DNA of 64,000 nucleotides, from NCBI RefSeq assembly GCF_965641715.1, contig NZ_OZ282453.1; one strand, 5' to 3'. This document shows positions 1 to 64,000 of this stretch, one piece after another (positions within the stretch are counted from its first letter, which is position 1; every line of letters begins with the position of its first letter). Position numbers and translations under genes: made by a program. The stretch is from Escherichia coli. GTDB lineage: Bacteria; Pseudomonadota; Gammaproteobacteria; Enterobacterales; Enterobacteriaceae. The notes below the pieces were generated by a model. It did not search any database, had not been told where the DNA came from, and saw only the letters and a program-made list of their open reading frames with translations.

Positions 1-725
1 AGGCATAGCATCCCTTTTGGAAATTCTTTTCCTGGGTTGCGCGTTTGATTAACGTAAGGAGAAATCTTCTCTGCTCCGCCAACCGCGAAAACCAGCATTG
101 AAATAGTGGTAATGTAGGTAAAGTCGATATGAGGAATGAACGTTTCCCAGGTAATGTTTGTGGTCGCAATATGCACTTCAGTAATCGCAGGCGCGGTTAC
201 CGCCATCGCCACATACAGGAGCGACATAACAAACATCGCAATCCCTGCCACAGAACCGACGATTTTCAGCGATTTCATACCGCGTGAAGCAACCCACATA
301 AAGAAGATAAACAGCACCAGCGTTAACCCCTGTAACGCTACGACTGAATATTCTTTGATTAGCGAACCGTCGCCTTTCATCGCCCAACCGAGCGCAATCA
401 GTATTGCCTGGGGTTTTTGTGCCAGATAGGGAATATGCACCACCCAGTAGGTCCACGCGGCGAGGTAAGCCAGTCCGGGTCCCATCGTGCGTTTAATCCA
501 GGTACTGACCCCGCCTTTCCCATCTTTGAAGGTCGAGCCTAACTGACCAACAATTAGCGCATAAGGTGTGAAATAGAGCGCAAAGATAAACACCCATGAA
601 AAAACAACCACCAGCCCCTGGTTGGCATAGTTATTAACAACGTTGCCAAAACCCCAGACAGTGATAAAAGACATCAGCGCAATGTTGTACCATCGCAGCT
701 GTTTTTCCTGAACATTCCCAGCCAT
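1..725 (-). CDS. ycaM: Putative transporter YcaM (APC family), 5' portion; gene runs off the window start
   Basis: Minus-strand frame translated by hand from the CAT at 723-725 gives MAGNVQEKQLRWYNIALMSF..., a hydrophobic multi-TM protein with no stop inside the window; position after ycaD matches K-12 synteny. Confidence 0.8.
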   Translation of the reverse strand, partial: MAGNVQEKQLRWYNIALMSFITVWGFGNVVNNYANQGLVVVFSWVFIFALYFTPYALIVGQLGSTFKDGKGGVSTWIKRTMGPGLAYLAAWTYWVVHIPYLAQKPQAILIALGWAMKGDGSLIKEYSVVALQGLTLVLFIFFMWVASRGMKSLKIVGSVAGIAMFVMSLLYVAMAVTAPAITEVHIATTNITWETFIPHIDFTYITTISMLVFAVGGAEKISPYVNQTRNPGKEFPKGMLC

Positions 726-883
726 AGACAAATCCTTCGCCAAAATTAAAGGGGCATCTGTAAAACGAGGGATTATGCGCGGCAAATAAGAAGTGCGGAA
801 ATAGCGAAATGCAAAATTATAACCTGCTGCACATTTTATTTTTAAACGAATAAAATTTGGAAAAAAGCAAGTCAGATAGAAGA

Positions 884-924
884 AACAAAAAAGCAGAGTG
901 TGAAACAGTAAGTTCACACTCTGC
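884..924 (-). terminator. Rho-independent terminator downstream of ycaD
   Basis: Inverted repeat gcagagtgtgaa...ttcacactctgc; on the minus strand it is followed by a T-run. Confidence 0.5.
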
Positions 925-934
925 TTGAATTCAT

Positions 935-2083
935 TTACACGTGAGCAACGGGTTTCGGCGTATGACCGGCGTTGCGAAGCAGCATCAGCAAATAGATAAA
1001 CGATACGCTGGCGATCATGATAAACAATAAATTATCGGAGAAATTCTGCATTAGCATAGCGGTAAATGACGGGCCAAGCAGACTTCCCACGGTATAGCTC
1101 AACAGTAAGGCCTGGTTCATCGCCACCAGTTGATGATGTTCAACTTTCTCGCAAGCCCAGGCCATCGCCACCGGATATAGCGTAAAGCCAGCGGCACCGA
1201 GGATGAATAACGCTGGGGCCATCGCCGCCTGGCTAAGCATCGCGATACTGCCGAGAATGACGACAAAAACCTGAACACGCAACACCAGCAGTCGACCAAA
1301 CTTATCCGCCAGACGTCCGATCGGCCATTGTCCGAGGATACCCGCACTGACCAGTACCGCCATCCAGAAACCAATGCTGGCATTGCTCACCCCTTTGTGA
1401 TTGAGGTACAACGGCATCAGGCCATATAGAGATCCCAGAACGATTCCTGAGATAATGCAGCCATTCACGCCAAGCCGCGCCTGACGGAGTTTTAGCATTG
1501 ACGTAATTGACGTCGAATCATGGTTTTCAGTCTGCTGATTCAGGACACGCGTAAACAACAGCGGTAAGATCCCTGCCAACGTCAAACCTGTAACCCACGG
1601 CAATACGCTCATCAGCTCGGTTGAGACTTTGCTGACCAGTAACTGGCCTAAAAACGTTCCCACGTAATAAACCATCATATACGCAGCAAGCAAACGCCCA
1701 CGGTTACGTGACGTCCCACTGCACATCAGCGCGCTCTCAACGACTACCCAAATCATGGCACAGCCGACGCCCGCGACAAAACGCCACGCCAACCAGCTCC
1801 AGAAACCAATCATCAGGCCAAGGCCGGCACAGCCAGCGGCAAAAATGAAGGAGGCCAGATAATAGCTGCGGTTAAAGCCAATGCGTTTAATGACATACCC
1901 TGTCAGCAATGTACCGACAAGGTTGCCGGTAAAATAGGATGAGCTGACAACGCCTACCTGCCATGTGGACATGTGTTCCTGGGCGAGCCAAAGCGGCACG
2001 AGTGTATTTAACACCGCGATCGCCAGAGTCAACAAAAGCAGGCCAGACAGCAAAAGCATGACAGGCCGGGTATACGTGGACAT
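935..2083 (-). CDS. ycaD: MFS transporter YcaD
   Basis: 382-aa ORF, hydrophobic with multiple TM segments; sequence matches the YcaD I recall; synteny. Confidence 0.9.
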
Positions 2084-2397
2084 GAATTAAAACCGTGAGG
2101 AAGTTCAAATTTCATGCGCATCATGCCACCGCCAAAAACATTGTCAATGGGTGAAAATACGCGCATATCGCAGCGGTGGTATTATCGATTTATATTACTC
2201 ATTCATAACGCTAATACTGAAGAGATGATTAATCTCATCTGGTTGTTTTTATTGATCTAACACAAATTTCATACGCTTCGTTCAGTCGAAAAATTTCATG
2301 GTCACAGCAAACTCATATTTCCCGTCTATGCTTTCAGAGCAATGCATCGCGTCTGACCGATTTCAGACGTACCACTGACTCTCGAAAGGAGAAGAGG

Positions 2398-3024
2398 ATG
2401 ACCAAACCGTATGTTCGTCTTGATAAAAATGATGCTGCCGTTTTGCTTGTTGATCACCAGGCTGGTTTACTTTCCCTTGTACGGGATATCGAACCCGATA
2501 AGTTTAAAAATAACGTGCTGGCGCTGGGTGACCTGGCTAAGTATTTCAACTTACCAACTATTCTTACCACCAGTTTTGAAACCGGTCCTAACGGCCCATT
2601 AGTTCCAGAACTGAAAGCACAATTCCCCGATGCACCTTACATTGCTCGCCCGGGCAATATTAACGCCTGGGATAACGAAGATTTTGTAAAAGCAGTCAAA
2701 GCGACAGGTAAAAAACAGTTAATTATTGCCGGTGTGGTAACCGAAGTTTGCGTGGCATTCCCGGCGCTTTCAGCCATTGAAGAAGGGTTTGATGTCTTCG
2801 TTGTGACTGACGCGTCAGGGACCTTTAATGAAATTACCCGGCATTCGGCATGGGATCGCATGTCGCAAGCAGGTGCGCAATTGATGACATGGTTCGGCGT
2901 GGCTTGCGAGCTGCACCGTGACTGGCGTAATGATATTGAAGGACTGGCGACGTTGTTCTCTAACCATATTCCTGATTATCGTAATTTGATGACCAGTTAT
3001 GACACGTTAACGAAGCAGAAATAA
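2398..3024 (+). CDS. ycaC: Isochorismatase-family hydrolase YcaC
   Basis: 208-aa ORF starting MTKPYVRLDKNDAAVLLVDHQ; cysteine-hydrolase fold family; synteny. Confidence 0.9.
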   Translation: MTKPYVRLDKNDAAVLLVDHQAGLLSLVRDIEPDKFKNNVLALGDLAKYFNLPTILTTSFETGPNGPLVPELKAQFPDAPYIARPGNINAWDNEDFVKAVKATGKKQLIIAGVVTEVCVAFPALSAIEEGFDVFVVTDASGTFNEITRHSAWDRMSQAGAQLMTWFGVACELHRDWRNDIEGLATLFSNHIPDYRNLMTSYDTLTKQK

Positions 3025-3029
3025 AAGAG

Positions 3030-3055
3030 AACCGGGGCCGAAACCCCGGTTGTTA
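3030..3055. terminator. Hairpin between convergent ycaC and dmsC
   Basis: Perfect stem aaccgggg / ccccggtt with a 6-nt loop; no strong T-run, so it may act bidirectionally or only as a stabiliser. Confidence 0.45.
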
Positions 3056-3059
3056 CTGA

Positions 3060-3923
3060 TTAGCTTGCGACGGCCATCCCCACGGTCATATGCAAACCAT
3101 AGAATACGCCGCGACCGATTAATTCCCCTGCCAGAAGCAGAATGAATGAGACGGATAGTAGCGGAACCGCAGGCTGATAACCTTTTAGCTGTGGTGCAAT
3201 CCACAAGCACAGGGCAACGGCCAAAAGCACGATCCGCCAGGACATCAGCGCACCATAGTCCGGCACCAGCGCTGCAGCCTGCTGCACAGAACTATGAATA
3301 GTTGCCAGCTCTGTGCCCTGCATCACTGACATCACGCCACTCACCACCAGTGCCAGTACAGAAATGGCTGGCAGCAGACGCATCGCCCAGCCATCGACGC
3401 CAGCCAGACTCAGCAACAGGTAACCCAGTAACGGGCCGCCCATGAACATCGTCAGGAAGAAGCCCATCGGCGTCCAGATGCTGTACCAGGTCGGAACGGT
3501 ATCAATGCTGTTATAGACACGCACCATCATCCAGACAAAGACGACGCCAAGAACCATCGTCACCACCAGCCATAGCGTACGCAATGCCGGTGACAGCTTT
3601 TTCAGCATTGCCAGCAACCAGCCGATGCCACCTACAGCAAAAAAGATCGAACCGCTGGCGATTTCGTTACTGAGTGCTGAAGCCCCTACCCGGTTGAGCG
3701 AGTTAAAGGCGCGCATCGGTGAACCAAGATGGAGCATAGAGGCGATAAAGCCAATGCCCATCAGCACCCATAAGCCAAACATGCAGGCGATAACACGCTG
3801 CTGGGTTTCTGCTCGCAGGTCGCCTTTGAGCAGCGCCAAAGCCAGAACGATAAAACCACCCGCCACACATTGCCCGAAGACCGTGAAGATCATCAGCGGC
3901 CATTCATGCCATCCACTTCCCAT
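3060..3923 (-). CDS. dmsC: DMSO reductase membrane anchor subunit DmsC
   Basis: Start placed at MGSGWHEWPLMIFTVFGQ (287 aa), directly after the dmsB stop; the track ORF has an in-frame upstream extension. Confidence 0.9.
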   Translation of the reverse strand: MGSGWHEWPLMIFTVFGQCVAGGFIVLALALLKGDLRAETQQRVIACMFGLWVLMGIGFIASMLHLGSPMRAFNSLNRVGASALSNEIASGSIFFAVGGIGWLLAMLKKLSPALRTLWLVVTMVLGVVFVWMMVRVYNSIDTVPTWYSIWTPMGFFLTMFMGGPLLGYLLLSLAGVDGWAMRLLPAISVLALVVSGVMSVMQGTELATIHSSVQQAAALVPDYGALMSWRIVLLAVALCLWIAPQLKGYQPAVPLLSVSFILLLAGELIGRGVFYGLHMTVGMAVAS

Positions 3924-3924
3924 C

Positions 3925-4542
3925 TCACACCTCCTTCGGGTTTGCCAGATAGCCAGTGGTATCCCCGGTCGGGCGGCTATTGGCATTGGGTTTGATCACA
4001 ATATTCGGTTTGGTAAAGTGAGCTCGCGGCAACGGCGCAACGGCCGCCAGATCGCCATGTTTTTTACGCAGCTCGTCGATAGGGCCGAAATCCAGCGCCC
4101 GCAGCGGACAAGATTCAACACAGATCGGCTTTTTACCCTCCGCAACACGGTCATAACAACCATCGCATTTGGTCATATGGCCTTTCGTTTCGTTATATTG
4201 CGGTGCGCCATACGGGCAAGCCATATGGCAGTAGCGGCAGCCAATGCACACATCTTCATCGACCACAACAAAACCATCTTCACGTTTATGCATCGCACCG
4301 CTCGGGCAGACTTTAGTACAAGCCGGATCTTCGCAGTGGTTGCACGAAATCGACAGATAGTAGGCAAACACGTTCTGGTGCCAGACACCGTTATCTTCCT
4401 GCCAGTCGCCACCAGCATATTCATAAATGCGGCGGAAGCTGACTTCTGGCGTCAAATCTTTGTAGTCTTTACAAGCCAGCTCGCAGGTTTTGCAACCGGT
4501 GCAACGGCTGGAATCAATAAAAAATCCATACTGGGTTGTCAT
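3925..4542 (-). CDS. dmsB: DMSO reductase iron-sulfur subunit DmsB
   Basis: 205 aa with four ferredoxin-type Cys clusters (CTGCKTCELAC, CIGCRYCHMACP and others). Confidence 0.95.
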   Translation of the reverse strand: MTTQYGFFIDSSRCTGCKTCELACKDYKDLTPEVSFRRIYEYAGGDWQEDNGVWHQNVFAYYLSISCNHCEDPACTKVCPSGAMHKREDGFVVVDEDVCIGCRYCHMACPYGAPQYNETKGHMTKCDGCYDRVAEGKKPICVESCPLRALDFGPIDELRKKHGDLAAVAPLPRAHFTKPNIVIKPNANSRPTGDTTGYLANPKEV

Positions 4543-4552
4543 CGGTTACTCC

Positions 4553-6997
4553 TTACACCTTTTCAACCTGAACAAGGTTTGTATGTGACGGATTCCCCTT
4601 AGCGAGAGGAGACGGACGTTGAGTGGTCAGTACGTTAATACAACCACCCTTATCGACACGTTTTGCATCCGGGTCATACCAGGCACCTTCACCCAGTGCG
4701 ACCACACCCGGCATCATTCGTGGCGTCACTTTCGCCTCAATATGAACCTCACCACGATCGTTAAAGATCCTGACTTTATCGCCGTTGTGGATACCGCGTT
4801 TTTGGGCATCAAGCGGGTTGATCCACATTTCCTGACGGCAAGCCGCTTTCAGCACATCAACGTTGCCGTAAGTTGAGTGAACGCGAGATTTATAGTGGAA
4901 ACCTGTAAGCTGCAGCGGATACTGTTTGTTCAGCGGATCCTGATAACTTTCAAAGCCCGGCGTGTAGATCGGCAGTGGATCGATCACATCGCCTTCTGGC
5001 AATTCCCAGGTAGCGGCAATGTCAGCCAGCGCCTGCGAATAAATCTCAATTTTACCCGATGGCGTGGTCAGTGGATTTGCCTGCGGATCTTCACGGAAGG
5101 CTTTATAAGCAACGTGATGCCCTTGTGGGTCGCGCTTTTTAAAGATCCCCTGCTTGCGGAACTCTTCAAACGTTGGCAGTTCAGGAATCGCTTTCCGCGA
5201 CTGGGCATACAGATGCCGCATCCACTCTTCCTGGGTACGACCTTCAGTAAACTGTTGCTCAACGCCAAGACGTTTTGCCAGTTCGCTGGTCATCTCATAG
5301 ATGGTCTTACATTCAAAGCGCGGTTTAATCACCTGATCGTTGAAAATCACGTAAGACATATTCCCGCAGGATGCATCCAGCGCAAAGTCCATCTGTTCGG
5401 AAGCGGTGCAGTCAGGCAGCAGGATGTCAGCATATTTCGCCGATGAAGTCATGTGGCAGTCGATAACCACAATCAGCTCGCACTTCTTATCATCCTGGAG
5501 GATTTCATGGGTACGGTTGATTTCAGAATGCTGGTTAATCAGGCAGTTACCGGCATAGTTCCAGATCATTTTGATCGGCACATCCAGCTTATCTTTCCCG
5601 CGCACACCATCACGCAGCGCCGTCATTTCCGGGCCACGTTCAATGGCATCGGTCCACATAAACATCGAAATGCTGGTCTGGATCGGGTTTTCCAAGGTCG
5701 GCATACGGACAAACGGTAAGCTGTATGAACCTTCACGCGCGCCGCTGTTCCCTCCATTAATACCAACGTTACCGGTCAGAATCGCCAGCATCGAGATAGC
5801 ACGGGTTGCGATTTCACCGTTAGCGTGACGCTGCGGGCCCCATCCCTGGCTGATAAACGCCGGTTTGGTACTGCCGATTTCACGAGCCAGTTTGATGATT
5901 TTGTCTGCCGGAACACCGGTGATTTGCGAGGCCCATTCCGGTGTTTTAGCCACGCCATCTGGCCCTTCACCCAGAATATAAGCTTTATAGTGGCCATTTT
6001 TCGGCGCACTGGCTGGCAGGGTTTTCTCATCGTAGCCAACGCAATATTTATCGAGGAATGCCTGATCCACCAGGTTTTCAGTGATCATGACGTACGCCAG
6101 ACCGTTAACCAGTGCGGCATCTGTTCCCGGACGAATAGGGATCCACTCATCTTCGCGCCCGGCACCGGTGTCGGTATAGCGCGGATCGATGATGATCATG
6201 CGGGCATTAGATTTCTGGCGTGCCTGTTCAAGATAGTAAGTCACCCCACCGCCACTCATTCGCGTTTCGCCAGGGTTATTACCAAACAGCACTACCAGCT
6301 TACTGTTTTCGATATCCGACGGGCTGTTGCCATCTGCCCAGCCGCCGTAGGTATAGTTCAGACCTTCCGCAATTTGCGCGGAAGAGTAGTCACCGTAATG
6401 GTTCAGATAACCGCCGCAGCAGTTCATCAGCCGCGCGACCAGGGTATTTCCCGGCGGCCAGGAGCGGGTCATGGTGCCACCCAGCGTACCGGTGCCATAG
6501 TTAAGATAGATGGATTCGTTGCCGTACTCTTTGATCAGGCGCTGCATATTGGTCGCGATGATGTCGTAGGCTTCTTCCCAGCTAATGCGCTCGAATTTGC
6601 CTTCACCGCGCGCCCCGACTCGTTTCATCGGATATTTCAGGCGGTCCGGATTATAGACACGGCGACGCATGGAACGCCCACGCAAACAGGCGCGAACCTG
6701 GTGCAGGCCGTCGTAATTGTCATCGCCGGTATTGTCCGTTTCGACATATTTGATTTCACCGTCCACGACGTGCATACGTAGCGGGCAGCGACTACCACAG
6801 TTAACTGTACAGGCGCTCCAGATAACCTTTTCGTCTGATTTTGTTGGAATGGCGCTATCGACAGCGTGCGCAATCCGACTAAAAGGTAATGTTAATGCGC
6901 TGCTGGCCATTGCCAGGCCGCCGATCGCTGTCGTTTTTACTAAACCACGGCGACTCACCTCAGCAGCCAATACCGCATCAGGGATTTTCGTTTTCAT
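4553..6997 (-). CDS. dmsA: DMSO reductase catalytic subunit DmsA (molybdopterin, Tat-exported)
   Basis: 814 aa; N-terminal twin-arginine motif SRRGLVK; molybdopterin oxidoreductase family. Confidence 0.95.
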   Translation of the reverse strand: MKTKIPDAVLAAEVSRRGLVKTTAIGGLAMASSALTLPFSRIAHAVDSAIPTKSDEKVIWSACTVNCGSRCPLRMHVVDGEIKYVETDNTGDDNYDGLHQVRACLRGRSMRRRVYNPDRLKYPMKRVGARGEGKFERISWEEAYDIIATNMQRLIKEYGNESIYLNYGTGTLGGTMTRSWPPGNTLVARLMNCCGGYLNHYGDYSSAQIAEGLNYTYGGWADGNSPSDIENSKLVVLFGNNPGETRMSGGGVTYYLEQARQKSNARMIIIDPRYTDTGAGREDEWIPIRPGTDAALVNGLAYVMITENLVDQAFLDKYCVGYDEKTLPASAPKNGHYKAYILGEGPDGVAKTPEWASQITGVPADKIIKLAREIGSTKPAFISQGWGPQRHANGEIATRAISMLAILTGNVGINGGNSGAREGSYSLPFVRMPTLENPIQTSISMFMWTDAIERGPEMTALRDGVRGKDKLDVPIKMIWNYAGNCLINQHSEINRTHEILQDDKKCELIVVIDCHMTSSAKYADILLPDCTASEQMDFALDASCGNMSYVIFNDQVIKPRFECKTIYEMTSELAKRLGVEQQFTEGRTQEEWMRHLYAQSRKAIPELPTFEEFRKQGIFKKRDPQGHHVAYKAFREDPQANPLTTPSGKIEIYSQALADIAATWELPEGDVIDPLPIYTPGFESYQDPLNKQYPLQLTGFHYKSRVHSTYGNVDVLKAACRQEMWINPLDAQKRGIHNGDKVRIFNDRGEVHIEAKVTPRMMPGVVALGEGAWYDPDAKRVDKGGCINVLTTQRPSPLAKGNPSHTNLVQVEKV

Positions 6998-7200
6998 AAT
7001 GGCTCACTCAAGCTTGCTCACGATTGATTCCAGTAACAAACCGTATTGTGTAATTATTTCTATAGCAGATCGCTATATAGGCTTGTATACATCGAATAAT
7101 TTGAAAATCAAAGAGATAGGTAGATTTTCACTCGAAAGTAGTATTACGTGTAAGTGAGGAGTAATTATTGTTCGGTATCAAAGGGAGACAAAAAAAGCGC

Positions 7201-7225
7201 CCGCAGGCGCTTTTTAGATTCAGAA
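7201..7225 (-). terminator. Rho-independent terminator of serS (hairpin flanked by A-run and T-run)
   Basis: aaaaaa-gcgcc-cgca-ggcgc-ttttt, immediately downstream of the serS stop. Confidence 0.6.
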
Positions 7226-7235
7226 AAATTAGGTA

Positions 7236-8549
<1,314 letters not shown>

Positions 8550-8618
8550 TTAAATGGGAGATGTGGCCACAGCCTGCGACCACAGGGATACAGTAACAAC
8601 ATTACCGCAACGATAACA

Positions 8619-9962
8619 TTAACGGTAGCGTTTTATGGGGCTATTTTGATCCTGTTCAGCCAGCCAGGCGAGCTTTTCGCCAATCTTGCCTTCAAGGCCC
8701 CTGTTTGTCGGGAAATAATAGCGTGTTTGTGCTATTTCCGGCGGGAAGTAAACCTCACCGGCAGCATAAGCGTTTGCTTCATCATGAGCGTAACGATATT
8801 CCTGCCCGTAGCCCATTTCCTTCATTAATTTCGTCGGCGCATTACGCAAATGAACCGGCACGTCATAATCCGGGCGTTCGCGAGCATCGGCCAGCGCGGC
8901 TTTAAACGCAGTGTAGACAGCGTTGCTTTTTGGCGCGCAGGCCAGGTAAACAATCGCCTGAGCAATGGCGCGTTCACCTTCCGCCGGGCCAACGCGAGTA
9001 AAGCAATCCCAGGCCGCAATTGCCACCTGCATCGCCCGTGGATCGGCATTACCGACGTCTTCAGACGCAATCGCCAGACAGCGACGCGCGACATATAACG
9101 GATCGCCACCAGCGGTAATAATTCGCGCATACCAGTACAGCGCCGCATCGGGTGCGCTACCACGTACCGACTTATGCAGTGCGGAAATCAGATCGTAAAA
9201 GCGATCGCCTTTGTTATCAAAGCGGGCGCTACGTTCACCGGCGATTTCGGTCAATAATTCAGGCTTCAGGACCCGCTTACCGCTATCATCGACTTCGGCC
9301 ATATCCGCCATCATTTCCAGCGTATTTAACGCCCGGCGCGCGTCGCCATTCACCAGTTCTGCAATGGCACGTCGTGTTTCATCTGGCAGAACAATATCCT
9401 GACCACCATAGCCACGGGTTTTGTCTTCCATCGCCTGAGTTAGTACTTGCTCAATATCCTCTGTACTCAGGGATTTCAACAGATAAACACGGGCACGGGA
9501 AAGCAGTGCCGAATTAAGCTCAAACGACGGGTTTTCAGTGGTTGCGCCAATAAAAGTGATGGTGCCGTCTTCAATATGTGGCAGAAATGCATCCTGCTGG
9601 CTTTTGTTGAAACGGTGAACTTCGTCAACAAAAAGAATAGTGCGGCGACCTGCATTGCGGTTTTGCCGGGCGCGCTCGATCGCCTCGCGAATCTCTTTCA
9701 CGCCAGAGGTGACGGCAGAAATACGTTCCACATCAGCGTTCGCATAGCGGGCAATCACTTCAGCGAGGGTTGTTTTGCCGGTACCCGGTGGCCCCCAGAG
9801 GATCATAGAATGCAAATGCCCGGCTTCGATAGCGCGCGGCAGCGGCTTCCCCGCAGCCAGCAAATGTTGCTGGCCGATATACTGTGCTAAATTTTCTGGC
9901 CGCATACGCGCGGCCAGAGGTTGAAAAGTATTATCCGAAAAATCGAGCGACAGATTGCTCAC
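8619..9962 (-). CDS. rarA: Replication-associated recombination protein A (AAA+ ATPase RarA/MgsA)
   Basis: 447 aa; Walker [10 protein letters not shown]; matches RarA. Confidence 0.95.
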
Positions 9963-9972
9963 TCAGGTGCCT

Positions 9973-10584
9973 CTACTTACGTTGATCATCTACCGTGACG
10001 CCTTGCGGCGGGGTGAAGGTAAATTTCGCTGCATCCACAGCCCCATTTTGCTGGGATTTCAGCTGATAACTGCTGCGCTGATCGTCCTGCTCCACCGCGC
10101 TAAACTGATGGATTGTGCCATCACGTCCCACGTTAATGGTGAACTGCTTCAGATTGCCATTGCTGGCTTTCGGCGTCAGGACAAAGTCATCGCCATTCTG
10201 TTTGATATTGTACTGCTGCCAGTCGCTGGACTGGTTGCGGGCAATCAGCATAAACGGCGTATTACCGGTGGCATCTTTCAGCCAGGTTGCCGTAGCTTGC
10301 TCAACGAACGGGTTATAGAACCACAGTGTTTTACCGTCAGAAACCAGAATGCTTTCATCAGGTTGTGTCATATGCCAGTTGAATAAGTTTGGACGTTTCA
10401 CCCACAGATCGCCCTGACCTTCCTGCACCGCCGCGCCGCTACCGTCAGTAACTTTTTGTGTAAAGCTGGCGTGGAAGCTGCTGACTTTATCCAGGCGACT
10501 TTTCAGATCGCTTGCGGCATCAGCCCAAACGCTGCTTGCTACTAAGCTTGAGAGTAATGCACAGGTGATGGCAATTTTTTTCAT
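9973..10584 (-). CDS. lolA: Outer-membrane lipoprotein carrier protein LolA
   Basis: 203 aa from [21 protein letters not shown] (signal peptide); the track ORF begins one Met earlier. Confidence 0.9.
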
Positions 10585-10696
10585 CATTATTCCTCAAATT
10601 ACGTCACTCCCGATCGGGAGTTCCCTCTACTCTCTATTCCAGGCTAATAATCAGCTTGAGGAAAGAAGAAAATACTGAATTTTCAGTTGATAGAGT

Positions 10697-10728
10697 GCCG
10701 GATGCGACGCTACCGCGCCTTATCCGGC
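10697..10728. repeat. REP (repetitive extragenic palindrome) element just downstream of ftsK
   Basis: gccggatgcgacgctaccgcgccttatccggc matches the REP consensus core. Confidence 0.7.
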
Positions 10729-10738
10729 AATGCATTAA

Positions 10739-13700
10739 TTAGTCAAACGGCGGTGGGGCCAGCACTTCACGATTACCGTTGTGCCCCTGTTCGCTGACAA
10801 TCCCCTGCGCTTCCATCTGTTCGATAATACGCGCTGCACGGTTATAACCAATGCGGAACTGACGCTGTACGCCAGAAATTGACGCTTTGCGTTTTTCAGT
10901 GACAAACTGCACCGCCTGATCGAACAACGGATCCAGTTCTTCAGCGCCATCGAAACCACCCGCACCACCTTCGCTTTCGCTGTCGGAGGTGATGCCATCA
11001 ACATACTGTGGGCGACCACGCGCTTTCCAGTCCTGCACCACGGCATGAACTTCCTGATCGCGAACAAAAGCACCATGGACACGTACCGGCAACGTGGAGT
11101 TCGGCCCAGAGTAGAGCATATCCCCCATACCCAGCAGTGATTCCGCGCCAGCCTGATCAAGAATGGTACGTGAGTCAATCTTACTGGATACGGTAAAGGC
11201 GATACGGGTCGGAATATTCGCTTTAATCAGACCAGTAATAACATCAACCGATGGACGCTGAGTTGCCAGTACGAGGTGGATACCCGCGGCACGGGCTTTT
11301 TGCGCCAGACGTGCTATCAGCTCTTCCACTTTTTTACCTACCGTCATCATCAGGTCGGCAAATTCGTCCACCAACACCACAATGTATGGTTCTTTTTTCA
11401 GCACCGGATGCTGGGCATCCATACTGTCACCCGGCTTCCAGTACGGGTCTGGAATCGGACGCATCATGCGATCGGCTTCAGCAATTTTTTCGTTATAACC
11501 CGCCAGATTACGCACACCCAGCGCAGACATCAGTTTATACCGACGCTCCATCTCGTTAACACACCAGCGCAGCGCGTTGGCGGCATCTTTCATATCAGTA
11601 ACGACTTCCGTTAACAGGTGCGGAATGCCTTCATAAACCGAAAGCTCCAGCATTTTCGGGTCGATCATGATGAAACGCACATCTTCTGGCTGTGCTTTAT
11701 AAAGCATGCTCAGGATCATCGCGTTCACACCGACAGATTTACCGGAACCGGTAGTCCCCGCAACCAACAAGTGCGGCATTTTCGCCAGATCGGCAACCAC
11801 CGGCTCACCGGCGATATCTTTACCCAGCACCACGGTTAATGGCGATGGATTATCGCGGAATTTGGCGTTATCCAATACTTCGCGCAGATAAACGGTTTGT
11901 CGTTTTTTATTCGGTAACTCCAGACCTACATAGGGTTTGCCAGGAATAACTTCAACGACACGCACCGCCACCGTCGAAAGTGAACGGGCAAGGTCCCGTG
12001 ACAAGTTAGAAATGCGCGCCGCTTTTACGCCAGGAGCCAGGTTAAGTTCAAAGCGAGTGATAACCGGCCCCGGAGAGTAATTGACGACATCGGCTTTAAT
12101 ACGGAAATCAGCCAGACGCGCTTCCACCAGGCGAGCCATTTGTTCAAGCGCAAAGGTATCTACCGGCTCCACTTCGCTCGGCGGCGGTGTCAGCAAATCC
12201 AGAGAAGGCAGCGGCGTCGTCGGTTTATGCAACGGACGGCTGTCGCCATTACGCATCAACAGCGGATGAAGCAGGGTATCCTGCGGCTGTGGCGCAACTG
12301 GCTGTTGTGGCTGCTGATACTGCGGCTGCGGTGCAACCGGTTGTTGCGGCTGTTGATACTGCGGCTGCGGCGCAACTGGTTGTTGCGGCTGCTGATATTG
12401 CTGCTGTGGCGCAACCGGTTGTTGCGGCTGCTGTACAGGTTCAACAATTGGCGTAAACAGCGGTTCGTGTGGACCATCATCCAGCAACGCTTTCATTGGT
12501 GAAAATTCAAAATCATCCAGCGTGAACGGATTCGCCCCAGCCGGTTGTTCGCAGGAATAACGTTGTTGTTGAGTTTGCGCAAACTGACGAGCCAGTTCAG
12601 CCTCTGCCGCAGCATCTGCATCTTCTGCGTTTACGGGCACATCATGTTGATACTGTTCGCCATAGCGTTGCTGCTGTGTCTGGGCGAACTGACGTGCCAG
12701 TTCATCCTGCTGCATCGCATCGATTTCATCATCGTTGTACTGATCGCCAGAATCGTACTGATTGCGCTGGGCTTCACGGGCTTTTTCTTCCGCCGCACGC
12801 TGTGAGGGCAGCTTAATACCGTAAGACGCCAATTCACGACGAGTTGGCACGCGGATACGTTTCGGTCGTGGCAACTGCGGGCCAATCCCCTCTTTGACCT
12901 GCGGACGCGGTCCACCGCTATTTGCCAGACTGAAGACTGGCGCGGCAACGGTTGCGGCAGCCCCCGTCGCCAGTGTCGCTTTTTTCACGCCAGATGCCAG
13001 CGGAGAAACAGCGGCAGCGGCTTCTACTGGAGGTACTGCTGCAACAGAAGGTGCTTTCAGCGAAGATTTGATCGGTTCTGGTTCTTTAACCGGTTCTGGA
13101 ATCGGTTGATACCAGGCCGCAAGTTGTTCACGTTCACGGGCTCGCTTCTCTTCCACTTCTTCAAAGTAGTAAAGCGGCGGACGCGCGGGTTTTGTCTCTT
13201 CTACAACGGGTTCAGGCTCCACAACAGGCTGCTGTTCAACAGGTTGCGGCTGTTGGTACAACGGCTCCTGAGCGGCTGGCTGCTGATAAGTTTGCTCAGT
13301 CTGGTATGTAGACTGTGGAGCAAAAGTGGATTGCTGCTCTTCGGCTTGCCAGGCGTTACCTGCCACCGGTTGTTCTGGCGCAGGGGCATAATACGGCTGT
13401 TGCGCAGGCTGTTCCGGCGCAGTTGCGTAATACGGTTGCTGAACAGGTTGTTCCGCCGCAGGAGCGTAGTAAGGTTGTTGCGCAGGTTGTTCAGCTGCAG
13501 GTGCATAATACGGCTGCTGCGGCTGTACTGGTTGTTGCAGCGGCTCATTATATTGCACTGCAGGCTGCGCATATTGTGACTGCTGTGGGTAACCTTCCGG
13601 TGCAGGAGCAATAACCGGCTCTCCCGTTTGTGGACCCGGTACAGGCTGCCAGGCTACTGTAGGTTGCGAAGGTGGAACATCAACAGAGGCAACAGGCGGC

Positions 13701-14728
13701 GTCTGAGTCACAGGTTCAACCGGCGCAGCCCAGCTTTGTGTCGCCGTGGTAGCAGCAGCTGCTACAGCGACAGGTTCGGTAATTGGCGCACCGTTTAATA
13801 ATGGATCGTATTCGTCATATTCTGGCTGCGTTGCACGATTGCCCGAAAATAGGACGTCGTCCGGGTCGGTAGCCACACCGCGTGCAGTGTAGGTAATCTC
13901 TTCGTCATCATCCATCCGCTTACCGGAGAACAACGCAGCGTCTGTTTGCCGCCCCATCGGATTAATGAATTTTTCCGCCAACCGTTTACGACGCGCTAGC
14001 GCGCCGCGAAGAATACGGGCACGGCGTGATTCATGCTGTTTGCCGTGATTTTCATCTTCATACTCTTCGTCGTCTTCATACTCATCTTCATCGACCCAGG
14101 TATCATCGCGACGGGTACGATTACTGGCGAAGGTGAGAATGTTTAAAATCCAGCCGCCGAGTTTTTCAGCAATGGTCACCCATGACCAACCGGTGAACAA
14201 CGTCAGGCCCGCTGCCCAAACGCAGAGCAGCGCAATAGTTCCCCCGCTACTGTGTAGCAGTGGTTGTAGCGTAGTGCTTAGTAAGCTGCCAATGACGCCA
14301 CCGGAGGCAAAATACCAGATATCGTCAGCGTTGATTGCCGCCAGACCACAGGAGGTAAGGATGAGCGCCAAAACGCCAATGATGCGTAGCGAAACGGCAA
14401 AATAATCAATGTATTCGTCGCTGGACTGATGACGCCAGGCAAACCAACAACCGCCGACAATAATGACGGGAATGGTGTAAGCCATCACGCCAAAAATAAA
14501 GAACAGCGTATCTGCCAACCACGCACCGGGCATCCCACCTAAATTATGGATAGGTTCATGCCAGGCCGTTTGCGACCAGCTGGGGTCCGAAGGGTTAAAG
14601 CTTAGTAAGGCAGCCATCAACCAGACGGCAAACAGGACAATAAGGATCAGCAACGCCTCCAGAAGGCGGCGGCCGCTACTTAACTTTGTCAATGTGACTT
14701 CTTTGTCTTCAGTGTATTCCTGGCTCAA
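10739..14728 (-). CDS. ftsK: DNA translocase FtsK
   Basis: 1329 aa; N-terminal TM domain, long Pro/Gln-rich linker with tandem repeats, C-terminal RecA-like motor (GTTGSGKS). Confidence 0.95.
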
Positions 14729-14862
14729 GAAAGGCTCTCCAGGTTACAGGCTTTTCCTGCCCGATGCTAAAACGGACAACAGTACCAGGTTACCCCAGTA
14801 CTGTTGCTGTATGGATTAACAGGAGTGTAATCAAAATACGCCGATTTTGCACCTGTTCCGTG

Positions 14863-15357
14863 TTAGCGCGTCTTAATAACCAGACGATTACTCTGCTTGA
14901 CTTCTTCCATAACAACGTATGTCCGTGTGTCATTGACGCCAGGCAGACGCAGCAGGGTTTCCCCCAGCAACTTACGGTAAGCTGACATATCCGGCACGCG
15001 TGTTTTCAACAGGTAGTCGAAATCACCAGATACTAAATGACACTCCTGAATTTCTTCAAGTTTTTGTACAGCGGTATTGAATTGTTCAAACACATCCGGT
15101 GCGCCACGATTCAGAGTAATCTCAACGAATACCAGAAGTGATGCATCCAGATAATGGGGGTTAAGCAGCGCCGTATAGCCCTGAATAAACCCTTGTCTTT
15201 CCAGCCGACGCACACGCTCAAGGCACGGCGTTGGGGAAAGTCCCACACGTTTAGAAAGCTCGACGTTAGAAATACGCCCATCCTTTTGCAACTCATTAAG
15301 AATGTTACGATCGATACGGTCGAGATCTTTGCCAGGGCGCTTCTTGCTATCTACCAT
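14863..15357 (-). CDS. lrp: Leucine-responsive regulatory protein Lrp
   Basis: 164 aa from MVDSKKRPGKDLDRIDRNILNELQKDG; AsnC/Lrp family; the track ORF has an upstream extension. Confidence 0.95.
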   Translation of the reverse strand: MVDSKKRPGKDLDRIDRNILNELQKDGRISNVELSKRVGLSPTPCLERVRRLERQGFIQGYTALLNPHYLDASLLVFVEITLNRGAPDVFEQFNTAVQKLEEIQECHLVSGDFDYLLKTRVPDMSAYRKLLGETLLRLPGVNDTRTYVVMEEVKQSNRLVIKTR

Positions 15358-15784
15358 TATTATTGTCTCTCTGTATTCCTTCCCTACTCCTGTCTGACCC
15401 TGAAACATCACTGTTCAGAGTCGCTACCCGTCACGATAGACCGAAATCATGAAGATTCACGGCGCGCAATGCCTGGGTCTACGGTGAGAAGACCGTTGCC
15501 TTGTGGCAGCTATCGACATCACGAATGGCGTCTGTCCACGCCATACGTAGATTTCACTAGCACGGTAAACATGGTATTTACATGCATGGTTATGCGCATA
15601 TAAGAATACTGTTTTTTTTCTTCCTCGAATGTTTTCGCAAAACACCAGGGGATTGTCAAAGCAAAACATCGATTTTTAGTACAACATGCCAGATATTCAT
15701 TAACAGGGGCGTTTATTCATCATTTAATCGGCTTATAAAGCGGGAAATTTAAGTAGCAGAGGTGATAATGACGGGAGAATTTGA

Positions 15785-16867
<1,083 letters not shown>

Positions 16868-16893
16868 TTTTACAAATCAGTAACAAAAGTAAA

Positions 16894-16933
16894 GAAGGCG
16901 ACACCATGCGACTATGGGTCGCCTTTATTTTTT
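16894..16933 (+). terminator. Rho-independent terminator of trxB
   Basis: Hairpin aggcgacaccatgcgactatgggtcgcct followed by ttatttttt. Confidence 0.65.
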
Positions 16934-16989
16934 CCCCGTTGTAACATTGCTCTGCAAATAATTCTGATAACTCACCTGCTAAGCGTGCA

Positions 16990-18756
16990 ATGAATAAATC
17001 TCGTCAAAAAGAGTTAACCCGCTGGTTAAAACAGCAAAGCGTCATCTCCCAACGTTGGCTGAATATTTCTCGTCTGCTGGGCTTTGTAAGCGGCATATTG
17101 ATCATTGCCCAGGCATGGTTCATGGCGCGAATTCTGCAACATATGATTATGGAGAATATTCCCCGTGAAGCCCTGCTGCTTCCCTTTACGTTACTGGTTC
17201 TGACCTTTGTACTGCGCGCATGGGTGGTCTGGTTACGCGAACGGGTGGGTTATCACGCCGGGCAGCATATCCGCTTTGCCATCCGCCGTCAGGTTCTCGA
17301 CCGTCTGCAACAAGCAGGGCCAGCGTGGATTCAGGGTAAACCTGCGGGGAGCTGGGCGACGCTGGTACTCGAGCAAATTGACGATATGCATGATTACTAT
17401 GCACGCTATCTGCCGCAAATGGCGCTGGCAGTGTCGGTGCCGTTGCTGATTGTGGTGGCGATCTTCCCCTCTAACTGGGCTGCGGCGCTCATTCTGCTGG
17501 GCACAGCACCGCTAATTCCGTTGTTTATGGCGCTGGTTGGGATGGGGGCTGCCGATGCTAACCGACGTAACTTTCTCGCTCTTGCTCGCTTAAGTGGGCA
17601 TTTCCTCGATCGCCTGCGCGGCATGGAAACATTGCGTATTTTTGGTCGTGGTGAAGCTGAAATTGAAAGTATTCGTTCTGCTTCGGAAGATTTCCGCCAA
17701 CGGACAATGGAAGTGCTACGGCTGGCGTTTTTATCCTCCGGCATTCTCGAATTTTTTACCTCGCTGTCAATTGCTCTGGTGGCGGTCTACTTTGGTTTTT
17801 CCTATCTCGGCGAGCTGGATTTTGGTCACTACGATACTGGCGTGACGCTGGCTGCGGGTTTTCTGGCCCTGATCCTTGCGCCAGAGTTTTTCCAGCCATT
17901 ACGCGATCTCGGTACGTTTTATCATGCTAAAGCCCAGGCTGTTGGTGCAGCTGACAGTCTGAAAACGTTTATGGAAACCCCGCTCGCCCATCCGCAGCGC
18001 GGTGAGACGGAATTAGCATTGACCGATCCGCTGACCATTGAGGCCGAGGATCTGTTTATCACGTCGCCGGAAGGTAAAACGCTGGCCGGACCGCTGAACT
18101 TTACTTTGCCAGCAGGCCAACGTGCAGTGTTGGTTGGTCGCAGCGGTTCAGGTAAAAGCTCACTGCTGAACGCGCTTTCTGGTTTTCTCTCATATCAGGG
18201 ATCATTACGAATCAACGGGATAGAATTACGCGATTTATCACCAGAATCATGGCGTAAACATCTCTCCTGGGTTGGACAAAACCCACAATTACCGGCAGCA
18301 ACATTACGGGATAACGTACTACTGGCGCGACCTGATGCCAGCGAACAAGAATTACAAGCAGCGCTGGATAACGCCTGGGTCAGCGAGTTTCTACCGCTCC
18401 TGCCACAAGGCGTTGATACGCCTGTTGGCGACCAGGCTGCCCGCCTTTCCGTGGGGCAGGCGCAGCGCGTGGCGGTGGCCCGTGCGTTACTAAATCCCTG
18501 TTCGCTATTACTGTTGGATGAACCCGCTGCCAGCCTTGATGCTCACAGTGAACAGCGCGTAATGGAGGCGCTGAATGCCGCCTCTCTGCGCCAGACAACG
18601 TTAATGGTCACCCACCAGTTAGAAGATCTTGCTGACTGGGATGTCATTTGGGTTATGCAGGATGGCCGGATTATTGAGCAAGGACGTTACGCGGAATTAA
18701 GTGTGGCTGGTGGCCCATTCGCCACATTACTGGCCCATCGTCAGGAGGAGATTTAA
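16990..18756 (+). CDS. cydD: Cysteine/glutathione ABC exporter CydD (cytochrome bd assembly)
   Basis: 588 aa; TM domain plus ABC ATPase (GRSGSGKSS). Confidence 0.95.
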   Translation: MNKSRQKELTRWLKQQSVISQRWLNISRLLGFVSGILIIAQAWFMARILQHMIMENIPREALLLPFTLLVLTFVLRAWVVWLRERVGYHAGQHIRFAIRRQVLDRLQQAGPAWIQGKPAGSWATLVLEQIDDMHDYYARYLPQMALAVSVPLLIVVAIFPSNWAAALILLGTAPLIPLFMALVGMGAADANRRNFLALARLSGHFLDRLRGMETLRIFGRGEAEIESIRSASEDFRQRTMEVLRLAFLSSGILEFFTSLSIALVAVYFGFSYLGELDFGHYDTGVTLAAGFLALILAPEFFQPLRDLGTFYHAKAQAVGAADSLKTFMETPLAHPQRGETELALTDPLTIEAEDLFITSPEGKTLAGPLNFTLPAGQRAVLVGRSGSGKSSLLNALSGFLSYQGSLRINGIELRDLSPESWRKHLSWVGQNPQLPAATLRDNVLLARPDASEQELQAALDNAWVSEFLPLLPQGVDTPVGDQAARLSVGQAQRVAVARALLNPCSLLLLDEPAASLDAHSEQRVMEALNAASLRQTTLMVTHQLEDLADWDVIWVMQDGRIIEQGRYAELSVAGGPFATLLAHRQEEI

Positions 18757-20478
18757 ATGCGCGCTTTGCTACCCTATCTGGCACTGTATAAACGTCATAA
18801 ATGGATGTTAAGTCTTGGTATTGTGCTGGCAATTGTGACGCTGCTCGCCAGTATCGGTCTGTTGACACTTTCCGGCTGGTTCCTCTCGGCCTCAGCGGTT
18901 GCGGGGGTTGCCGGACTGTACAGCTTCAACTATATGCTACCCGCTGCGGGCGTGCGTGGTGCAGCAATCACCCGTACTGCCGGGCGTTATTTTGAACGTC
19001 TGGTAAGTCACGACGCGACTTTCCGCGTGTTGCAGCATCTGCGCATTTACACCTTCAGCAAATTGTTGCCCCTCTCCCCTGCCGGACTGGCGCGCTATCG
19101 TCAGGGCGAATTGCTCAACCGCGTGGTGGCGGATGTTGATACGCTCGATCATCTTTACCTGCGCGTTATCTCGCCGCTGGTGGGCGCTTTTGTGGTGATT
19201 ATGGTGGTGACAATCGGGTTAAGTTTCCTTGATTTCACCCTCGCCTTTACGCTGGGCGGCATTATGTTACTGACGCTTTTCCTGATGCCACCGCTGTTTT
19301 ATCGTGCGGGAAAAAGCACCGGGCAAAATCTGACTCATCTTCGCGGACAGTATCGCCAACAACTGACGGCCTGGCTGCAAGGGCAAGCTGAGCTGACCAT
19401 TTTTGGTGCCAGCGATCGTTATCGCACGCAACTAGAGAATACAGAAATTCAATGGCTGGAAGCGCAACGCCGTCAATCTGAACTGACCGCATTGTCGCAA
19501 GCGATAATGCTGCTCATTGGCGCGTTAGCGGTGATCCTGATGCTGTGGATGGCGTCTGGCGGCGTTGGCGGCAATGCTCAACCCGGCGCGTTAATTGCCC
19601 TGTTTGTCTTCTGCGCGTTAGCCGCGTTTGAAGCACTGGCACCAGTAACGGGTGCATTTCAGCATCTGGGGCAAGTCATTGCCTCTGCCGTTCGGATCAC
19701 TGATTTAACGGATCAAAAACCGGAGGTCACCTTCCCTGATACCCAAACTCGTGTTGCCGATCGCGTTTCGCTGACGTTACGGGATGTTCAGTTCACTTAT
19801 CCGGAGCAATCTCAACAGGCACTTAAAGGGATTTCTCTTCAGATAAACGCCGGGGAACATATAGCGATTCTCGGGCGAACCGGATGCGGCAAATCAACAC
19901 TGTTACAACTGCTGACCCGCGCATGGGACCCGCAACAGGGCGAGATTTTGCTTAACGATAGCCCCATAGCCAGCCTGAATGAAGCGGCTCTACGACAGAC
20001 CATCAGCGTTGTTCCTCAGCGAGTGCATCTGTTTAGCGCCACGCTGCGTGATAATCTGTTACTCGCCTCGCCTGGCAGTAGTGATGAGGCTCTGTCGGAG
20101 ATCTTGCGTCGCGTTGGTCTGGAGAAGCTGCTCGAGGATGCAGGTCTCAACAGTTGGTTGGGTGAAGGTGGACGCCAGCTCTCCGGTGGTGAACTGCGCC
20201 GTCTGGCTATCGCCCGTGCGCTGTTACATGATGCGCCGCTGGTATTGCTGGATGAACCTACAGAAGGCTTAGATGCCACAACCGAAAGTCAGATCCTTGA
20301 ATTGCTTGCAGAAATGATGCATGAGAAAACGGTGTTAATGGTCACCCATCGACTTCGCGGACTCTCTCGTTTCCAACAAATAATAGTGATGGACAACGGG
20401 CAAATTATTGAGCAAGGTACTCACGCAGAACTGCTTGCCAGACAGGGGCGTTATTACCAGTTTAAGCAGGGTTTGTAA
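18757..20478 (+). CDS. cydC: Cysteine/glutathione ABC exporter CydC
   Basis: 573 aa; start codon abuts the cydD stop; ABC motifs (GRTGCGKST, LSGGE). Confidence 0.95.
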   Translation: MRALLPYLALYKRHKWMLSLGIVLAIVTLLASIGLLTLSGWFLSASAVAGVAGLYSFNYMLPAAGVRGAAITRTAGRYFERLVSHDATFRVLQHLRIYTFSKLLPLSPAGLARYRQGELLNRVVADVDTLDHLYLRVISPLVGAFVVIMVVTIGLSFLDFTLAFTLGGIMLLTLFLMPPLFYRAGKSTGQNLTHLRGQYRQQLTAWLQGQAELTIFGASDRYRTQLENTEIQWLEAQRRQSELTALSQAIMLLIGALAVILMLWMASGGVGGNAQPGALIALFVFCALAAFEALAPVTGAFQHLGQVIASAVRITDLTDQKPEVTFPDTQTRVADRVSLTLRDVQFTYPEQSQQALKGISLQINAGEHIAILGRTGCGKSTLLQLLTRAWDPQQGEILLNDSPIASLNEAALRQTISVVPQRVHLFSATLRDNLLLASPGSSDEALSEILRRVGLEKLLEDAGLNSWLGEGGRQLSGGELRRLAIARALLHDAPLVLLDEPTEGLDATTESQILELLAEMMHEKTVLMVTHRLRGLSRFQQIIVMDNGQIIEQGTHAELLARQGRYYQFKQGL

Positions 20479-20519
20479 GCTATTATTGAACGATCCGACT
20501 TGCGTGGAGTTTTGCGGTC

Positions 20520-21224
20520 ATGCGCCTGGTTCAGCTTTCTCGCCATTCAATAGCCTTCCCTTCCCCGGAAGGCGCATTACGTGAGCCTAACGGCCTGCTG
20601 GCACTTGGGGGCGATCTTAGCCCTGCGCGCCTGTTAATGGCTTACCAGCGTGGTATTTTTCCGTGGTTTTCTCCAGGCGACCCCATCCTCTGGTGGTCGC
20701 CCGATCCCCGTGCGGTGCTATGGCCAGAATCACTGCATATCAGCCGTAGTATGAAGCGATTTCATAAACGCTCGCCCTATCGTGTCACGATGAATTACGC
20801 TTTTGGTCAGGTCATTGAAGGCTGTGCCAGCGATCGCGAAGAAGGAACCTGGATCACACGTGGCGTGGTCGAAGCCTACCATCGCCTTCACGAACTCGGT
20901 CATGCCCACTCCATTGAAGTCTGGCGTGAAGATGAGCTTGTCGGCGGTATGTACGGCGTGGCCCAGGGAACGCTATTTTGTGGCGAGTCCATGTTCAGCC
21001 GGATGGAAAATGCGTCTAAAACGGCGCTTCTGGTATTCTGTGAGGAATTTATCGGTCATGGCGGTAAGCTTATCGACTGCCAGGTCCTTAACGATCACAC
21101 AGCATCGCTTGGTGCCTGCGAAATTCCCCGCCGGGATTACCTTAATTATCTCAATCAAATGCGCCTCGGACGATTGCCGAATAATTTCTGGGTACCACGA
21201 TGCTTGTTTTCACCACAAGAATGA
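20520..21224 (+). CDS. aat: Leucyl/phenylalanyl-tRNA--protein transferase
   Basis: 234 aa, [39 protein letters not shown]...; synteny. Confidence 0.9.
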
Positions 21225-21505
21225 ATGTTTTCGGCACATTTCTCCCCAGAGTGTTATAATTGCGGTCGCAGAGTTGGTTACGCTCATTACCCCGCTGCCG
21301 ATAAGGAATTTTTCGCGTCAGGTAACGCCCATCGTTTATCTCACCGCTCCCTTATACGTTGCGCTTTTGGTGCGGCTTAGCCGTGTGTTTTCGGAGTAAT
21401 GTGCCGAACCTGTTTGTTGCGATTTAGCGCGCAAATCTTTACTTATTTACAGAACTTCGGCATTATCTTGCCGGTTCAAATTACGGTAGTGATACCCCAG
21501 AGGAT

Positions 21506-21727
<222 letters not shown>

Positions 21728-21766
21728 TTGTTTTACCGCCTGATGGGCGAAGAGAAAGAACGAGTA

Positions 21767-21799
21767 AAAGGTCGGTTTAACCGGCCTTTTTATTTTGTG
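21767..21799 (+). terminator. Rho-independent terminator of infA
   Basis: Stem aaaggtcgg / ccggccttt with a following U-run. Confidence 0.6.
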
Positions 21800-21908
21800 A
21801 TATGTATGAAGTACTTTGGAAGTATAAGTCCATAACTTGTCTCGATGTAGATATACTGCACAACTTGTTTACAGTATGAGCAAACAATAATTATCATTAA
21901 AATTCTTC

Positions 21909-21937
21909 TTGACCGTTTTACTCCAACTCCCTATAGT
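21909..21937 (+). promoter_or_regulatory. Candidate sigma-70 promoter for serW
   Basis: ttgacc, 17-bp spacer, tatagt, about 43 bp upstream of the mature tRNA 5' end. Confidence 0.55.
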
Positions 21938-21980
21938 AGCGCCCCGTTGCCACCCATGAGGTTTGGCAGCAAAACAATTT

Positions 21981-22068
21981 GGTGAGGTGTCCGAGTGGCT
22001 GAAGGAGCACGCCTGGAAAGTGTGTATACGGCAACGTATCGGGGGTTCGAATCCCCCCCTCACCGCCA
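21981..22068 (+). tRNA. serW: tRNA-Ser (anticodon GGA), class II tRNA with long variable arm
   Basis: ggtgaggtgtccgagtggctgaagg...ggttcgaatccccccctcaccgcca; T-loop GGTTCGAATCC; CCA end; anticodon loop ctGGAaa. Confidence 0.9.
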
Positions 22069-22078
22069 TATTTAAAGA

Positions 22079-22109
22079 AGAGCTCGTACGAAAGTGCGAG
22101 CTTTTTTTT
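22079..22109 (+). terminator. Rho-independent terminator after serW
   Basis: agctcgtacgaaagtgcgagct followed by tttttttt. Confidence 0.65.
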
Positions 22110-22123
22110 CGCATTTTATCTGT

Positions 22124-22200
22124 CTGTACGGCAGTGAACATGGTGGGCGGGTGGAGTATGTTACCTGTGAATTTCTAAGCTGCCTGTACGGCAGTGAACA
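22124..22200. repeat. Two copies of a 17-bp direct repeat (ctgtacggcagtgaaca), 60 bp apart
   Basis: Exact 17-mer at 22124-22140 and 22184-22200, extending to about 20 bp with one mismatch. Confidence 0.6.
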
Positions 22201-22350
22201 CAAATACTACACGTTTAGCCCGTTGTTAATAAAGCAAAACCATCTCATTTTCCTGCTACCACCCTTTTTTTATCCTTACCTTACCGCAGCACTAATTATC
22301 AACAACTTACCATCATCATCAAAAAAAGGGTCTGAACCTCCTCCACCCCA

Positions 22351-22388
22351 TAAATAAAAAGTCCGTAACCTCTTTCGAGATTACGGAC
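22351..22388 (-). terminator. Rho-independent terminator of clpA
   Basis: Hairpin gtccgtaacc...ggttacggac pattern (gtccgtaa / ttacggac) followed on the minus strand by a T-rich run. Confidence 0.6.
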
Positions 22389-22413
22389 TTCACCAACCTA
22401 CCTGACAATCAGA

Positions 22414-24690
22414 TTAATGCGCTGCTTCCGCCTTGTGCTTTTGTGCACTCTGAAATCCGTAAGTCAGCTCATTTTTCTCTTTATCCAGCGCGACGGTGAC
22501 CTGACCGCCGTCCACCAGCGAACCAAACAGCAGTTCGTTGGCAAGCGGTTTTTTCAGGTTGTCCTGGATGACACGCGCCATCGGACGTGCGCCCATTGCC
22601 CGGTCGTAACCTTTCTCGGCCAGCCAGTTGCGCGCTTCCTGGCTCACTTCCAGAGAAACACCTTTCTGATCCAGCTGAACCTGCAACTCGACGATGAATT
22701 TATCCACCACCTGATGGATCACGTCAGTTGACAGATGATCGAACCAGATAATGTTGTCGAGACGGTTACGGAATTCCGGTGTAAAGATCTTCTTGATCTC
22801 TTCCATCGCATCGGTGCTGTTATCCTGGTGGATAAGACCAATGGATTTGCGCTCAGTTTCCCGTACCCCGGCGTTGGTGGTCATCACCAGCACCACGTTA
22901 CGGAAGTCCGCTTTGCGTCCGTTGTTATCGGTCAGCGTACCGTTGTCCATCACCTGCAACAGAATATTGAACACGTCCGGGTGCGCTTTCTCGATTTCGT
23001 CCAGCAGCAGCACCGCATGTGGATGCTTGATGACCGCATCAGTCAGCAAACCGCCCTGATCAAAACCAACGTATCCCGGAGGCGCACCAATAAGACGGCT
23101 GACGGTATGGCGTTCCATATACTCGGACATATCAAAGCGCAGAAGCTCAATGCCCAAAGCTTTCGAAAGCTGTACCGTCACCTCTGTTTTCCCGACCCCG
23201 GTAGGGCCGGCAAACAGGAACGAACCAACCGGTTTATGTTCGTGACCTAAACCTGCACGCGCTATCTTAATGGCTTCAGTCAGCGCCTCAATGGCTTTAT
23301 CCTGACCGAAGACCAGCATTTTCAGGCGATCGCCGAGGTTTTTCAGGGTATCGCGGTCACTCTGAGAAACACTCTTCTCTGGAATGCGTGCAATACGGGC
23401 CACCACGGACTCAATATCCGCCACATTTACGGTTTTCTTGCGTTTGCTTACCGGCATCAGGCGTGCGCGAGCGCCCGCTTCGTCGATAACATCAATCGCT
23501 TTATCCGGCAGATGACGATCGTTAATGTATTTCACCGCCAGCTCTACCGCCGCACGCACCGCTTTTGCGGTATAACGCACGTCGTGGTGCGCTTCATACT
23601 TCGGTTTCAGGCCATTGATGATTTGAACAGTTTCTTCGATCGACGGTTCAGTAATATCAATTTTCTGGAAGCGACGCGCCAGAGCACGGTCTTTCTCGAA
23701 AATGTTGCTGAACTCCTGATAGGTTGTCGAACCAATTACGCGAATTTTACCGCTGGAGAGCAACGGTTTGATTAGGTTAGCCGCATCGACCTGACCACCA
23801 GACGCTGCACCCGCACCGATAATGGTGTGGATCTCATCAATAAACAGGATGCTGTTAGTGTCCTGCTCCAGCTGCTTGAGCAACGCTTTAAAACGTTTTT
23901 CAAAGTCGCCGCGATATTTTGTGCCCGCTAACAGAGAACCGATATCGAGAGAGTAAATTGTACAGTCAGCCATCACTTCCGGCACATCGCCCTGAACAAT
24001 TCGCCAGGCAAGACCTTCCGCAATCGCAGTTTTACCAACACCAGATTCCCCCACCAGCAGCGGGTTGTTTTTACGGCGACGGCAGAGAACCTGAATAGCA
24101 CGCTCAAGCTCCTTCTCACGACCAATCAGTGGGTCGATTCCGCCCACGCGCGCAAGCTGATTCAGGTTCGTCGTGAAATTCTCCATACGTTCCTCCCCAC
24201 CAGCTTGTTCTTCGCTGTTTGGCTGGCTGCCAGGATCAGAAGACTGTGTCGGCTCGTCTTTACGCGTGCCATGAGAGATAAAGTTCACCACATCGAGACG
24301 GCTGACTTCATGTTTACGCAACAGATATGCCGCCTGCGACTCCTGTTCGCTAAAGATAGCGACCAGAACGTTTGCACCGGTAACCTCATTGCGACCGGAG
24401 GACTGGACATGGAAGACCGCACGTTGCAGTACACGCTGAAAACTCAGCGTCGGCTGTGTGTCGCGCTCCTCTTCACTGGCAGGCAGAACGGGTGTGGTTT
24501 GTTCAATAAAGGCTTCCAGTTCCTGACGGAGCGCAACCAAATCCACAGAACACGCTTCCAGCGCCTCCCGGGCAGATGGGTTACTGAGCAGCGCCAGTAA
24601 CAAGTGCTCGACGGTCATAAACTCATGACGGTGCTCGCGCGCTCTGGCGAAAGCCATATTTAAACTGAGTTCCAGTTCTTGATTGAGCAT
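22414..24690 (-). CDS. clpA: ATP-dependent Clp protease ATP-binding subunit ClpA
   Basis: 758 aa from [24 protein letters not shown]; two AAA modules ([16 protein letters not shown]); good SD upstream of this start. Confidence 0.95.
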
Positions 24691-24720
24691 AGGCACCTCC
24701 CCCAATTTTTATGCCTGCAT

Positions 24721-25041
24721 TCAGGCTTTTTCTAGCGTACACAGCAATGGATGCTCATTCTCCCTCGCGTACTTGTTCACCATCGCCACTTTGGTTTCTG
24801 CAACCTCGGCGGTAAAGACTCCGCAAATGGCCTTCCCCTGGTAGTGAACAGCGAGCATCAATTGCGTTGCACGTTCTACATCATAAGAAAAGAATTTTTG
24901 TAACACGTCAATAACAAACTCCATCGGAGTGTAATCATCATTGACTAATATCACTTTATACATAGATGGCGGTTTTAGCGCGTCGCGAACTTTTTCTTCC
25001 GCCAGTTGATCAAAGTCCAGCCAGTCGTTCGTTTTACCCAT
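24721..25041 (-). CDS. clpS: ClpS adaptor (N-end rule)
   Basis: 106 aa, [43 protein letters not shown]... Confidence 0.95.
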
Positions 25042-25363
25042 TGTCAGTTATCATCTTCGGTTACGGTTATCGGCAGAACGCCCTGCCGCTGACAAGAGCT
25101 TATTTGCCTGACCAATCTACTCCACATGATAGATAACTATCATCTATCGTTGGCATCAGCGACATCTGTCACATTCCTGTCAATAGCGTTAACTGCTTCA
25201 AATTTTTGATTCATACCTGCCCCTTGTCCCCTGTCAAATGCTTGACGGCTCGCCCTAATTCTCTAAATTGTATTTCTAGAGTTGGCGAGGTTTTGAACAG
25301 CCCCCTCTCTGACCCCGGTTTATTCCATCTTACTTGTATAAGATTTGCGAAGGATGTCGAAGC

Positions 25364-25588
25364 ATGGAAAAGGGTACTGTTAAGTGGTTCAACAATGCCA
25401 AAGGGTTTGGTTTCATCTGCCCTGAAGGCGGCGGCGAAGATATTTTCGCTCATTATTCCACCATTCAGATGGATGGTTACAGAACGCTAAAAGCTGGACA
25501 ATCCGTTCAGTTTGATGTCCACCAGGGGCCAAAAGGCAATCACGCCAGTGTTATTGTGCCCGTCGAAGTAGAAGCGGCAGTCGCATAG
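25364..25588 (+). CDS. cspD: Cold-shock-domain protein CspD (stationary-phase replication inhibitor)
   Basis: 74 aa from MEKGTVKWFNNAKGFGFI (cold-shock RNP motif); the track ORF has an upstream extension. Confidence 0.93.
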   Translation: MEKGTVKWFNNAKGFGFICPEGGGEDIFAHYSTIQMDGYRTLKAGQSVQFDVHQGPKGNHASVIVPVEVEAAVA

Positions 25589-25620
25589 CTCTTCTGTCTC
25601 ATTGTGTACATCCTAAAGGC

Positions 25621-25651
25621 AAAATGCCAGCCCGATCGGCTGGCATTTTTA
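25621..25651. terminator. Bidirectional terminator between convergent cspD and macB
   Basis: aaaatgccagcccgatcggctggcattttt: perfect hairpin flanked by A-run and T-run. Confidence 0.7.
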
Positions 25652-25660
25652 TCTCAAAAA

Positions 25661-27607
25661 TTACTCTCGTGCCAGAGCATCTACTGGATCCAGTCGTGCC
25701 GCATTTCGTGCGGGTAACCAGCCAAATAAAATCCCGGTGACCGTCGAGCAGAGAAACGCCAGCAGCAGCGCCAACGGTGAAAAACCAATCTCCCAGCCGG
25801 GTAAGAAAAGCTGCAAGGTGAAAGCAATTAACAGTGACAGTGTTATTCCCAACGCGCCACCGACCAGGCAAACCAGTACGGCTTCGATCAGGAACTGTTG
25901 CAAAACATCGCTTGCTCGCGCACCTACAGCCATGCGAATGCCAATTTCCCGCGTCCGCTCGGTCACTGACACCAGCATAATATTCATTACACCAATACCG
26001 CCCACCACCAGCGAAATCACCGCCACCAGCGTCAGAAACAGTTGTAAAGTACGTGTGGTCTTTTCAACGGTTTTCAAGACGCCGTCCATGTTCCAGGTAA
26101 AGAAATCCTTCTTACCGTGGCGCAGTGAAAGTAAACGCGTGAGTTGCTGTTCCGCCTCGGCGCTGTCAAATCCTTCTTTCACCCTGACAGTAATGGAGTT
26201 AAGCCACGACTGGCCCATAACTCGCCCGGACATCGTGCTGTAAGGTAGCCAGACACGCAGCACTTTACTGCTACCAAACATCGACTGTTTTTCTTCCGCC
26301 ACACCAATGACTCTGGCGGGCATATTGCCGACCAGAATCACCTCGCCAACCACATCTGCTTTATGGGGGAAAAGCTGGCGGCGAGTATTACTGTCGAGAA
26401 CCACGACCTGCGCACGACCGTTCAGCTGCTCCTGATTAAAGGTGTTCCCTTCACTGAAGGTCATGCCATAGACATTAAAATAATCGCCGCTCACGCCATT
26501 GGCACTGGCAGCAACATCAACATTGTTATAACGCAGGCGCAGGTTTTGCGAGACGGCAGGTGTGGCTGAGGCGACCCACGGTTGTTTTTGGATGGCGATT
26601 AAGTCGTCGTACTTCAGCGCCTGCTGATATTGCGGATCGTCATCGCCAAAATCTTTCCCGGGGTAGACGTCAATAGTATTCGTACCAATAGAACGAATAT
26701 CCGCCAGCACCATTTGTTTGGCGGCGTCACCTACCACGACAATGGAAACCACCGACGCAATACCGATAATAATCCCCAGCATGGTCAGTAAAGTACGCAT
26801 TTTATTCGCTGCCAACGCCCGCCACGCCATCGTCAGCGCCTCGTTAAAACCGCTGACAAACTGCCGCCAGCCAGACACCGTGTTGACAACAGGTTCCGTC
26901 CGGCCAGCAACATTCACTTTTTCAATGGCGGGAGGATTGCGCACAATTTCGCCGTCGCGAATTTCGATCACCCGCTCGGCCTGAGCAGCAACCTGCGGAT
27001 CGTGAGTGACGATAATCACCGTATGCCCGCGATCGCGCAGCTGATGCAGGATCGCCATCACCTCTTCGCCTGAATGGCTGTCCAGTGCGCCGGTCGGTTC
27101 ATCGGCAAGAATTACCTGACCGCCGTTCATCAATGCCCGCGCGATGCTGACGCGCTGTTGCTGACCACCCGAAAGCTGTGCCGGATAATACTCTGTACGG
27201 TCTTCCAGCCCCAGTCGTTGCAGCAACTCCTGGGCGCGAAGCAGCCGCTGTTTCCGCTCAAGACCAGCATAGACGGCGGGTACTTCAACGTTCTGCTCGG
27301 CGGTTAAATGCGAAAGCAAATGGTAACGCTGGAAAATAAAGCCGAAATGCTCGCGGCGCAGTTGCGCCAGCGCATCGGCGTCCAGTGTGGCAACATCCTG
27401 ACCGGCGACGCGATAGGTGCCGCTGGTGGCCTTATCCAGACAGCCGAGAATATTCATCAGGGTCGATTTACCGGAACCCGAAGCGCCAACAATCGCCACC
27501 ATCTCACCAGCATAAATATCGAGGGTGATGCCCTTCAGCACCTCAACCTGCTCATCACCGGCAGGATAGCTGCGACGAATATCCTTTAATTCGAGCAAAG
27601 GCGTCAT
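25661..27607 (-). CDS. macB: Macrolide ABC exporter MacB (ATPase/permease)
   Basis: 648 aa; N-terminal ABC domain (GASGSGKST), C-terminal FtsX-like permease. Confidence 0.95.
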
Positions 27608-28719
27608 TGTGCAGCTCCTGGTTTGGCCTCACCAATCACCACTTCATCGCCCGCTTCCAGCCCTTTGACAATCTCAACATCGGTATCGTTACGTGCGCCA
27701 ATCGTCACTTCACGCTCGCGTGTTTCACCATTACGCAACAATTTGACTTTATAACGATTATCGCCAACCGGATCGCCTAACGCCGACAGAGGGATCGTCA
27801 GCACATTTTTCACATCGGTGAGCTGAATATGCACTTGCGCAGTCATATCCAGCCGCAGCAAACCATTGGGGTTGGGGACTTCAAAACGGGCGTAATAGAA
27901 AATAGCGTCGTTAACCTTTTCCGGCGTCGGTAGTACATCCTTGATTTGCCCCTCGTAGCGCGTCAGTGGATCGCCAAGTACCGTAAACCAGGCTTTTTGC
28001 CCCGGCTTCAGGTGGATTACATCCGCTTCAGAAACCTGCGCTTTTACCAGCATGGTGCTCATATCTGCCAGCGTCAGAATGTTCGGTGCTTGTTGTGCGG
28101 CAATCACCGTCTGGCCTTGCAGAGTGGTGATTTGCGTGACTTCCCCGGCCATCGGGGCAACGATGCGAGTGTAATCGAGATTGGTTTTAGCCGTATCGAG
28201 AGAAGCCTGATTGCGCTTGATTTGCGCGTCAATGGTGCCAATTTGCGCCTGTTTCACAGCCATCTCCGTCGCGGCGGTGTCGAGATCCTGCTGTGAAACC
28301 GCCTGCGTTTGTGCCAGACGTTGCTGACGGGAATACGTCACCCGCGCCAGTTTCAGCTCCGCTTCCGCCTGCTGCCGCTGCGCGCGTAGCTCCATCAGCG
28401 TTGCTTCGACCTCCTTGATCTGGTTTTCAGCCTGTTCAGGATCAATGACCCCTAAAAGCTGGTCTTTTTTTACTTTATCGCCAATCGCCACCGACAGTGT
28501 TTTCAACTGACCGCTGACCTGCGCGCCCACATCAACCTTACGCAGCGCGTCCAGCTTTCCGGTCGCCAGCACGCTTTGCTGTAAATCACCGGGGCGCACA
28601 ATCAGTGTCTGATAAGTCGGCACGGGTGCGTTAAGAATTCTCCATAACGTAATCAGTCCGGCGATGACTATCACCAGCGCAATAACGTAACGCTTCTTCA
28701 CGGTTTTCCGCTTTTTCAT
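27604..28719 (-). CDS. macA: Macrolide exporter periplasmic adaptor MacA
   Basis: 371 aa from [21 protein letters not shown]; HlyD/membrane-fusion family; stop overlaps the macB start. Confidence 0.93.
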
Positions 28720-28833
28720 AAATATTCTGAATACTCCATATGCCAATCCGGGTCATTAACTTCAACGAAATATCAACAAAACCCTAAAATTTACGTTAGT
28801 AATCACACTATTGATGTTTGGTTAAGATACGCA

Positions 28834-29826
28834 ATGGTGAAATCGACGTCATGTATAACCATTGATTTCATGAATATGTCGCAGCTAACTGAACGGACCT
28901 TTACGTCATCTGAATCTCTCAGCAGCCTGTCACTTTTTCTTAGTCTGGCACGTGGACAGTGTCGGCCGGGTAAATTCTGGCATCGCCGTAGTTTTCGCCA
29001 GAAATTTTTGCTGCGCTCGTTGATTATGCCGCGTTTAAGCGTTGAGTGGATGAACGAACTTTCCCACTGGCCCAATCTCAATGTGTTGTTAACGCGCCAG
29101 CCGCGACTGCCTGTGCGTCTGCATCGCCCTTACCTTGCGGCGAATCTTAGCCGTAAGCAATTGCTGGAGGCGTTACGTTACCATTATGCGTTACTCCGCG
29201 GGTGTATGTCGGCGGAAGAATTCAGCTTATATTTGAATACCCCCGGGCTGCAACTGGCGAAGCTGGAAGGCAAAAACGGCGAGCAGTTCACGCTTGAGCT
29301 GACCATGATGATCTCAATGGATAAAGAAGGTGACAGCACAATCCTGTTCCGCAACAGCGAAGGTATTCCTCTGGCAGAAATCACGTTTACCCTGTGCGAA
29401 TATCAGGGGAAAAGAACGATGTTTATTGGTGGACTGCAAGGCGCAAAATGGGAAATTCCACATCAGGAAATCCAGAATGCGACGAAAGCCTTCCACGGGC
29501 TATTTCCCAAACGCCTCGTGATGGAAGCGGCCTGTCTGTTTGCCCAACGTTTGCAGGTAGAGCAGATTATTGCCGTCAGCAATGAAACGCATATTTACCG
29601 CAGCCTGCGTTATCGCGATAAAGAAGGCAAGATCCATGCCGATTACAACGCTTTCTGGGAATCGGTTGGCGGCGTATGTGATGCTGAACGCCATTACCGC
29701 CTTCCAGCACAGATAGCACGAAAAGAGATTGCCGAAATCGCCAGTAAAAAACGGGCTGAATACCGTCGGCGCTATGAGATGCTCGACGCTATTCAGCCAC
29801 AAATGGCCACGATGTTTCGCGGTTAA
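28834..29826 (+). CDS. ybjX: VirK/DUF535-family protein YbjX
   Basis: 330-aa ORF; synteny, divergent from macA. Exact start not independently confirmed. Confidence 0.8.
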   Translation: MVKSTSCITIDFMNMSQLTERTFTSSESLSSLSLFLSLARGQCRPGKFWHRRSFRQKFLLRSLIMPRLSVEWMNELSHWPNLNVLLTRQPRLPVRLHRPYLAANLSRKQLLEALRYHYALLRGCMSAEEFSLYLNTPGLQLAKLEGKNGEQFTLELTMMISMDKEGDSTILFRNSEGIPLAEITFTLCEYQGKRTMFIGGLQGAKWEIPHQEIQNATKAFHGLFPKRLVMEAACLFAQRLQVEQIIAVSNETHIYRSLRYRDKEGKIHADYNAFWESVGGVCDAERHYRLPAQIARKEIAEIASKKRAEYRRRYEMLDAIQPQMATMFRG

Positions 29827-31481
29827 TCCGCGCGACCGCGCGCCAGCCACAGCACGCGTGAGAACATTTTTTTCAGCAGCGTCGGTACGGAGTCCACACC
29901 ACGACGTCCGGCCTCCATTGCCACTTCAATGGCAAGATCGGGTTTGGAAGAGCGATGGATCGCTTTCGAGATAATTTTGCGCAGATTCATCGGTACATTT
30001 TCCGGGATTTGCGCCACGCGGTGGAACACATCGGAAAATCCCTGGCGATACATAAAATGTTCCATATCCAGCGCCGGTAACGCCGTTAAATGTTCTCGTT
30101 CGGCTTCCCGATCATTATTCAACAGGCTGCGTACCGTAGCGGCATATTTCTTCCCTGCTTCATCGCCATCGACCAGCACATGCCATTCAATCCCCATTCG
30201 GCGGGCAAATTTAACCAGTGGCTTTAGCCCGGACTGGGCAAACTCAATGACCTTGATCCCTTCGGCATCAAAATGATGTCCGCACTGACGCGCCAGTTCA
30301 TTGATAACCCAGGTTTCCGTTTCCCCTTCCACCAGCAACCAGCAGCGAGCAAACAGCGATGACGGACGATTAAAACGAATGTGAAAAGAGATGCGGCGGC
30401 TGTCTTCGGTGCTCAAGCCACTTGGCCCCAGACGCCAGGCGGCAACACGAGAAGATTCACGCACCAGGCGGCAAACATGTTCCACTGGAGTTAACGAAAG
30501 CAGCTCGCCAGAGTTGGTGGTAGCAATACGTTGTAAAGGCAAAAGATTCAACAGATGCCAGGCAACTGAAAGCATAATGGGGTGTAAACGCGTTTCTGGA
30601 TCTTCGATCAGCAACAATGGACGGGCGTCTTTATCCAGTCGCAATGTGCCTTTTGCCTGCAATAAAGTAGCAAACAGGCCGAGCAAAATAACCCGATACG
30701 AGCGCCCTCCAGGTCGGTCAATCATCCGGTTGATGATGTCCAGATAGCGCCAGCTTCGTTGCTCATTGCTGGCCCGCCGCCGCATTAAACGATATCGCGC
30801 CTGTCCAGCCCCCTGCTCAGAGAAATAATGCTCAAGCAACTGCACCATTGCGGAAAGTCCCTGACGAATCTGTCCATCAGAGAGATTTTGCGGATGTGAG
30901 GACAACTCACGGGCGAGGAAATCGAGCTGGCGCGCGGTGACTTCCACATTGGGGACATTTGGCACCGTGCCGTTACGAATACGGCGCATAAAACGGGCAT
31001 CACGCAAGCGCAGCACCGGCATTAAACGCACCAGATGGCGTGCCTGATCGTTAATATCCTCAACATCAATCGGATGTCCGTCTTTATCGAGAAAACTGCG
31101 CAGTGTCATCACGCTGCCGTCTTCCGCACTCTCCCCTTCCAGACGATAAAAAATACGGTGATAGCCATCGGTGCATGGCGTCCAGCACGCTTCCAGCGGC
31201 CGATAACGGCGAACCCGATGTCGGCCTGGCAGCGATTCGCGGAAGGTCAAAATAATATGCAGATGATGTTCTCGCCCGTTGATATCTCCCGGCGGGAACC
31301 AGAAATCGTCGCGCTCAAAATGGTAGAGATCTGATTCTGGCGATAGCAGCAGGGTTAAGGCGTCCAGCAAGCTGGATTTACCCCACGCGTTCTCCCCAAT
31401 CAGGACGTTGTTTTGTTCCAGCATCAACGACAAACGGTTGATACCGCGAAAACCCACAATTTCAACGCGCTCAAGAATCAT
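29823..31481 (-). CDS. ybjD: YbjD, OLD-family ATPase/TOPRIM nuclease-like protein
   Basis: 552 aa; N-terminal P-loop-like NTPase region (GENAWGKSSLLDA) with a C-terminal domain; conserved synteny between ybjX and aqpZ. Confidence 0.85.
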   Translation of the reverse strand: MILERVEIVGFRGINRLSLMLEQNNVLIGENAWGKSSLLDALTLLLSPESDLYHFERDDFWFPPGDINGREHHLHIILTFRESLPGRHRVRRYRPLEACWTPCTDGYHRIFYRLEGESAEDGSVMTLRSFLDKDGHPIDVEDINDQARHLVRLMPVLRLRDARFMRRIRNGTVPNVPNVEVTARQLDFLARELSSHPQNLSDGQIRQGLSAMVQLLEHYFSEQGAGQARYRLMRRRASNEQRSWRYLDIINRMIDRPGGRSYRVILLGLFATLLQAKGTLRLDKDARPLLLIEDPETRLHPIMLSVAWHLLNLLPLQRIATTNSGELLSLTPVEHVCRLVRESSRVAAWRLGPSGLSTEDSRRISFHIRFNRPSSLFARCWLLVEGETETWVINELARQCGHHFDAEGIKVIEFAQSGLKPLVKFARRMGIEWHVLVDGDEAGKKYAATVRSLLNNDREAEREHLTALPALDMEHFMYRQGFSDVFHRVAQIPENVPMNLRKIISKAIHRSSKPDLAIEVAMEAGRRGVDSVPTLLKKMFSRVLWLARGRAD

Positions 31482-31906
31482 ATCCCCTCCAGAAATATGT
31501 GACTTATCCTTTACGCTGGCAGTATAACGGGAAAGGCCTTGCTAATACGTGATGACATCACATTTAAGCATGGCAAATGTCTGAAAAATGAGCGAATAAT
31601 CGCGTTATACTCCCTCTTGCTGATAAGTCTGCAAAAACAACAAAATCAAATAATTAGCATGATAAATTATTTTTTATTACGCCTAAAGGATTAAATCTTT
31701 TGCTTGCACTACACTGTCAATCAGACAAATGACTATATGGGGCAACCCGCTGTTGCCCTAAATCAAATTTACTGGATTTATTTATCTGGTGAATGACTCG
31801 CCTTCGTTTTTAAAATAGCCGCGCATTATTTCCGTCGTCACTTTTTTACGACGACCCTATAAAACGACCATATTTTTCACAGGGTCAATTTTTAATTGAG
31901 GTGGAT

Positions 31907-32602
31907 ATGTTCAGAAAATTAGCAGCTGAATGTTTTGGTACTTTCTGGCTTGTTTTTGGTGGCTGTGGTAGTGCTGTACTGGCCGCAGGCTTCCCGGAAT
32001 TAGGCATTGGTTTTGCCGGCGTGGCGCTGGCATTCGGTTTGACCGTTCTGACGATGGCCTTCGCTGTTGGTCATATTTCTGGTGGTCATTTTAACCCAGC
32101 GGTCACTATTGGTTTATGGGCTGGCGGACGTTTTCCGGCAAAAGAAGTCGTTGGCTACGTAATTGCCCAGGTTGTCGGCGGTATTGTTGCAGCGGCGCTG
32201 CTGTATTTAATTGCCAGTGGTAAAACGGGTTTTGACGCGGCAGCCAGCGGTTTTGCTTCTAACGGTTATGGCGAGCATTCACCAGGCGGTTATTCCATGC
32301 TTTCCGCGCTGGTAGTTGAACTGGTATTGAGTGCAGGTTTCCTGTTGGTGATCCACGGCGCAACCGACAAATTCGCTCCGGCAGGTTTTGCGCCGATCGC
32401 TATTGGTCTGGCCTTAACCCTGATTCACTTAATCAGTATTCCGGTGACTAACACTTCTGTTAACCCGGCGCGCAGCACCGCAGTTGCCATCTTCCAGGGC
32501 GGCTGGGCATTAGAACAACTGTGGTTCTTCTGGGTGGTGCCAATTGTCGGTGGCATTATCGGTGGTCTGATTTACCGGACTCTGCTGGAAAAGCGTAATT
32601 AA
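31907..32602 (+). CDS. aqpZ: Aquaporin Z
   Basis: 231 aa from [19 protein letters not shown]; two NPA motifs ([16 protein letters not shown]). Confidence 0.95.
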
Positions 32603-32639
32603 TTAGCATTGGCATTTTATCTGCCCTGGTTGTTTTATC

Positions 32640-32900
32640 TTCGACATTACAAACCGCACGGGTATTGGTGGCGTCAAAATCGCTGAAGCGTTCCCCGAAG
32701 GCCGGGGCAGCCCACATGGATGTGGGCTGAGGGTGCGTCTTACAGGACGTTACCTCGCGCCCGACCCGGTAGCCGAAGGGGATAAGCTGAAGGTACCGCG
32801 CAGCGGCGATTTTGTTCGCCAGAGCCCGGGGGTGCAGGGGGCGGCGGCGACTGGCCGCCCCCTGCGCGCTCCCTGCGCCAGTGGCTTTATATGGCATTGC
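32640..32900. other. GC-rich, hairpin-dense intergenic element between aqpZ and lysO (function unknown)
   Basis: Several perfect inverted repeats (cagcccacat-gg-atgtgggctg; gggggcgg...ccgccccc; ccccg-aaggc-cgggg) and a local GC content well above that of neighbouring intergenic DNA. Confidence 0.4.
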
Positions 32901-33059
32901 ACATGAAAGGAGCGCAACAATGCTAAACACTCATATAGAATTAAAAATCCCCCTCTGATGCATAACATTTCCTTTTAATTGCAACTTTACTCGTCCTTCC
33001 GCTTTCAGTAGTGTGTCATCGCGCATTTCGACTTCTTTCTTTGCAAGGGCTGGGTTTTC

Positions 33060-33959
33060 ATGTTTTCTGGGTTGTTAATCATTCTGGTTCCCCTGATTGT
33101 GGGTTACCTCATTCCGCTTCGCCAACAAGCTGCGTTAAAAGTTATTAATCAGCTATTAAGCTGGATGGTTTACCTTATTCTCTTTTTTATGGGTATCAGT
33201 CTGGCGTTTCTCGATAACCTCGCCAGTAACCTGTTGGCGATTCTGCATTATTCTGCCGTCAGTATTACCGTTATTTTACTGTGTAATATTGCCGCCCTTA
33301 TGTGGCTGGAGCGCGGTCTGCCGTGGCGCAACCACCATCAGCAAGAAAAACTCCCGTCGCGTATTGCGATGGCGCTTGAGTCGCTAAAACTGTGCGGCGT
33401 AGTAGTGATTGGTTTTGCCATTGGCCTGAGTGGACTGGCTTTCTTACAACACGCGACCGAAGCCAGTGAATACACCTTAATTCTGCTACTTTTCCTCGTC
33501 GGTATTCAGTTGCGCAATAATGGCATGACCTTAAAGCAGATTGTCCTTAATCGCCGGGGAATGATTGTCGCCGTGGTGGTGGTTGCCAGTTCATTAATTG
33601 GTGGTTTAATTAACGCCTTTATTCTTGATCTACCCATCAATACCGCGCTGGCAATGGCCTCTGGTTTCGGCTGGTATTCTCTTTCCGGTATTTTATTGAC
33701 CGAATCTTTTGGTCCGGTAATCGGGAGCGCGGCGTTTTTTAATGATCTGGCCCGTGAGCTGATTGCAATTATGTTGATCCCTGGGCTGATTCGCCGCAGC
33801 CGCTCTACCGCACTGGGCTTATGCGGTGCGACGTCGATGGATTTCACCCTGCCCGTTCTTCAACGTACTGGCGGGCTGGATATGGTCCCGGCGGCAATTG
33901 TTCACGGTTTTATTCTTAGCCTGTTAGTGCCGATCCTCATCGCCTTTTTCTCTGCGTAA
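33060..33959 (+). CDS. lysO: Lysine exporter LysO (YbjE)
   Basis: 299-aa polytopic membrane protein; synteny. Confidence 0.9.
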   Translation: MFSGLLIILVPLIVGYLIPLRQQAALKVINQLLSWMVYLILFFMGISLAFLDNLASNLLAILHYSAVSITVILLCNIAALMWLERGLPWRNHHQQEKLPSRIAMALESLKLCGVVVIGFAIGLSGLAFLQHATEASEYTLILLLFLVGIQLRNNGMTLKQIVLNRRGMIVAVVVVASSLIGGLINAFILDLPINTALAMASGFGWYSLSGILLTESFGPVIGSAAFFNDLARELIAIMLIPGLIRRSRSTALGLCGATSMDFTLPVLQRTGGLDMVPAAIVHGFILSLLVPILIAFFSA

Positions 33960-33992
33960 TACCTCTCTGGCGGTAGATCCCTGCCGCCAAAA

Positions 33993-34006
33993 TTGCGCTA
34001 AATCAA
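33993..34006 (+). promoter_or_regulatory. FNR-like box upstream of hcp
   Basis: ttgcgctaaatcaa resembles the FNR consensus TTGAT-N4-ATCAA (8 of 10 positions); hcp is a known anaerobically induced gene. Confidence 0.4.
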
Positions 34007-34102
34007 TCTCCCTTAAAGTTGCATGAAAAATCCCTTTTATCCCCGCGTTAAGCGTCTTAACCTTAAACATGTATATTAAATATAACTTTAAAAGGTGTGA
34101 TC

Positions 34103-45960: not shown

Positions 45961-46476
45961 ATGCGCTACCGTTCACTATCTCTACTTATTCCATGTGCAC
46001 TGCTGCTGAGTGCCTGTACCACCGTCACGCCAGCTTATAAAGATAACGGTCCCCGCACCGGTTCCTGTGTCCAGGGGGGGCCTGACAGCGTGGCCCAACA
46101 ATTCTATGACTACCGCATTCAACATCGCAGCAATGACATTACCGCCCTGCGCCCCTATTTGAGTGACAAACTGGCAACCCTACTTAGCGATGCCAGCCGC
46201 GATAATAGTCATCGTGAATTGTTAAGCAGTGATCCGTTCTCCAGTCGAACCACCTTGCCAGACAGCGCCCACGTTGCCAGTGCATCGACTATCCCTAATC
46301 GTGATGCCCGTAACATTCCTTTGCGCGTGGATCTTAAACAGGGTGACCAGGGCTGGCAGGATGAAGTGTTAATGATTCAGGAAGGCCAGTGTTGGGTCAT
46401 CGACGATGTGCGTTACTTAGGCGGTAGCGTTCATGCCACGGCGGGTACGCTCCGTCAGTCCATCGAGAATCGCTAA
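45961..46476 (+). CDS. ybjP: Lipoprotein YbjP
   Basis: 171 aa from MRYRSLSLLIPCALLLSAC (lipobox); SD taaggaa 6 nt upstream of this ATG. Confidence 0.9.
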   Translation: MRYRSLSLLIPCALLLSACTTVTPAYKDNGPRTGSCVQGGPDSVAQQFYDYRIQHRSNDITALRPYLSDKLATLLSDASRDNSHRELLSSDPFSSRTTLPDSAHVASASTIPNRDARNIPLRVDLKQGDQGWQDEVLMIQEGQCWVIDDVRYLGGSVHATAGTLRQSIENR

Positions 46477-46693
46477 CGCCTTGATCAACCAATAAACCCC
46501 GTAAATTGTCCGGCATTTCGTGAGGAATGCCGACATTTATGCTCGCCGACCACCGCCCCCGTTATTTTGTGCTATGTTTATTGAATAATGCGCTTTGCTT
46601 TTAACTTTTAAAGCAGAAATATTGCATAATTATTCTGTCAAAGGTACTATCTTCGACCTCAATAGCTATCAGACTGCCAGTATACGAGTGTCA

Positions 46694-47422
46694 ATGAGTA
46701 TTCAATTAAACGGCATTAATTGCTTCTACGGCGCGCATCAGGCGCTGTTCGATATCACGCTGGATTGCCCACAGGGCGAAACGCTGGTGTTACTTGGCCC
46801 CAGCGGAGCGGGTAAAAGCTCGCTGCTGCGTGTACTCAATCTGCTTGAGATGCCGCGCTCCGGTACGCTCAACATTGCAGGCAACCATTTCGATTTCACC
46901 AAAACACCCTCAGACAAAGCGATTCGCGATTTGCGTCGTAACGTTGGCATGGTGTTTCAGCAATACAACCTGTGGCCGCATCTGACCGTGCAGCAAAACC
47001 TGATTGAAGCGCCCTGCCGTGTACTGGGGTTGAGTAAAGATCAGGCGCTGGCCCGTGCAGAAAAACTGCTGGAACGTCTGCGTCTCAAACCTTATAGCGA
47101 TCGTTACCCGCTGCATCTTTCTGGTGGTCAGCAGCAGCGTGTTGCTATTGCCCGTGCGTTAATGATGGAACCGCAGGTACTGCTGTTTGATGAACCGACC
47201 GCCGCACTGGACCCGGAAATTACGGCACAAATCGTCAGCATCATTCGTGAGCTGGCAGAAACGAATATTACCCAGGTGATCGTCACCCACGAAGTTGAAG
47301 TGGCGCGTAAAACCGCCAGCCGAGTGGTGTATATGGAAAATGGTCATATCGTAGAACAAGGCGACGCGAGCTGCTTTACCGAGCCGCAAACCGAAGCATT
47401 TAAAAACTATCTCTCTCACTAA
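46694..47422 (+). CDS. artP: Arginine ABC transporter ATP-binding protein ArtP
   Basis: 242 aa from [23 protein letters not shown]; Walker [10 protein letters not shown]. Confidence 0.95.
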
Positions 47423-47439
47423 GATTCGGGATAACAACA

Positions 47440-48171
47440 ATGAAAAAAGTTCTGATTGCCGCGTTAATTGCAGGTTTTAGTCTTTCCGCCACAGCTGCCG
47501 AAACCATTCGTTTTGCTACCGAAGCCTCCTATCCTCCGTTTGAATCGATTGATGCAAACAACCAGATCGTTGGTTTTGACATCGACCTGGCACAGGCACT
47601 GTGTAAAGAGATTGATGCGACCTGTACTTTCTCTAACCAGGCATTTGACAGCCTGATCCCAAGCCTGAAATTCCGTCGCGTGGAAGCGGTGATGGCGGGC
47701 ATGGATATCACTCCGGAGCGTGAAAAGCAGGTGCTGTTTACCACCCCGTACTATGACAACTCTGCCCTGTTTGTGGGTCAGCAAGGCAAATACACCAGTG
47801 TTGATCAGCTGAAAGGCAAAAAAGTCGGCGTTCAGAACGGGACGACACACCAGAAGTTCATTATGGATAAGCATCCGGAAATCACTACCGTGCCGTATGA
47901 CAGCTACCAGAACGCAAAACTGGATCTGCAAAACGGGCGTATCGACGGCGTCTTCGGTGACACCGCAGTGGTCACTGAGTGGCTGAAAGATAACCCGAAA
48001 CTGGCGGCGGTGGGCGACAAAGTGACCGATAAAGATTACTTCGGCACTGGCCTCGGCATCGCGGTACGTCAGGGCAACACTGAGCTGCAGCAGAAACTCA
48101 ACACTGCGCTGGAAAAAGTGAAGAAAGATGGCACTTACGAAACCATCTACAACAAATGGTTCCAGAAGTAA
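47440..48171 (+). CDS. artI: Arginine-binding periplasmic protein ArtI
   Basis: 243 aa with signal peptide; paralogous to artJ in this window. Confidence 0.93.
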   Translation: MKKVLIAALIAGFSLSATAAETIRFATEASYPPFESIDANNQIVGFDIDLAQALCKEIDATCTFSNQAFDSLIPSLKFRRVEAVMAGMDITPEREKQVLFTTPYYDNSALFVGQQGKYTSVDQLKGKKVGVQNGTTHQKFIMDKHPEITTVPYDSYQNAKLDLQNGRIDGVFGDTAVVTEWLKDNPKLAAVGDKVTDKDYFGTGLGIAVRQGNTELQQKLNTALEKVKKDGTYETIYNKWFQK

Positions 48172-48177
48172 TTCCTG

Positions 48178-48894
48178 ATGAATGAATTTTTTCCTTTAGC
48201 AAGCGCCGCCGGGATGACCGTCGGCCTTGCCGTTTGTGCATTGATTGTCGGACTGGCGCTGGCGATGTTCTTTGCGGTGTGGGAGTCGGCAAAATGGCGT
48301 CCTGTCGCGTGGGCAGGTTCAGCGCTGGTAACCATTCTACGTGGCCTGCCAGAAATTCTGGTGGTGCTGTTTATCTATTTTGGCTCCTCGCAGCTGCTGC
48401 TGACGCTTTCGGATGGCTTCACTATCAATCTTGGGTTCGTGCAGATCCCAGTGCAGATGGACATTGAGAACTTCGACGTTAGCCCGTTCCTTTGTGGTGT
48501 CATCGCTCTGTCACTGCTGTATGCCGCCTATGCCTCGCAAACGCTGCGCGGCGCGTTGAAAGCGGTGCCGATGGGTCAGTGGGAATCCGGCCAGGCGCTG
48601 GGGCTGTCGAAATCGGCTATCTTTTTCCGTCTGGTGATGCCGCAGATGTGGCGTCATGCGCTGCCTGGCCTCGGTAACCAGTGGCTGGTGCTGCTGAAAG
48701 ATACCGCGCTGGTCAGTTTGATTAGTGTGAATGATTTAATGCTACAAACCAAAAGCATTGCTACTCGTACCCAGGAACCTTTTACCTGGTACATTGTGGC
48801 GGCGGCGATTTACCTGGTGATCACCCTGCTCAGTCAGTACATTCTCAAACGCATTGACCTGCGCGCGACACGTTTTGAGCGGAGGCCCAGCTAA
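48178..48894 (+). CDS. artQ: Arginine ABC transporter permease ArtQ
   Basis: 238-aa membrane protein; synteny. Confidence 0.93.
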
Positions 48895-49562
48895 TGTTTG
48901 AGTATTTACCCGAACTGATGAAAGGGCTGCACACCAGCCTGACGCTGACGGTTGCCTCGCTGATTGTGGCGCTGATTCTGGCGTTGATTTTTACCATCAT
49001 CCTGACGCTGAAAACGCCGGTGCTGGTGTGGCTGGTGCGTGGTTATATCACACTGTTTACCGGCACGCCTCTGCTGGTGCAGATCTTCCTGATTTACTAC
49101 GGGCCGGGCCAGTTCCCGACGTTGCAGGAATATCCGGCACTGTGGCATTTGTTGTCAGAACCGTGGTTATGTGCATTGATTGCGTTATCGCTGAACAGTG
49201 CGGCGTATACCACGCAGCTGTTTTACGGTGCCATTCGCGCGATCCCGGAAGGTCAATGGCAATCCTGTAGCGCTCTGGGAATGAGTAAAAAAGATACGCT
49301 GGCGATCCTGCTGCCGTATGCCTTTAAACGCTCGCTCTCTTCTTATTCCAACGAAGTGGTGCTGGTGTTCAAAAGTACCTCTCTGGCTTACACCATTACG
49401 CTGATGGAAGTGATGGGATACAGCCAGTTGTTGTACGGACGCACCTACGATGTCATGGTGTTCGGTGCGGCAGGGATTATTTACCTGATTGTTAACGGTC
49501 TGCTGACGCTGATGATGCGTCTGATCGAGCGCAAAGCACTGGCATTCGAACGGCGGAATTAA
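48894..49562 (+). CDS. artM: Arginine ABC transporter permease ArtM
   Basis: 222-aa membrane protein; start overlaps the artQ stop. Confidence 0.93.
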   Translation: MFEYLPELMKGLHTSLTLTVASLIVALILALIFTIILTLKTPVLVWLVRGYITLFTGTPLLVQIFLIYYGPGQFPTLQEYPALWHLLSEPWLCALIALSLNSAAYTTQLFYGAIRAIPEGQWQSCSALGMSKKDTLAILLPYAFKRSLSSYSNEVVLVFKSTSLAYTITLMEVMGYSQLLYGRTYDVMVFGAAGIIYLIVNGLLTLMMRLIERKALAFERRN

Positions 49563-49592
49563 TGTAGCTGCGTACATTCGCCGGGGGGGTTT

Positions 49593-49679
49593 GTAGGTCT
49601 GATAAGACGCGCCAGCGTCGCATCAGACATCAGCACAGTGCCTGTACCGGATGCGGCGTGGACGCCTTATCCGGCCTAC
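49593..49679. repeat. BIME containing two REP elements
   Basis: gtaggtctgataagacgcgccagcgtcgcatcagac and taccggatgcggcgtggacgccttatccggcctac (REP consensus) in inverted orientation. Confidence 0.8.
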
Positions 49680-49704
49680 ATAGTGCATAAATTCTTATAA
49701 TAAA

Positions 49705-49737
49705 GACGGACAACTCACTAAGTTGTCCGTCTTTTTT
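49705..49737 (+). terminator. Rho-independent terminator of the artPIQM operon
   Basis: gacggacaact-cacta-agttgtccgtc followed by tttttt. Confidence 0.7.
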
Positions 49738-49853
49738 CATTTCATGCAAATTATTTAATCATATTTATTGCATATAAATTCACTTGATGGCATTGTTATC
49801 CCATGCCGCAGACACGGCCAATAATCATAAGATTGACAGACGGGAGTTCCATC

Positions 49854-50585
49854 ATGAAAAAGTTAGTTCTTGCCGCATTACTGGCATCCTGTGCGTTCGG
49901 CGCTTCTGCCGCAGAGAAAATCAATTTTGGCGTATCAGCGACCTATCCGCCGTTCGAGTCAATGGATGCTAATAACCAGATCGTCGGCTTTGATATCGAC
50001 CTGGCAAAAGCGTTATGCAAACAGATGCAGGCAGAATGTACTTTTACCAATCACGCTTTCGACAGCCTGATCCCGTCACTGAAATTCAGGAAATATGACG
50101 CCGTTATCTCCGGTATGGATATCACGCCAGATCGTAGCAAGCAGGTATCGTTTACCACGCCCTATTACGAAAACTCAGCCGTCGTGATTGCCAAAAAAGA
50201 TACCTACAAAACGTTTGCCGACCTGAAAGGCAAACGCATTGGGATGGAAAACGGTACTACGCACCAGAAATATATTCAGGATCAGCACCCGGAAGTGAAA
50301 ACGGTCTCCTATGACAGTTATCAAAATGCCTTTATCGATCTGAAAAATGGCCGTATTGATGGCGTATTTGGTGACACTGCGGTGGTTAATGAATGGCTGA
50401 AAACCAATCCGCAACTGGGCGTTGCTACTGAAAAAGTGACCGATCCGCAATACTTCGGCACCGGCCTGGGTATCGCTGTACGTCCGGATAACAAAGCTCT
50501 GCTGGAAAAACTGAATAACGCGCTGGCAGCAATTAAAGCTGACGGTACATATCAGAAAATCAGCGATCAGTGGTTCCCGCAATAA
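49854..50585 (+). CDS. artJ: Arginine-binding periplasmic protein ArtJ
   Basis: 243 aa from MKKLVLAALLASCAFGASA; SD gggag upstream. Confidence 0.93.
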   Translation: MKKLVLAALLASCAFGASAAEKINFGVSATYPPFESMDANNQIVGFDIDLAKALCKQMQAECTFTNHAFDSLIPSLKFRKYDAVISGMDITPDRSKQVSFTTPYYENSAVVIAKKDTYKTFADLKGKRIGMENGTTHQKYIQDQHPEVKTVSYDSYQNAFIDLKNGRIDGVFGDTAVVNEWLKTNPQLGVATEKVTDPQYFGTGLGIAVRPDNKALLEKLNNALAAIKADGTYQKISDQWFPQ

Positions 50586-50595
50586 TTATTCATTT

Positions 50596-50622
50596 GCCGG
50601 AGTGGGCGAACACCCACTCCGG
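50596..50622. terminator. Hairpin between convergent artJ and the sulfatase gene
   Basis: gccggagtggg-cgaaca-cccactccggc, an 11-bp perfect stem. Confidence 0.6.
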
Positions 50623-51861
50623 CAAAATCACTTCTCTACGCTAATCCCAGGCGCTGAAACTGCTCTGGCGGCGCATCATTATCTTTCATCAACTGAATCA
50701 GCAACGCGATCATCCGGGACTCGATCACATCATCATGAATCGGATGTAGCTGCTGCGGATCGTTTTGCAGATCAAACAGCAAATGACCAAACTGATTCAA
50801 CCCCTTATATTTTTCCTGTGCCGGGATGCGTAATACCTGTAACCCTTTGGTAAAACGAAACGGTGGGGCCAGCGATAAAGCCCGCATCTCATCCACCGGA
50901 TAGCGGCTGTTCATTTTGCAGGACATCAACGTGTAGTTGGCAATATCATCCTCACGCCCCGGCAGCGCTGCACGCATATACACATAACGCCCATCAGTTA
51001 CGTTAGCATGACCACTGAAAACACCAAACATCGCCGAGCTGCGTACTGGTTCATCGTGACTGACCGTTTTCGCCAGCGGTTGCCCCTGCACATCGGGCGG
51101 CACTGGCTGTTGAAAAAAGTCATACAACGTTGGCGCCCAGTCGATCATTTGTACCAGTGCCTGTCGCCGCTCTCCTTTTACACCACTGCGCGGGTCCCAG
51201 ATAAACAACGGATTATTGGCAACTTCGTTGTAATAAGGCATCTGGTTTTTCGCCCACCAGCCATGCTCACCGAGTAAAAAGCCGTGGTCAGTGCCGACAA
51301 TCAGCATGGTATCTCGCCACAGATCGTGCTCATCCATCAGGTCGAGAATGCGCCCCAGGTTGCGATCGCACATCGACACCAGCGAACGATACCGGCAACG
51401 GATGTGCTCCACGGCCTCGTCGCTTTCCTGCACCCGGCCACGCGGCCAGTCATAATGCGGTCCATCCCAGTTATCTTCATACAAGGAAAGATACTCTTCC
51501 GTTGTGTGAAACGGCTCGTGCGGATCAAACGTTTCGATCTGCAATAACCAGTTATCTTCCGCGTGATTTTTGTGGATAAAGGCACAGCCTGCATCAAACA
51601 CTTTAGTTTGTGGAAAATCTGCTTCCTGCTGAATATATTCCCGGTTTGCCCAGTCATGGCGCCACAGACCAGAAACACCGCCACCGGTCTGCTTTTGCGG
51701 CACCCGTAGCACCTCGGGAATAGGCGGTTGCGCAACGCTTGCATGCCAGTGATCGCCTTCCTGTCCGCGCACAATCTCCCACGAACTGTAGCGATTATGA
51801 TAATTCCCGCCGCCATCTTCCCAGTAATGCAAATGATCGCTTATCAGGTGGGTATAGATCC

Positions 51862-53200
51862 CATAAGCGCTAACTTAAGGGTTGAACCATCTGAAGAATG
51901 CGACGCCTCGGTGCCTCGTTAAGACGATGCCTCGCGTTCTTCAATTGCGTTTTGTAGGCTGTCAGGGATACTGTCCCACGAATGGCCACCTGTAAGCTCC
52001 AGATGACCATTTTTGTTATTCTCCACAACGAGTTAGTTCTTCTTTTCGGATCCGGCACTTCTGGGGGGGAAATCCAGCGATGGCTGGATTATGTCGTCAA
52101 TTAAAAATGCGGCGAGTAGATTAGCAAATATCCACGCTTTCGCGAGTTCAGGTTCCTTTGCACGCAAAGCATCCAGGTGCAGCAAACTTTTGAGCCGCTT
52201 AAAAGCCAGTTCAATTTGCCATCGCAGACGGTAACAATCAGCCACTTGCTCTGCTGAATATTCATCTTCCGGTAATGATGTTAGCAATAGCACATGGCCC
52301 GCTGCTTCCAGCGTTTCCGCCTGAACTACTCGTCCTTTTCGACGATTCTCGCTGAGCAGTCGGGTTTTACTGATTAATGCTTTTTCGGGAGGAAGTGATA
52401 CGGCAATGAGACGTGCCGGAAAGGGAGCTCCGGCTTTTTTATTACCTGAATTGCCTATCATTACAGTGGTTTCACCGTTCTTACCGCAATCCAGCCCGCG
52501 CAGAAAACCCATCATGTCAAAGCGCATTCCTTCTGCAGTTAACCAGCGCAATCCTCGCCAGTGAACCCGGACGATATAATCAGCTTCTCCAAAAGCAAGT
52601 GAGCGGATACATTCGGGACGCGAACCGAATCCCCGGTCAGCAATGCGTATCTCGTCTGCCGTTTGCGCAAATCGGTCCAGCCGTTCAGCGTCTCTGCTGT
52701 CGGTTAGCTCAAAATCAGTGAACTGACAGGTATGAGGATCATATCCCATATGTAGTCGCCATTCAGCGCTGCCGCCCCCGGGCGCACTGATTGCTGTTCC
52801 ATCGACAAGACGCAATCTCTTTCCGCTTGTACAACCCGTAACTGCGGCGCGTACAGCAAGTGTTTGTGCGGCAAGTATGCCAAACCAGTCGGCGGCATTC
52901 CGCAGCCGCTTCAGGAGAGCCACGTCAGATAATGTTGCAACGTCATGGAGCTGAGCCCATGCAGTGACTTCACGTAATGACATCCCCCCGGGGCCGTAAG
53001 CCAGCCCCAGACGTAGCAGAGTTGCAGCATCACGAATTTCGCGGCGGCGGGTTAGAGCCCCGGCATTACGTGCCGAAGTATCCAGTTCTTCGGGCTTACC
53101 AATATGGGCCAGAATTGCTGACCAGTTATCGTGAGAGTAATTCATCGGCACGTTAAATCATATCAGGCGTAATACCACAACCCTTAAGTTAGCGCTTATG
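51862..53200 (-). mobile_element. IS186 (IS4 family), complete copy with 23-bp terminal inverted repeats and a 10-bp target-site duplication
   Basis: Terminal repeats cataagcgctaacttaagggttg / caacccttaagttagcgcttatg; flanking direct repeat gtatagatcc at 51852-51861 and 53201-53210; target context ggg...ccc. Confidence 0.9.
52033..53145 (-). CDS. insL: IS186 transposase (DDE, IS4 family)
   Basis: 370 aa from MNYSHDNWSAILAHIGKPEELDTSARNAGALTRRREIRDAATLLRLGLAYGPGG..., matching the IS186 transposase. Confidence 0.9.
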   Translation of the reverse strand: MNYSHDNWSAILAHIGKPEELDTSARNAGALTRRREIRDAATLLRLGLAYGPGGMSLREVTAWAQLHDVATLSDVALLKRLRNAADWFGILAAQTLAVRAAVTGCTSGKRLRLVDGTAISAPGGGSAEWRLHMGYDPHTCQFTDFELTDSRDAERLDRFAQTADEIRIADRGFGSRPECIRSLAFGEADYIVRVHWRGLRWLTAEGMRFDMMGFLRGLDCGKNGETTVMIGNSGNKKAGAPFPARLIAVSLPPEKALISKTRLLSENRRKGRVVQAETLEAAGHVLLLTSLPEDEYSAEQVADCYRLRWQIELAFKRLKSLLHLDALRAKEPELAKAWIFANLLAAFLIDDIIQPSLDFPPRSAGSEKKN

Positions 53201-53477
53201 GTATAGATCCCCGCCTTTTTAAGCAGCTCCGGCATGGAATCGTCAAACGGTTCTAACGGCCCCCACTCCCGATGCAGGAAGTTACATCGCCCGGTATGCA
53301 ACTCCCGCCGAGCAGGCATACACGGCATACTGCCGACGTAACTGTTTTCAAAGGTGGCGGCATGAGCCGCCAGACGTTGGAAATTAGGCGCTTTGGTTAA
53401 CGCATCGCCATAAGGTGGCAGATAACGTTTATTCAGACTATCGAACAGTAGAATAATCGCTCTCATTACGCCCTACC

Positions 53478-53798
53478 TTATTGATTAATTAAATGCGGAA
53501 AATGTTGCTGAACCACTTCATAAATTTGCTGACCAATAGTTTCACCGTCCATAATATTCTCTATCGGAATCAAATATTGCCCTTGTTTCGGGTCAAGACT
53601 AACCACATCGAGTAATTTTTTGGAAATAGCAAAAATATCCGCCCAGTCGGTAAATCCGCCGACTTCACCTGCGGCGGTATGTTCCATTTCAACTTTGAAA
53701 TCATATTTGGTCAGCGCTTTTTTAACGACCGTTTGTAACATAACGCTACTGCCTACACCGTAACCACAGACAAACAGAATATTAATTGTATCTTTCAT
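53478..53798 (-). CDS. PTS EIIB component (ascorbate/galactitol-type PTS_IIB fold)
   Basis: 106 aa; N-terminal phospho-cysteine loop ILFVCGYGVGSS. Confidence 0.8.
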   Translation of the reverse strand: MKDTINILFVCGYGVGSSVMLQTVVKKALTKYDFKVEMEHTAAGEVGGFTDWADIFAISKKLLDVVSLDPKQGQYLIPIENIMDGETIGQQIYEVVQQHFPHLINQ

Positions 53799-53819
53799 TT
53801 TTAAACCCTTAATATTTAA

Positions 53820-55163
53820 TTAACCCGCGTAAGGACCAAGATGGAATGTTGCAGCGATAAATTTCAGAACTTCACAAATAGCAGGCCATACGGTTGCCCA
53901 GTCAAATATTCCTGTCCAGCCGACGCCATTTTCAGCAAGCCCGGTTAACGGAATAGCCCACACCGTACCGAAGGTCTGAATAATACCCAGCAAGAACGTA
54001 CAGATAATTACGGAACGGTATCCGCCCATGCGGTTTGCTAATACGCCAATTGGACCGCCAGAGAAAAACAGAGGTACAAAGCCAGGCAATACCATAATTG
54101 GGCTGTGAACCAGTAATAAGATCCCCATCGAAAAAATGGTGCCAAAAGTACAGAAGACGAAGCCTAACGTTGCGGCATTGGGTGAAAAAGGCAACAGCGC
54201 GGCGACATCGACGGCGGGAATGGCATTAGGAATAAAGCGATCCTGCCAGCCTTTAAACGAACCGTTAATTTCGCCCACCATCATGCGCACACCCTGCAGC
54301 AAAATGACCATATACATGGAGAACTGTAAGCCAAGGTTGATGATATAGATGTACCAGGGCTTGCCTTTCGCCATTAACTGGACATTATCGATACCCGTTG
54401 ATAGCAAGAAACCACCGACAAACAGCGTCATCACAATGGCGATAGCCGTTACGTTATGGTTAAAAATCGCCAGCCACCCGGGGAGTTTCAGGTTTTCAGC
54501 ATCGTGCTTTTCGGGGTCACCAAATTTATGGGCGAATTTGGAGAAAAACCACAATCCCAACATCTGGTTATGAGCAATGGTAAAACCGGCATCTTTGGTA
54601 ACTTTGGCAATGGGCTTAACAATGAGCGTGGTGGAGAACGCCCAGAATACACCCGTTAATATTCCGGCAATAATAATGGATGTAGTCCAGCTAAAACCCA
54701 GCCAAAAGACAATCAACCATAATACCGCCTGAGAATGTGAAACACCGGTATTCCCTGTCAAAAATATCCCTTTGGCACCAGTATACCGACCAAATAATAC
54801 CAGCAGCAGGTTGGTAAAAAACGCCAGTACAAATACATAACCGACATAACCAAAATTATCCCCCAACGCAATTTGCGTTGCCGCTTTCATTGCGTAGGAA
54901 TCCATTAAATATCCGTGAACACCATAGGCTTTACTTACGGCTTCTGCTACCGGTTTAAATGTTGCGGAAAACTGGAAACCACCAAATAACACCATCATTA
55001 ATCCCACCATGGCGCTGACCATGCCGGTAATAATTTTTATTGGCGATTTCTTATCAAGGGCATAACCAATACCCACCAGCAAACCAATTAAAATTGCCGG
55101 TTCAGTTAAAAACGTTTGAATAACATCTATGAATTTGGCAAACATCGTCGGAACGCCCTCCAT
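53820..55163 (-). CDS. PTS EIIC component, L-ascorbate (UlaA/SgaT) family
   Basis: About 445-aa polytopic membrane protein; segments such as LKLPGWLAIFNHNVTAIAIVMTLF resemble UlaA; start may be the second ATG (MFAKFIDV). Confidence 0.8.
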   Translation of the reverse strand: MEGVPTMFAKFIDVIQTFLTEPAILIGLLVGIGYALDKKSPIKIITGMVSAMVGLMMVLFGGFQFSATFKPVAEAVSKAYGVHGYLMDSYAMKAATQIALGDNFGYVGYVFVLAFFTNLLLVLFGRYTGAKGIFLTGNTGVSHSQAVLWLIVFWLGFSWTTSIIIAGILTGVFWAFSTTLIVKPIAKVTKDAGFTIAHNQMLGLWFFSKFAHKFGDPEKHDAENLKLPGWLAIFNHNVTAIAIVMTLFVGGFLLSTGIDNVQLMAKGKPWYIYIINLGLQFSMYMVILLQGVRMMVGEINGSFKGWQDRFIPNAIPAVDVAALLPFSPNAATLGFVFCTFGTIFSMGILLLVHSPIMVLPGFVPLFFSGGPIGVLANRMGGYRSVIICTFLLGIIQTFGTVWAIPLTGLAENGVGWTGIFDWATVWPAICEVLKFIAATFHLGPYAG

Positions 55164-55353
55164 AAGCGTACATTTCCGTTGTCAATGCATGAACCTTCTG
55201 CTGACGTTAATAATGTCTCAGGAAATTTTGTGTTTCGCTAAGCAATGCCTCTGTATGTATTCGGTAAGTGCACTGTAGTAATCAAAACAGTTCAATTAAA
55301 GATCTTATTTGATTATTTGTGATTTGATTTGCAAAAATAGAGCAATATATAAC

Positions 55354-55389
55354 CGTGATCGATCGGTTATTATTAATCGATCGATCACG
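55354..55389. promoter_or_regulatory. GATC-rich perfect inverted repeat upstream of the PTS-sulfatase operon and downstream of rlmC
   Basis: cgtgatcgatcg-N12-cgatcgatcacg (12-bp arms), containing four GATC Dam sites. Confidence 0.5.
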
Positions 55390-55442
55390 ATTATTATTTT
55401 GAGTGAATAGTTGTTGCCGAAAAATTTACTGCCGTGATGTAT

Positions 55443-64000: not shown

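Follow-up and report, generated by a model that had tools for sequence, protein, structure and literature searches.

That FtsK carries a proline- and glutamine-rich linker of variable length is textbook material, and the ftsK gene in the stretch of 64,000 nucleotides of Escherichia coli DNA that we analysed (hereafter the window) has conspicuous repeats in this part of the protein. The locus therefore raises the question of what these repeats are, how their number changes, and whether they serve FtsK as a specific functional element or mainly as a spacer. The linker is the tether between the septal membrane anchor and the hexameric DNA-translocase motor, and it is described as unstructured, PQ-rich and of different length in different species (PMC5357621). 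The gene is found in the context lrp-ftsK-lolA-rarA, and the ORFs that flank it in the window correspond to the lrp and lolA genes annotated by RefSeq where E. coli loci are collinear:

10739..14728, minus strand: ftsK coding sequence, 1329 aa, TTG start (ORF list, Pfam, RefSeq)
9973-10587, minus strand: lolA, downstream neighbour of ftsK
from 14863, minus strand: lrp, upstream neighbour of ftsK

The encoded protein is exactly WP_335267407.1, "DNA translocase FtsK [Escherichia coli]", and has the composition of an E. coli-type FtsK: the septal anchor with four transmembrane segments (FtsK_4TM, PF13491, aa 20-191, E 5e-42), the alpha/beta RecA-like motor (FtsK_alpha, PF17854, aa 840-940; FtsK_SpoIIIE, PF01580, aa 948-1161, E 8.5e-88) with the Walker A-type motif GTTGSGKS in the translation, and the C-terminal, KOPS-reading gamma domain (FtsK_gamma, PF09397, aa 1264-1324). 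The Pfam scan gave no domain for aa 192-839. Since the Pfam domains are all located outside this interval, the two blocks of tandem repeats are both part of the linker, and so is a third repeat between them:

13364..13519, minus strand: block A (VNTR ms06), 4 x 39 bp = 4 x 13 aa, aa 404-455 (TRF, unit table); units at 13481-13519, 13442-13480, 13403-13441 and 13364-13402
12557..12703, minus strand: repeat C, two copies of a 14-aa motif, at 12662-12703 and 12557-12598
12278..12433, minus strand: block B (VNTR CVN001 = ms07), 4 x 39 bp = 4 x 13 aa, aa 766-817 (TRF, unit table); units at 12395-12433, 12356-12394, 12317-12355 and 12278-12316

The initial annotation had reported two in-frame tandem-repeat blocks in ftsK, with about four copies of roughly 39 bp near 12290-12440 and a second block near 13370-13560. 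Two exact arrays of 4 x 13 aa with a period of 39 are indeed present; the copies near 12290-12440 correspond to block B, and the second block is block A, but here the repeat already ends at 13519. As ftsK is encoded on the minus strand, the block that had been named first is the C-proximal one, and it ends 22 residues ahead of the FtsK alpha domain. Tandem Repeats Finder (TRF) detected block B with a period of 39 (12281-12433, 3.9 copies, 88% matches, score 236) and block A with the same period (13368-13521, 3.9 copies, 77% matches, score 175), with a period of 78 as the alternative for block A (score 206). The description of the repeats as near-perfect is appropriate for the peptides but not for the DNA, with an identity between the units of 74-82% in block A and 82-92% in block B. 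Proline and glutamine together make up 48% of block A and 77% of block B.

As a control for chance, the matches at offset 39 were counted in a frame of 117 nt and compared to shuffled sequence. Block B gave 103/117 and block A 89/117 matches, whereas the codon-shuffled linker gave 55.6 +/- 2.0 with a maximum of 63 (200 shuffles), and shuffling within the blocks reached at most 72 (B) and 60 (A) matches (2000 shuffles). Both arrays are far beyond chance, and with head-to-tail units of 39 bp found twice by TRF and match numbers above the shuffle maxima they are minisatellites, for which a unit of at least 10 bp is required. The synonymous divergence between the units within the window is near-saturated (0.47-0.74); almost all differences are synonymous (pN/pS about 0.07-0.08), and overall pN/pS between the units is 0.07-0.13. 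This suggests that the unit peptide is under purifying selection, whereas the length of the linker seems to be only loosely constrained.

The initial annotation considered the repeats a known feature of the FtsK linker, and this was confirmed not only by the literature on the PQ-rich linker but also by published primers for multiple-locus VNTR analysis (MLVA). All six primers for ms06, CVN001 and ms07 have single perfect matches in the window that bracket blocks A and B:

13251..13629: ms06 in-silico amplicon, 379 bp; primers at 13251-13270 (plus) and 13610-13629 (minus), from PMC4553163
12180..12546: CVN001 in-silico amplicon, 367 bp; primers at 12180-12199 (plus) and 12528-12546 (minus), from PMC8143711
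12185..12693: ms07 in-silico amplicon, 509 bp; primers at 12185-12204 (plus) and 12674-12693 (minus), from PMC4553163

Blocks A and B are the published typing loci ms06 and ms07/CVN001; their placement in ftsK follows from the primers as reproduced in later papers (PMC8143711, PMC4553163), which also give a unit of 39 bp for CVN001 (PMC8143711) and for ms06 and ms07 (PMC4553163). CVN001 of the generic E. coli MLVA (Lindstedt et al. 2007) and ms07 of the Shigella/E. coli MLVA (Gorge et al. 2008) are one and the same block B without any structural difference, and the ms07 forward primer falls within the first ELARQF motif. For ms06, which belongs to the panel of Gorge et al. 2008, the primers and the 39-bp unit identify the same locus as block A, and the published alleles 2, 3 and 4 (PMC4553163) equal the unit numbers in the E. 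coli genomes studied here. For block B, alleles 4-8 have been found for CVN001 in Swedish ESBL E. coli and alleles 2 and 4-8 for ms07 in S. sonnei (PMC4553163), comparable to the 1-12 units observed in our analysis. The CVN001 allele formula, (size-250)/39 (PMC8143711), scores the window as 3, one below the true unit number of 4 and also lower than any of the alleles 4-8 in the Swedish survey. As both blocks are published typing loci, we are dealing with ordinary length polymorphism that was already known.

The unit numbers were compared at the DNA level in 26 E. coli ftsK alleles (24 fetched alleles, strain 25403 and the window) and at the protein level in the best 120 matches of a full-length FtsK search, all of them E. 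coli/Shigella clusters, 118 of which were parsed. Block A has 2, 3 or 4 units in the genomic alleles and 5 in P0112, one of the 120 listed protein clusters, which widens the published ms06 range; block B has 1 to 9 units in the genomic alleles and up to 12 among the 120 listed clusters. The proposed use as a length-polymorphism marker, to be checked by comparing copy numbers among alleles, is thus well founded (A 2-5, B 1-12 units): the unit number varies between strains, and the flanks are collinear. Blocks A and B explain nearly all of the length variation of E. coli FtsK (1264 to 1433 aa), and rare changes of repeat C the rest: the remainder outside the repeats is 1225 aa in 25 of the 26 genomic alleles (1226 in MINF_1A, which has a different start) and in 114 of the 118 parsed clusters, the other four being three with extra repeat C copies and one parsing artefact (P0078). 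In most length changes complete units of 13 aa are gained or lost, and in a few a remnant of 5 aa is left; the frame is preserved in each of the 26 genomic alleles and each of the 120 listed protein clusters, including those with a truncated unit of 15 nt.

In a systematic sample of 60 out of 5426 complete genomes, block A measured 381, 342 or 303 bp, with about one third of the sample for each span. The block B region is collinear with that of the window in only 77 of the 5426 genomes, and BLAST spans with a 9-unit query gave 9, 7, 6, 6.38, 4.38, 4 and 1 units in the interpretable rows, with about half of the 60 sampled genomes joined across the array; these spans gave no reliable frequency table, and block B frequencies were therefore taken from the published CVN001 data. 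The K-12 protein (A2+B6) and that of the window (A4+B4) both have 1329 aa, which is a coincidence. A compensation between the two blocks has to be rejected, as there is no correlation between their unit numbers (Spearman 0.10, p 0.66, 21 distinct alleles) and FtsK lengths range from 1264 to 1433 aa. At the lower end of this range is the urine isolate 25403 with a single B unit and an FtsK of 1264 aa.

How do the units change in number? We consider it very likely that the two blocks are in-frame 39-bp minisatellites (VNTRs) of the PQ-rich FtsK linker that are altered by misalignment of units and tolerated as a flexible spacer. During replication, units may misalign at short microhomologies and thus change the copy number by slippage; unequal sister-strand exchange between units would be an alternative route. 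The linker would tolerate such changes because the repeat segments may serve above all as a flexible spacer, the composition of which is constrained; the single B unit of strain 25403 and the exchange of a linker indel between S. Enteritidis strains (PMC6137255, see below) speak for such tolerance. We infer this mechanism from its end products. In A alleles with three units, the last unit is a chimera that joins nt 1-17 of unit 3 to nt 18-39 of unit 4. K-12 and O157 carry the A allele with two units, which corresponds to the loss of 78 bp between two occurrences of the 11-nt sequence CCTGCGCAACA, and the truncated QQPQY unit corresponds to the loss of 24 nt between occurrences of the 9-nt sequence GCAGCCGCA. 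Moreover, strain 2002-3211 has a two-unit duplication (b10 b11 b10 b11), FY26 has duplicated one unit, and CUVM53 has lost two units relative to K-12. Block B of the window equals the last four units of the O157:H7/O145-type arrays, and it most likely originated from such an array when the first 3-4 units were deleted in register.

The hybrid units and the junction microhomologies of 9-11 nt probably reflect within-array misalignment by replication slippage. Efficient RecA-dependent exchange in E. coli reportedly needs roughly 23-27 bp (Shen and Huang 1986); the longest exact tracts between the units are shorter, 10-14 nt in block A and 17-20 nt in block B, and this favours RecA-independent slippage. 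Some of these patterns could also stem from RecA-dependent unequal exchange, or from homologous recombination that brings in complete alleles from other strains. The slipped-strand mispairing put forward in the initial annotation is therefore plausible and in agreement with the junction sequences, but its proof goes beyond sequence data alone. In contrast, the high instability that it implied is overstated. Within lineages the unit maps are identical, as in K-12, KMi006 and SL124 and in three isolates that share one map, and the MLVA literature reports CVN001 to be nearly fixed within ST131. The same map in unrelated isolates of one lineage indicates a low rate of change, and "hot spot" would be an overstatement.

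Repeats of this kind may be collapsed or mis-joined in short-read assemblies, and the four-copy arrays of the window might be suspected to be such artefacts. The block B allele of the window is absent from the 5426 complete E. coli genomes, with 97.3% for the best full-length match, it constitutes the 3' part of the longer O157/O145 arrays, and unit 1 of those arrays and the first unit of the window share their first 23 nt, so that a shortcut in the assembly graph is conceivable. Yet the identical 1329-aa protein is represented by two GenBank protein accessions and on three contigs, the largest of 5,159,857 bp, and this makes an artefact very unlikely. Moreover, the reading frame is intact, and short B alleles are present in other complete genomes (CUVM53 B4, NC101 B3, strain 25403 B1). 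None of the complete E. coli genomes is more than 99.5% identical to the window over the 10 kb beside ftsK, which had pointed to Shigella; this was rejected, as the exact FtsK protein is recorded for E. coli, and the window represents an E. coli lineage that is missing from the complete-genome set. The repeats also give rise to long ORFs in other frames and on the opposite strand, as had been predicted:

12140-12502, plus strand: antisense ORF over block B, 120 aa, repetitive translation, spurious
12187-12456, plus strand: second ORF over block B, 89 aa, spurious
13106-13579, plus strand: ORF over block A, 157 aa, spurious
13315-13614, plus strand: ORF over block A, 99 aa, spurious
13201-13611, minus strand, other frame: ORF over block A, 136 aa, spurious

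That these ORFs of 89-157 aa, which lie over one or the other block, are real overlapping genes, or that a CRISPR-like array causes the periodic signal, has a negligible probability. In the ftsK frame the units differ by synonymous changes, and these scramble the other frames; with selection acting on the ftsK frame, the alternative frames are not conserved. Their translations are repetitive and of low complexity, and stop-free antisense frames are to be expected from codons rich in CAG, CCG and GCG. As for CRISPR, the units abut head to tail without spacers inside the conserved ftsK coding sequence, the genes nearby are lrp, lolA and trxB, and no Rfam family was found in 9000-17000 of the window.

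Another alternative to the flexible spacer is that the repeats are multivalent functional modules, i. e. that the tyrosine-bearing PQ units weakly bind divisome partners or drive FtsK clustering, so that the copy number would tune FtsK assembly or the time of septation. The polymorphism would then be adaptive and not near-neutral. The low pN/pS between the units despite near-saturated synonymous divergence would agree with this idea, and so would the identical 13-aa unit in E. coli and Salmonella and the related PQ units with a terminal Tyr (11-14 aa or longer) that a degenerate DNA pattern scan with one genome per species detected in many Enterobacteriaceae at the corresponding position. In addition, interactions of linker segments with FtsQ, FtsL, FtsI and FtsZ have been reported (Dubarry 2010, as cited in PMC5357621). 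Strong purifying selection and the same unit in Salmonella imply that the sequence is no featureless spacer, and a specific function of the unit is possible. However, natural isolates span 1 to 12 B units, the numbers of A and B units do not compensate each other, and Klebsiella, Cedecea, Buttiauxella and Trabulsiella lack an array at the corresponding position. In Salmonella Enteritidis, a strain pair differs by a linker indel of 84 bp (28 aa) that was attributed by the authors to the loss of two out of nine tandem repeats, and swapping this two-unit indel between the strains left survival in egg white, the sole assay tried, unchanged (PMC6137255). We therefore regard adaptive tuning by such modules as unlikely.

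A related idea includes repeat C, the third in-frame repeat, situated between blocks A and B, that the initial annotation had overlooked. Its copies are offset by 35 aa (105 bp) with an acidic spacer between them and differ by 8 nt, all synonymous. Of 91 Enterobacteriaceae species, 89 have exactly two copies of the motif ELARQFAxxQQxRY, and rare E. coli alleles (P0005, P0008, P0002) have extra copies (3 or 4). For the conserved inter-block segment (aa 606-765), AlphaFold2 predicts helices over both copies (pLDDT 70s to low 80s) but no compact fold (pTM 0.21), and a PDB sequence search with this segment gave a single weak match, 8fje_A "E8" (E 0.0019), which we judged uninformative. There is no Pfam model for the motif, and a full-text literature search found no mention of it. 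It is conceivable, if improbable, that the linker is more than a passive tether, that its periodic PQ units with their Tyr residues are multivalent "stickers" which, jointly with the conserved twin helices, set FtsK self-association or divisome binding, and that the A2-A5/B1-B12 alleles tune septal assembly or the coupling of chromosome clearance and constriction.

The repeats resemble several known systems. The Salmonella VNTR SENTR2/STTR7 is also a 39-bp repeat and is explicitly assigned to ftsK in the literature, in another genus and with a typically higher copy number (9.3 copies in S. Enteritidis), and S. enterica arizonae has the same 13-aa unit as E. coli at the same position, directly upstream of HPLLMRNGD. 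The linker of the window shares with FtsK-L as described previously (Bigot 2004, Dubarry 2010, Massey 2006) the variable length, the richness in Pro and Gln and the position between the 4TM domain and the motor; the reviews on FtsK-L deal with variation between species, whereas the copy series and unit maps within a species come from typing papers and the present analysis. Contingency loci, e. g. of Neisseria and Haemophilus, are likewise intragenic tandem repeats that change by strand slippage. In contrast to these, the ftsK units have diverged (74-92% identity), the alleles are stable within clones, and there is no switch: the 39-bp unit is a multiple of three, so that changes in ftsK never shift the frame or turn the gene off, and the frame was kept in all alleles examined.

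Taken together, both arrays are already known as long-used MLVA loci of E. coli and Shigella, as is the ftsK repeat of Salmonella, and they carry little weight as a discovery. For genome scans, masking of both blocks is advisable because of the long false ORFs and periodic signals. The same length of FtsK does not mean the same allele, as illustrated by K-12 (2+6) and the window (4+4) and by two 4-unit block B alleles that differ in their unit maps; size-based MLVA is thus subject to homoplasy, which is resolved by the sequence at the unit level. If the units and helices did act as stickers, the twin-helix motif would be an undescribed interaction element. The natural series of 1-12 B units provides a ready test of the linker length that FtsK needs.

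The interval under study lies wholly inside one reading frame. The Pfam domains of its product, together with the gene order lrp-ftsK-lolA annotated in collinear RefSeq loci, identify the gene as ftsK and place the interval in its linker; aa 192-839 of this FtsK received no domain assignment from Pfam. According to a review (PMC5357621), the linker is unstructured and PQ-rich, its length varies between species, and parts of it bind FtsQ, L, I and Z. The features of the window's protein are:

10739-14728, minus strand: ftsK reading frame, 1329 aa
aa 20-191: FtsK_4TM (Pfam)
13364-13519, minus strand, aa 404-455: block A, the N-proximal array, exactly four 13-aa units in the ftsK frame
12557-12703, minus strand, aa 676-724: twin ELARQFAxxQQxRY motif (copies at 12662-12703 and 12557-12598)
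12278-12433, minus strand, aa 766-817: block B, the C-proximal array, exactly four 13-aa units in the ftsK frame
aa 840-940: FtsK_alpha (Pfam)
aa 948-1161: FtsK_SpoIIIE (Pfam)
aa 1264-1324: FtsK_gamma (Pfam)

Just past the membrane domain, a period-6 in-frame repeat (14051-14092, aa ~213-226; TTCATC on the plus strand, seven copies, 66% matches) encodes a 14-aa acidic tract. The top LexA-box-like site of the window, TGCTGTATGGATTAACAG, lies between lrp and ftsK (14805-14822), some 80 nt ahead of the start of ftsK, and differs by one mismatch from TACTGTAT-N7-CAG; it fits dinH, the SOS-inducible promoter known for ftsK. Across the window, LexA-box-like matches were not above chance (14 versus 9.8 expected). 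The annotation of the complete genome of E. coli 2014C-4135 (NZ_CP027310.1) lists lrp, the gene directly upstream of ftsK, as a pseudogene with a frameshift.

Both arrays are real and far above chance. Tandem Repeats Finder detected a period of 39 at 12281-12433 (3.9 copies, 88% matches, score 236) and at 13368-13521 (3.9 copies, 77% matches, score 175). At an offset of 39, block A had 89 and block B 103 matches per 117 nt, compared to 55.6 +/- 2.0 (maximum 63) in codon-shuffled linkers and maxima of 60 (A) and 72 (B) in shuffles that kept each block's own codons. The two in-frame blocks of the initial annotation are thus present, with four units each, block B ending 22 residues ahead of the alpha domain; the long spurious reading frames foreseen there were also found: five ORFs (89-157 aa) whose translations are repetitive overlap the blocks in other frames. 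The repeats are indeed tandem, but the description of their DNA as near-perfect did not hold: unit-to-unit identity is 82-92% in block B and 74-82% in block A, and the longest exact tracts common to units measure 17-20 nt and 10-14 nt, respectively. The differences between units are overwhelmingly synonymous, with 40 synonymous versus 11 non-synonymous in block A (pN/pS 0.08, synonymous divergence 0.74) and 23 versus 6 in block B (pN/pS 0.07, synonymous divergence 0.47). At the sequence level, this marks the window's units as old duplicates that have diverged while selection has preserved their peptide, and not as fresh duplications.

The proposed use of the repeats as a length-polymorphism marker is borne out by the comparison of E. 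coli alleles. Of 5426 complete E. coli genomes, 5425 gave a match to a 381-nt query spanning block A; among 60 of them sampled systematically, the matching region spanned 381, 342 or 303 bp (4, 3 or 2 units) in about one third each. Only 77 genomes were collinear with the window's four-unit block B allele. Among 26 genomic alleles (25 fetched genomes and the window), block A had 2, 3 or 4 units and block B 1 to 9, some with a truncated 5-aa QQPQY unit, while FtsK outside the blocks measured 1225 aa in 25 of them; the exception, MINF_1A, has 1226 aa owing to a different start. The best 120 E. coli/Shigella FtsK protein clusters extended the range to 5 units in block A, 12 in block B and 1433 aa in total. 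The shortest FtsK found, of 1264 aa, has two A units and one B unit and comes from the human urine isolate 25403 (NZ_CP195555.1). K-12 (two A and six B units) and the window (four and four) both encode 1329 aa; since the two unit numbers show no correlation among 21 distinct alleles (Spearman 0.10, p 0.66), this equality is a coincidence.

The unit maps of the alleles suggest how copy number changes. In three-unit block A alleles, the last unit is a chimera that joins nt 1-17 from unit 3 to nt 18-39 from unit 4, and we infer that these alleles arose by an in-register 39-bp deletion. The two-unit allele of K-12 and O157 would have lost 78 bp by deletion between two occurrences of the 11-nt CCTGCGCAACA, and the 15-nt QQPQY unit would have lost 24 nt between two occurrences of the 9-nt GCAGCCGCA inside one unit. 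Gains are visible as a duplicated unit pair in strain 2002-3211 (b10 b11 b10 b11, in our labels for distinct block B units) and as a single duplicated unit in FY26; CUVM53 has the map of K-12 without two internal units. In the window, block B (b1 b2 b3 b4) matches exactly the four units that close the O157:H7 and O145 arrays, and most likely derives from such an array by in-register loss of its first 3-4 units; outside the repeats, the nearest fetched allele is that of O157:H7, with 18 differences over 3678 nt. In E. coli, roughly 23-27 bp of homology are needed for RecA-dependent exchange to be efficient. Since every homology tract is shorter than this, RecA-independent slippage between units would be the more likely route of copy-number change. 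One unit map is common to K-12, KMi006 and SL124 and another to three other isolates. Judged by their sequences, the alleles are stable within lineages, as in a slow minisatellite and not a hypermutable switch. Moreover, a change in unit number can never shift the ftsK frame because the 39-bp unit is a multiple of three.

An assembly artefact would account for the absence of the window's block B allele from all 5426 complete E. coli genomes, where the best full-length match reached 97.3%. This origin is unlikely, however, since a database record with exactly this 1329-aa sequence exists for E. coli (WP_335267407.1) and covers three contigs of up to 5.16 Mb. None of the 5426 genomes exceeded 99.5% identity over the 10 kb adjoining ftsK (14800-24800), and the window's lineage appears to have no representative among complete RefSeq E. 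coli genomes. Its FtsK also carries substitutions of its own, such as SCEQPA and FTLDDF versus SGEQPA and FSLDDF in K-12 and others.

As variable repeats, blocks A and B are already known by name, in keeping with the initial annotation, which had called them a known feature of the linker. The published primers of three strain-typing loci (PMC8143711, PMC4553163) each have one single perfect match in the window:

13251-13270 and 13610-13629: ms06 primer sites, flanking block A
12185-12204 and 12674-12693: ms07 primer sites, flanking block B
12180-12199 and 12528-12546: CVN001 primer sites, flanking block B

All three loci are described with a 39-bp unit (PMC8143711, PMC4553163), and ms07 has been equated with CVN001 (PMC4553163). 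The published alleles, 2, 3 and 4 for ms06 and 2 and 4-8 for ms07 in S. sonnei (PMC4553163) as well as 4-8 for CVN001 in Swedish ESBL E. coli, fit the unit numbers seen here; in ST131, CVN001 nearly always has the value 6. Its size formula gives a score one lower than the actual number of units, and the window, with four units, therefore types as CVN001 = 3. The Salmonella locus SENTR2 (= STTR7) is likewise a 39-bp repeat within ftsK, with 9.3 copies (PMC2430564). Two S. Enteritidis strains are told apart by an 84-bp indel in the ftsK linker, and swapping this indel left egg-white survival unchanged (PMC6137255). In E. coli, ftsK is the gene with the most small variable segments, four (Touzain et al. 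2010, PMC2884548).

Between the blocks lies a third in-frame repeat, missing from the initial annotation: a 14-aa motif, ELARQFAxxQQxRY, that occurs twice, 35 aa apart, with an acidic spacer between the copies. The two copies differ by 8 nt, all synonymous. Of 91 Enterobacteriaceae species, 89 have exactly two copies of the motif, with a spacing of 28-59 aa, and rare E. coli alleles (protein clusters P0005, P0008 and P0002) have three or four copies, adding 35 or 70 aa. Despite the supposed lack of conservation in the linker, the stretch between the blocks (~12440-12920, aa ~606-765) is strongly conserved, with 46 invariant columns across 27 diverse species. AlphaFold2, with a 27-sequence alignment, predicted helices over both motifs (pLDDT 70s to low 80s) and no compact fold of the segment (pTM 0.21). 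No Pfam model covers the segment, and a full-text literature search for the motif gave no match.

In contrast to this conserved segment, the arrays in the variable segments of the linker differ between lineages. A degenerate HPLLMRNGD pattern retrieved ftsK from more than 100 Enterobacteriaceae species; its few matches elsewhere (a Lachnospiraceae MAG, Clostridia, Planococcus) are due to chance, since the ORFs in which they lie are short (2-71 aa upstream in frame) and bear no relation to ftsK. The arrays are:

Salmonella, block B position: 13-aa unit identical to that of E. coli
Citrobacter, block B position: 13-aa unit QQPPQPVAPQQHY
Siccibacter, block B position: 12-aa unit, about 10 times in Siccibacter turicensis
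Pseudenterobacter and Kosakonia, block B position: 14-aa unit
Klebsiella, elsewhere in the linker: 24-aa unit, many times
Shimwellia pseudoproteus, elsewhere in the linker: 14-aa QPEPQYQQPVQQYQ, at least 7 times, nearly perfect
Superficieibacter, elsewhere in the linker: 13-aa unit

At the block B position, Klebsiella, Cedecea, Buttiauxella and Trabulsiella have no array. Escherichia albertii retains four QQPYY units in block A, and its block B is degenerate with an 11-residue poly-alanine run (QQQPAAAAAAAAAAAPQPQY...). The arrays of Shimwellia, Klebsiella and Siccibacter are much longer or more perfect than those of E. coli and have another period. Arrays that differ or are missing from genus to genus thus point to lineage-specific fillings of variable segments, and the FtsK linkers of the enterobacteria seem to serve generally as a nursery of PQ minisatellites punctuated by Tyr.

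Follow-up and report, generated by a model that had tools for sequence, protein, structure and literature searches.

The spacer between aqpZ and lysO (ybjE) in the Escherichia coli chromosome studied here raises the question of what kind of element its GC-rich, hairpin-forming centre represents. In the window, by which we mean the whole stretch of 64,000 nt that was analysed, GC content is 0.62-0.71 over positions 32650-32899 compared with 0.37-0.45 on either side. The GC-rich, multi-hairpin character described in the initial annotation is confirmed, all three inverted repeats lying where it had placed them: a perfect one with 10-nt arms (CAGCCCACAT at 32708-32717 and ATGTGGGCTG at 32720-32729), a perfect one with 12-nt arms (GCAGGGGGCGGC at 32834-32845 and GCCGCCCCCTGC at 32854-32865), and CCCCG-AAGGC-CGGGG at 32693-32707. 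The motif CGAAGG occurs twice in the element (at about 32695 and at 32773), and the window holds a single copy of the whole, whose conserved core is more aptly delimited as 32646-32920.

That annotation had left the choice between a structured leader or small RNA, a repeat family other than REP and the relic of a small insertion, and its view that no REP consensus is found in the element was borne out. A scan of the window with a degenerate REP pattern (≤3 mismatches) returned a sole REP-like match, at 49593-49628 and therefore outside the element. No tRNA or tmRNA gene was found in the corresponding scan, and the element had no match in phage records. The aqpZ-lysO pair is itself flanked by ybjD and hcp. 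The features discussed below are collected in Table 1.

Table 1. Features of the aqpZ-lysO locus, in window coordinates
Feature	Position	Strand	Basis
aqpZ (gene upstream)	31901..32602	+	ORF and annotation of identical locus
Allele-specific block between shared flanks	32607..32957	.	alignment of window, K-12 and four other alleles
TRIP1 core (TRIP1a locus, reverse-orientation allele, lineage A), 275 nt	32646..32920	+	megablast, nhmmer, K-12 coordinates
Domain 1: two adjacent hairpins inside a long closing helix (32669-32689 paired with 32786-32821), TwoAYGGAY-like	32663..32825	+	consensus structure, covariation, RF01731
Hairpin 1, apical loop CAUGGAUG, AUGGAU at 32716-32721	32708..32729	+	consensus structure
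Hairpin 2, apical loop ACAGGACG, GGA at 32745-32747	32731..32762	+	consensus structure
Multiloop junction GGGGAUAAG, third invariant GGA; 32778-32781 pair in helix 4	32778..32786	+	consensus
Domain 2: perfect 12-bp G+C hairpin with 8-nt loop, then no U-tract	32834..32865	+	inverted repeat, covariation
Domain 3 hairpin: GCGCUCCC (32866-32873) with AGGAGCGC (32908-32915), variable loop	32866..32915	+	helix 12
12-codon mini-ORF MLNTHIELKIPL, its start 8 nt beyond the SD-like motif; unlikely to be a gene	32920..32958	+	sequence
lysO = ybjE (gene downstream)	33060..33959	+	ORF and annotation of identical locus

Identity of the element

We have next to no doubt that the aqpZ-lysO element is the TRIP1a copy of the TRIP1 repeat (Rudd 1999, Res Microbiol, where it was first described; Li et al. 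2024, Genes 15:236, PMC10888264), since the K-12 copies coincide with the published TRIP1a, TRIP1b and TRIP1c. The copies that we found in K-12 (L004 3009-3284, L010 2856-2998 and L011 3122-3389) correspond to 915008-915283, 1080855-1080997 and 2229121-2229388 on NC_000913, and the published coordinates are 915016-915281, 1080855-1081000 and 2229122-2229394, respectively (PMC10888264). A TRIP1 nhmmer profile matches window positions 32650-32919 with E = 1e-86. The repeat family that the initial annotation had listed as one of its options is thus a known dispersed repeat, and BLASTN bears this out with many near-identical copies: megablast with query positions 44-318 gave matches in 5425 of 5426 complete E. 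coli genomes, at 1-9 places per genome (median 4). The whole spacer as it stands in the window was matched in only 895 of the 5426.

TRIP1 has been reported as five types at five fixed intergenic loci, with a GC content of 62-65% and a very stable branched RNA or cruciform fold, the RNA form being described as a 'double-Y' (-144 kcal/mol for TRIP1a), and its function was stated to be unknown (PMC10888264). The window copy agrees with that account in its identity to the K-12 copies, its fixed place between aqpZ and ybjE, its GC content and stable branched fold, the orientation polymorphism of the locus and the inversions between TRIP1a and TRIP1c. It differs from the reference in being the reverse allele, in belonging to another domain 1 lineage and in being without the aqpZ terminator hairpin. 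Although the repeat itself is already known, the published account (PMC10888264) treats no other genera, covariation, strand, TwoAYGGAY or CsrA, and the copies in other genera, the covariation with its strand assignment, the resemblance to TwoAYGGAY and the CsrA-type loops described below appear to go beyond it. What looked like an odd GC-rich spacer is a catalogued repeat, and there is no warrant for annotating it as a new element, as a gene or as the leader of lysO.

Several other identities were considered. A 152-bp 'RSA' repeat was suspected and dropped, as nothing was found under it in the literature search and TRIP1 is the right name; a literature text search with the element's own sequence strings gave no match. 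BoxC was suspected for the 12-bp GC hairpin and rejected, as boxC is a triplex PIT motif. Like TRIP1, the boxC/PIT repeats are GC-rich and intergenic, and in K-12 a boxC lies exactly at the place of TRIP1d (alx-sstT), but they consist of a purine/pyrimidine triplex motif of about 56 bp (PMC4666352) unrelated to TRIP1 in sequence and structure. REP/BIME and ERIC (IRU) elements share with TRIP1 a dispersed intergenic distribution 3′ of genes, the ability to form hairpins, the occurrence of both orientations and their use as targets by site-specific IS elements. They show no sequence kinship to it, however, and TRIP1 is about 275 nt long, has far fewer copies and takes a multi-domain branched fold instead of a single palindrome. 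Group II intron domain V, retrons, IS110 bridge RNA and IS200/IS605 ends were considered and dropped, as none of their defining motifs or partner genes is present here.

Two alleles at the aqpZ-lysO locus

In K-12 and BL21 the element occupies the same spacer on the opposite strand, and this arrangement was found in 4028 of the 5426 E. coli genomes. The window carries the minority 'reverse' allele, present in about 16-27% of genomes; published counts for the TRIP1a locus are 3448 forward and 1255 reverse, and the TRIP1c locus also occurs in both orientations (2952 vs. 2789) (PMC10888264). The comparison with the K-12 spacer, which the initial annotation had pointed to, does recover the element there, but inverted, with 90.6% identity between the window copy and K-12 TRIP1a over 275-276 nt, and with other immediate flanks. 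The allele-specific block is bounded by shared sequences, TAATTAATTA on the aqpZ side and ATGCATAAC on the lysO side, and the last 100 nt before the lysO start are common to both alleles. Between these limits the K-12 block is wholly different, being made up of an aqpZ terminator hairpin, other AT-rich flanks and an inverted core of what we call lineage B. The extra hairpin, GGCCTG...CAGGCC followed by T7, stands straight after aqpZ in K-12, and the window allele has no terminator hairpin after the aqpZ stop codon.

A query made of the flanks only, run on a spread sample of 60 genomes, recovered the locus span in 58 (the other two matched the aqpZ half only). The spans were 690/691 for the window type and 728 for the K-12 type, with variants of 715 and 725-730 and internally deleted forms of 646 and 552; internally deleted forms without both hairpins are frequent. 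An empty aqpZ-lysO site was found in none of the 58 informative genomes.

A simple in-situ inversion between the two alleles was rejected, as their cores are about 10% diverged and flanks and lineage differ as well; judging from these alignments, the two orientations are not the product of a recent flip. The window copy belongs to lineage A. Its domain 1 shares 97% identity with two others, the H5-type one at yohP-dusC and the full-length one at efeU-putP, and only 89-91% with TRIP1a and TRIP1c of K-12. The latter two are 95% identical to each other over domain 1 and form lineage B. At both polymorphic loci lineage A has the direction of the gene upstream, aqpZ or yohP, and lineage B the opposite one. 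One possibility for this coupling of lineage and orientation is an ancestral inverted pair, such as Pseudocitrobacter has. The H5-type yohP-dusC copy is a mosaic, with an A-like 5′ part and a 3′ part that is nearest to K-12 TRIP1a.

Copies at other loci and in other genera

Further E. coli copies lie downstream of yohP/dusC, putP and alx, in the spacers yohP-dusC, efeU-putP and alx-sstT. The last of these holds TRIP1d in some strains and boxC, at the same place, in K-12 and others. The alleles of alx-sstT, like those of yohP-dusC, are whole-cassette replacements without target duplication. Many copies are antisense to both of their neighbour genes, as are K-12 TRIP1a and the efeU-putP copies, and TRIP1c in K-12 lies sense in the 3′ region of dusC.

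The family also occurs in other Escherichia species, in Klebsiella and in Pseudocitrobacter. One K. pneumoniae chromosome has copies at 13 places, with 83-86% identity; the Klebsiella units are longer (about 335 nt) and often flanked by REPs, from which they are distinct, and tandem and partial copies are found among them. In Pseudocitrobacter a TRIP1-like copy lies beside a much-diverged copy on the other strand, in a divergent arrangement. The TRIP1 nhmmer profile matches the diverged copy with E = 3e-6, and a hairpin with a T-run follows it.

Consensus structure and covariation

As RNA, the + strand of the element folds with -147 kcal/mol (z = -5.4, none of 200 shuffles being as stable), and the - strand with -130 kcal/mol. 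RNAalifold on 15 diverse copies gave a consensus of 73 pairs in three domains, with compensatory double changes at 14 of the 73 and 98.9% of cells paired. The observed covariation values were reached in none of 500 shuffles, and when the 3′ partners were slid by 1-3 columns only 38-43% of cells remained paired, with 0-3 covarying pairs. These comparisons show that compensatory substitutions have preserved the predicted three-domain fold in Escherichia, Klebsiella and Pseudocitrobacter alike, in support of the general suggestion of a structured RNA made in the initial annotation. The wobble count tells the strands apart: 23 cells are G·U and 4 are A·C, an excess that identifies the folded strand as the window + strand, which is sense for aqpZ and lysO. 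In K-12 TRIP1a it is the antisense strand that folds. Selection has very probably acted on the structure of TRIP1 as a single strand.

Four stretches that contain GGA stay constant in the 15 copies while the stems around them change. In domain 1, compensatory changes occur at five of the 18 pairs that make up the closing helix (helices 2 and 3). The loop of hairpin 1 is unchanged in 15 of 15 copies, an A-U pair in its stem being G-C in seven, and in TRIP1d this stem is largely rewritten and the loop kept. The loop of hairpin 2 reads CA(N)GGAYG, where GGA is invariant and N is G, A, C, U or absent among copies, and its stem shows C-G/U-G and A-U/G-C changes. All 15 copies share the junction GGGAUAAG. 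The consensus does not favour the small local hairpin CCCCG...CGGGG and pairs those bases over a long range. Domain 2 has compensatory double changes at 4 of its 12 pairs. In domain 3, helix 12 is 96.7% paired, with double changes at one pair, and the hairpin buries a Shine-Dalgarno-like AGGAG; the RGGAGCGC of this domain is conserved in all copies.

Resemblance to TwoAYGGAY RNAs

In the TwoAYGGAY motif a P1 helix, in many cases very long, encloses a pair of hairpins with AYGGAY loops; the motif was found in Clostridia, gamma-proteobacteria and gut metagenomes, has no known function and was classed as probably not cis-regulatory (Weinberg et al. 2010). Several copies occur in one Psychromonas genome, and the published alignment includes the loops ACAGGGACGU and UCAGGGAUGA (Weinberg et al. 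2010). TRIP1 has in common with it the long closing helix, the two hairpins and loops of AYGGAY type (CAUGGAUG; ACAGG(G)AYG), as well as several copies per genome, no consistent neighbour gene and no assigned function. It differs in having two further conserved hairpin domains, in a second loop that often lacks the pyrimidine before GGA, and in showing no primary-sequence similarity to the Psychromonas members, whose copies the TRIP1 nhmmer profile did not match. Whereas AUGGAU in loop 1 is invariant, loop 2 has CAGGAC here and AGGGAU, AGGGAC, ACGGAC, AUGGAC or AAGGAC elsewhere, so that the ACAGGAC of the window falls outside the literal AYGGAY.

When short stretches were rescanned, TwoAYGGAY (RF01731) was the top Rfam match for four independent TRIP1 copies, in each case across the full length of the model and on the folded strand, at 24.7 bits for the window copy, 29.8 for the K-type TRIP1a, 31.0 for Pseudocitrobacter copy 1 and 33.1 for TRIP1d, all of which are below the gathering cut-off of 43 bits. 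The diverged neighbour copy of Pseudocitrobacter scored 49.2 bits, above that cut-off. A 2.8-kb Rfam scan at E ≤ 10 gave noise only and did not list the TwoAYGGAY match of the window, and ten other loci had no TwoAYGGAY match at E ≤ 0.1. TRIP1 does not count as a TwoAYGGAY member under the Rfam criterion, as no copy from E. coli or Klebsiella reaches 43 bits, and the Rfam search suggested in the initial annotation yielded a sub-cut-off resemblance but no family at its cut-off. None of the four lower scores is convincing alone; on the whole we lean towards a true relationship between TRIP1 and TwoAYGGAY.

A repeat proposed to fold as RNA, and its alternatives

Taken together, we are confident that the locus is best explained as TRIP1a in its minority orientation, with the folded strand coinciding with the sense strand of aqpZ and lysO. 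One alternative is a repeat that matters at the DNA level only, as a MITE-like relic, a cruciform or a recombination substrate, without any function as RNA, the hairpins having served past mobility as single-stranded DNA or serving recombination alone. The dispersed distribution, a copy number that varies between strains, the orientation polymorphism at two loci, the tandem and partial copies in Klebsiella, the frequent internal deletions and the documented large inversions would all fit such a repeat. The folded strand gave no promoter in our scans, and the wobble asymmetry could also reflect one active DNA strand. However, a MITE was rejected, as the element has neither terminal inverted repeats (its 5′ end finds its partner inside the element and not at the 3′ end) nor a target-site duplication, no clean empty site was found, and the alleles at aqpZ-lysO, like those at yohP-dusC and alx-sstT, replace whole cassettes. 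The loci are, moreover, fixed across thousands of genomes (PMC10888264), and constant loops on stems that covary across genera suggest a present ligand over past mobility. We therefore regard a purely DNA-level repeat as unlikely.

An independent gene for a trans-acting small RNA, with a promoter and terminator of its own, would account for the fold in another way, for example as a minor CsrA sponge beside CsrB and CsrC. The folded strand in K-12 leads at its 3′ end into the bidirectional terminator hairpin of aqpZ and is turned at its 5′ end towards the promoter region of lysO. The divergent pair in Pseudocitrobacter, where the hairpin and T-run follow a bona fide TwoAYGGAY copy, points in the same direction, as does the classification of TwoAYGGAY by Weinberg. 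Against this, promoter-like sites are missing upstream in both alleles: our scans of the window detected neither a sigma-70-like promoter nor a terminator near the element on the + strand, and the K-12 allele gave no such site on either strand. The 5′ flanks are not conserved between loci, and 2-4 GGA sites per copy would make a weak sponge. CsrB carries about 18-22 such sites. The part of the K-12 CsrA gene table that lists ybjE and dusC, taken up below, also speaks against a small RNA gene of this kind, which we consider quite unlikely.

The leader of lysO that the initial annotation had listed among its options is very improbable, also in the form of a lysine-responsive riboswitch specific to this gene, and that part of the annotation has to be given up. 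It is true that the window has the element on the sense strand, 140 nt before lysO, with a terminal hairpin that buries the SD-like AGGAG. But in most E. coli, K-12 included, the same element sits on the opposite strand of the same spacer, it recurs at yohP-dusC, efeU-putP and alx-sstT, the Rfam scans matched no riboswitch family, and the SD-like motif precedes a non-conserved mini-ORF and not lysO.

A protein-coding reading (ORFs at 32556-32930 and 32750-32968 on the minus strand and 32733-32906 on the plus strand, or the mini-ORF) is hardly credible: although the frames exist and an SD-like AGGAG stands 8 nt before the ATG at 32920, the minus-strand ORFs match no Pfam family, the 30 RefSeq E. 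coli records listed annotate no CDS at the place of the match, every frame is disrupted by single-base indels between copies, substitutions track base-pair covariation and not codon logic, and the ORF that follows the element is of other length or sequence, or absent, in other copies, all of which upholds the earlier dismissal of the overlapping ORFs as artefacts.

Candidate CsrA-binding loops

For TRIP1 as a folded RNA, the constant loops offer a possible ligand. GGA lies in the apical loops at 32716-32721 and 32742-32749, in the contexts AUGGA and ruACArGGAugu, and loop 2 of lineage B, UACAGGGAUGU, fits the latter at 11 of 12 positions. The two loop sites are about 29 nt apart, a spacing that would suit a CsrA dimer. 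The sequence ruACArGGAugu, with GGA in a loop, is the SELEX consensus of CsrA (PMC5694010), AUGGA in apical loops was found by CLIP-seq of Salmonella CsrA (PMC5207318), and TwoAYGGAY has been proposed as a CsrA binder by Gardner and Eldai, without experimental test (PMC4333381). TRIP1 resembles the CsrB/CsrC hairpins and CsrA-regulated leaders in its apical-loop GGA, in the A/C-N-GGA context and in one GGA that overlaps an SD-like sequence, but it has only 2-4 putative sites per copy. In the part of the gene table of the K-12 CsrA study that covers them, ybjE and dusC have 'No' in all four Yes/No columns, which we take to include CLIP-seq, and are not significantly regulated, a result that bears on dusC in particular, since TRIP1c lies sense in its 3′ region. 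The text portion of the CsrA CLIP supplement gives no peak coordinates in the TRIP1a or TRIP1c spacers. On the strength of the loop motifs, binding of CsrA to these candidate sites is a tentative proposal, possible but not probable.

The window element is probably transcribed from the aqpZ side, as an aqpZ 3′ UTR or by read-through towards lysO, since this allele has no aqpZ terminator hairpin and none was found before lysO. The folded transcript would present two apical-loop sites, AUGGA and CA(N)GGA, and a dimeric RNA-binding protein, for which CsrA is the obvious candidate, could occupy both. TRIP1 would then act as a portable post-transcriptional module, stabilising the transcript, serving as a local protein sink, or both, and would not be a lysine sensor. 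The most specific form of this reading makes TRIP1 an enterobacterial branch of TwoAYGGAY and a platform for the CsrA dimer, on which the two invariant loop GGAs and the GGA overlapping the buried SD-like sequence would be used, and where the strand would decide whether a neighbour transcript (here aqpZ and lysO) is coupled to Csr; we consider it rather unlikely as a whole. If it were true, the orientation alleles, both of them ancient, would amount to a natural on/off polymorphism for Csr coupling. The frequent loss of both hairpins by internal deletion speaks against a strongly required function at each locus, and the RNA-level mechanism also has against it the negative promoter scans of the folded strand and the many copies that are antisense to their neighbour genes.

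TRIP1 has been known for 25 years without a proposed function, and there are now three leads: a single-strand fold under selection, with the strand defined, in at least three genera, a TwoAYGGAY-like core and textbook CsrA-type loops. Should they hold, they could provide a function for both TRIP1 and TwoAYGGAY, and the orientation alleles of aqpZ-lysO and yohP-dusC would constitute a natural experiment in post-transcriptional coupling.

Chromosomal rearrangements

The repeat also matters for genome structure, where TRIP1 gives rise to inversions of about 1.3 Mb that span the terminus. It is shown to be a substrate for homologous recombination, which inverts the segment between aqpZ-lysO and yohP-dusC; 156 chromosomal rearrangements have been reported, 88% of them between TRIP1a and TRIP1c (PMC10888264). 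In strain 2D, which also has an IS110-family element inserted in TRIP1, we found the junction aqpZ-TRIP1-dusC, an independent sighting of one of the reported rearrangements.

Internal deletion and disruption of TRIP1

Internal deletions of TRIP1 are recurrent, and their end points differ between forms, a pattern suggestive of slippage that has recurred between the GC-rich helices. The deleted copies include the window-type short form, the TRIP1b type, in which about 125 nt are lost, and the K-type form (the arrangement of K-12), which is devoid of both hairpins.

In E. coli strain 2D, TRIP1 is split by an IS110-family element of ~1.39 kb with subterminal repeats GGACGCTCC/GGAGCGTCC, inserted in the loop region of hairpin 2 between GTAACAT and CCCTGTAAAA. 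Since this split copy joins aqpZ to dusC, it represents a TRIP1a/TRIP1c junction produced by rearrangement. Because IS110 elements insert site-specifically, TRIP1 may be one of their preferred targets.

Positions of TRIP1-related features and of other repeats in the window (L numbers, loci of other genomes)
Feature	Locus and position	Strand	Source
Internally deleted TRIP1 forms	L009 2501-2643; L010 (K-12 TRIP1b) 2856-2998; L035 298-436; L034 322-518		
IS110-family insertion sequence in split TRIP1	L036 3153-4923		E. coli strain 2D, NZ_CP059003.1
Two full tandem TRIP1-like copies	L012 1985-2255 and 2422-2692		K. pneumoniae
Divergent pair of TRIP1-related copies	L025 5258-5930		Pseudocitrobacter vendiensis
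TRIP1-like copy	L025 5320-5590	-	Pseudocitrobacter vendiensis
Highly diverged copy	L025 about 5640-5880	+	Pseudocitrobacter vendiensis
Short palindromes bounding the TRIP1 allele-specific block	window 32597-32606 and 32958-32963		
Two arrays of 39-nt tandem repeats	window 12278-12433 and 13368-13521		
Degenerate REP consensus match, 2 mismatches	window 49593-49628	-	
151-nt direct repeat pair	window 47523-47673 and 49937-50087		

Tandem, inverted and alternative arrangements

The tandem K. pneumoniae copies lie 437 nt apart with a REP before each, and elsewhere in Klebsiella a full copy has a lone left-end fragment after it (L014, about 2290-2330). Compared with those of E. coli, the Klebsiella units are ~70 nt longer at the 3′ side and ~25 nt longer at the 5′ side. 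In Klebsiella, a clear Rfam Peptidase-S11 RNA match (L021 6326-6410, minus strand, 61.2 bits) at a distance of ~1 kb from a TRIP1-like copy is probably unrelated.

Of the two Pseudocitrobacter vendiensis copies, only the diverged one scored above the cut-off set by Rfam for TwoAYGGAY. After each copy comes a near-identical, inverted flank (CTTAACTGACCAGCATTA...), the right-hand one ending in a T-run, and the pair may serve as a model for an ancestral inverted pair.

The alx-sstT spacer carries TRIP1d in some strains and boxC, a triplex-type repeat, at the same position in others, K-12 among them (L037 1054-1668 versus L038 3047-3444, two versions of this spacer); separate repeat families act there as alternative cassettes, without target duplication. 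The allele-specific block of the window is bordered by a TTAATTAA-like palindrome adjoining the aqpZ stop and, on the lysO side, by ATGCAT; in MG1655, TTAATTAA adjoins the yohP stop beside TRIP1c (L011 3067-3080). These border palindromes may be due to chance, or may be the signature of recombination or insertion.

Other repeats in the window

The initial annotation had set the element apart from ordinary REPs elsewhere in the window, and the sole match there to a degenerate REP consensus confirms that such REPs are present and differ from TRIP1. The 39-nt arrays, of 3-4 units that are 76-88% identical and rich in CTG/CGG/TTG, probably encode a linker of repetitive sequence in a large gene, which that annotation gives as ftsK. 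The 151-nt direct repeats, 75% identical and 2.4 kb apart, may reflect paralogous genes.

Follow-up and report, generated by a model that had tools for sequence, protein, structure and literature searches.

Between artJ and rlmC, the 64,000-nucleotide stretch of Escherichia coli DNA analyzed here (the window) carries a cassette of three minus-strand genes, encoding a PTS EIIC, a PTS EIIB and a sulfatase (Table 1). ORFs and Pfam domains agree with the identities and coordinates given to these genes in an initial annotation. In K-12 MG1655, rlmC and artJ are immediate neighbors 198 bp apart, and similarity to K-12 stops directly past the artJ stop codon; the cassette is thus absent from K-12, in agreement with the annotation. 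The artJ and sulfatase genes are convergent, and the hairpin between them probably serves as a bidirectional terminator. The region upstream of the EIIC gene contains sequence blocks kept in the alignment of E. coli and Salmonella, together with an inverted repeat whose two arms show a symmetric change in Salmonella; this repeat could be an operator or, alternatively, the hairpin of an rlmC terminator. Collinear similarity of the region to the ulaA promoter is weak and non-significant, which we counted against the sulfated-ascorbate substrate discussed below. No EIIA, regulator or maturase gene was found within the E. coli locus, in line with the initial view that these components must be supplied from elsewhere.

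Table 1. Features of the artJ-rlmC region in window coordinates.
Feature	Position	Strand	Basis or remark
artJ, arginine-binding protein, flank	49854..50585	+	ORF; annotated artJ at same position in L001, L012, L093
G+C-rich hairpin GCCGGAGTGGGCGAACACCCACTCCGGC	50596..50623	.	sequence reading
Sulfatase gene overall, 493 aa, Cys-type, IS-interrupted	50636-53466	-	ORFs
Sulfatase 3' part, about codons 90-493 + stop	50636..51861	-	severed from its start by IS186
Target-site duplication, left copy, GTATAGATCC	51852..51861	.	10 bp
IS186, 1339 bp; transposase ORF 52033-53151	51862..53200	-	match to K-12 IS186A
Target-site duplication, right copy, GTATAGATCC	53201..53210	.	10 bp
Sulfatase 5' part, codons 1 to about 89; Asp9 + C49-M-P-A-R53	53201..53466	-	ORF
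PTS EIIB, 106 aa	53478..53798	-	Pfam PTS_IIB
PTS EIIC, L-ascorbate (SgaT/UlaA) family, 447 aa	53820..55163	-	Pfam EIIC-GAT, NCBIfam NF009550
Upstream non-coding region: cassette promoter/operator + rlmC end	55164..55442	-	alignment
Perfect 12-bp inverted repeat CGTGATCGATCG-N12-CGATCGATCACG	55354..55389	.	sequence
rlmC, flank	55443..56570	-	ORF

The IS186 lesion and the distribution of the cassette

The IS186 copy is 100% identical to the annotated K-12 IS186A over 1339 bp, ends in perfect 23-bp terminal inverted repeats and encodes a transposase matching the NCBIfam IS4-family model NF033592 (133 bits, cut-off 115). Deleting the element and one duplicate in silico restores a 1482-bp gene for exactly the 493-aa protein of intact strains: the product of 50636-51861 joined to 53211-53466 is identical to WP_001201595 of genome L001. 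Because the element splits the sulfatase gene at about codon 89, the module is dead in the window, and the inactivation by IS186 read in the initial annotation was correct.

Intact copies, which the annotation had suggested looking for, do exist. Of 5426 complete E. coli genomes, 566 carry the cassette, O157:H7 among them, with the intact locus of strain Sakai at ECs_0940-0942, and the gene is full-length in all 566 carriers, which argues for selection and was counted as support for our preferred explanation. The same rlmC/artJ site holds the cassette in Salmonella enterica (including subsp. arizonae), in a genome of an Escherichia cryptic clade and in both E. coli allele classes. The description of the cassette as "inserted" is therefore doubtful; since these relatives share the site, it is simpler to assume that the cassette was present ancestrally and disappeared from K-12-like lineages.

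Protein families and gene order in relatives

The sulfatase matches Pfam Sulfatase (PF00884, 2.5e-28) and SGSH_C, and all its fold matches are S1 sulfatases. The Cys-type signature noted at the outset is the formylglycine motif CMPAR at residues 49-53. The catalytic domain begins at residue 3, which leaves no room for a signal peptide, as had been claimed, and places the enzyme in the cytoplasm. The metal-binding Asp9 and the whole CMPAR motif are invariant in 18 relatives; residues invariant in relatives are C-x-P-A-R, Asp9, His95, His200, Asp277-His278 and Lys290. Together with the maturase genes (anSME or FGE) adjacent in relatives, these catalytic residues suggest a real formylglycine (FGly) sulfatase. 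In the GKxH motif, the canonical Lys of the active site gives way to an invariant Asp94, so the chemistry could differ from that of textbook sulfatases, and an unusual invariant segment, NFLHREWGP, follows the FGly motif. Identity to solved structures is at most 19%; the nearest by sequence, weakly, are carbohydrate 6-O-sulfatases and choline sulfatases.

The EIIC matches Pfam EIIC-GAT (PF03611, 5.5e-97) and NCBIfam NF009550 (964 bits, cut-off 583), has ascorbate EIIC/EIIBC models as its best non-self NCBIfam matches and is 39% identical to K-12 UlaA over 432 aa (E=1e-100). The EIIB matches PTS_IIB (PF02302, 1e-10) and is 29% identical to K-12 UlaB, whose active Cys aligns with the putative phospho-Cys11 in LFVCGYG.

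Among the 15 genome loci with a sulfatase about 60% or more identical to that of E. coli, 13 keep the order EIIC-EIIB-sulfatase and one other has the EIIC-EIIB pair downstream of its sulfatase; most further metagenome loci keep the order as well. Cassette genes in relatives overlap, EIIB/sulfatase overlaps included, or sit 4-12 bp apart. What is newly seen is that this order extends beyond enteric bacteria to Bacillota and Actinomycetota, where the cassettes include components missing from the E. coli copy: EIIA, in some cases as a fusion with the sulfatase (protein clusters P0044 and P0083), regulators of the DeoR or SorC type, formylglycine maturases and anion exporters (TauE or CHR). Maturase genes adjoin 7 of 26 PTS-linked loci as well as many loci of the wider sulfatase family. 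TauE or half-size CHR-family anion transporter genes adjoin 8 of the 26, which argues that sulfate is freed inside the cell, and arylsulfate sulfotransferase genes adjoin the cassette in Enterobacter and one Lachnospiraceae genome, which points to aryl/enol sulfate chemistry. The fusions, overlaps, maturases and exporters back the original proposal of PTS uptake followed by cytoplasmic desulfation, which we regard as highly probable.

Candidate substrates

Genes of the ascorbate (ula) pathway lie in or beside the cassette operon at six of 26 non-enteric loci, in four families and two phyla; by chance, a single-copy gene would be expected in about 0.5% of random 20-kb windows. In Neobacillus niacini (L017) the order is EIIA-EIIC-EIIB-sulfatase-UlaG-EIIB'-UlaD-UlaE-UlaF on a single strand, and in Clostridium sp. 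(L027) it is UlaG-EIIA-EIIC-EIIB-sulfatase-x-UlaF-UlaE. The remaining four are Bacillus sp. SD088 (L007), Bacillus sp. FJAT-50079 (L025), Olsenella (L022) and an Oscillospiraceae genome (L026). In L007, UlaG, UlaD, UlaE and UlaF score 644, 329, 432 and 354 bits against NCBIfam cut-offs of 306, 250, 200 and 257, and the EIIC falls in the same NCBIfam equivalog as that of the window. Apart from transketolase and transaldolase, no catabolic genes other than ulaG/D/E/F turn up repeatedly in conjunction with the cassette, and nag, aga, gal and glycosidase genes are not recurrent neighbors at the relatives' loci. Against an ascorbate substrate, ula genes are missing from the vicinity of the other 20 non-enteric cassettes and of every enteric one. 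The lack of catabolic genes in stand-alone cassettes would follow if their product fed into a pathway located elsewhere in the genome, and the ula regulon of E. coli is complete.

An L-ascorbate-family transporter and six ula-joined cassettes thus make sulfated ascorbate a better fit than a sulfated hexose. Read from gene neighborhoods alone, this substrate is somewhat favored, and L-ascorbate-2-sulfate, a host metabolite of plasma and urine, would be the most likely such compound. The "sulfated sugar" of the initial annotation is thereby narrowed; its examples (sulfated GlcNAc, sulfated galactose, sulfoquinovose) fit poorly with this transporter and these neighbors.

The most serious alternative, though unlikely, is that the PTS takes up a sulfated hexose, hexosamine or glycoside, such as a glucosinolate or sulfated GlcNAc or Gal from mucin or glycosaminoglycans, and that cytoplasmic desulfation turns it into a common sugar phosphate. 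The best PDB sequence matches of the enzyme, weak and partial, are GlcNAc-6-sulfatases (7p24, 5g2v), genes of CUT1 sugar ABC transporters and GH3 glycosidases accompany the wider non-PTS sulfatase branch, gut and airway Bacillota have further PTS-sulfatase modules, of the Man type and of the Lac type (PMC3302838), and the product of the stand-alone majority could be any central sugar phosphate. However, hexoses and hexosamines are carried by the Glc, Man or Lac families, sugar-catabolic partners do not recur, and 6-O-sulfated sugars have no free O6 for PTS phosphorylation.

Less probable still is that EIIC/EIIB carries unmodified L-ascorbate or a close analogue and that the sulfatase is co-transcribed yet mechanistically uncoupled, for instance recovering sulfur from aryl sulfates in the cytoplasm. 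The EIIC is a clear UlaA homologue, and no other EIIC occurs in the ula clusters of L007 and L017, so the pair may also, or only, carry plain ascorbate there. Nevertheless, the strict gene order, the overlaps and the fusions argue for one pathway, E. coli, Salmonella and Enterobacter own UlaABC and keep the extra pair only with the sulfatase, and we know of no other route for sulfate esters into the cytoplasm. It is very improbable that the enzyme is instead an alkaline-phosphatase-superfamily phosphatase, phosphodiesterase or phosphonate-monoester hydrolase acting on a PTS-made phosphate ester, as removing that phosphate would be futile. NCBIfam and PDB matches to PehA and phosphonate monoester hydrolases, a faint Phosphodiest Pfam match and Asp94 lean that way; against it stand the invariant FGly motif and remaining catalytic residues, the exclusively S1 fold matches, and the maturase and exporter genes beside many relatives.

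Proposed pathway and comparison with known systems

With sulfated ascorbate as the substrate, EIIC/EIIB would import the compound and phosphorylate O6, the phosphate coming via EI, HPr and an EIIA encoded elsewhere, for which UlaC, acting in trans, is the natural candidate in E. coli. The sulfatase, once a maturase from another locus has turned its Cys49 into formylglycine, would strip the sulfate to leave L-ascorbate-6-phosphate. Since UlaG acts on L-ascorbate-6-phosphate, which also serves as the inducer freeing UlaR, this product could turn on the resident ulaG/ulaABCDEF regulon, with UlaR presumably acting in trans, and be degraded by it to D-xylulose-5-P; the freed sulfate would be assimilated or exported. 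If so, gut bacteria would import sulfated vitamin C, desulfate it inside the cell and burn the rest via the ascorbate pathway. We found no description of such a route in the literature searched.

The closest known system is E. coli UlaABC-UlaG/D/E/F (PTS L-Asc family, TC 4.A.7), which shares with the cassette homologous EIIC and EIIB and, in relatives, the EIIA type (PTS_EIIA_2), DeoR-type regulators like UlaR, the six ula linkages and the predicted end product. The cassette differs in that its EIIC forms a separate equivalog from the UlaA models, it always comes with a gene for a cytoplasmic sulfatase, the E. coli copy is not accompanied by an EIIA, a regulator or catabolic genes, and the predicted substrate bears a sulfate ester. 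With S1 FGly sulfatases (Bacteroides carbohydrate sulfatases BT4656/BT3177, choline sulfatase BetC, human ARSA/ARSB) the enzyme shares Pfam domain, fold, C-x-P-x-R, the metal-binding Asp and Asp-His, the catalytic His and Lys, and FGE or anSME genes adjoining its relatives; human ARSA and ARSB hydrolyze ascorbate-2-sulfate. Unlike these, it is cytoplasmic and PTS-coupled, in addition to its low identity, Asp94 and NFLHREWGP segment. The ats2 cluster of Bifidobacterium breve reportedly combines an intracellular sulfatase, an anSME and a transporter for GlcNAc-6-sulfate, resembling the cassette in intact import of a sulfated small molecule, cytoplasmic desulfation and anSME maturation; its transporter is reportedly secondary (MFS) and its substrate an amino sugar, whereas the cassette has a phosphorylating PTS and linked ascorbate catabolic genes. 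A PTS paired with an intracellular sulfatase, described initially as outside the textbooks, is not unique, although the other examples, a Man-type locus (L098) and Streptococcus pneumoniae SPH1922-1929 (PMC3302838), are likewise uncharacterized. The latter unites a PTS, a cytoplasmic sulfatase, a sulfatase-modifying enzyme and a TauE-type exporter in one locus, as cassettes of relatives do, but its PTS is of the Lac rather than the L-Asc type, its sulfatase is a different one and its neighbors include a ComA-like sulfolactate synthase.

Cassette structure, IS186 lesion and distribution

The interval between artJ and rlmC holds three co-directional genes, all on the minus strand, that encode a PTS EIIC, a PTS EIIB and a sulfatase. 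Since the spacers within this cassette are 21 and 11 bp, we regard it as one operon. Positions of all features are collected in the table.

Features of the cassette region and of comparison loci (window positions unless a locus is named)
Feature	Position	Strand	Remarks
artJ	49854-50585	+	flank of cassette
Sulfatase gene	start 53466, end 50636	-	PF00884 at 2.5e-28, and SGSH_C (Pfam)
IS186, 1339 bp	51862-53200		interrupts sulfatase gene
EIIB, 106 aa	53478-53798	-	PTS_IIB PF02302 at 1e-10 (Pfam)
EIIC, 447 aa	53820-55163	-	EIIC-GAT PF03611 at 5.5e-97 (Pfam)
Sigma-54-like sequence	54127-54144	-	inside EIIC ORF
Inverted repeat	55354-55389		between rlmC and EIIC gene
rlmC	55443-56570	-	flank of cassette
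K-12 rlmC/artJ spacer	L093 4647-4844		198 bp
Second EIIC-EIIB-sulfatase triplet	L025 4692-7908		Bacillus sp. FJAT-50079
Mannose-family PTS with other sulfatase	L098 219-7154		beside cassette
Conserved protein of about 340 aa	L027 6290-7327		345 aa; Clostridium sp.
Conserved protein of about 340 aa	L018 4140-5159		Clostridiaceae
Arylsulfate sulfotransferase (PF05935)	L095/L096 4466-5881		Enterobacter hormaechei
Arylsulfate sulfotransferase	L010 14515-16383		
Arylsulfate sulfotransferase	L106, L115, L116		

In K-12 MG1655, rlmC and artJ are neighbours, and a 198-bp spacer with REP elements (REP-like palindromes) stands where the window carries the cassette. The similarity of K-12 to the window (50586-55442) ends exactly at both stop codons. 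The initial annotation had described the three genes, the sulfatase motif, the missing signal peptide, the break by IS186 and the absence from K-12, and all of these elements were borne out. Its core reasoning, namely desulfation in the cytoplasm after PTS uptake, is upheld as well, and the comparative data narrow it to a specific hypothesis.

Over its 1339 bp the inserted element matches the K-12 copy annotated as IS186A at 100% identity. Its terminal inverted repeats, of 23 bp each, are perfect; it is flanked by the 10-bp target duplication GTATAGATCC and encodes an IS4-family transposase (133 bits, cut-off 115). In silico deletion of IS186 and one duplicate restored a sulfatase gene of 1482 bp; compared with its counterpart in an intact strain it shows three synonymous base changes, and the encoded protein of 493 aa is identical. 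The sole lesion is therefore the insertion near codon 89, and it is recent. The cassette in this window is inactive through IS186. None of the 5426 complete RefSeq genomes of E. coli compared with window positions 50400-55700 carries IS186 here, and their closest match to the flanks reaches only 99.3%, so the source strain is outside this set. IS1 sits in the EIIC/EIIB genes of two other E. coli (NZ_CP024147 and NZ_CP083585), so IS elements have knocked out the cassette independently more than once.

Of these 5426 genomes, 566 carry both the EIIB-EIIC DNA and the sulfatase gene, each in single copy on the chromosome; O157:H7 (Sakai ECs_0940-0942) and O145 are among them, and all 566 carriers retain the sulfatase at full length. 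The whole cassette occurs as two deeply diverged alleles, one in 411 genomes (99% identity or more) and the other in 155 (about 91%), and each is found at the same rlmC/artJ site. This divergence seems larger than expected for E. coli core genes and suggests either a long-standing polymorphism or acquisition from a different Escherichia lineage. The Salmonella enterica orthologue shows 86% protein identity and belongs to a cluster of 4238 member sequences. The cassette occupies the rlmC/artJ site also in S. enterica, including subsp. arizonae, and in an Escherichia cryptic-clade genome; Enterobacter hormaechei has it at another site. The wording "inserted" is doubtful in the sense of a recent event, which is less likely given that Salmonella and the cryptic clade share the site. 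The simplest history would be ancestral presence in the Escherichia/Salmonella lineage followed by loss in K-12-like E. coli.

Transporter, sulfatase and upstream region

EIIC belongs to the L-ascorbate (SgaT/UlaA) family by its EIIC-GAT domain and by its homology to K-12 UlaA over the whole length (39% identity over 432 aa, E=1e-100). It scores 964 bits against its own NCBIfam equivalog, NF009550 (cut-off 583), whereas the NCBIfam ascorbate EIIC and EIIBC models give 321-354 bits, under their cut-offs. By sequence, EIIC falls within the PTS L-Asc family but outside the UlaA orthologue group. EIIB has the PTS_IIB fold and an N-terminal active-site cysteine; it is 29% identical to UlaB, and its Cys11 aligns with the UlaB cysteine in the VCG motif. 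No cognate EIIA of the PTS_EIIA_2 type was found in the E. coli, Salmonella or Enterobacter loci, and for E. coli this component must come in trans. The EIIA of Bacillota relatives adjoins the sulfatase or is fused with it, and its best NCBIfam match is ascorbate EIIA (102-104 bits, under the cut-off).

The N-terminus of the sulfatase, MRAIILLFD, is already the first beta-strand of its catalytic domain and contains the metal-binding Asp9, which leaves no room for a signal peptide. Its formylglycine motif, C49-M-P-A-R53, stands within C49-M-P-A-R53-R-E-L-H-T-G-R; C49, P51, A52 and R53 are unchanged across 18 relatives, and Asp9, His95, His200, Asp277-His278 and Lys290 are invariant in relatives, as is the segment with R54, H57, R60, H65 and R66. 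In alignments, the position of the GKxH lysine is taken by an invariant Asp94. The AlphaFold model of the sulfatase has a pLDDT of 72.7, with low values in the active-site loops. PF00884 and SGSH_C define the domain content, and the top Foldseek matches in the PDB are all S1 sulfatases (probability 1.00, TM about 0.6, identity at most 19%); the AlphaFold model searched with Foldseek against the PDB returned generic S1 sulfatases and no hint of a substrate. By domain, fold and motif the enzyme is a predicted S1 sulfatase with one deviating catalytic position. No maturase gene (FGE or anSME) was found in the E. coli locus. By genomic association, such a gene adjoins the sulfatase in 7 of 26 PTS-linked relatives outside the enterics, and in the wider family it does so at over 20 loci (anSME NF010321 at 487 bits in NCBIfam; FGE PF03781 at 8e-80 in Pfam).

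When the region upstream of the cassette was compared with those upstream of ulaG-ulaA and ulaR, only AT-rich collinear similarity was seen (AATCAcAAATAATC and TGTTtTGATTACT). This similarity, that between the cassette promoter and the ulaA promoter included, lies within the range of shuffled controls, and it is a lead towards a shared UlaR operator motif rather than evidence for one. The papers found give no UlaR operator sequence. Between rlmC and the EIIC gene lies a perfect 12-bp inverted repeat, CGTGATCGATCG-N12-CGATCGATCACG. In Salmonella both of its arms are altered symmetrically (G>A / C>T); the repeat might serve as the operator of a regulator or as the terminator hairpin of rlmC. A sigma-54 (RpoN) ChIP site has been mapped inside Salmonella STM0884 (intragenic; PMC3844500). 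The window EIIC ORF contains a sigma-54-like sequence, TGGCACCATTTTTTCGAT, with 3 mismatches to the STM0884 RpoN site; matches as good arose in 7 of 100 shuffles.

Relatives of the sulfatase and linkage to ula genes

Relatives of the sulfatase occur in at least 594 species genomes, and conservation of the family is very strong. They form two groups. The larger one (65 of 80 genome loci, 51-59% identity to the E. coli protein) is found in Paenibacillus, Actinomycetota, Chloroflexota, Planctomycetota, Lokiarchaeota and some Proteobacteria. No PTS genes were seen near the sulfatase in these 65 retrieved loci; the neighbours are CUT1 sugar ABC transporters, FGE, anSME, GH3 and two-component or AraC regulators. 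Across the wider family (L028-L092, L118-L182) the sulfatases are signal-peptide-less and mostly linked to CUT1 ABC, FGE and GH3 genes.

The PTS-linked group is defined by about 60% or more identity to the E. coli protein. The order EIIC-EIIB-sulfatase is kept in 13 of its 15 genome loci and in most further metagenome loci examined; one exception has EIIC-EIIB downstream of the sulfatase, and the other, L018 (Clostridiaceae), has a 65%-identical sulfatase with no visible PTS and, as an unclear case, was left out of the tally. L018 neighbours are GntR, an IolO-like epimerase and transketolase. The metagenome scan added six non-enteric PTS-linked loci only, on short contigs with no ula genes within reach, giving a larger denominator and the same picture.

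Cassettes of Bacillota and Actinomycetota bring the parts missing in E. coli, namely an EIIA, a regulator (DeoR-type or SorC-type), a maturase and an anion exporter (TauE or paired half-size CHR-family proteins, in 8 of 26 loci). In two protein clusters a PTS_EIIA_2 protein is fused to the sulfatase C-terminus, a Rosetta-stone link. The EIIA fusion and the maturase and exporter neighbours argue for a true formylglycine sulfatase, which would act in the cytoplasm on the PTS product and release sulfate there.

Genes of the L-ascorbate-6-phosphate pathway are the only catabolic genes that recur in association with the cassette. This ula linkage is seen in 6 of the 26 non-enteric loci, from four families and two phyla, and not in E. 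coli; for a randomly placed 20-kb window, the chance of including a single-copy gene is about 0.5%. The remaining 20 cassettes stand alone, without ula genes at the locus. Neobacillus niacini has EIIA-EIIC-EIIB-sulfatase-UlaG-EIIB'-UlaD-UlaE-UlaF on one strand with a divergent FGE gene, and a Clostridium genome has UlaG-EIIA-EIIC-EIIB-sulfatase-x-UlaF-UlaE followed by transketolase and transaldolase. The other four are Bacillus sp. SD088, Bacillus sp. FJAT-50079, Olsenella sp. An285 and an Oscillospiraceae genome. The Bacillus sp. SD088 enzymes exceed their NCBIfam cut-offs (L-ascorbate-6-P lactonase, 644 bits against 306; 3-dehydro-L-gulonate-6-P decarboxylase, 329 against 250; L-ribulose-5-P 3-epimerase, 432 against 200; 4-epimerase, 354 against 257), and the EIIC of this strain falls under NF009550, as the window EIIC does. 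In two Bacillaceae the cassette EIIC is the sole EIIC in the ula cluster, and it may thus also carry plain ascorbate.

Several further features were noted at these loci. Beside the sulfatase in two Clostridia loci, which also carry ula or transketolase genes, stands a conserved protein of about 340 aa that neither Pfam nor NCBIfam matches. Directly upstream of its main triplet, the ula operon of Bacillus sp. FJAT-50079 contains a second, distantly related one (EIIC 34% identical, sulfatase of 463 aa), which suggests two related sulfated substrates. At L098 a mannose-family PTS (EIIAB, EIIC, EIID), another sulfatase, GntR, anSME and TauE lie beside the cassette, by gene content a separate putative PTS-plus-cytoplasmic-sulfatase module. 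An arylsulfate sulfotransferase gene adjoins the Enterobacter hormaechei cassette, and in a Lachnospiraceae genome a sulfotransferase gene is accompanied by a SorC regulator and another pair of EIIC-GAT and EIIB genes; the adjoining arylsulfate sulfotransferase genes fit aryl or enol sulfate chemistry.

Candidate substrate and comparison with known systems

From the domain content, synteny, fusion and linkage shown above we infer a substrate, an order of steps and partners acting in trans. EIIC/EIIB would take up sulfated ascorbate and phosphorylate it at O6, as UlaABC does with ascorbate, so the sulfate must be elsewhere on the molecule. L-ascorbate-2-sulfate is the natural, stable isomer and is measured routinely as a metabolite in mammalian plasma and urine; it is also a substrate of arylsulfatases A and B. 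The cytoplasmic sulfatase would then yield L-ascorbate-6-P, which UlaG, UlaD, UlaE and UlaF would convert to D-xylulose-5-P (reviewed in outline in PMC5934670). In E. coli the resident ula regulon would supply the catabolic enzymes in trans, and a maturase would likewise be provided from elsewhere. The obvious candidate for the EIIA is UlaC, because the EIIAs of Bacillota cassettes match the ascorbate EIIA model best. Regulation may be exerted in trans by UlaR, which is released by its effector, ascorbate-6-P. We give roughly even chances to the full proposal: a first PTS pathway for a sulfate ester and a first bacterial catabolism of vitamin C sulfate, by way of a new and highly conserved subfamily of cytoplasmic formylglycine sulfatases feeding UlaG/D/E/F.

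A sulfated hexose, hexosamine or glycoside as substrate is unlikely: it is favoured by a weak resemblance of the enzyme to GlcNAc-6-sulfatases and by the gene contexts seen across the wider sulfatase family, while the PTS family and the ula linkage point away from it. These same two features are unlike thioglucoside use, and a glucosinolate was rejected as the main substrate; O157:H7 does degrade sinigrin (PMC6767122). It is quite improbable that the sulfatase is uncoupled and merely neighbours an ordinary ascorbate transporter, considering the EIIA fusion, the strict synteny and the fact that enterics already own UlaABC. That the enzyme is some other hydrolase and no sulfatase at all appears very improbable, as maturase and anion exporter genes adjoin it.

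If correct, the proposal of sulfated ascorbate would give a function to three generically annotated genes in Salmonella (STM0884-0886), EHEC O157:H7 (ECs_0940-0942), Enterobacter and many gut Bacillota, extend the textbook ascorbate pathway by a sulfatase step, show that the PTS can handle sulfated substrates, and delineate a large family of cytoplasmic sulfatases, strongly conserved and with members in Lokiarchaeota. The hypothesis is specific and cheap to test, ascorbate-2-sulfate being commercially available. As the cassette lacks its own maturase, it also bears on the old question of the enzyme responsible for maturing Cys-type sulfatases in the cytoplasm of E. coli.

The literature searched, which was incomplete, yielded no paper on a function for the cassette genes or on bacterial use of ascorbate sulfate, and no functional study of ECs0940-42, Z1087-89 or STM0884-86; no characterised member of the cytoplasmic sulfatase family was among those found. 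Intracellular desulfation is known from the Bifidobacterium GlcNAc-6-sulfate cluster, where it follows import by a secondary transporter. A survey of ula regulons mentions in passing a sulfatase in the Sebaldella regulon and treats it as "inserted" (PMC3219644); in the literature searched for the cassette genes, this mention and the sigma-54 ChIP site in STM0884 were the only hits of relevance. A PTS-sulfatase locus of S. pneumoniae was noted without characterisation (PMC3302838); this locus and the Man-type one at L098 belong to other PTS families than that of the window. Compared with the Ula PTS pathway, the window cassette would add a cytoplasmic desulfation step.

Follow-up and report, generated by a model that had tools for sequence, protein, structure and literature searches.

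Two fragments of a sulfatase gene lie on either side of an insertion sequence in the stretch of Escherichia coli DNA analyzed here (64 kb, hereafter the window), which raises the question of whether they derive from one gene, how recently that gene was interrupted, and whether the interruption was an isolated event or one of several at the same position. Comparison of the locus with the IS186 copies of E. coli K-12 and with occupied and empty sites in other genomes indicates that the window very probably carries a recent insertion of a full-length IS186 that splits the sulfatase gene, and that this insertion is one of at least five independent events at a hot spot. The coordinates of the features are given in Table 1.

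Table 1. Features of the interrupted sulfatase locus, with positions counted from the first nucleotide of the window.
Feature	Position	Strand	Basis
Sulfatase 3' fragment, codons 87-493 plus stop, including one duplication copy; carries the GTDHG motif	50636..51861	-	ORF, restored sequence
Left target-site duplication copy, 10 bp GTATAGATCC	51852..51861	.	Adjoins IS186 end
Complete IS186 copy, 1339 bp	51862..53200	-	Full-length identity to K-12 MG1655 IS186A, 23-bp repeats
23-bp terminal inverted repeat next to the transposase stop	51862..51884	+	Exact match to CATAAGCGCTAACTTAAGGGTTG
Intact insL gene for the 370-aa transposase, with stop codon	52033..53145	-	Open reading frame; Pfam, NCBIfam
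Chimeric 102-aa frame, 89 sulfatase codons plus 13 IS codons	53158..53466	-	ORF list
23-bp terminal inverted repeat next to the transposase start	53178..53200	-	Exact match to CATAAGCGCTAACTTAAGGGTTG
Sulfatase 5' fragment, codons 1-89, with Asp9 and C49-M-P-A-R53	53201..53466	-	ORF, translation; Pfam Sulfatase
Right target-site duplication copy, 10 bp GTATAGATCC	53201..53210	.	Adjoins IS186 end
Intact PTS IIB gene (106 aa), upstream of the sulfatase gene in its operon	53478..53798	-	Pfam PTS_IIB; length equal to the O157:H7 gene
Intact PTS IIC gene (447 aa), at the head of the operon	53820..55163	-	Pfam EIIC-GAT, 326 bits

Regarding the identity of the element, the initial annotation had recognized a complete IS186 with 23-bp terminal inverted repeats and a transposase, and the alignment with IS186A of E. 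coli K-12 MG1655 bears this out, as 1339 of 1339 nucleotides are identical (100%) and the element is thus neither truncated nor of another kind. The inverted repeats are perfect over 23 of 23 positions from the tips, and the repeat sequence occurs in exactly two places in the 64-kb window (0 expected by chance), which contains a single copy of IS186. The sole long reading frame of this copy is insL, which is nucleotide-identical to insL1 of K-12 and lies on the minus strand, in the direction of the interrupted sulfatase gene; the encoded transposase InsL matches the Pfam family DDE_Tnp_1 (PF01609) at 93.7 bits and the NCBIfam IS4 family transposase model (NF033592) at 133 bits, for a cut-off of 115. 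The length given for IS186 varies by convention, being 1339 bp between the tips of the inverted repeats here, 1345 bp for the annotated MG1655 feature and 1338 bp in an ISfinder-based table (PMC12102499). Identical copies are labeled either 'IS186B family' or 'IS421 family' in RefSeq, and these are names of one element group. Matches to IS186 were detected in 2220 of 5426 complete E. coli genomes, at a median of three places per genome and up to 22.

The two sulfatase fragments in the annotation of the window are one gene split by IS186. Deletion of positions 51862-53210, comprising the element and one copy of the repeat, gives a single minus-strand reading frame of exactly 493 aa, in line with the in-frame sulfatase of about 493 aa that had been predicted for the uninterrupted state. 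Compared with P0016, an intact E. coli protein that occurs naturally on at least 1000 contigs, the restored protein has no residue changed, and no further damage was found in it. It matches the Pfam Sulfatase family (PF00884) at 100.2 bits, for a cut-off of 25, and also has an SGSH_C domain; its translation contains a Cys-type formylglycine motif, C49-M-P-A-R53, of the form C-x-P-x-R. None of the NCBIfam equivalogs matched the restored sulfatase at its cut-off, and no signal peptide was seen by eye. The insertion point lies at codon 89/90, so that the GTDHG metal-site motif is placed on the 3' fragment, apart from Asp9, Cys49, and Arg53, and the separation of these three residues from the GTDHG region would be expected to abolish sulfatase activity.

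Regarding the target site, the perfect 10-bp duplication is present at both ends of the element, and the span of 51852-53210 proposed in the initial annotation proved exact. The first base of IS186 is C and its last base is G, and in the target a G precedes and a C follows the 10-mer; the repeat thus extends over 12 nt, GGTATAGATCCC, and since the end bases of the element match the flanks of the target, a length of 10, 11, or 12 bp may be assigned to the duplication. The three IS186 copies of K-12 have the identical end ambiguity and the identical 10-bp geometry, the duplication consisting for each copy of two G, a 6-bp core and two C (sites GGCGGGG-ATCACT-CCCCGCC, CCGGGG-ATAATT-CCCCGG, and GCGGGG-AGTAAT-CC..). 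In the sense of the sulfatase gene the target reads GGGG-ATCTAT-ACCC, in the wider context GGCGGGG-ATCTAT-ACCCACC; the 30-bp sequence of the insertion site is AAGGCGGGGATCTATACCCACCTGA. The published target of IS186 is 5'-GGGG(N6/N7)CCCC-3', used in either orientation (PMC5009759), with which the sulfatase site agrees at seven of eight flank bases, A replacing the first C (ACCC instead of CCCC). The G-rich and C-rich context that the element was said to prefer is therefore present, as a G-run and a C-run around an AT-rich core, but it is one base off the published motif. Departures of one or two bases from the consensus were reported for 7 of 59 IS186 sites (PMC5009759). Two perfect-consensus sites in the window, at positions 3034 and 22042 (the latter inside a tRNA-Ser gene), are without IS186, and a match to the motif is thus insufficient by itself to explain or to predict frequent use of a site.

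Empty sites were found in other genomes, close relatives of the window among them. The sulfatase gene is present and uninterrupted at this position in 566 of the 5426 complete E. coli genomes, all 566 being empty; no occupied site was found among these gene-bearing complete RefSeq genomes with a query for the left junction at a coverage of at least 80%, and an exact scan for the junction in one genome per GTDB species gave 0 matches. The empty target, GGTGGGTATAGATCCCCGCC, with a single 10-mer, is kept in three alleles of the sulfatase gene, with identities as low as 93%. Whether the repeat is single where the element is missing bears directly on its interpretation as a duplication, and one copy of the 10-mer is indeed present in O157:H7, WP8, ET201, and two close relatives of the window, L023 and L024.

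Among the 5426 complete genomes, the best match to the 13.9 kb left of IS186 reaches only 98.8%. Relatives of the window were instead identified by its exact RlmC protein, used as a lineage tag, and the empty site in related isolates that the initial annotation had suggested looking for is found among them. The site is empty in L024 (Logan SRR12026302) and L023 (GCA_910705265.1), which differ from the window by 0 and 1 mismatches, respectively, in 11.1 kb of flanks, and it is occupied in the orientation of the window in L025 (GCA_965259455.1), again with 0 mismatches in 11.1 kb; a further contig (L026) has 0 mismatches to the flanks of the window and stops 2 nt before IS186. Among the 23 contigs of this lineage that were read, 18 are empty, two are occupied and three end at the site, counts that give no unbiased frequency, as the longest contigs were read first and IS elements break short-read contigs. 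Empty and occupied states on near-identical flanks imply that the insertion is very recent and polymorphic within the clone of the window, and the identity of the restored 493-aa protein to P0016 leads to the same conclusion; the recent date proposed for the insertion is upheld on both grounds.

Regarding the locus, the order of genes from artJ to rlmC in the window is that annotated in O157:H7, namely artJ, sulfatase (493 aa), PTS IIB, PTS IIC, and rlmC. A three-gene accessory operon (PTS IIC-PTS IIB-sulfatase) ends with the sulfatase gene, which is convergent with artJ; it follows that the insertion is not polar on the PTS genes. The PTS IIC protein matches NCBIfam NF009550 at 964 bits and has the same length as in O157:H7. 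The operon island is accessory, being present in 566 of 5426 complete E. coli genomes and absent from about 90%. In strain ET201, the sulfatase gene has an internal stop and the IIC gene carries an IS1. The description of a recently inactivated accessory pathway fits the recent split of the sulfatase gene and the accessory nature of the island, but the IIC and IIB genes are intact and inactivation of the pathway as a whole is a presumption.

Insertion of IS186 in the orientation seen in the window creates a chimeric 102-aa product that is an exact signature of the junction, and this product was found on 31 contigs (55 index blocks); E. coli E101 is among its carriers, as is L003, a 977-kb scaffold with the complete structure. 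The product predicted for the opposite orientation, of 108 aa, was found on 30 contigs (39 blocks); among its carriers, L012 (UGDS01000001.1) and L013 (CP057841.1) are chromosome-length sequences with a full-length IS186 in reverse and the identical 10-bp duplication. L003 on the one hand and L012 and L013 on the other thus share one junction position and one duplication but have opposite ends of IS186 at it. Since inversion between IS copies leaves the pairing of ends and flanks unchanged, the two orientations represent separate insertions. The occupied state is a minority, and the counts across the collection do not amount to an unbiased frequency.

Haplogroups were defined from 5.7 kb of upstream flank, with 0-3 differences in 5700 positions within groups. 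Haplogroup A (at most three differences) includes forward (L003, L010), reverse (L016), and empty (L027-L030) states, and haplogroup B likewise includes forward (L009), reverse (L011, L012, L015, L035), and empty (L031, L038, L039) states, with one orientation in each of the two groups represented by short-read contigs only (L016 and three similar contigs in A, L009 and one similar contig in B). These minority-orientation contigs stop 126 bp inside the IS, beyond the shared 23-bp repeat. The flank group of the window has forward and empty states, and IS186 is also present at the site in six other haplotypes that all differ from one another (L013, L014, L004/L006, L005, L007, and L008). By parsimony, at least five and possibly about eleven independent insertions of IS186 would have taken place at this site, in two orientations, which points to the sulfatase site as a natural IS186 hot spot in E. 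coli.

The event in the window is not unique, as insertions recur in other lineages and in both orientations. A contig-end 'partial sulfatase' product of 88 aa occurs in 405 blocks of the collection; it fits many more draft assemblies broken at the site and is no proof of an IS. Two records were set aside. L004 (OU349842.1) appeared to contain a head-to-head IS186 fragment joined to hyf genes, but a 100-N scaffold gap inside the IS identifies this arrangement as a scaffolding join. L028 (CP114369.1), in which a sulfatase was not called, shows differences that look like base-calling errors and not like a real lesion.

The recurrence could alternatively reflect mainly selection for loss of the sulfatase with retention of the PTS genes, instead of a mutational hot spot. 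Other decay of the island, such as that in ET201, and the absence of the operon from about nine in ten complete genomes would fit such a history, which is nevertheless unlikely, as all IS186 events (in look-ups made by junction-specific products at this site) are at one nucleotide, whereas insertions selected for loss of function would be spread over the 1.5-kb gene and would involve other types of IS. Furthermore, the choice of GGGG(N6/N7)CCCC targets, with multiple independent insertions at some of them, was observed in unselected mutation-accumulation lines (PMC5009759). Recurrence is thus probably driven by target preference, and occupied alleles may still become more frequent through selection, which is compatible with a hot spot.

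Less probable again is a fast and possibly reversible IS186 switch, in which insertion in either orientation is combined with frequent precise excision through the 10-bp duplication, and the sulfatase would, if this were so, behave like a phase-variable gene. Two clonal flank backgrounds each include all three states (empty, forward, reverse), which fits repeated gain and gain-and-loss alike.

A single ancient insertion, inherited and spread between lineages by homologous recombination, is very improbable as the source of all occupied sites. The junction and the duplication are identical across occupied loci, and the IS copies at these loci are identical or 1 nt apart, as a common origin would have it, but identical junctions are equally expected from a sequence-specific target. 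Moreover, both orientations occur with intact duplications in the fully assembled L003 vs. L012 and L013, and an inversion between IS copies is unable to alter which end of the IS adjoins a particular flank; the empty state and both orientations occur together on flanks that are 0-3 positions in 5700 apart, and the lineage of the window has empty sites at 0-1 differences in 11.1 kb. An artefact of assembly, by which a multi-copy IS was wrongly placed in the window, can be dismissed with near certainty, since, even though IS186 has several places per genome (a median of three, up to 22), public records have been joined across it (as in the 100-N gap of L004) and two metagenome contigs (L005, L011) connect the junction to distant loci, a mis-join would not make two junctions with a perfect 10-bp duplication that is single-copy at empty sites, and the junction recurs in many independent assemblies, including the lineage-matched L025.

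Repeated insertion at a preferred target thus remains the favored explanation, and the following course of events may be proposed for the window. A transposition-competent IS186, of the IS4 family and with a cut-and-paste DDE transposase, would have entered, at codon 89/90, the gene that ends the operon between artJ and rlmC and encodes a probably cytoplasmic 493-aa Cys-type sulfatase. The transposase would cut with a stagger of 10 bp centered on the AT-rich 6-bp core between the G-run and the C-run, at the points marked by strokes in GG|GG ATCTAT AC|CC (gene sense), a geometry that we infer from the duplication, and repair of the gaps would produce the 10-bp duplication. The N-terminal catalytic residues would thereby be parted from the rest of the active site, leaving a dead sulfatase and untouched PTS genes.

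The sulfatase hot spot is a new case of a known phenomenon with an already known mechanism; it appears to be undescribed so far, as the literature search returned no paper naming IS186 together with a sulfatase. It adds an example from natural populations to the laboratory hot spots (lon promoter, fimA, menC) and indicates that a single-base departure from the consensus does not keep a site from receiving repeated IS186 insertions. In practice, breaks in draft contigs and calls of a 'partial sulfatase' at this position in E. coli are likely to represent IS186 insertions, and, because of the recurrence, the presence or orientation of IS186 at the site is unsuitable as a clonal marker. The understanding of how IS186 acts is unchanged, and the mutation is otherwise of an ordinary and well-understood kind.

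Regarding the sulfatase, the protein encoded in the window has the Pfam Sulfatase and SGSH_C domains and the C-x-P-x-R motif in common with the S1 formylglycine sulfatases. Its closest solved structures, 7p24, 5g2v, and 6fny, are distant and have modest scores, the nearest solved relatives by kind being mucin-desulfating enzymes or GlcNAc-6-sulfatases of Bacteroides and choline sulfatases. Unlike the named S1 examples, it matches no equivalog at its cut-off, and its gene follows a PTS IIC-IIB pair.

Regarding the element, the copy in the window shows no element-level differences from IS186A, IS186B, and IS186C of K-12 (IS4 family, also annotated as IS421 family), and the comparison therefore turns on the sites. 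The lon promoter is a hot spot for IS186 according to SaiSree et al. (2001, J Bacteriol 183:6943) as cited in PMC3045373, where opposite orientations at one position of that promoter are taken as evidence of independent events. Further hot spots in K-12 mutation-accumulation lines include fimA, menC, and other GGGG(N6/N7)CCCC sites (PMC5009759). The sulfatase site resembles the lon promoter, fimA, and menC in that IS186 has inserted there repeatedly and independently at one position, in either orientation, around an AT-rich 6-bp core between G- and C-runs. It differs from these known hot spots in being one base off the consensus, in lying in an accessory gene that is absent from K-12, and in being occupied in natural isolates instead of laboratory lines.

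Among 5426 complete Escherichia coli genomes, none matches the 13.9 kb to the left of the IS186 copy (window 38000-51861) at more than 98.8% identity, whereas the region of the window encoding the sulfatase is 99.6% identical to that of O157:H7. The lineage represented by the window is without a complete genome in RefSeq, and the local history of the window is a mosaic. The rlmC gene, which borders the accessory operon of PTS IIC, PTS IIB and sulfatase genes, differs from that of the other loci in which the sulfatase is occupied by IS186 at 21-28 of 1128 positions.

Regarding the junctions between the sulfatase gene and IS186 in other assemblies, many draft contigs (L017-L020 and L026) end at ...GGGGATCTAT, 2 nt before the IS boundary and not within the element. 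In two metagenome contigs from ENA the sequence continues past the IS into distant loci, with the 3' sulfatase fragment being replaced by entD-fepA-fes in one (L005, 7600-12309) and by the TonB-receptor/rlmF/ybiO region in the other (L011, 7600-12327); these joins reflect either IS186-mediated rearrangement or chimeric assembly across the repeated IS. A further link, between the sulfatase junction and the hyf genes in L004 (OU349842.1), was rejected as a real structure and is a scaffolding join, as a gap of 100 N (6747-6846) lies within the IS, with the hyf genes on its far side.

Decay of the operon by routes other than IS186 insertion was observed in ET201 (L022, NZ_CP100994.1, 426-3301), where the annotation lists the sulfatase gene as a pseudogene carrying an internal stop, and where the gene encoding PTS IIC is truncated beside an IS1.

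The window also contains two perfect matches to the IS186 consensus target, GGGG(N6/N7)CCCC, both outside the sulfatase gene.

Perfect IS186 consensus sites elsewhere in the window and their occupancy
Site	Window position	Location	IS186
GGGGTTCGAATCCCC	22042-22056	T-arm of tRNA-Ser(GGA), gene 21981-22068	Not present
GGGGCCGAAACCCC	3034-3047	Between two convergent reading frames	Not present

An IS186/IS421 copy is annotated beside a tRNA-Ser in one complete genome (H45, NZ_OY754357.1), and consensus sites of the tRNA-Ser type may therefore be used by IS186 in other genomes.

Beyond E. coli, sulfatases of 495 amino acids from Salmonella enterica fall into the same protein cluster at 90% identity as the E. 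coli sulfatase; the gene is thus common to E. coli and Salmonella at high identity.

Follow-up and report, generated by a model that had tools for sequence, protein, structure and literature searches.

A covarying hairpin in the rlmC 3' UTR of Escherichia coli and its putative role ahead of a PTS-sulfatase promoter

In strains of Escherichia coli that carry a PTS-sulfatase operon next to rlmC, the interval between the rlmC stop codon (which ends at 55443) and the start of the PTS EIIC gene contains a hairpin that has stayed paired while its arms diverged at the neutral level. The hairpin lies in a 64,000-nucleotide stretch of E. coli DNA (the window, to which all coordinates refer), where an initial annotation had correctly placed a palindrome in this interval and had compared its GATC sites with those of methylation-sensitive switches. 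We found that the stem covaries between Escherichia and Salmonella, that it is missing where the operon is not preceded by rlmC, and that it lies outside the operon transcript as defined by a published transcription start site (TSS). The reading we favour, with moderate confidence, is that a terminator or insulator hairpin at the 3' end of rlmC is followed by a CRP-type, stationary-phase promoter for the PTS genes; termination and insulation are functions that we infer from sequence comparison. On this reading the palindrome is ordinary biology that carries little weight beyond annotation, and the tempting interpretation as an epigenetic switch is removed as unsupported. The analysis also lays out, as an initial working map, the control region of an uncharacterised EIIC-EIIB-sulfatase operon, comprising the hairpin, a CRP-like site at -60.5, the -10 hexamer TACAGT and the TSS at 55265.

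Architecture of the rlmC-EIIC intergenic region

The order of genes on the minus strand is potFGHI, ybjO, rlmC (55443-56570, encoding the 23S rRNA m5U747 methyltransferase), a 279-bp intergenic region, EIIC, EIIB and the sulfatase, with artJ convergent. The hairpin starts 54 nt past the rlmC stop codon and stands 20 bp upstream of the CRP-like site. As initially annotated, the palindrome is a perfect 12-bp inverted repeat: the arms at 55354-55365 and 55378-55389, read from the sequence, are exact reverse complements, with the plus-strand letters CGTGATCGATCG and CGATCGATCACG, respectively. In the rlmC-sense RNA the 5' arm (55378-55389, minus strand) is CGTGATCGATCG and the 3' arm (55354-55365) is CGATCGATCACG, each with two GATC sites. 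The spacer (55366-55377) has the annotated length of 12 nt but is not pure A/T, since GTTATTATTAAT starts with G and is A/T at 11 of 12 positions; its sequence is not conserved and its length in Salmonella is 11 nt.

All four GATC sites assigned to the arms are present (starts at 55357, 55361, 55379 and 55383), and a fifth, at 55301, lies outside the palindrome and is specific to E. coli. Four sites in 30 bp form the densest GATC cluster of the window, in which only six perfect inverted repeats, this one included, combine arms of 12 bp or more with a spacer no longer than 20 bp. These four sites are not independent events; they belong to a single 8-mer, GATCGATC, that is mirrored by the palindrome and has two further occurrences within the window.

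With the inner pairs included, the stem measures 16 bp and closes a 4-nt loop on the plus strand; the A-rich and T-rich flanks take it to approximately 21 bp. Folding gave -26 kcal/mol for the rlmC-sense strand and -27.5 kcal/mol for the opposite strand, both much better than shuffled sequences (z-scores of -6.4 and -7.2), and stems of 17-23 bp were found in all 12 of the Escherichia/Salmonella variants folded. On the rlmC-sense strand, the stem is preceded by an A-rich tract (55390-55400, AAAATAATAAT), the core of which, AAATAATAA, is invariant in Escherichia and Salmonella, and is followed by a U/A-rich tail (55344-55353, GTTATATATT) in which TTATATATT is invariant across the same two genera. 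Read on the plus strand, positions 55390-55400 constitute a T-rich tail, ATTATTATTTT.

The hairpin occupies -89 to -124 relative to the mapped operon TSS, and is thus outside the PTS transcript and within the rlmC 3' UTR. A terminator scan of the interval from rlmC to the PTS gene identified nothing else resembling a hairpin or terminator, and rlmC has its own TSS, detected in seven of eight conditions in a map of strain EDL933 (PMC10469882). It is for these reasons that we read the hairpin as a 3'-end element of rlmC. The palindrome would encode a stem-loop in the rlmC 3' UTR that ends or caps rlmC transcripts, either by intrinsic termination, possibly bidirectional, or as a 3'-end barrier hairpin following Rho-dependent termination. 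By either route, constitutive transcription of rlmC would be kept from reaching the PTS promoter, which is used in stationary phase and probably activated by cAMP-CRP.

A stable stem-loop is indeed present downstream of the stop codon. It resembles intrinsic and bidirectional terminators in following the stop codon closely, in its A-rich upstream and, less clearly, U-rich downstream flanks, in the compensatory maintenance of its stem and in its location directly before the next promoter. It differs from intrinsic terminators in that the stem is unusually long (16-23 bp) and AU-rich, with only three G-C pairs in the 12-bp core of S. enterica, and in that the U tract of the sense strand (GUUAUAUAUU, 6 U in 10) is interrupted by A residues. 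A further difference lies in the loops of 9-11 nt in Salmonella, because of which a simple terminator scan left the Salmonella hairpins uncalled; in E. coli the same scan called the hairpin on the plus strand only, antisense to rlmC, where the tail AUUAUUAUUUU passes.

The better T-rich tail of the plus strand brings in a different role for the RNA hairpin, which might act mainly as a plus-strand (antisense) terminator, or else be an RNase III site or a 3' exonuclease barrier only. The extended stem, 21-23 bp long in all lineages and with approximately 21 bp of continuous duplex, would suit such roles, and the rlmC-proximal hairpin of K-12 likewise faces the opposite strand. In addition, the EDL933 map contains a weak antisense TSS inside the hairpin (position 1024767, minus strand of EDL933, corresponding to 55379 on the plus strand of the window), which was active in one of eight conditions, stationary phase with salt (PMC10469882). 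An antisense terminator is hard to reconcile with the location of this start inside the hairpin and its use in a single condition, and no appreciable plus-strand promoter or gene was found upstream on that strand; for an RNase III site, cleavage is not inferable from sequence. We regard a role other than rlmC termination as unlikely. A barrier hairpin after Rho-dependent termination, an RNase III site and the shielding of rlmC against antisense transcripts are variants of one idea that sequence comparison does not tell apart. A TATTAT hexamer resembling a -10 element is available in the A/T-rich loop for the antisense start at 55379.

The initial annotation had also proposed that the repeat is either the rlmC terminator or the junction of an inserted operon. 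K-12 has no insert; downstream of rlmC it carries REP elements and a G+C-rich hairpin unlike the one described here. Its sequence parts from the island haplotype at the last three codons of rlmC on one side and the last codons of artJ on the other, so that in the K-12 alignment the palindrome is located about 60 bp inside the boundary. Taken together, these observations indicate that the palindrome is neither the insertion junction nor the terminator used by strains lacking the island, while an rlmC terminator function in island-bearing strains is the role we favour. The T tract of the K-12 hairpin (3646-3670 of the K-12 locus, L003) lies on the strand opposite rlmC, and this hairpin is consequently called as a terminator for transcripts from the artJ side and not for rlmC.

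With respect to 3'-end hairpins of the REP/BIME type, the palindrome occupies the same intergenic slot as the K-12 REP downstream of rlmC and could similarly shield the rlmC 3' end from exonucleases; it differs in being single-copy and in having no REP sequence similarity. We found one locus per genome in 566 E. coli genomes, an apparent second match in each being the palindrome matching its own opposite strand, and near and distant search modes applied to 5,426 E. coli genomes returned no copies beyond the locus itself. A repetitive extragenic palindrome or MITE was ruled out on this basis. An Rfam scan of 55050-55550 produced sub-threshold chance matches only.

The 42-bp spacer between rlmC and the A-rich tract (55401-55442) evolves fast, being no more similar to S. 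enterica (52% identity) than neutral sites are. Within E. coli it exists as two strongly diverged haplotypes, one shared by the window, O145 and E. whittamii and the other by O157 and locus L004. The O157 allele looks mosaic: its spacer is of the L004 type and the remainder of its intergenic region is identical to the window, implying a recombination breakpoint adjoining the hairpin.

Compensatory change in the stem

Relatives of the locus were gathered by scanning species-representative genomes and metagenomes and by looking up homologous proteins. The operon lies 3' of rlmC in other Escherichia lineages as well as in S. enterica arizonae, diarizonae and subsp. enterica (the STM0884 locus), and in all of these rlmC-linked lineages the hairpin is found at the same place, in three sequence types. 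The Escherichia type is CGTGATCGATCG-N12-CGATCGATCACG and the S. arizonae type is CATGATCGATCG-N11-CGATCGATCATG, the first arm in diarizonae being CATAATCGATCG, with one mismatch. The type found in S. enterica subsp. enterica, TACAATCAATTG-N11-CAATTGGTTGTA (arms also given as ACAATCAATTG…CAATTGGTTGT), contains no GATC at all.

In an alignment of 11 Escherichia/Salmonella variants, representing only about three deep lineages, 99.5% of the stem cells were standard-paired and double-sided changes were present in 7 of 17 pairs. None of 500 shuffles matched these pairing and double-change values, and controls in which the partners were slid gave pairing of 15-46%. By these measures the stem is maintained through compensatory substitutions.

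The kind of change that has accumulated is informative. The arms of E. coli and S. enterica have 13 differences, and all 13 are transitions; for comparison, the transition:transversion ratio is 112:88 at third codon positions of the EIIC gene and 1:4 in the loop. Arm identity between the two species is 42-50%, with 7 of 12 arm positions differing, and this is the neutral level: identity at third positions is 0.55 in EIIC and 0.52 in rlmC. The similarity of the latter two values indicates that the insert is as old as the flanking core gene and that neutral sites are near saturation. Because pairing has been kept whereas arm identity has fallen to the neutral level, it is the pairing that has been selected and not the sequence.

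Intermediates with G-U wobbles were seen in several lineages; a tally of wobbles and mismatches by the strand on which pairing would matter was weak (about four events versus two). Compensation by transitions only, together with G-U intermediates, points to selection for pairing within a single strand of nucleic acid and not to a duplex recognised by a protein. As judged from these alignments, selection appears to act on base pairing and on the A-rich and U-rich flanks, and not on the GATC sites. The locus is thus a small, clean example of pairing kept by all-transition compensation with the loss of every GATC.

Arms can also be corrected towards symmetry by intrastrand template switching at quasi-palindromes, a known mutational mechanism that could keep them complementary without selection. 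A functionless palindrome, made symmetric in this way and simply inherited with the locus, would fit the loss of a one-arm GATC unit without obvious consequence in E. coli O55:H7 TB182A. We nevertheless consider it improbable, since the stem has persisted since the split of Escherichia and Salmonella, over which neutral sites have become about 47% diverged, and since template switching leaves the restriction of differences to transitions unexplained. The invariant A and U flanks and the consistent placement between a stop codon and the next promoter also speak against it. In TB182A (L069), the missing 4-bp unit belongs to the arm equivalent to 55378-55389, where CGATCGATCACG has become CGATCACG, leaving the hairpin asymmetric; the loss probably occurred by slippage in the tandem GATCGATC.

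Three genera, Silvania, Leclercia and Yokenella, have the operon at another place in the genome, with no rlmC upstream of it. They keep the promoter block, and the palindrome is absent from them. Yokenella has a different hairpin in the corresponding setting, 3' of a co-directional upstream kinase gene.

GATC sites and duplex binding sites

The initial annotation had likened the clustered GATC sites to the Dam-sensitive switches of pap and agn43. Under such a mechanism a regulator would compete with Dam at the palindrome, as Lrp does at pap and OxyR at agn43, to create heritable ON and OFF states of the operon. The palindrome does share with these systems a GATC cluster, the densest in the window, upstream of a regulated promoter (-89 to -124), and the GATCGATC cores do not vary within Escherichia or in S. 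arizonae and diarizonae. The comparison fails in S. enterica subsp. enterica, where Dam is present and the homologous hairpin is GATC-free: the GATC sites are dispensable there, and it is the pairing and not the sequence that is conserved. Moreover, arms that drift at the neutral rate through compensatory transitions while remaining paired are the opposite of what is expected of a sequence-specific protein site, and three genera have the promoter block but not the palindrome.

Further differences from pap and agn43 concern the candidate regulators and the operon itself. Neither the Lrp nor the OxyR consensus is matched on the palindrome, no regulator gene was found on the island or nearby, and the operon is metabolic and does not encode a phase-variable surface structure. 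Consensus patterns of Lrp, OxyR, FNR, IHF, Fis, Cra and NagC/Mlc gave nothing convincing on the palindrome, and our literature search found no methylome data for the locus. A Dam-dependent switch is accordingly very improbable, and the case argues for caution in calling Dam regulation from motifs.

The best reading of the four Escherichia GATC sites, from their arrangement, is that the stem mirrors a single GATCGATC motif and the sites arise as a by-product. It is conceivable, though very unlikely, that in Escherichia only the sites expose the hairpin or insulator to effects of methylation or SeqA, so that expression of the operon would gain an additional layer that is replication-coupled or heterogeneous. 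In the SeqA variant, hemimethylated GATC pairs 22 bp apart would recruit SeqA after replication; in the methylation variant, formation of a cruciform or hairpin could be altered. Were either the case, read-through from rlmC or access to the CRP-dependent promoter would change transiently.

A protein could in principle recognise the dyad independently of Dam, as a duplex operator or upstream activating site for an unknown dimeric factor acting on the PTS promoter from about -106. The dyad is perfect, its half-sites are about two helical turns apart, and it lies upstream of a promoter. Its outer arm bases, GTGATC…GATCAC (55355-55360 and 55383-55388), also resemble CRP half-sites and equal the two halves of the CRP consensus. 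These halves are 26 bp apart instead of 6 and are lost in Salmonella, a loss that makes the resemblance probably coincidental. Several features count against an operator of any kind: E. coli and S. enterica disagree at 7 of the 12 positions of an arm, next to a block that is 81% identical, the substitutions are all transitions and compensatory, the spacer is 12 nt long in the one and 11 nt in the other, and Silvania, Leclercia and Yokenella retain the remainder of the control region but lack the palindrome. We consider a duplex operator highly unlikely, and the rlmC 3'-end hairpin continues to be the interpretation that we prefer.

The only Lrp-like 15-mer, at 55417-55431, has one mismatch to the SELEX consensus (CAGTAAATTTTTCGG). 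The spacer that contains it is not conserved, and the O157-type allele lacks the 15-mer.

The PTS-sulfatase promoter and operon

A Cappable-seq map of EDL933 contains a single gene TSS for EIIC, at position 1024881, which was detected in four of four stationary-phase conditions and in none of four exponential-phase conditions (PMC10469882, Supplementary Tables S5 and S7). Mapped onto the window, this start is at 55265 on the minus strand. It is preceded by the -10 hexamer TACAGT (55272-55277), conserved as TAnnGT, and by a weak -35 region, TTTAAT. A sigma-70 pattern scan missed this -10 element, and its sole match, at 55420-55393, is not conserved.

The promoter lies within a conserved promoter/operator block (55270-55337, minus strand) that is shared by Escherichia, Salmonella, Silvania, Leclercia, Yokenella and two metagenomic relatives (cross-genus alignment A3, with the row for L004 disregarded). 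Identity in this block between E. coli and S. enterica is 81%, compared with a neutral level of about 53%. Two other explanations for conserved sequence near the stem were tried and rejected. A sigma-54 promoter (GG-N10-GC beside the stem) would be one base short in its spacing, and the GG is absent in S. enterica. A plus-strand small RNA consisting of the block and ending at the hairpin is contradicted both by the conservation of the block without the hairpin in three genera and by the TSS map, which identifies the block as the minus-strand operon promoter (PMC10469882).

At the upstream end of the block is the CRP-like site (55318-55333), which the initial annotation had described as TGTGA-N6-TTGCA and had linked to control of a PTS sugar operon. 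The motif is confirmed as TGTGA-TTTGAT-TTGCA, or TGCAA-ATCAAA-TCACA in the operon sense, and it matches 8 of 10 core positions of TGTGA-N6-TCACA. Matches of this quality are no more frequent in the window than chance predicts: 20 core matches with at most two mismatches were observed and 27 were expected. What supports the site is its conservation and position: the half-sites of TGCAW-N6-TCACA are kept in five genera (Escherichia, Salmonella, Silvania, Leclercia and Yokenella) while the N6 varies, and its centre, -60.5 relative to the mapped TSS, lies one base away from the lac-type member of the class I series of positions (-61.5, -71.5, -82.5 and -92.5). The CRP assignment consequently stands as a working hypothesis.

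The arrangement is reminiscent of lac P1, a class I promoter with CRP at -61.5, and of class I CRP promoters generally in its weak -35 region, its recognisable -10 element and its position before a carbohydrate PTS operon; we also count the activity of the TSS in stationary phase only as a likeness. It differs in having one poor half-site, TGCAA instead of TGTGA, and the right half-site falls within a series of AATCA repeats, spaced roughly 10 bp apart, that could belong to another factor. From the conservation of the half-sites, their position and the stationary-phase-only firing, activation by cAMP-CRP in class I mode is a reasonable hypothesis, with RpoS, or another factor acting on the AATCA repeats of the block, as possible alternative activators.

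EIIC (53820-55145, minus strand) encodes a protein of 441 amino acids in the EIIC-GAT/ascorbate-type family, and its true start is likely to be the ATG at 55145, which is preceded by the Shine-Dalgarno sequence GGAGG at 55157-55161. RefSeq (PGAP) and the list of open reading frames place the start at the ATG at 55163; the GGAGG, the relatives in other genera and the Sakai annotation favour 55145. EIIB follows at 53478-53798, and then a cytoplasmic-type sulfatase without a signal peptide (50636-53466), both on the minus strand. The sulfatase gene is split by an IS4-family insertion at 51863-53199 and is intact (493 amino acids) in O145 RM9872 and O157 EC4115. The insertion is 1,337 bp long, with a 12-bp target duplication and a transposase open reading frame at 52033-53151 (minus strand), and presumably resembles IS186, judging by its size and target duplication.

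The three-gene insert was found in 566 of 5,426 complete E. coli genomes (approximately 10%), including O157:H7, O55:H7 and O145:H28, and corresponds to STM0884-0886 in Salmonella. Our literature search found no functional paper on ECs0940-0942 and no test of the function or regulation of STM0884-0886, and the operon genes are missing from the expression tables of two EHEC papers. STM0884 is mentioned incidentally, among genes that cluster with SPI-2 expression in arrays of regulator mutants (PMC2639726) and as the location of an intragenic sigma-54 ChIP site (PMC3844500); the control region described here is the subject of neither study.

No EIIA or regulator gene was found in or right next to the operon at any enterobacterial locus examined; Yokenella has an OmpR-type two-component system directly upstream. 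An arylsulfotransferase (ASST) gene adjoins the operon in Silvania, Leclercia, a Salmonella-like contig and an Enterobacteriaceae metagenome-assembled genome (L008, L009, L065 and L067), and an AspT/YbjL-type transporter gene flanks three of these loci (L008, L009 and L067). Such neighbours hint at a shared metabolism of sulfate esters.

Two further repeats border the operon genes. Between the convergent stop codons of artJ and the sulfatase, a perfect 14-bp G+C-rich inverted repeat with TTT/AAA flanks (50593-50626) looks like a canonical bidirectional terminator, and it is unlike the artJ terminator of K-12. Within the 120-nt leader of the operon, which has otherwise diverged, TAACGTCAG (55195-55215) is conserved between E. 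coli and Salmonella and could, from its sequence, be a leader structure or attenuator; in the corresponding place the Silvania leader has AACGTCA…TGACGTT followed by a T-rich run.
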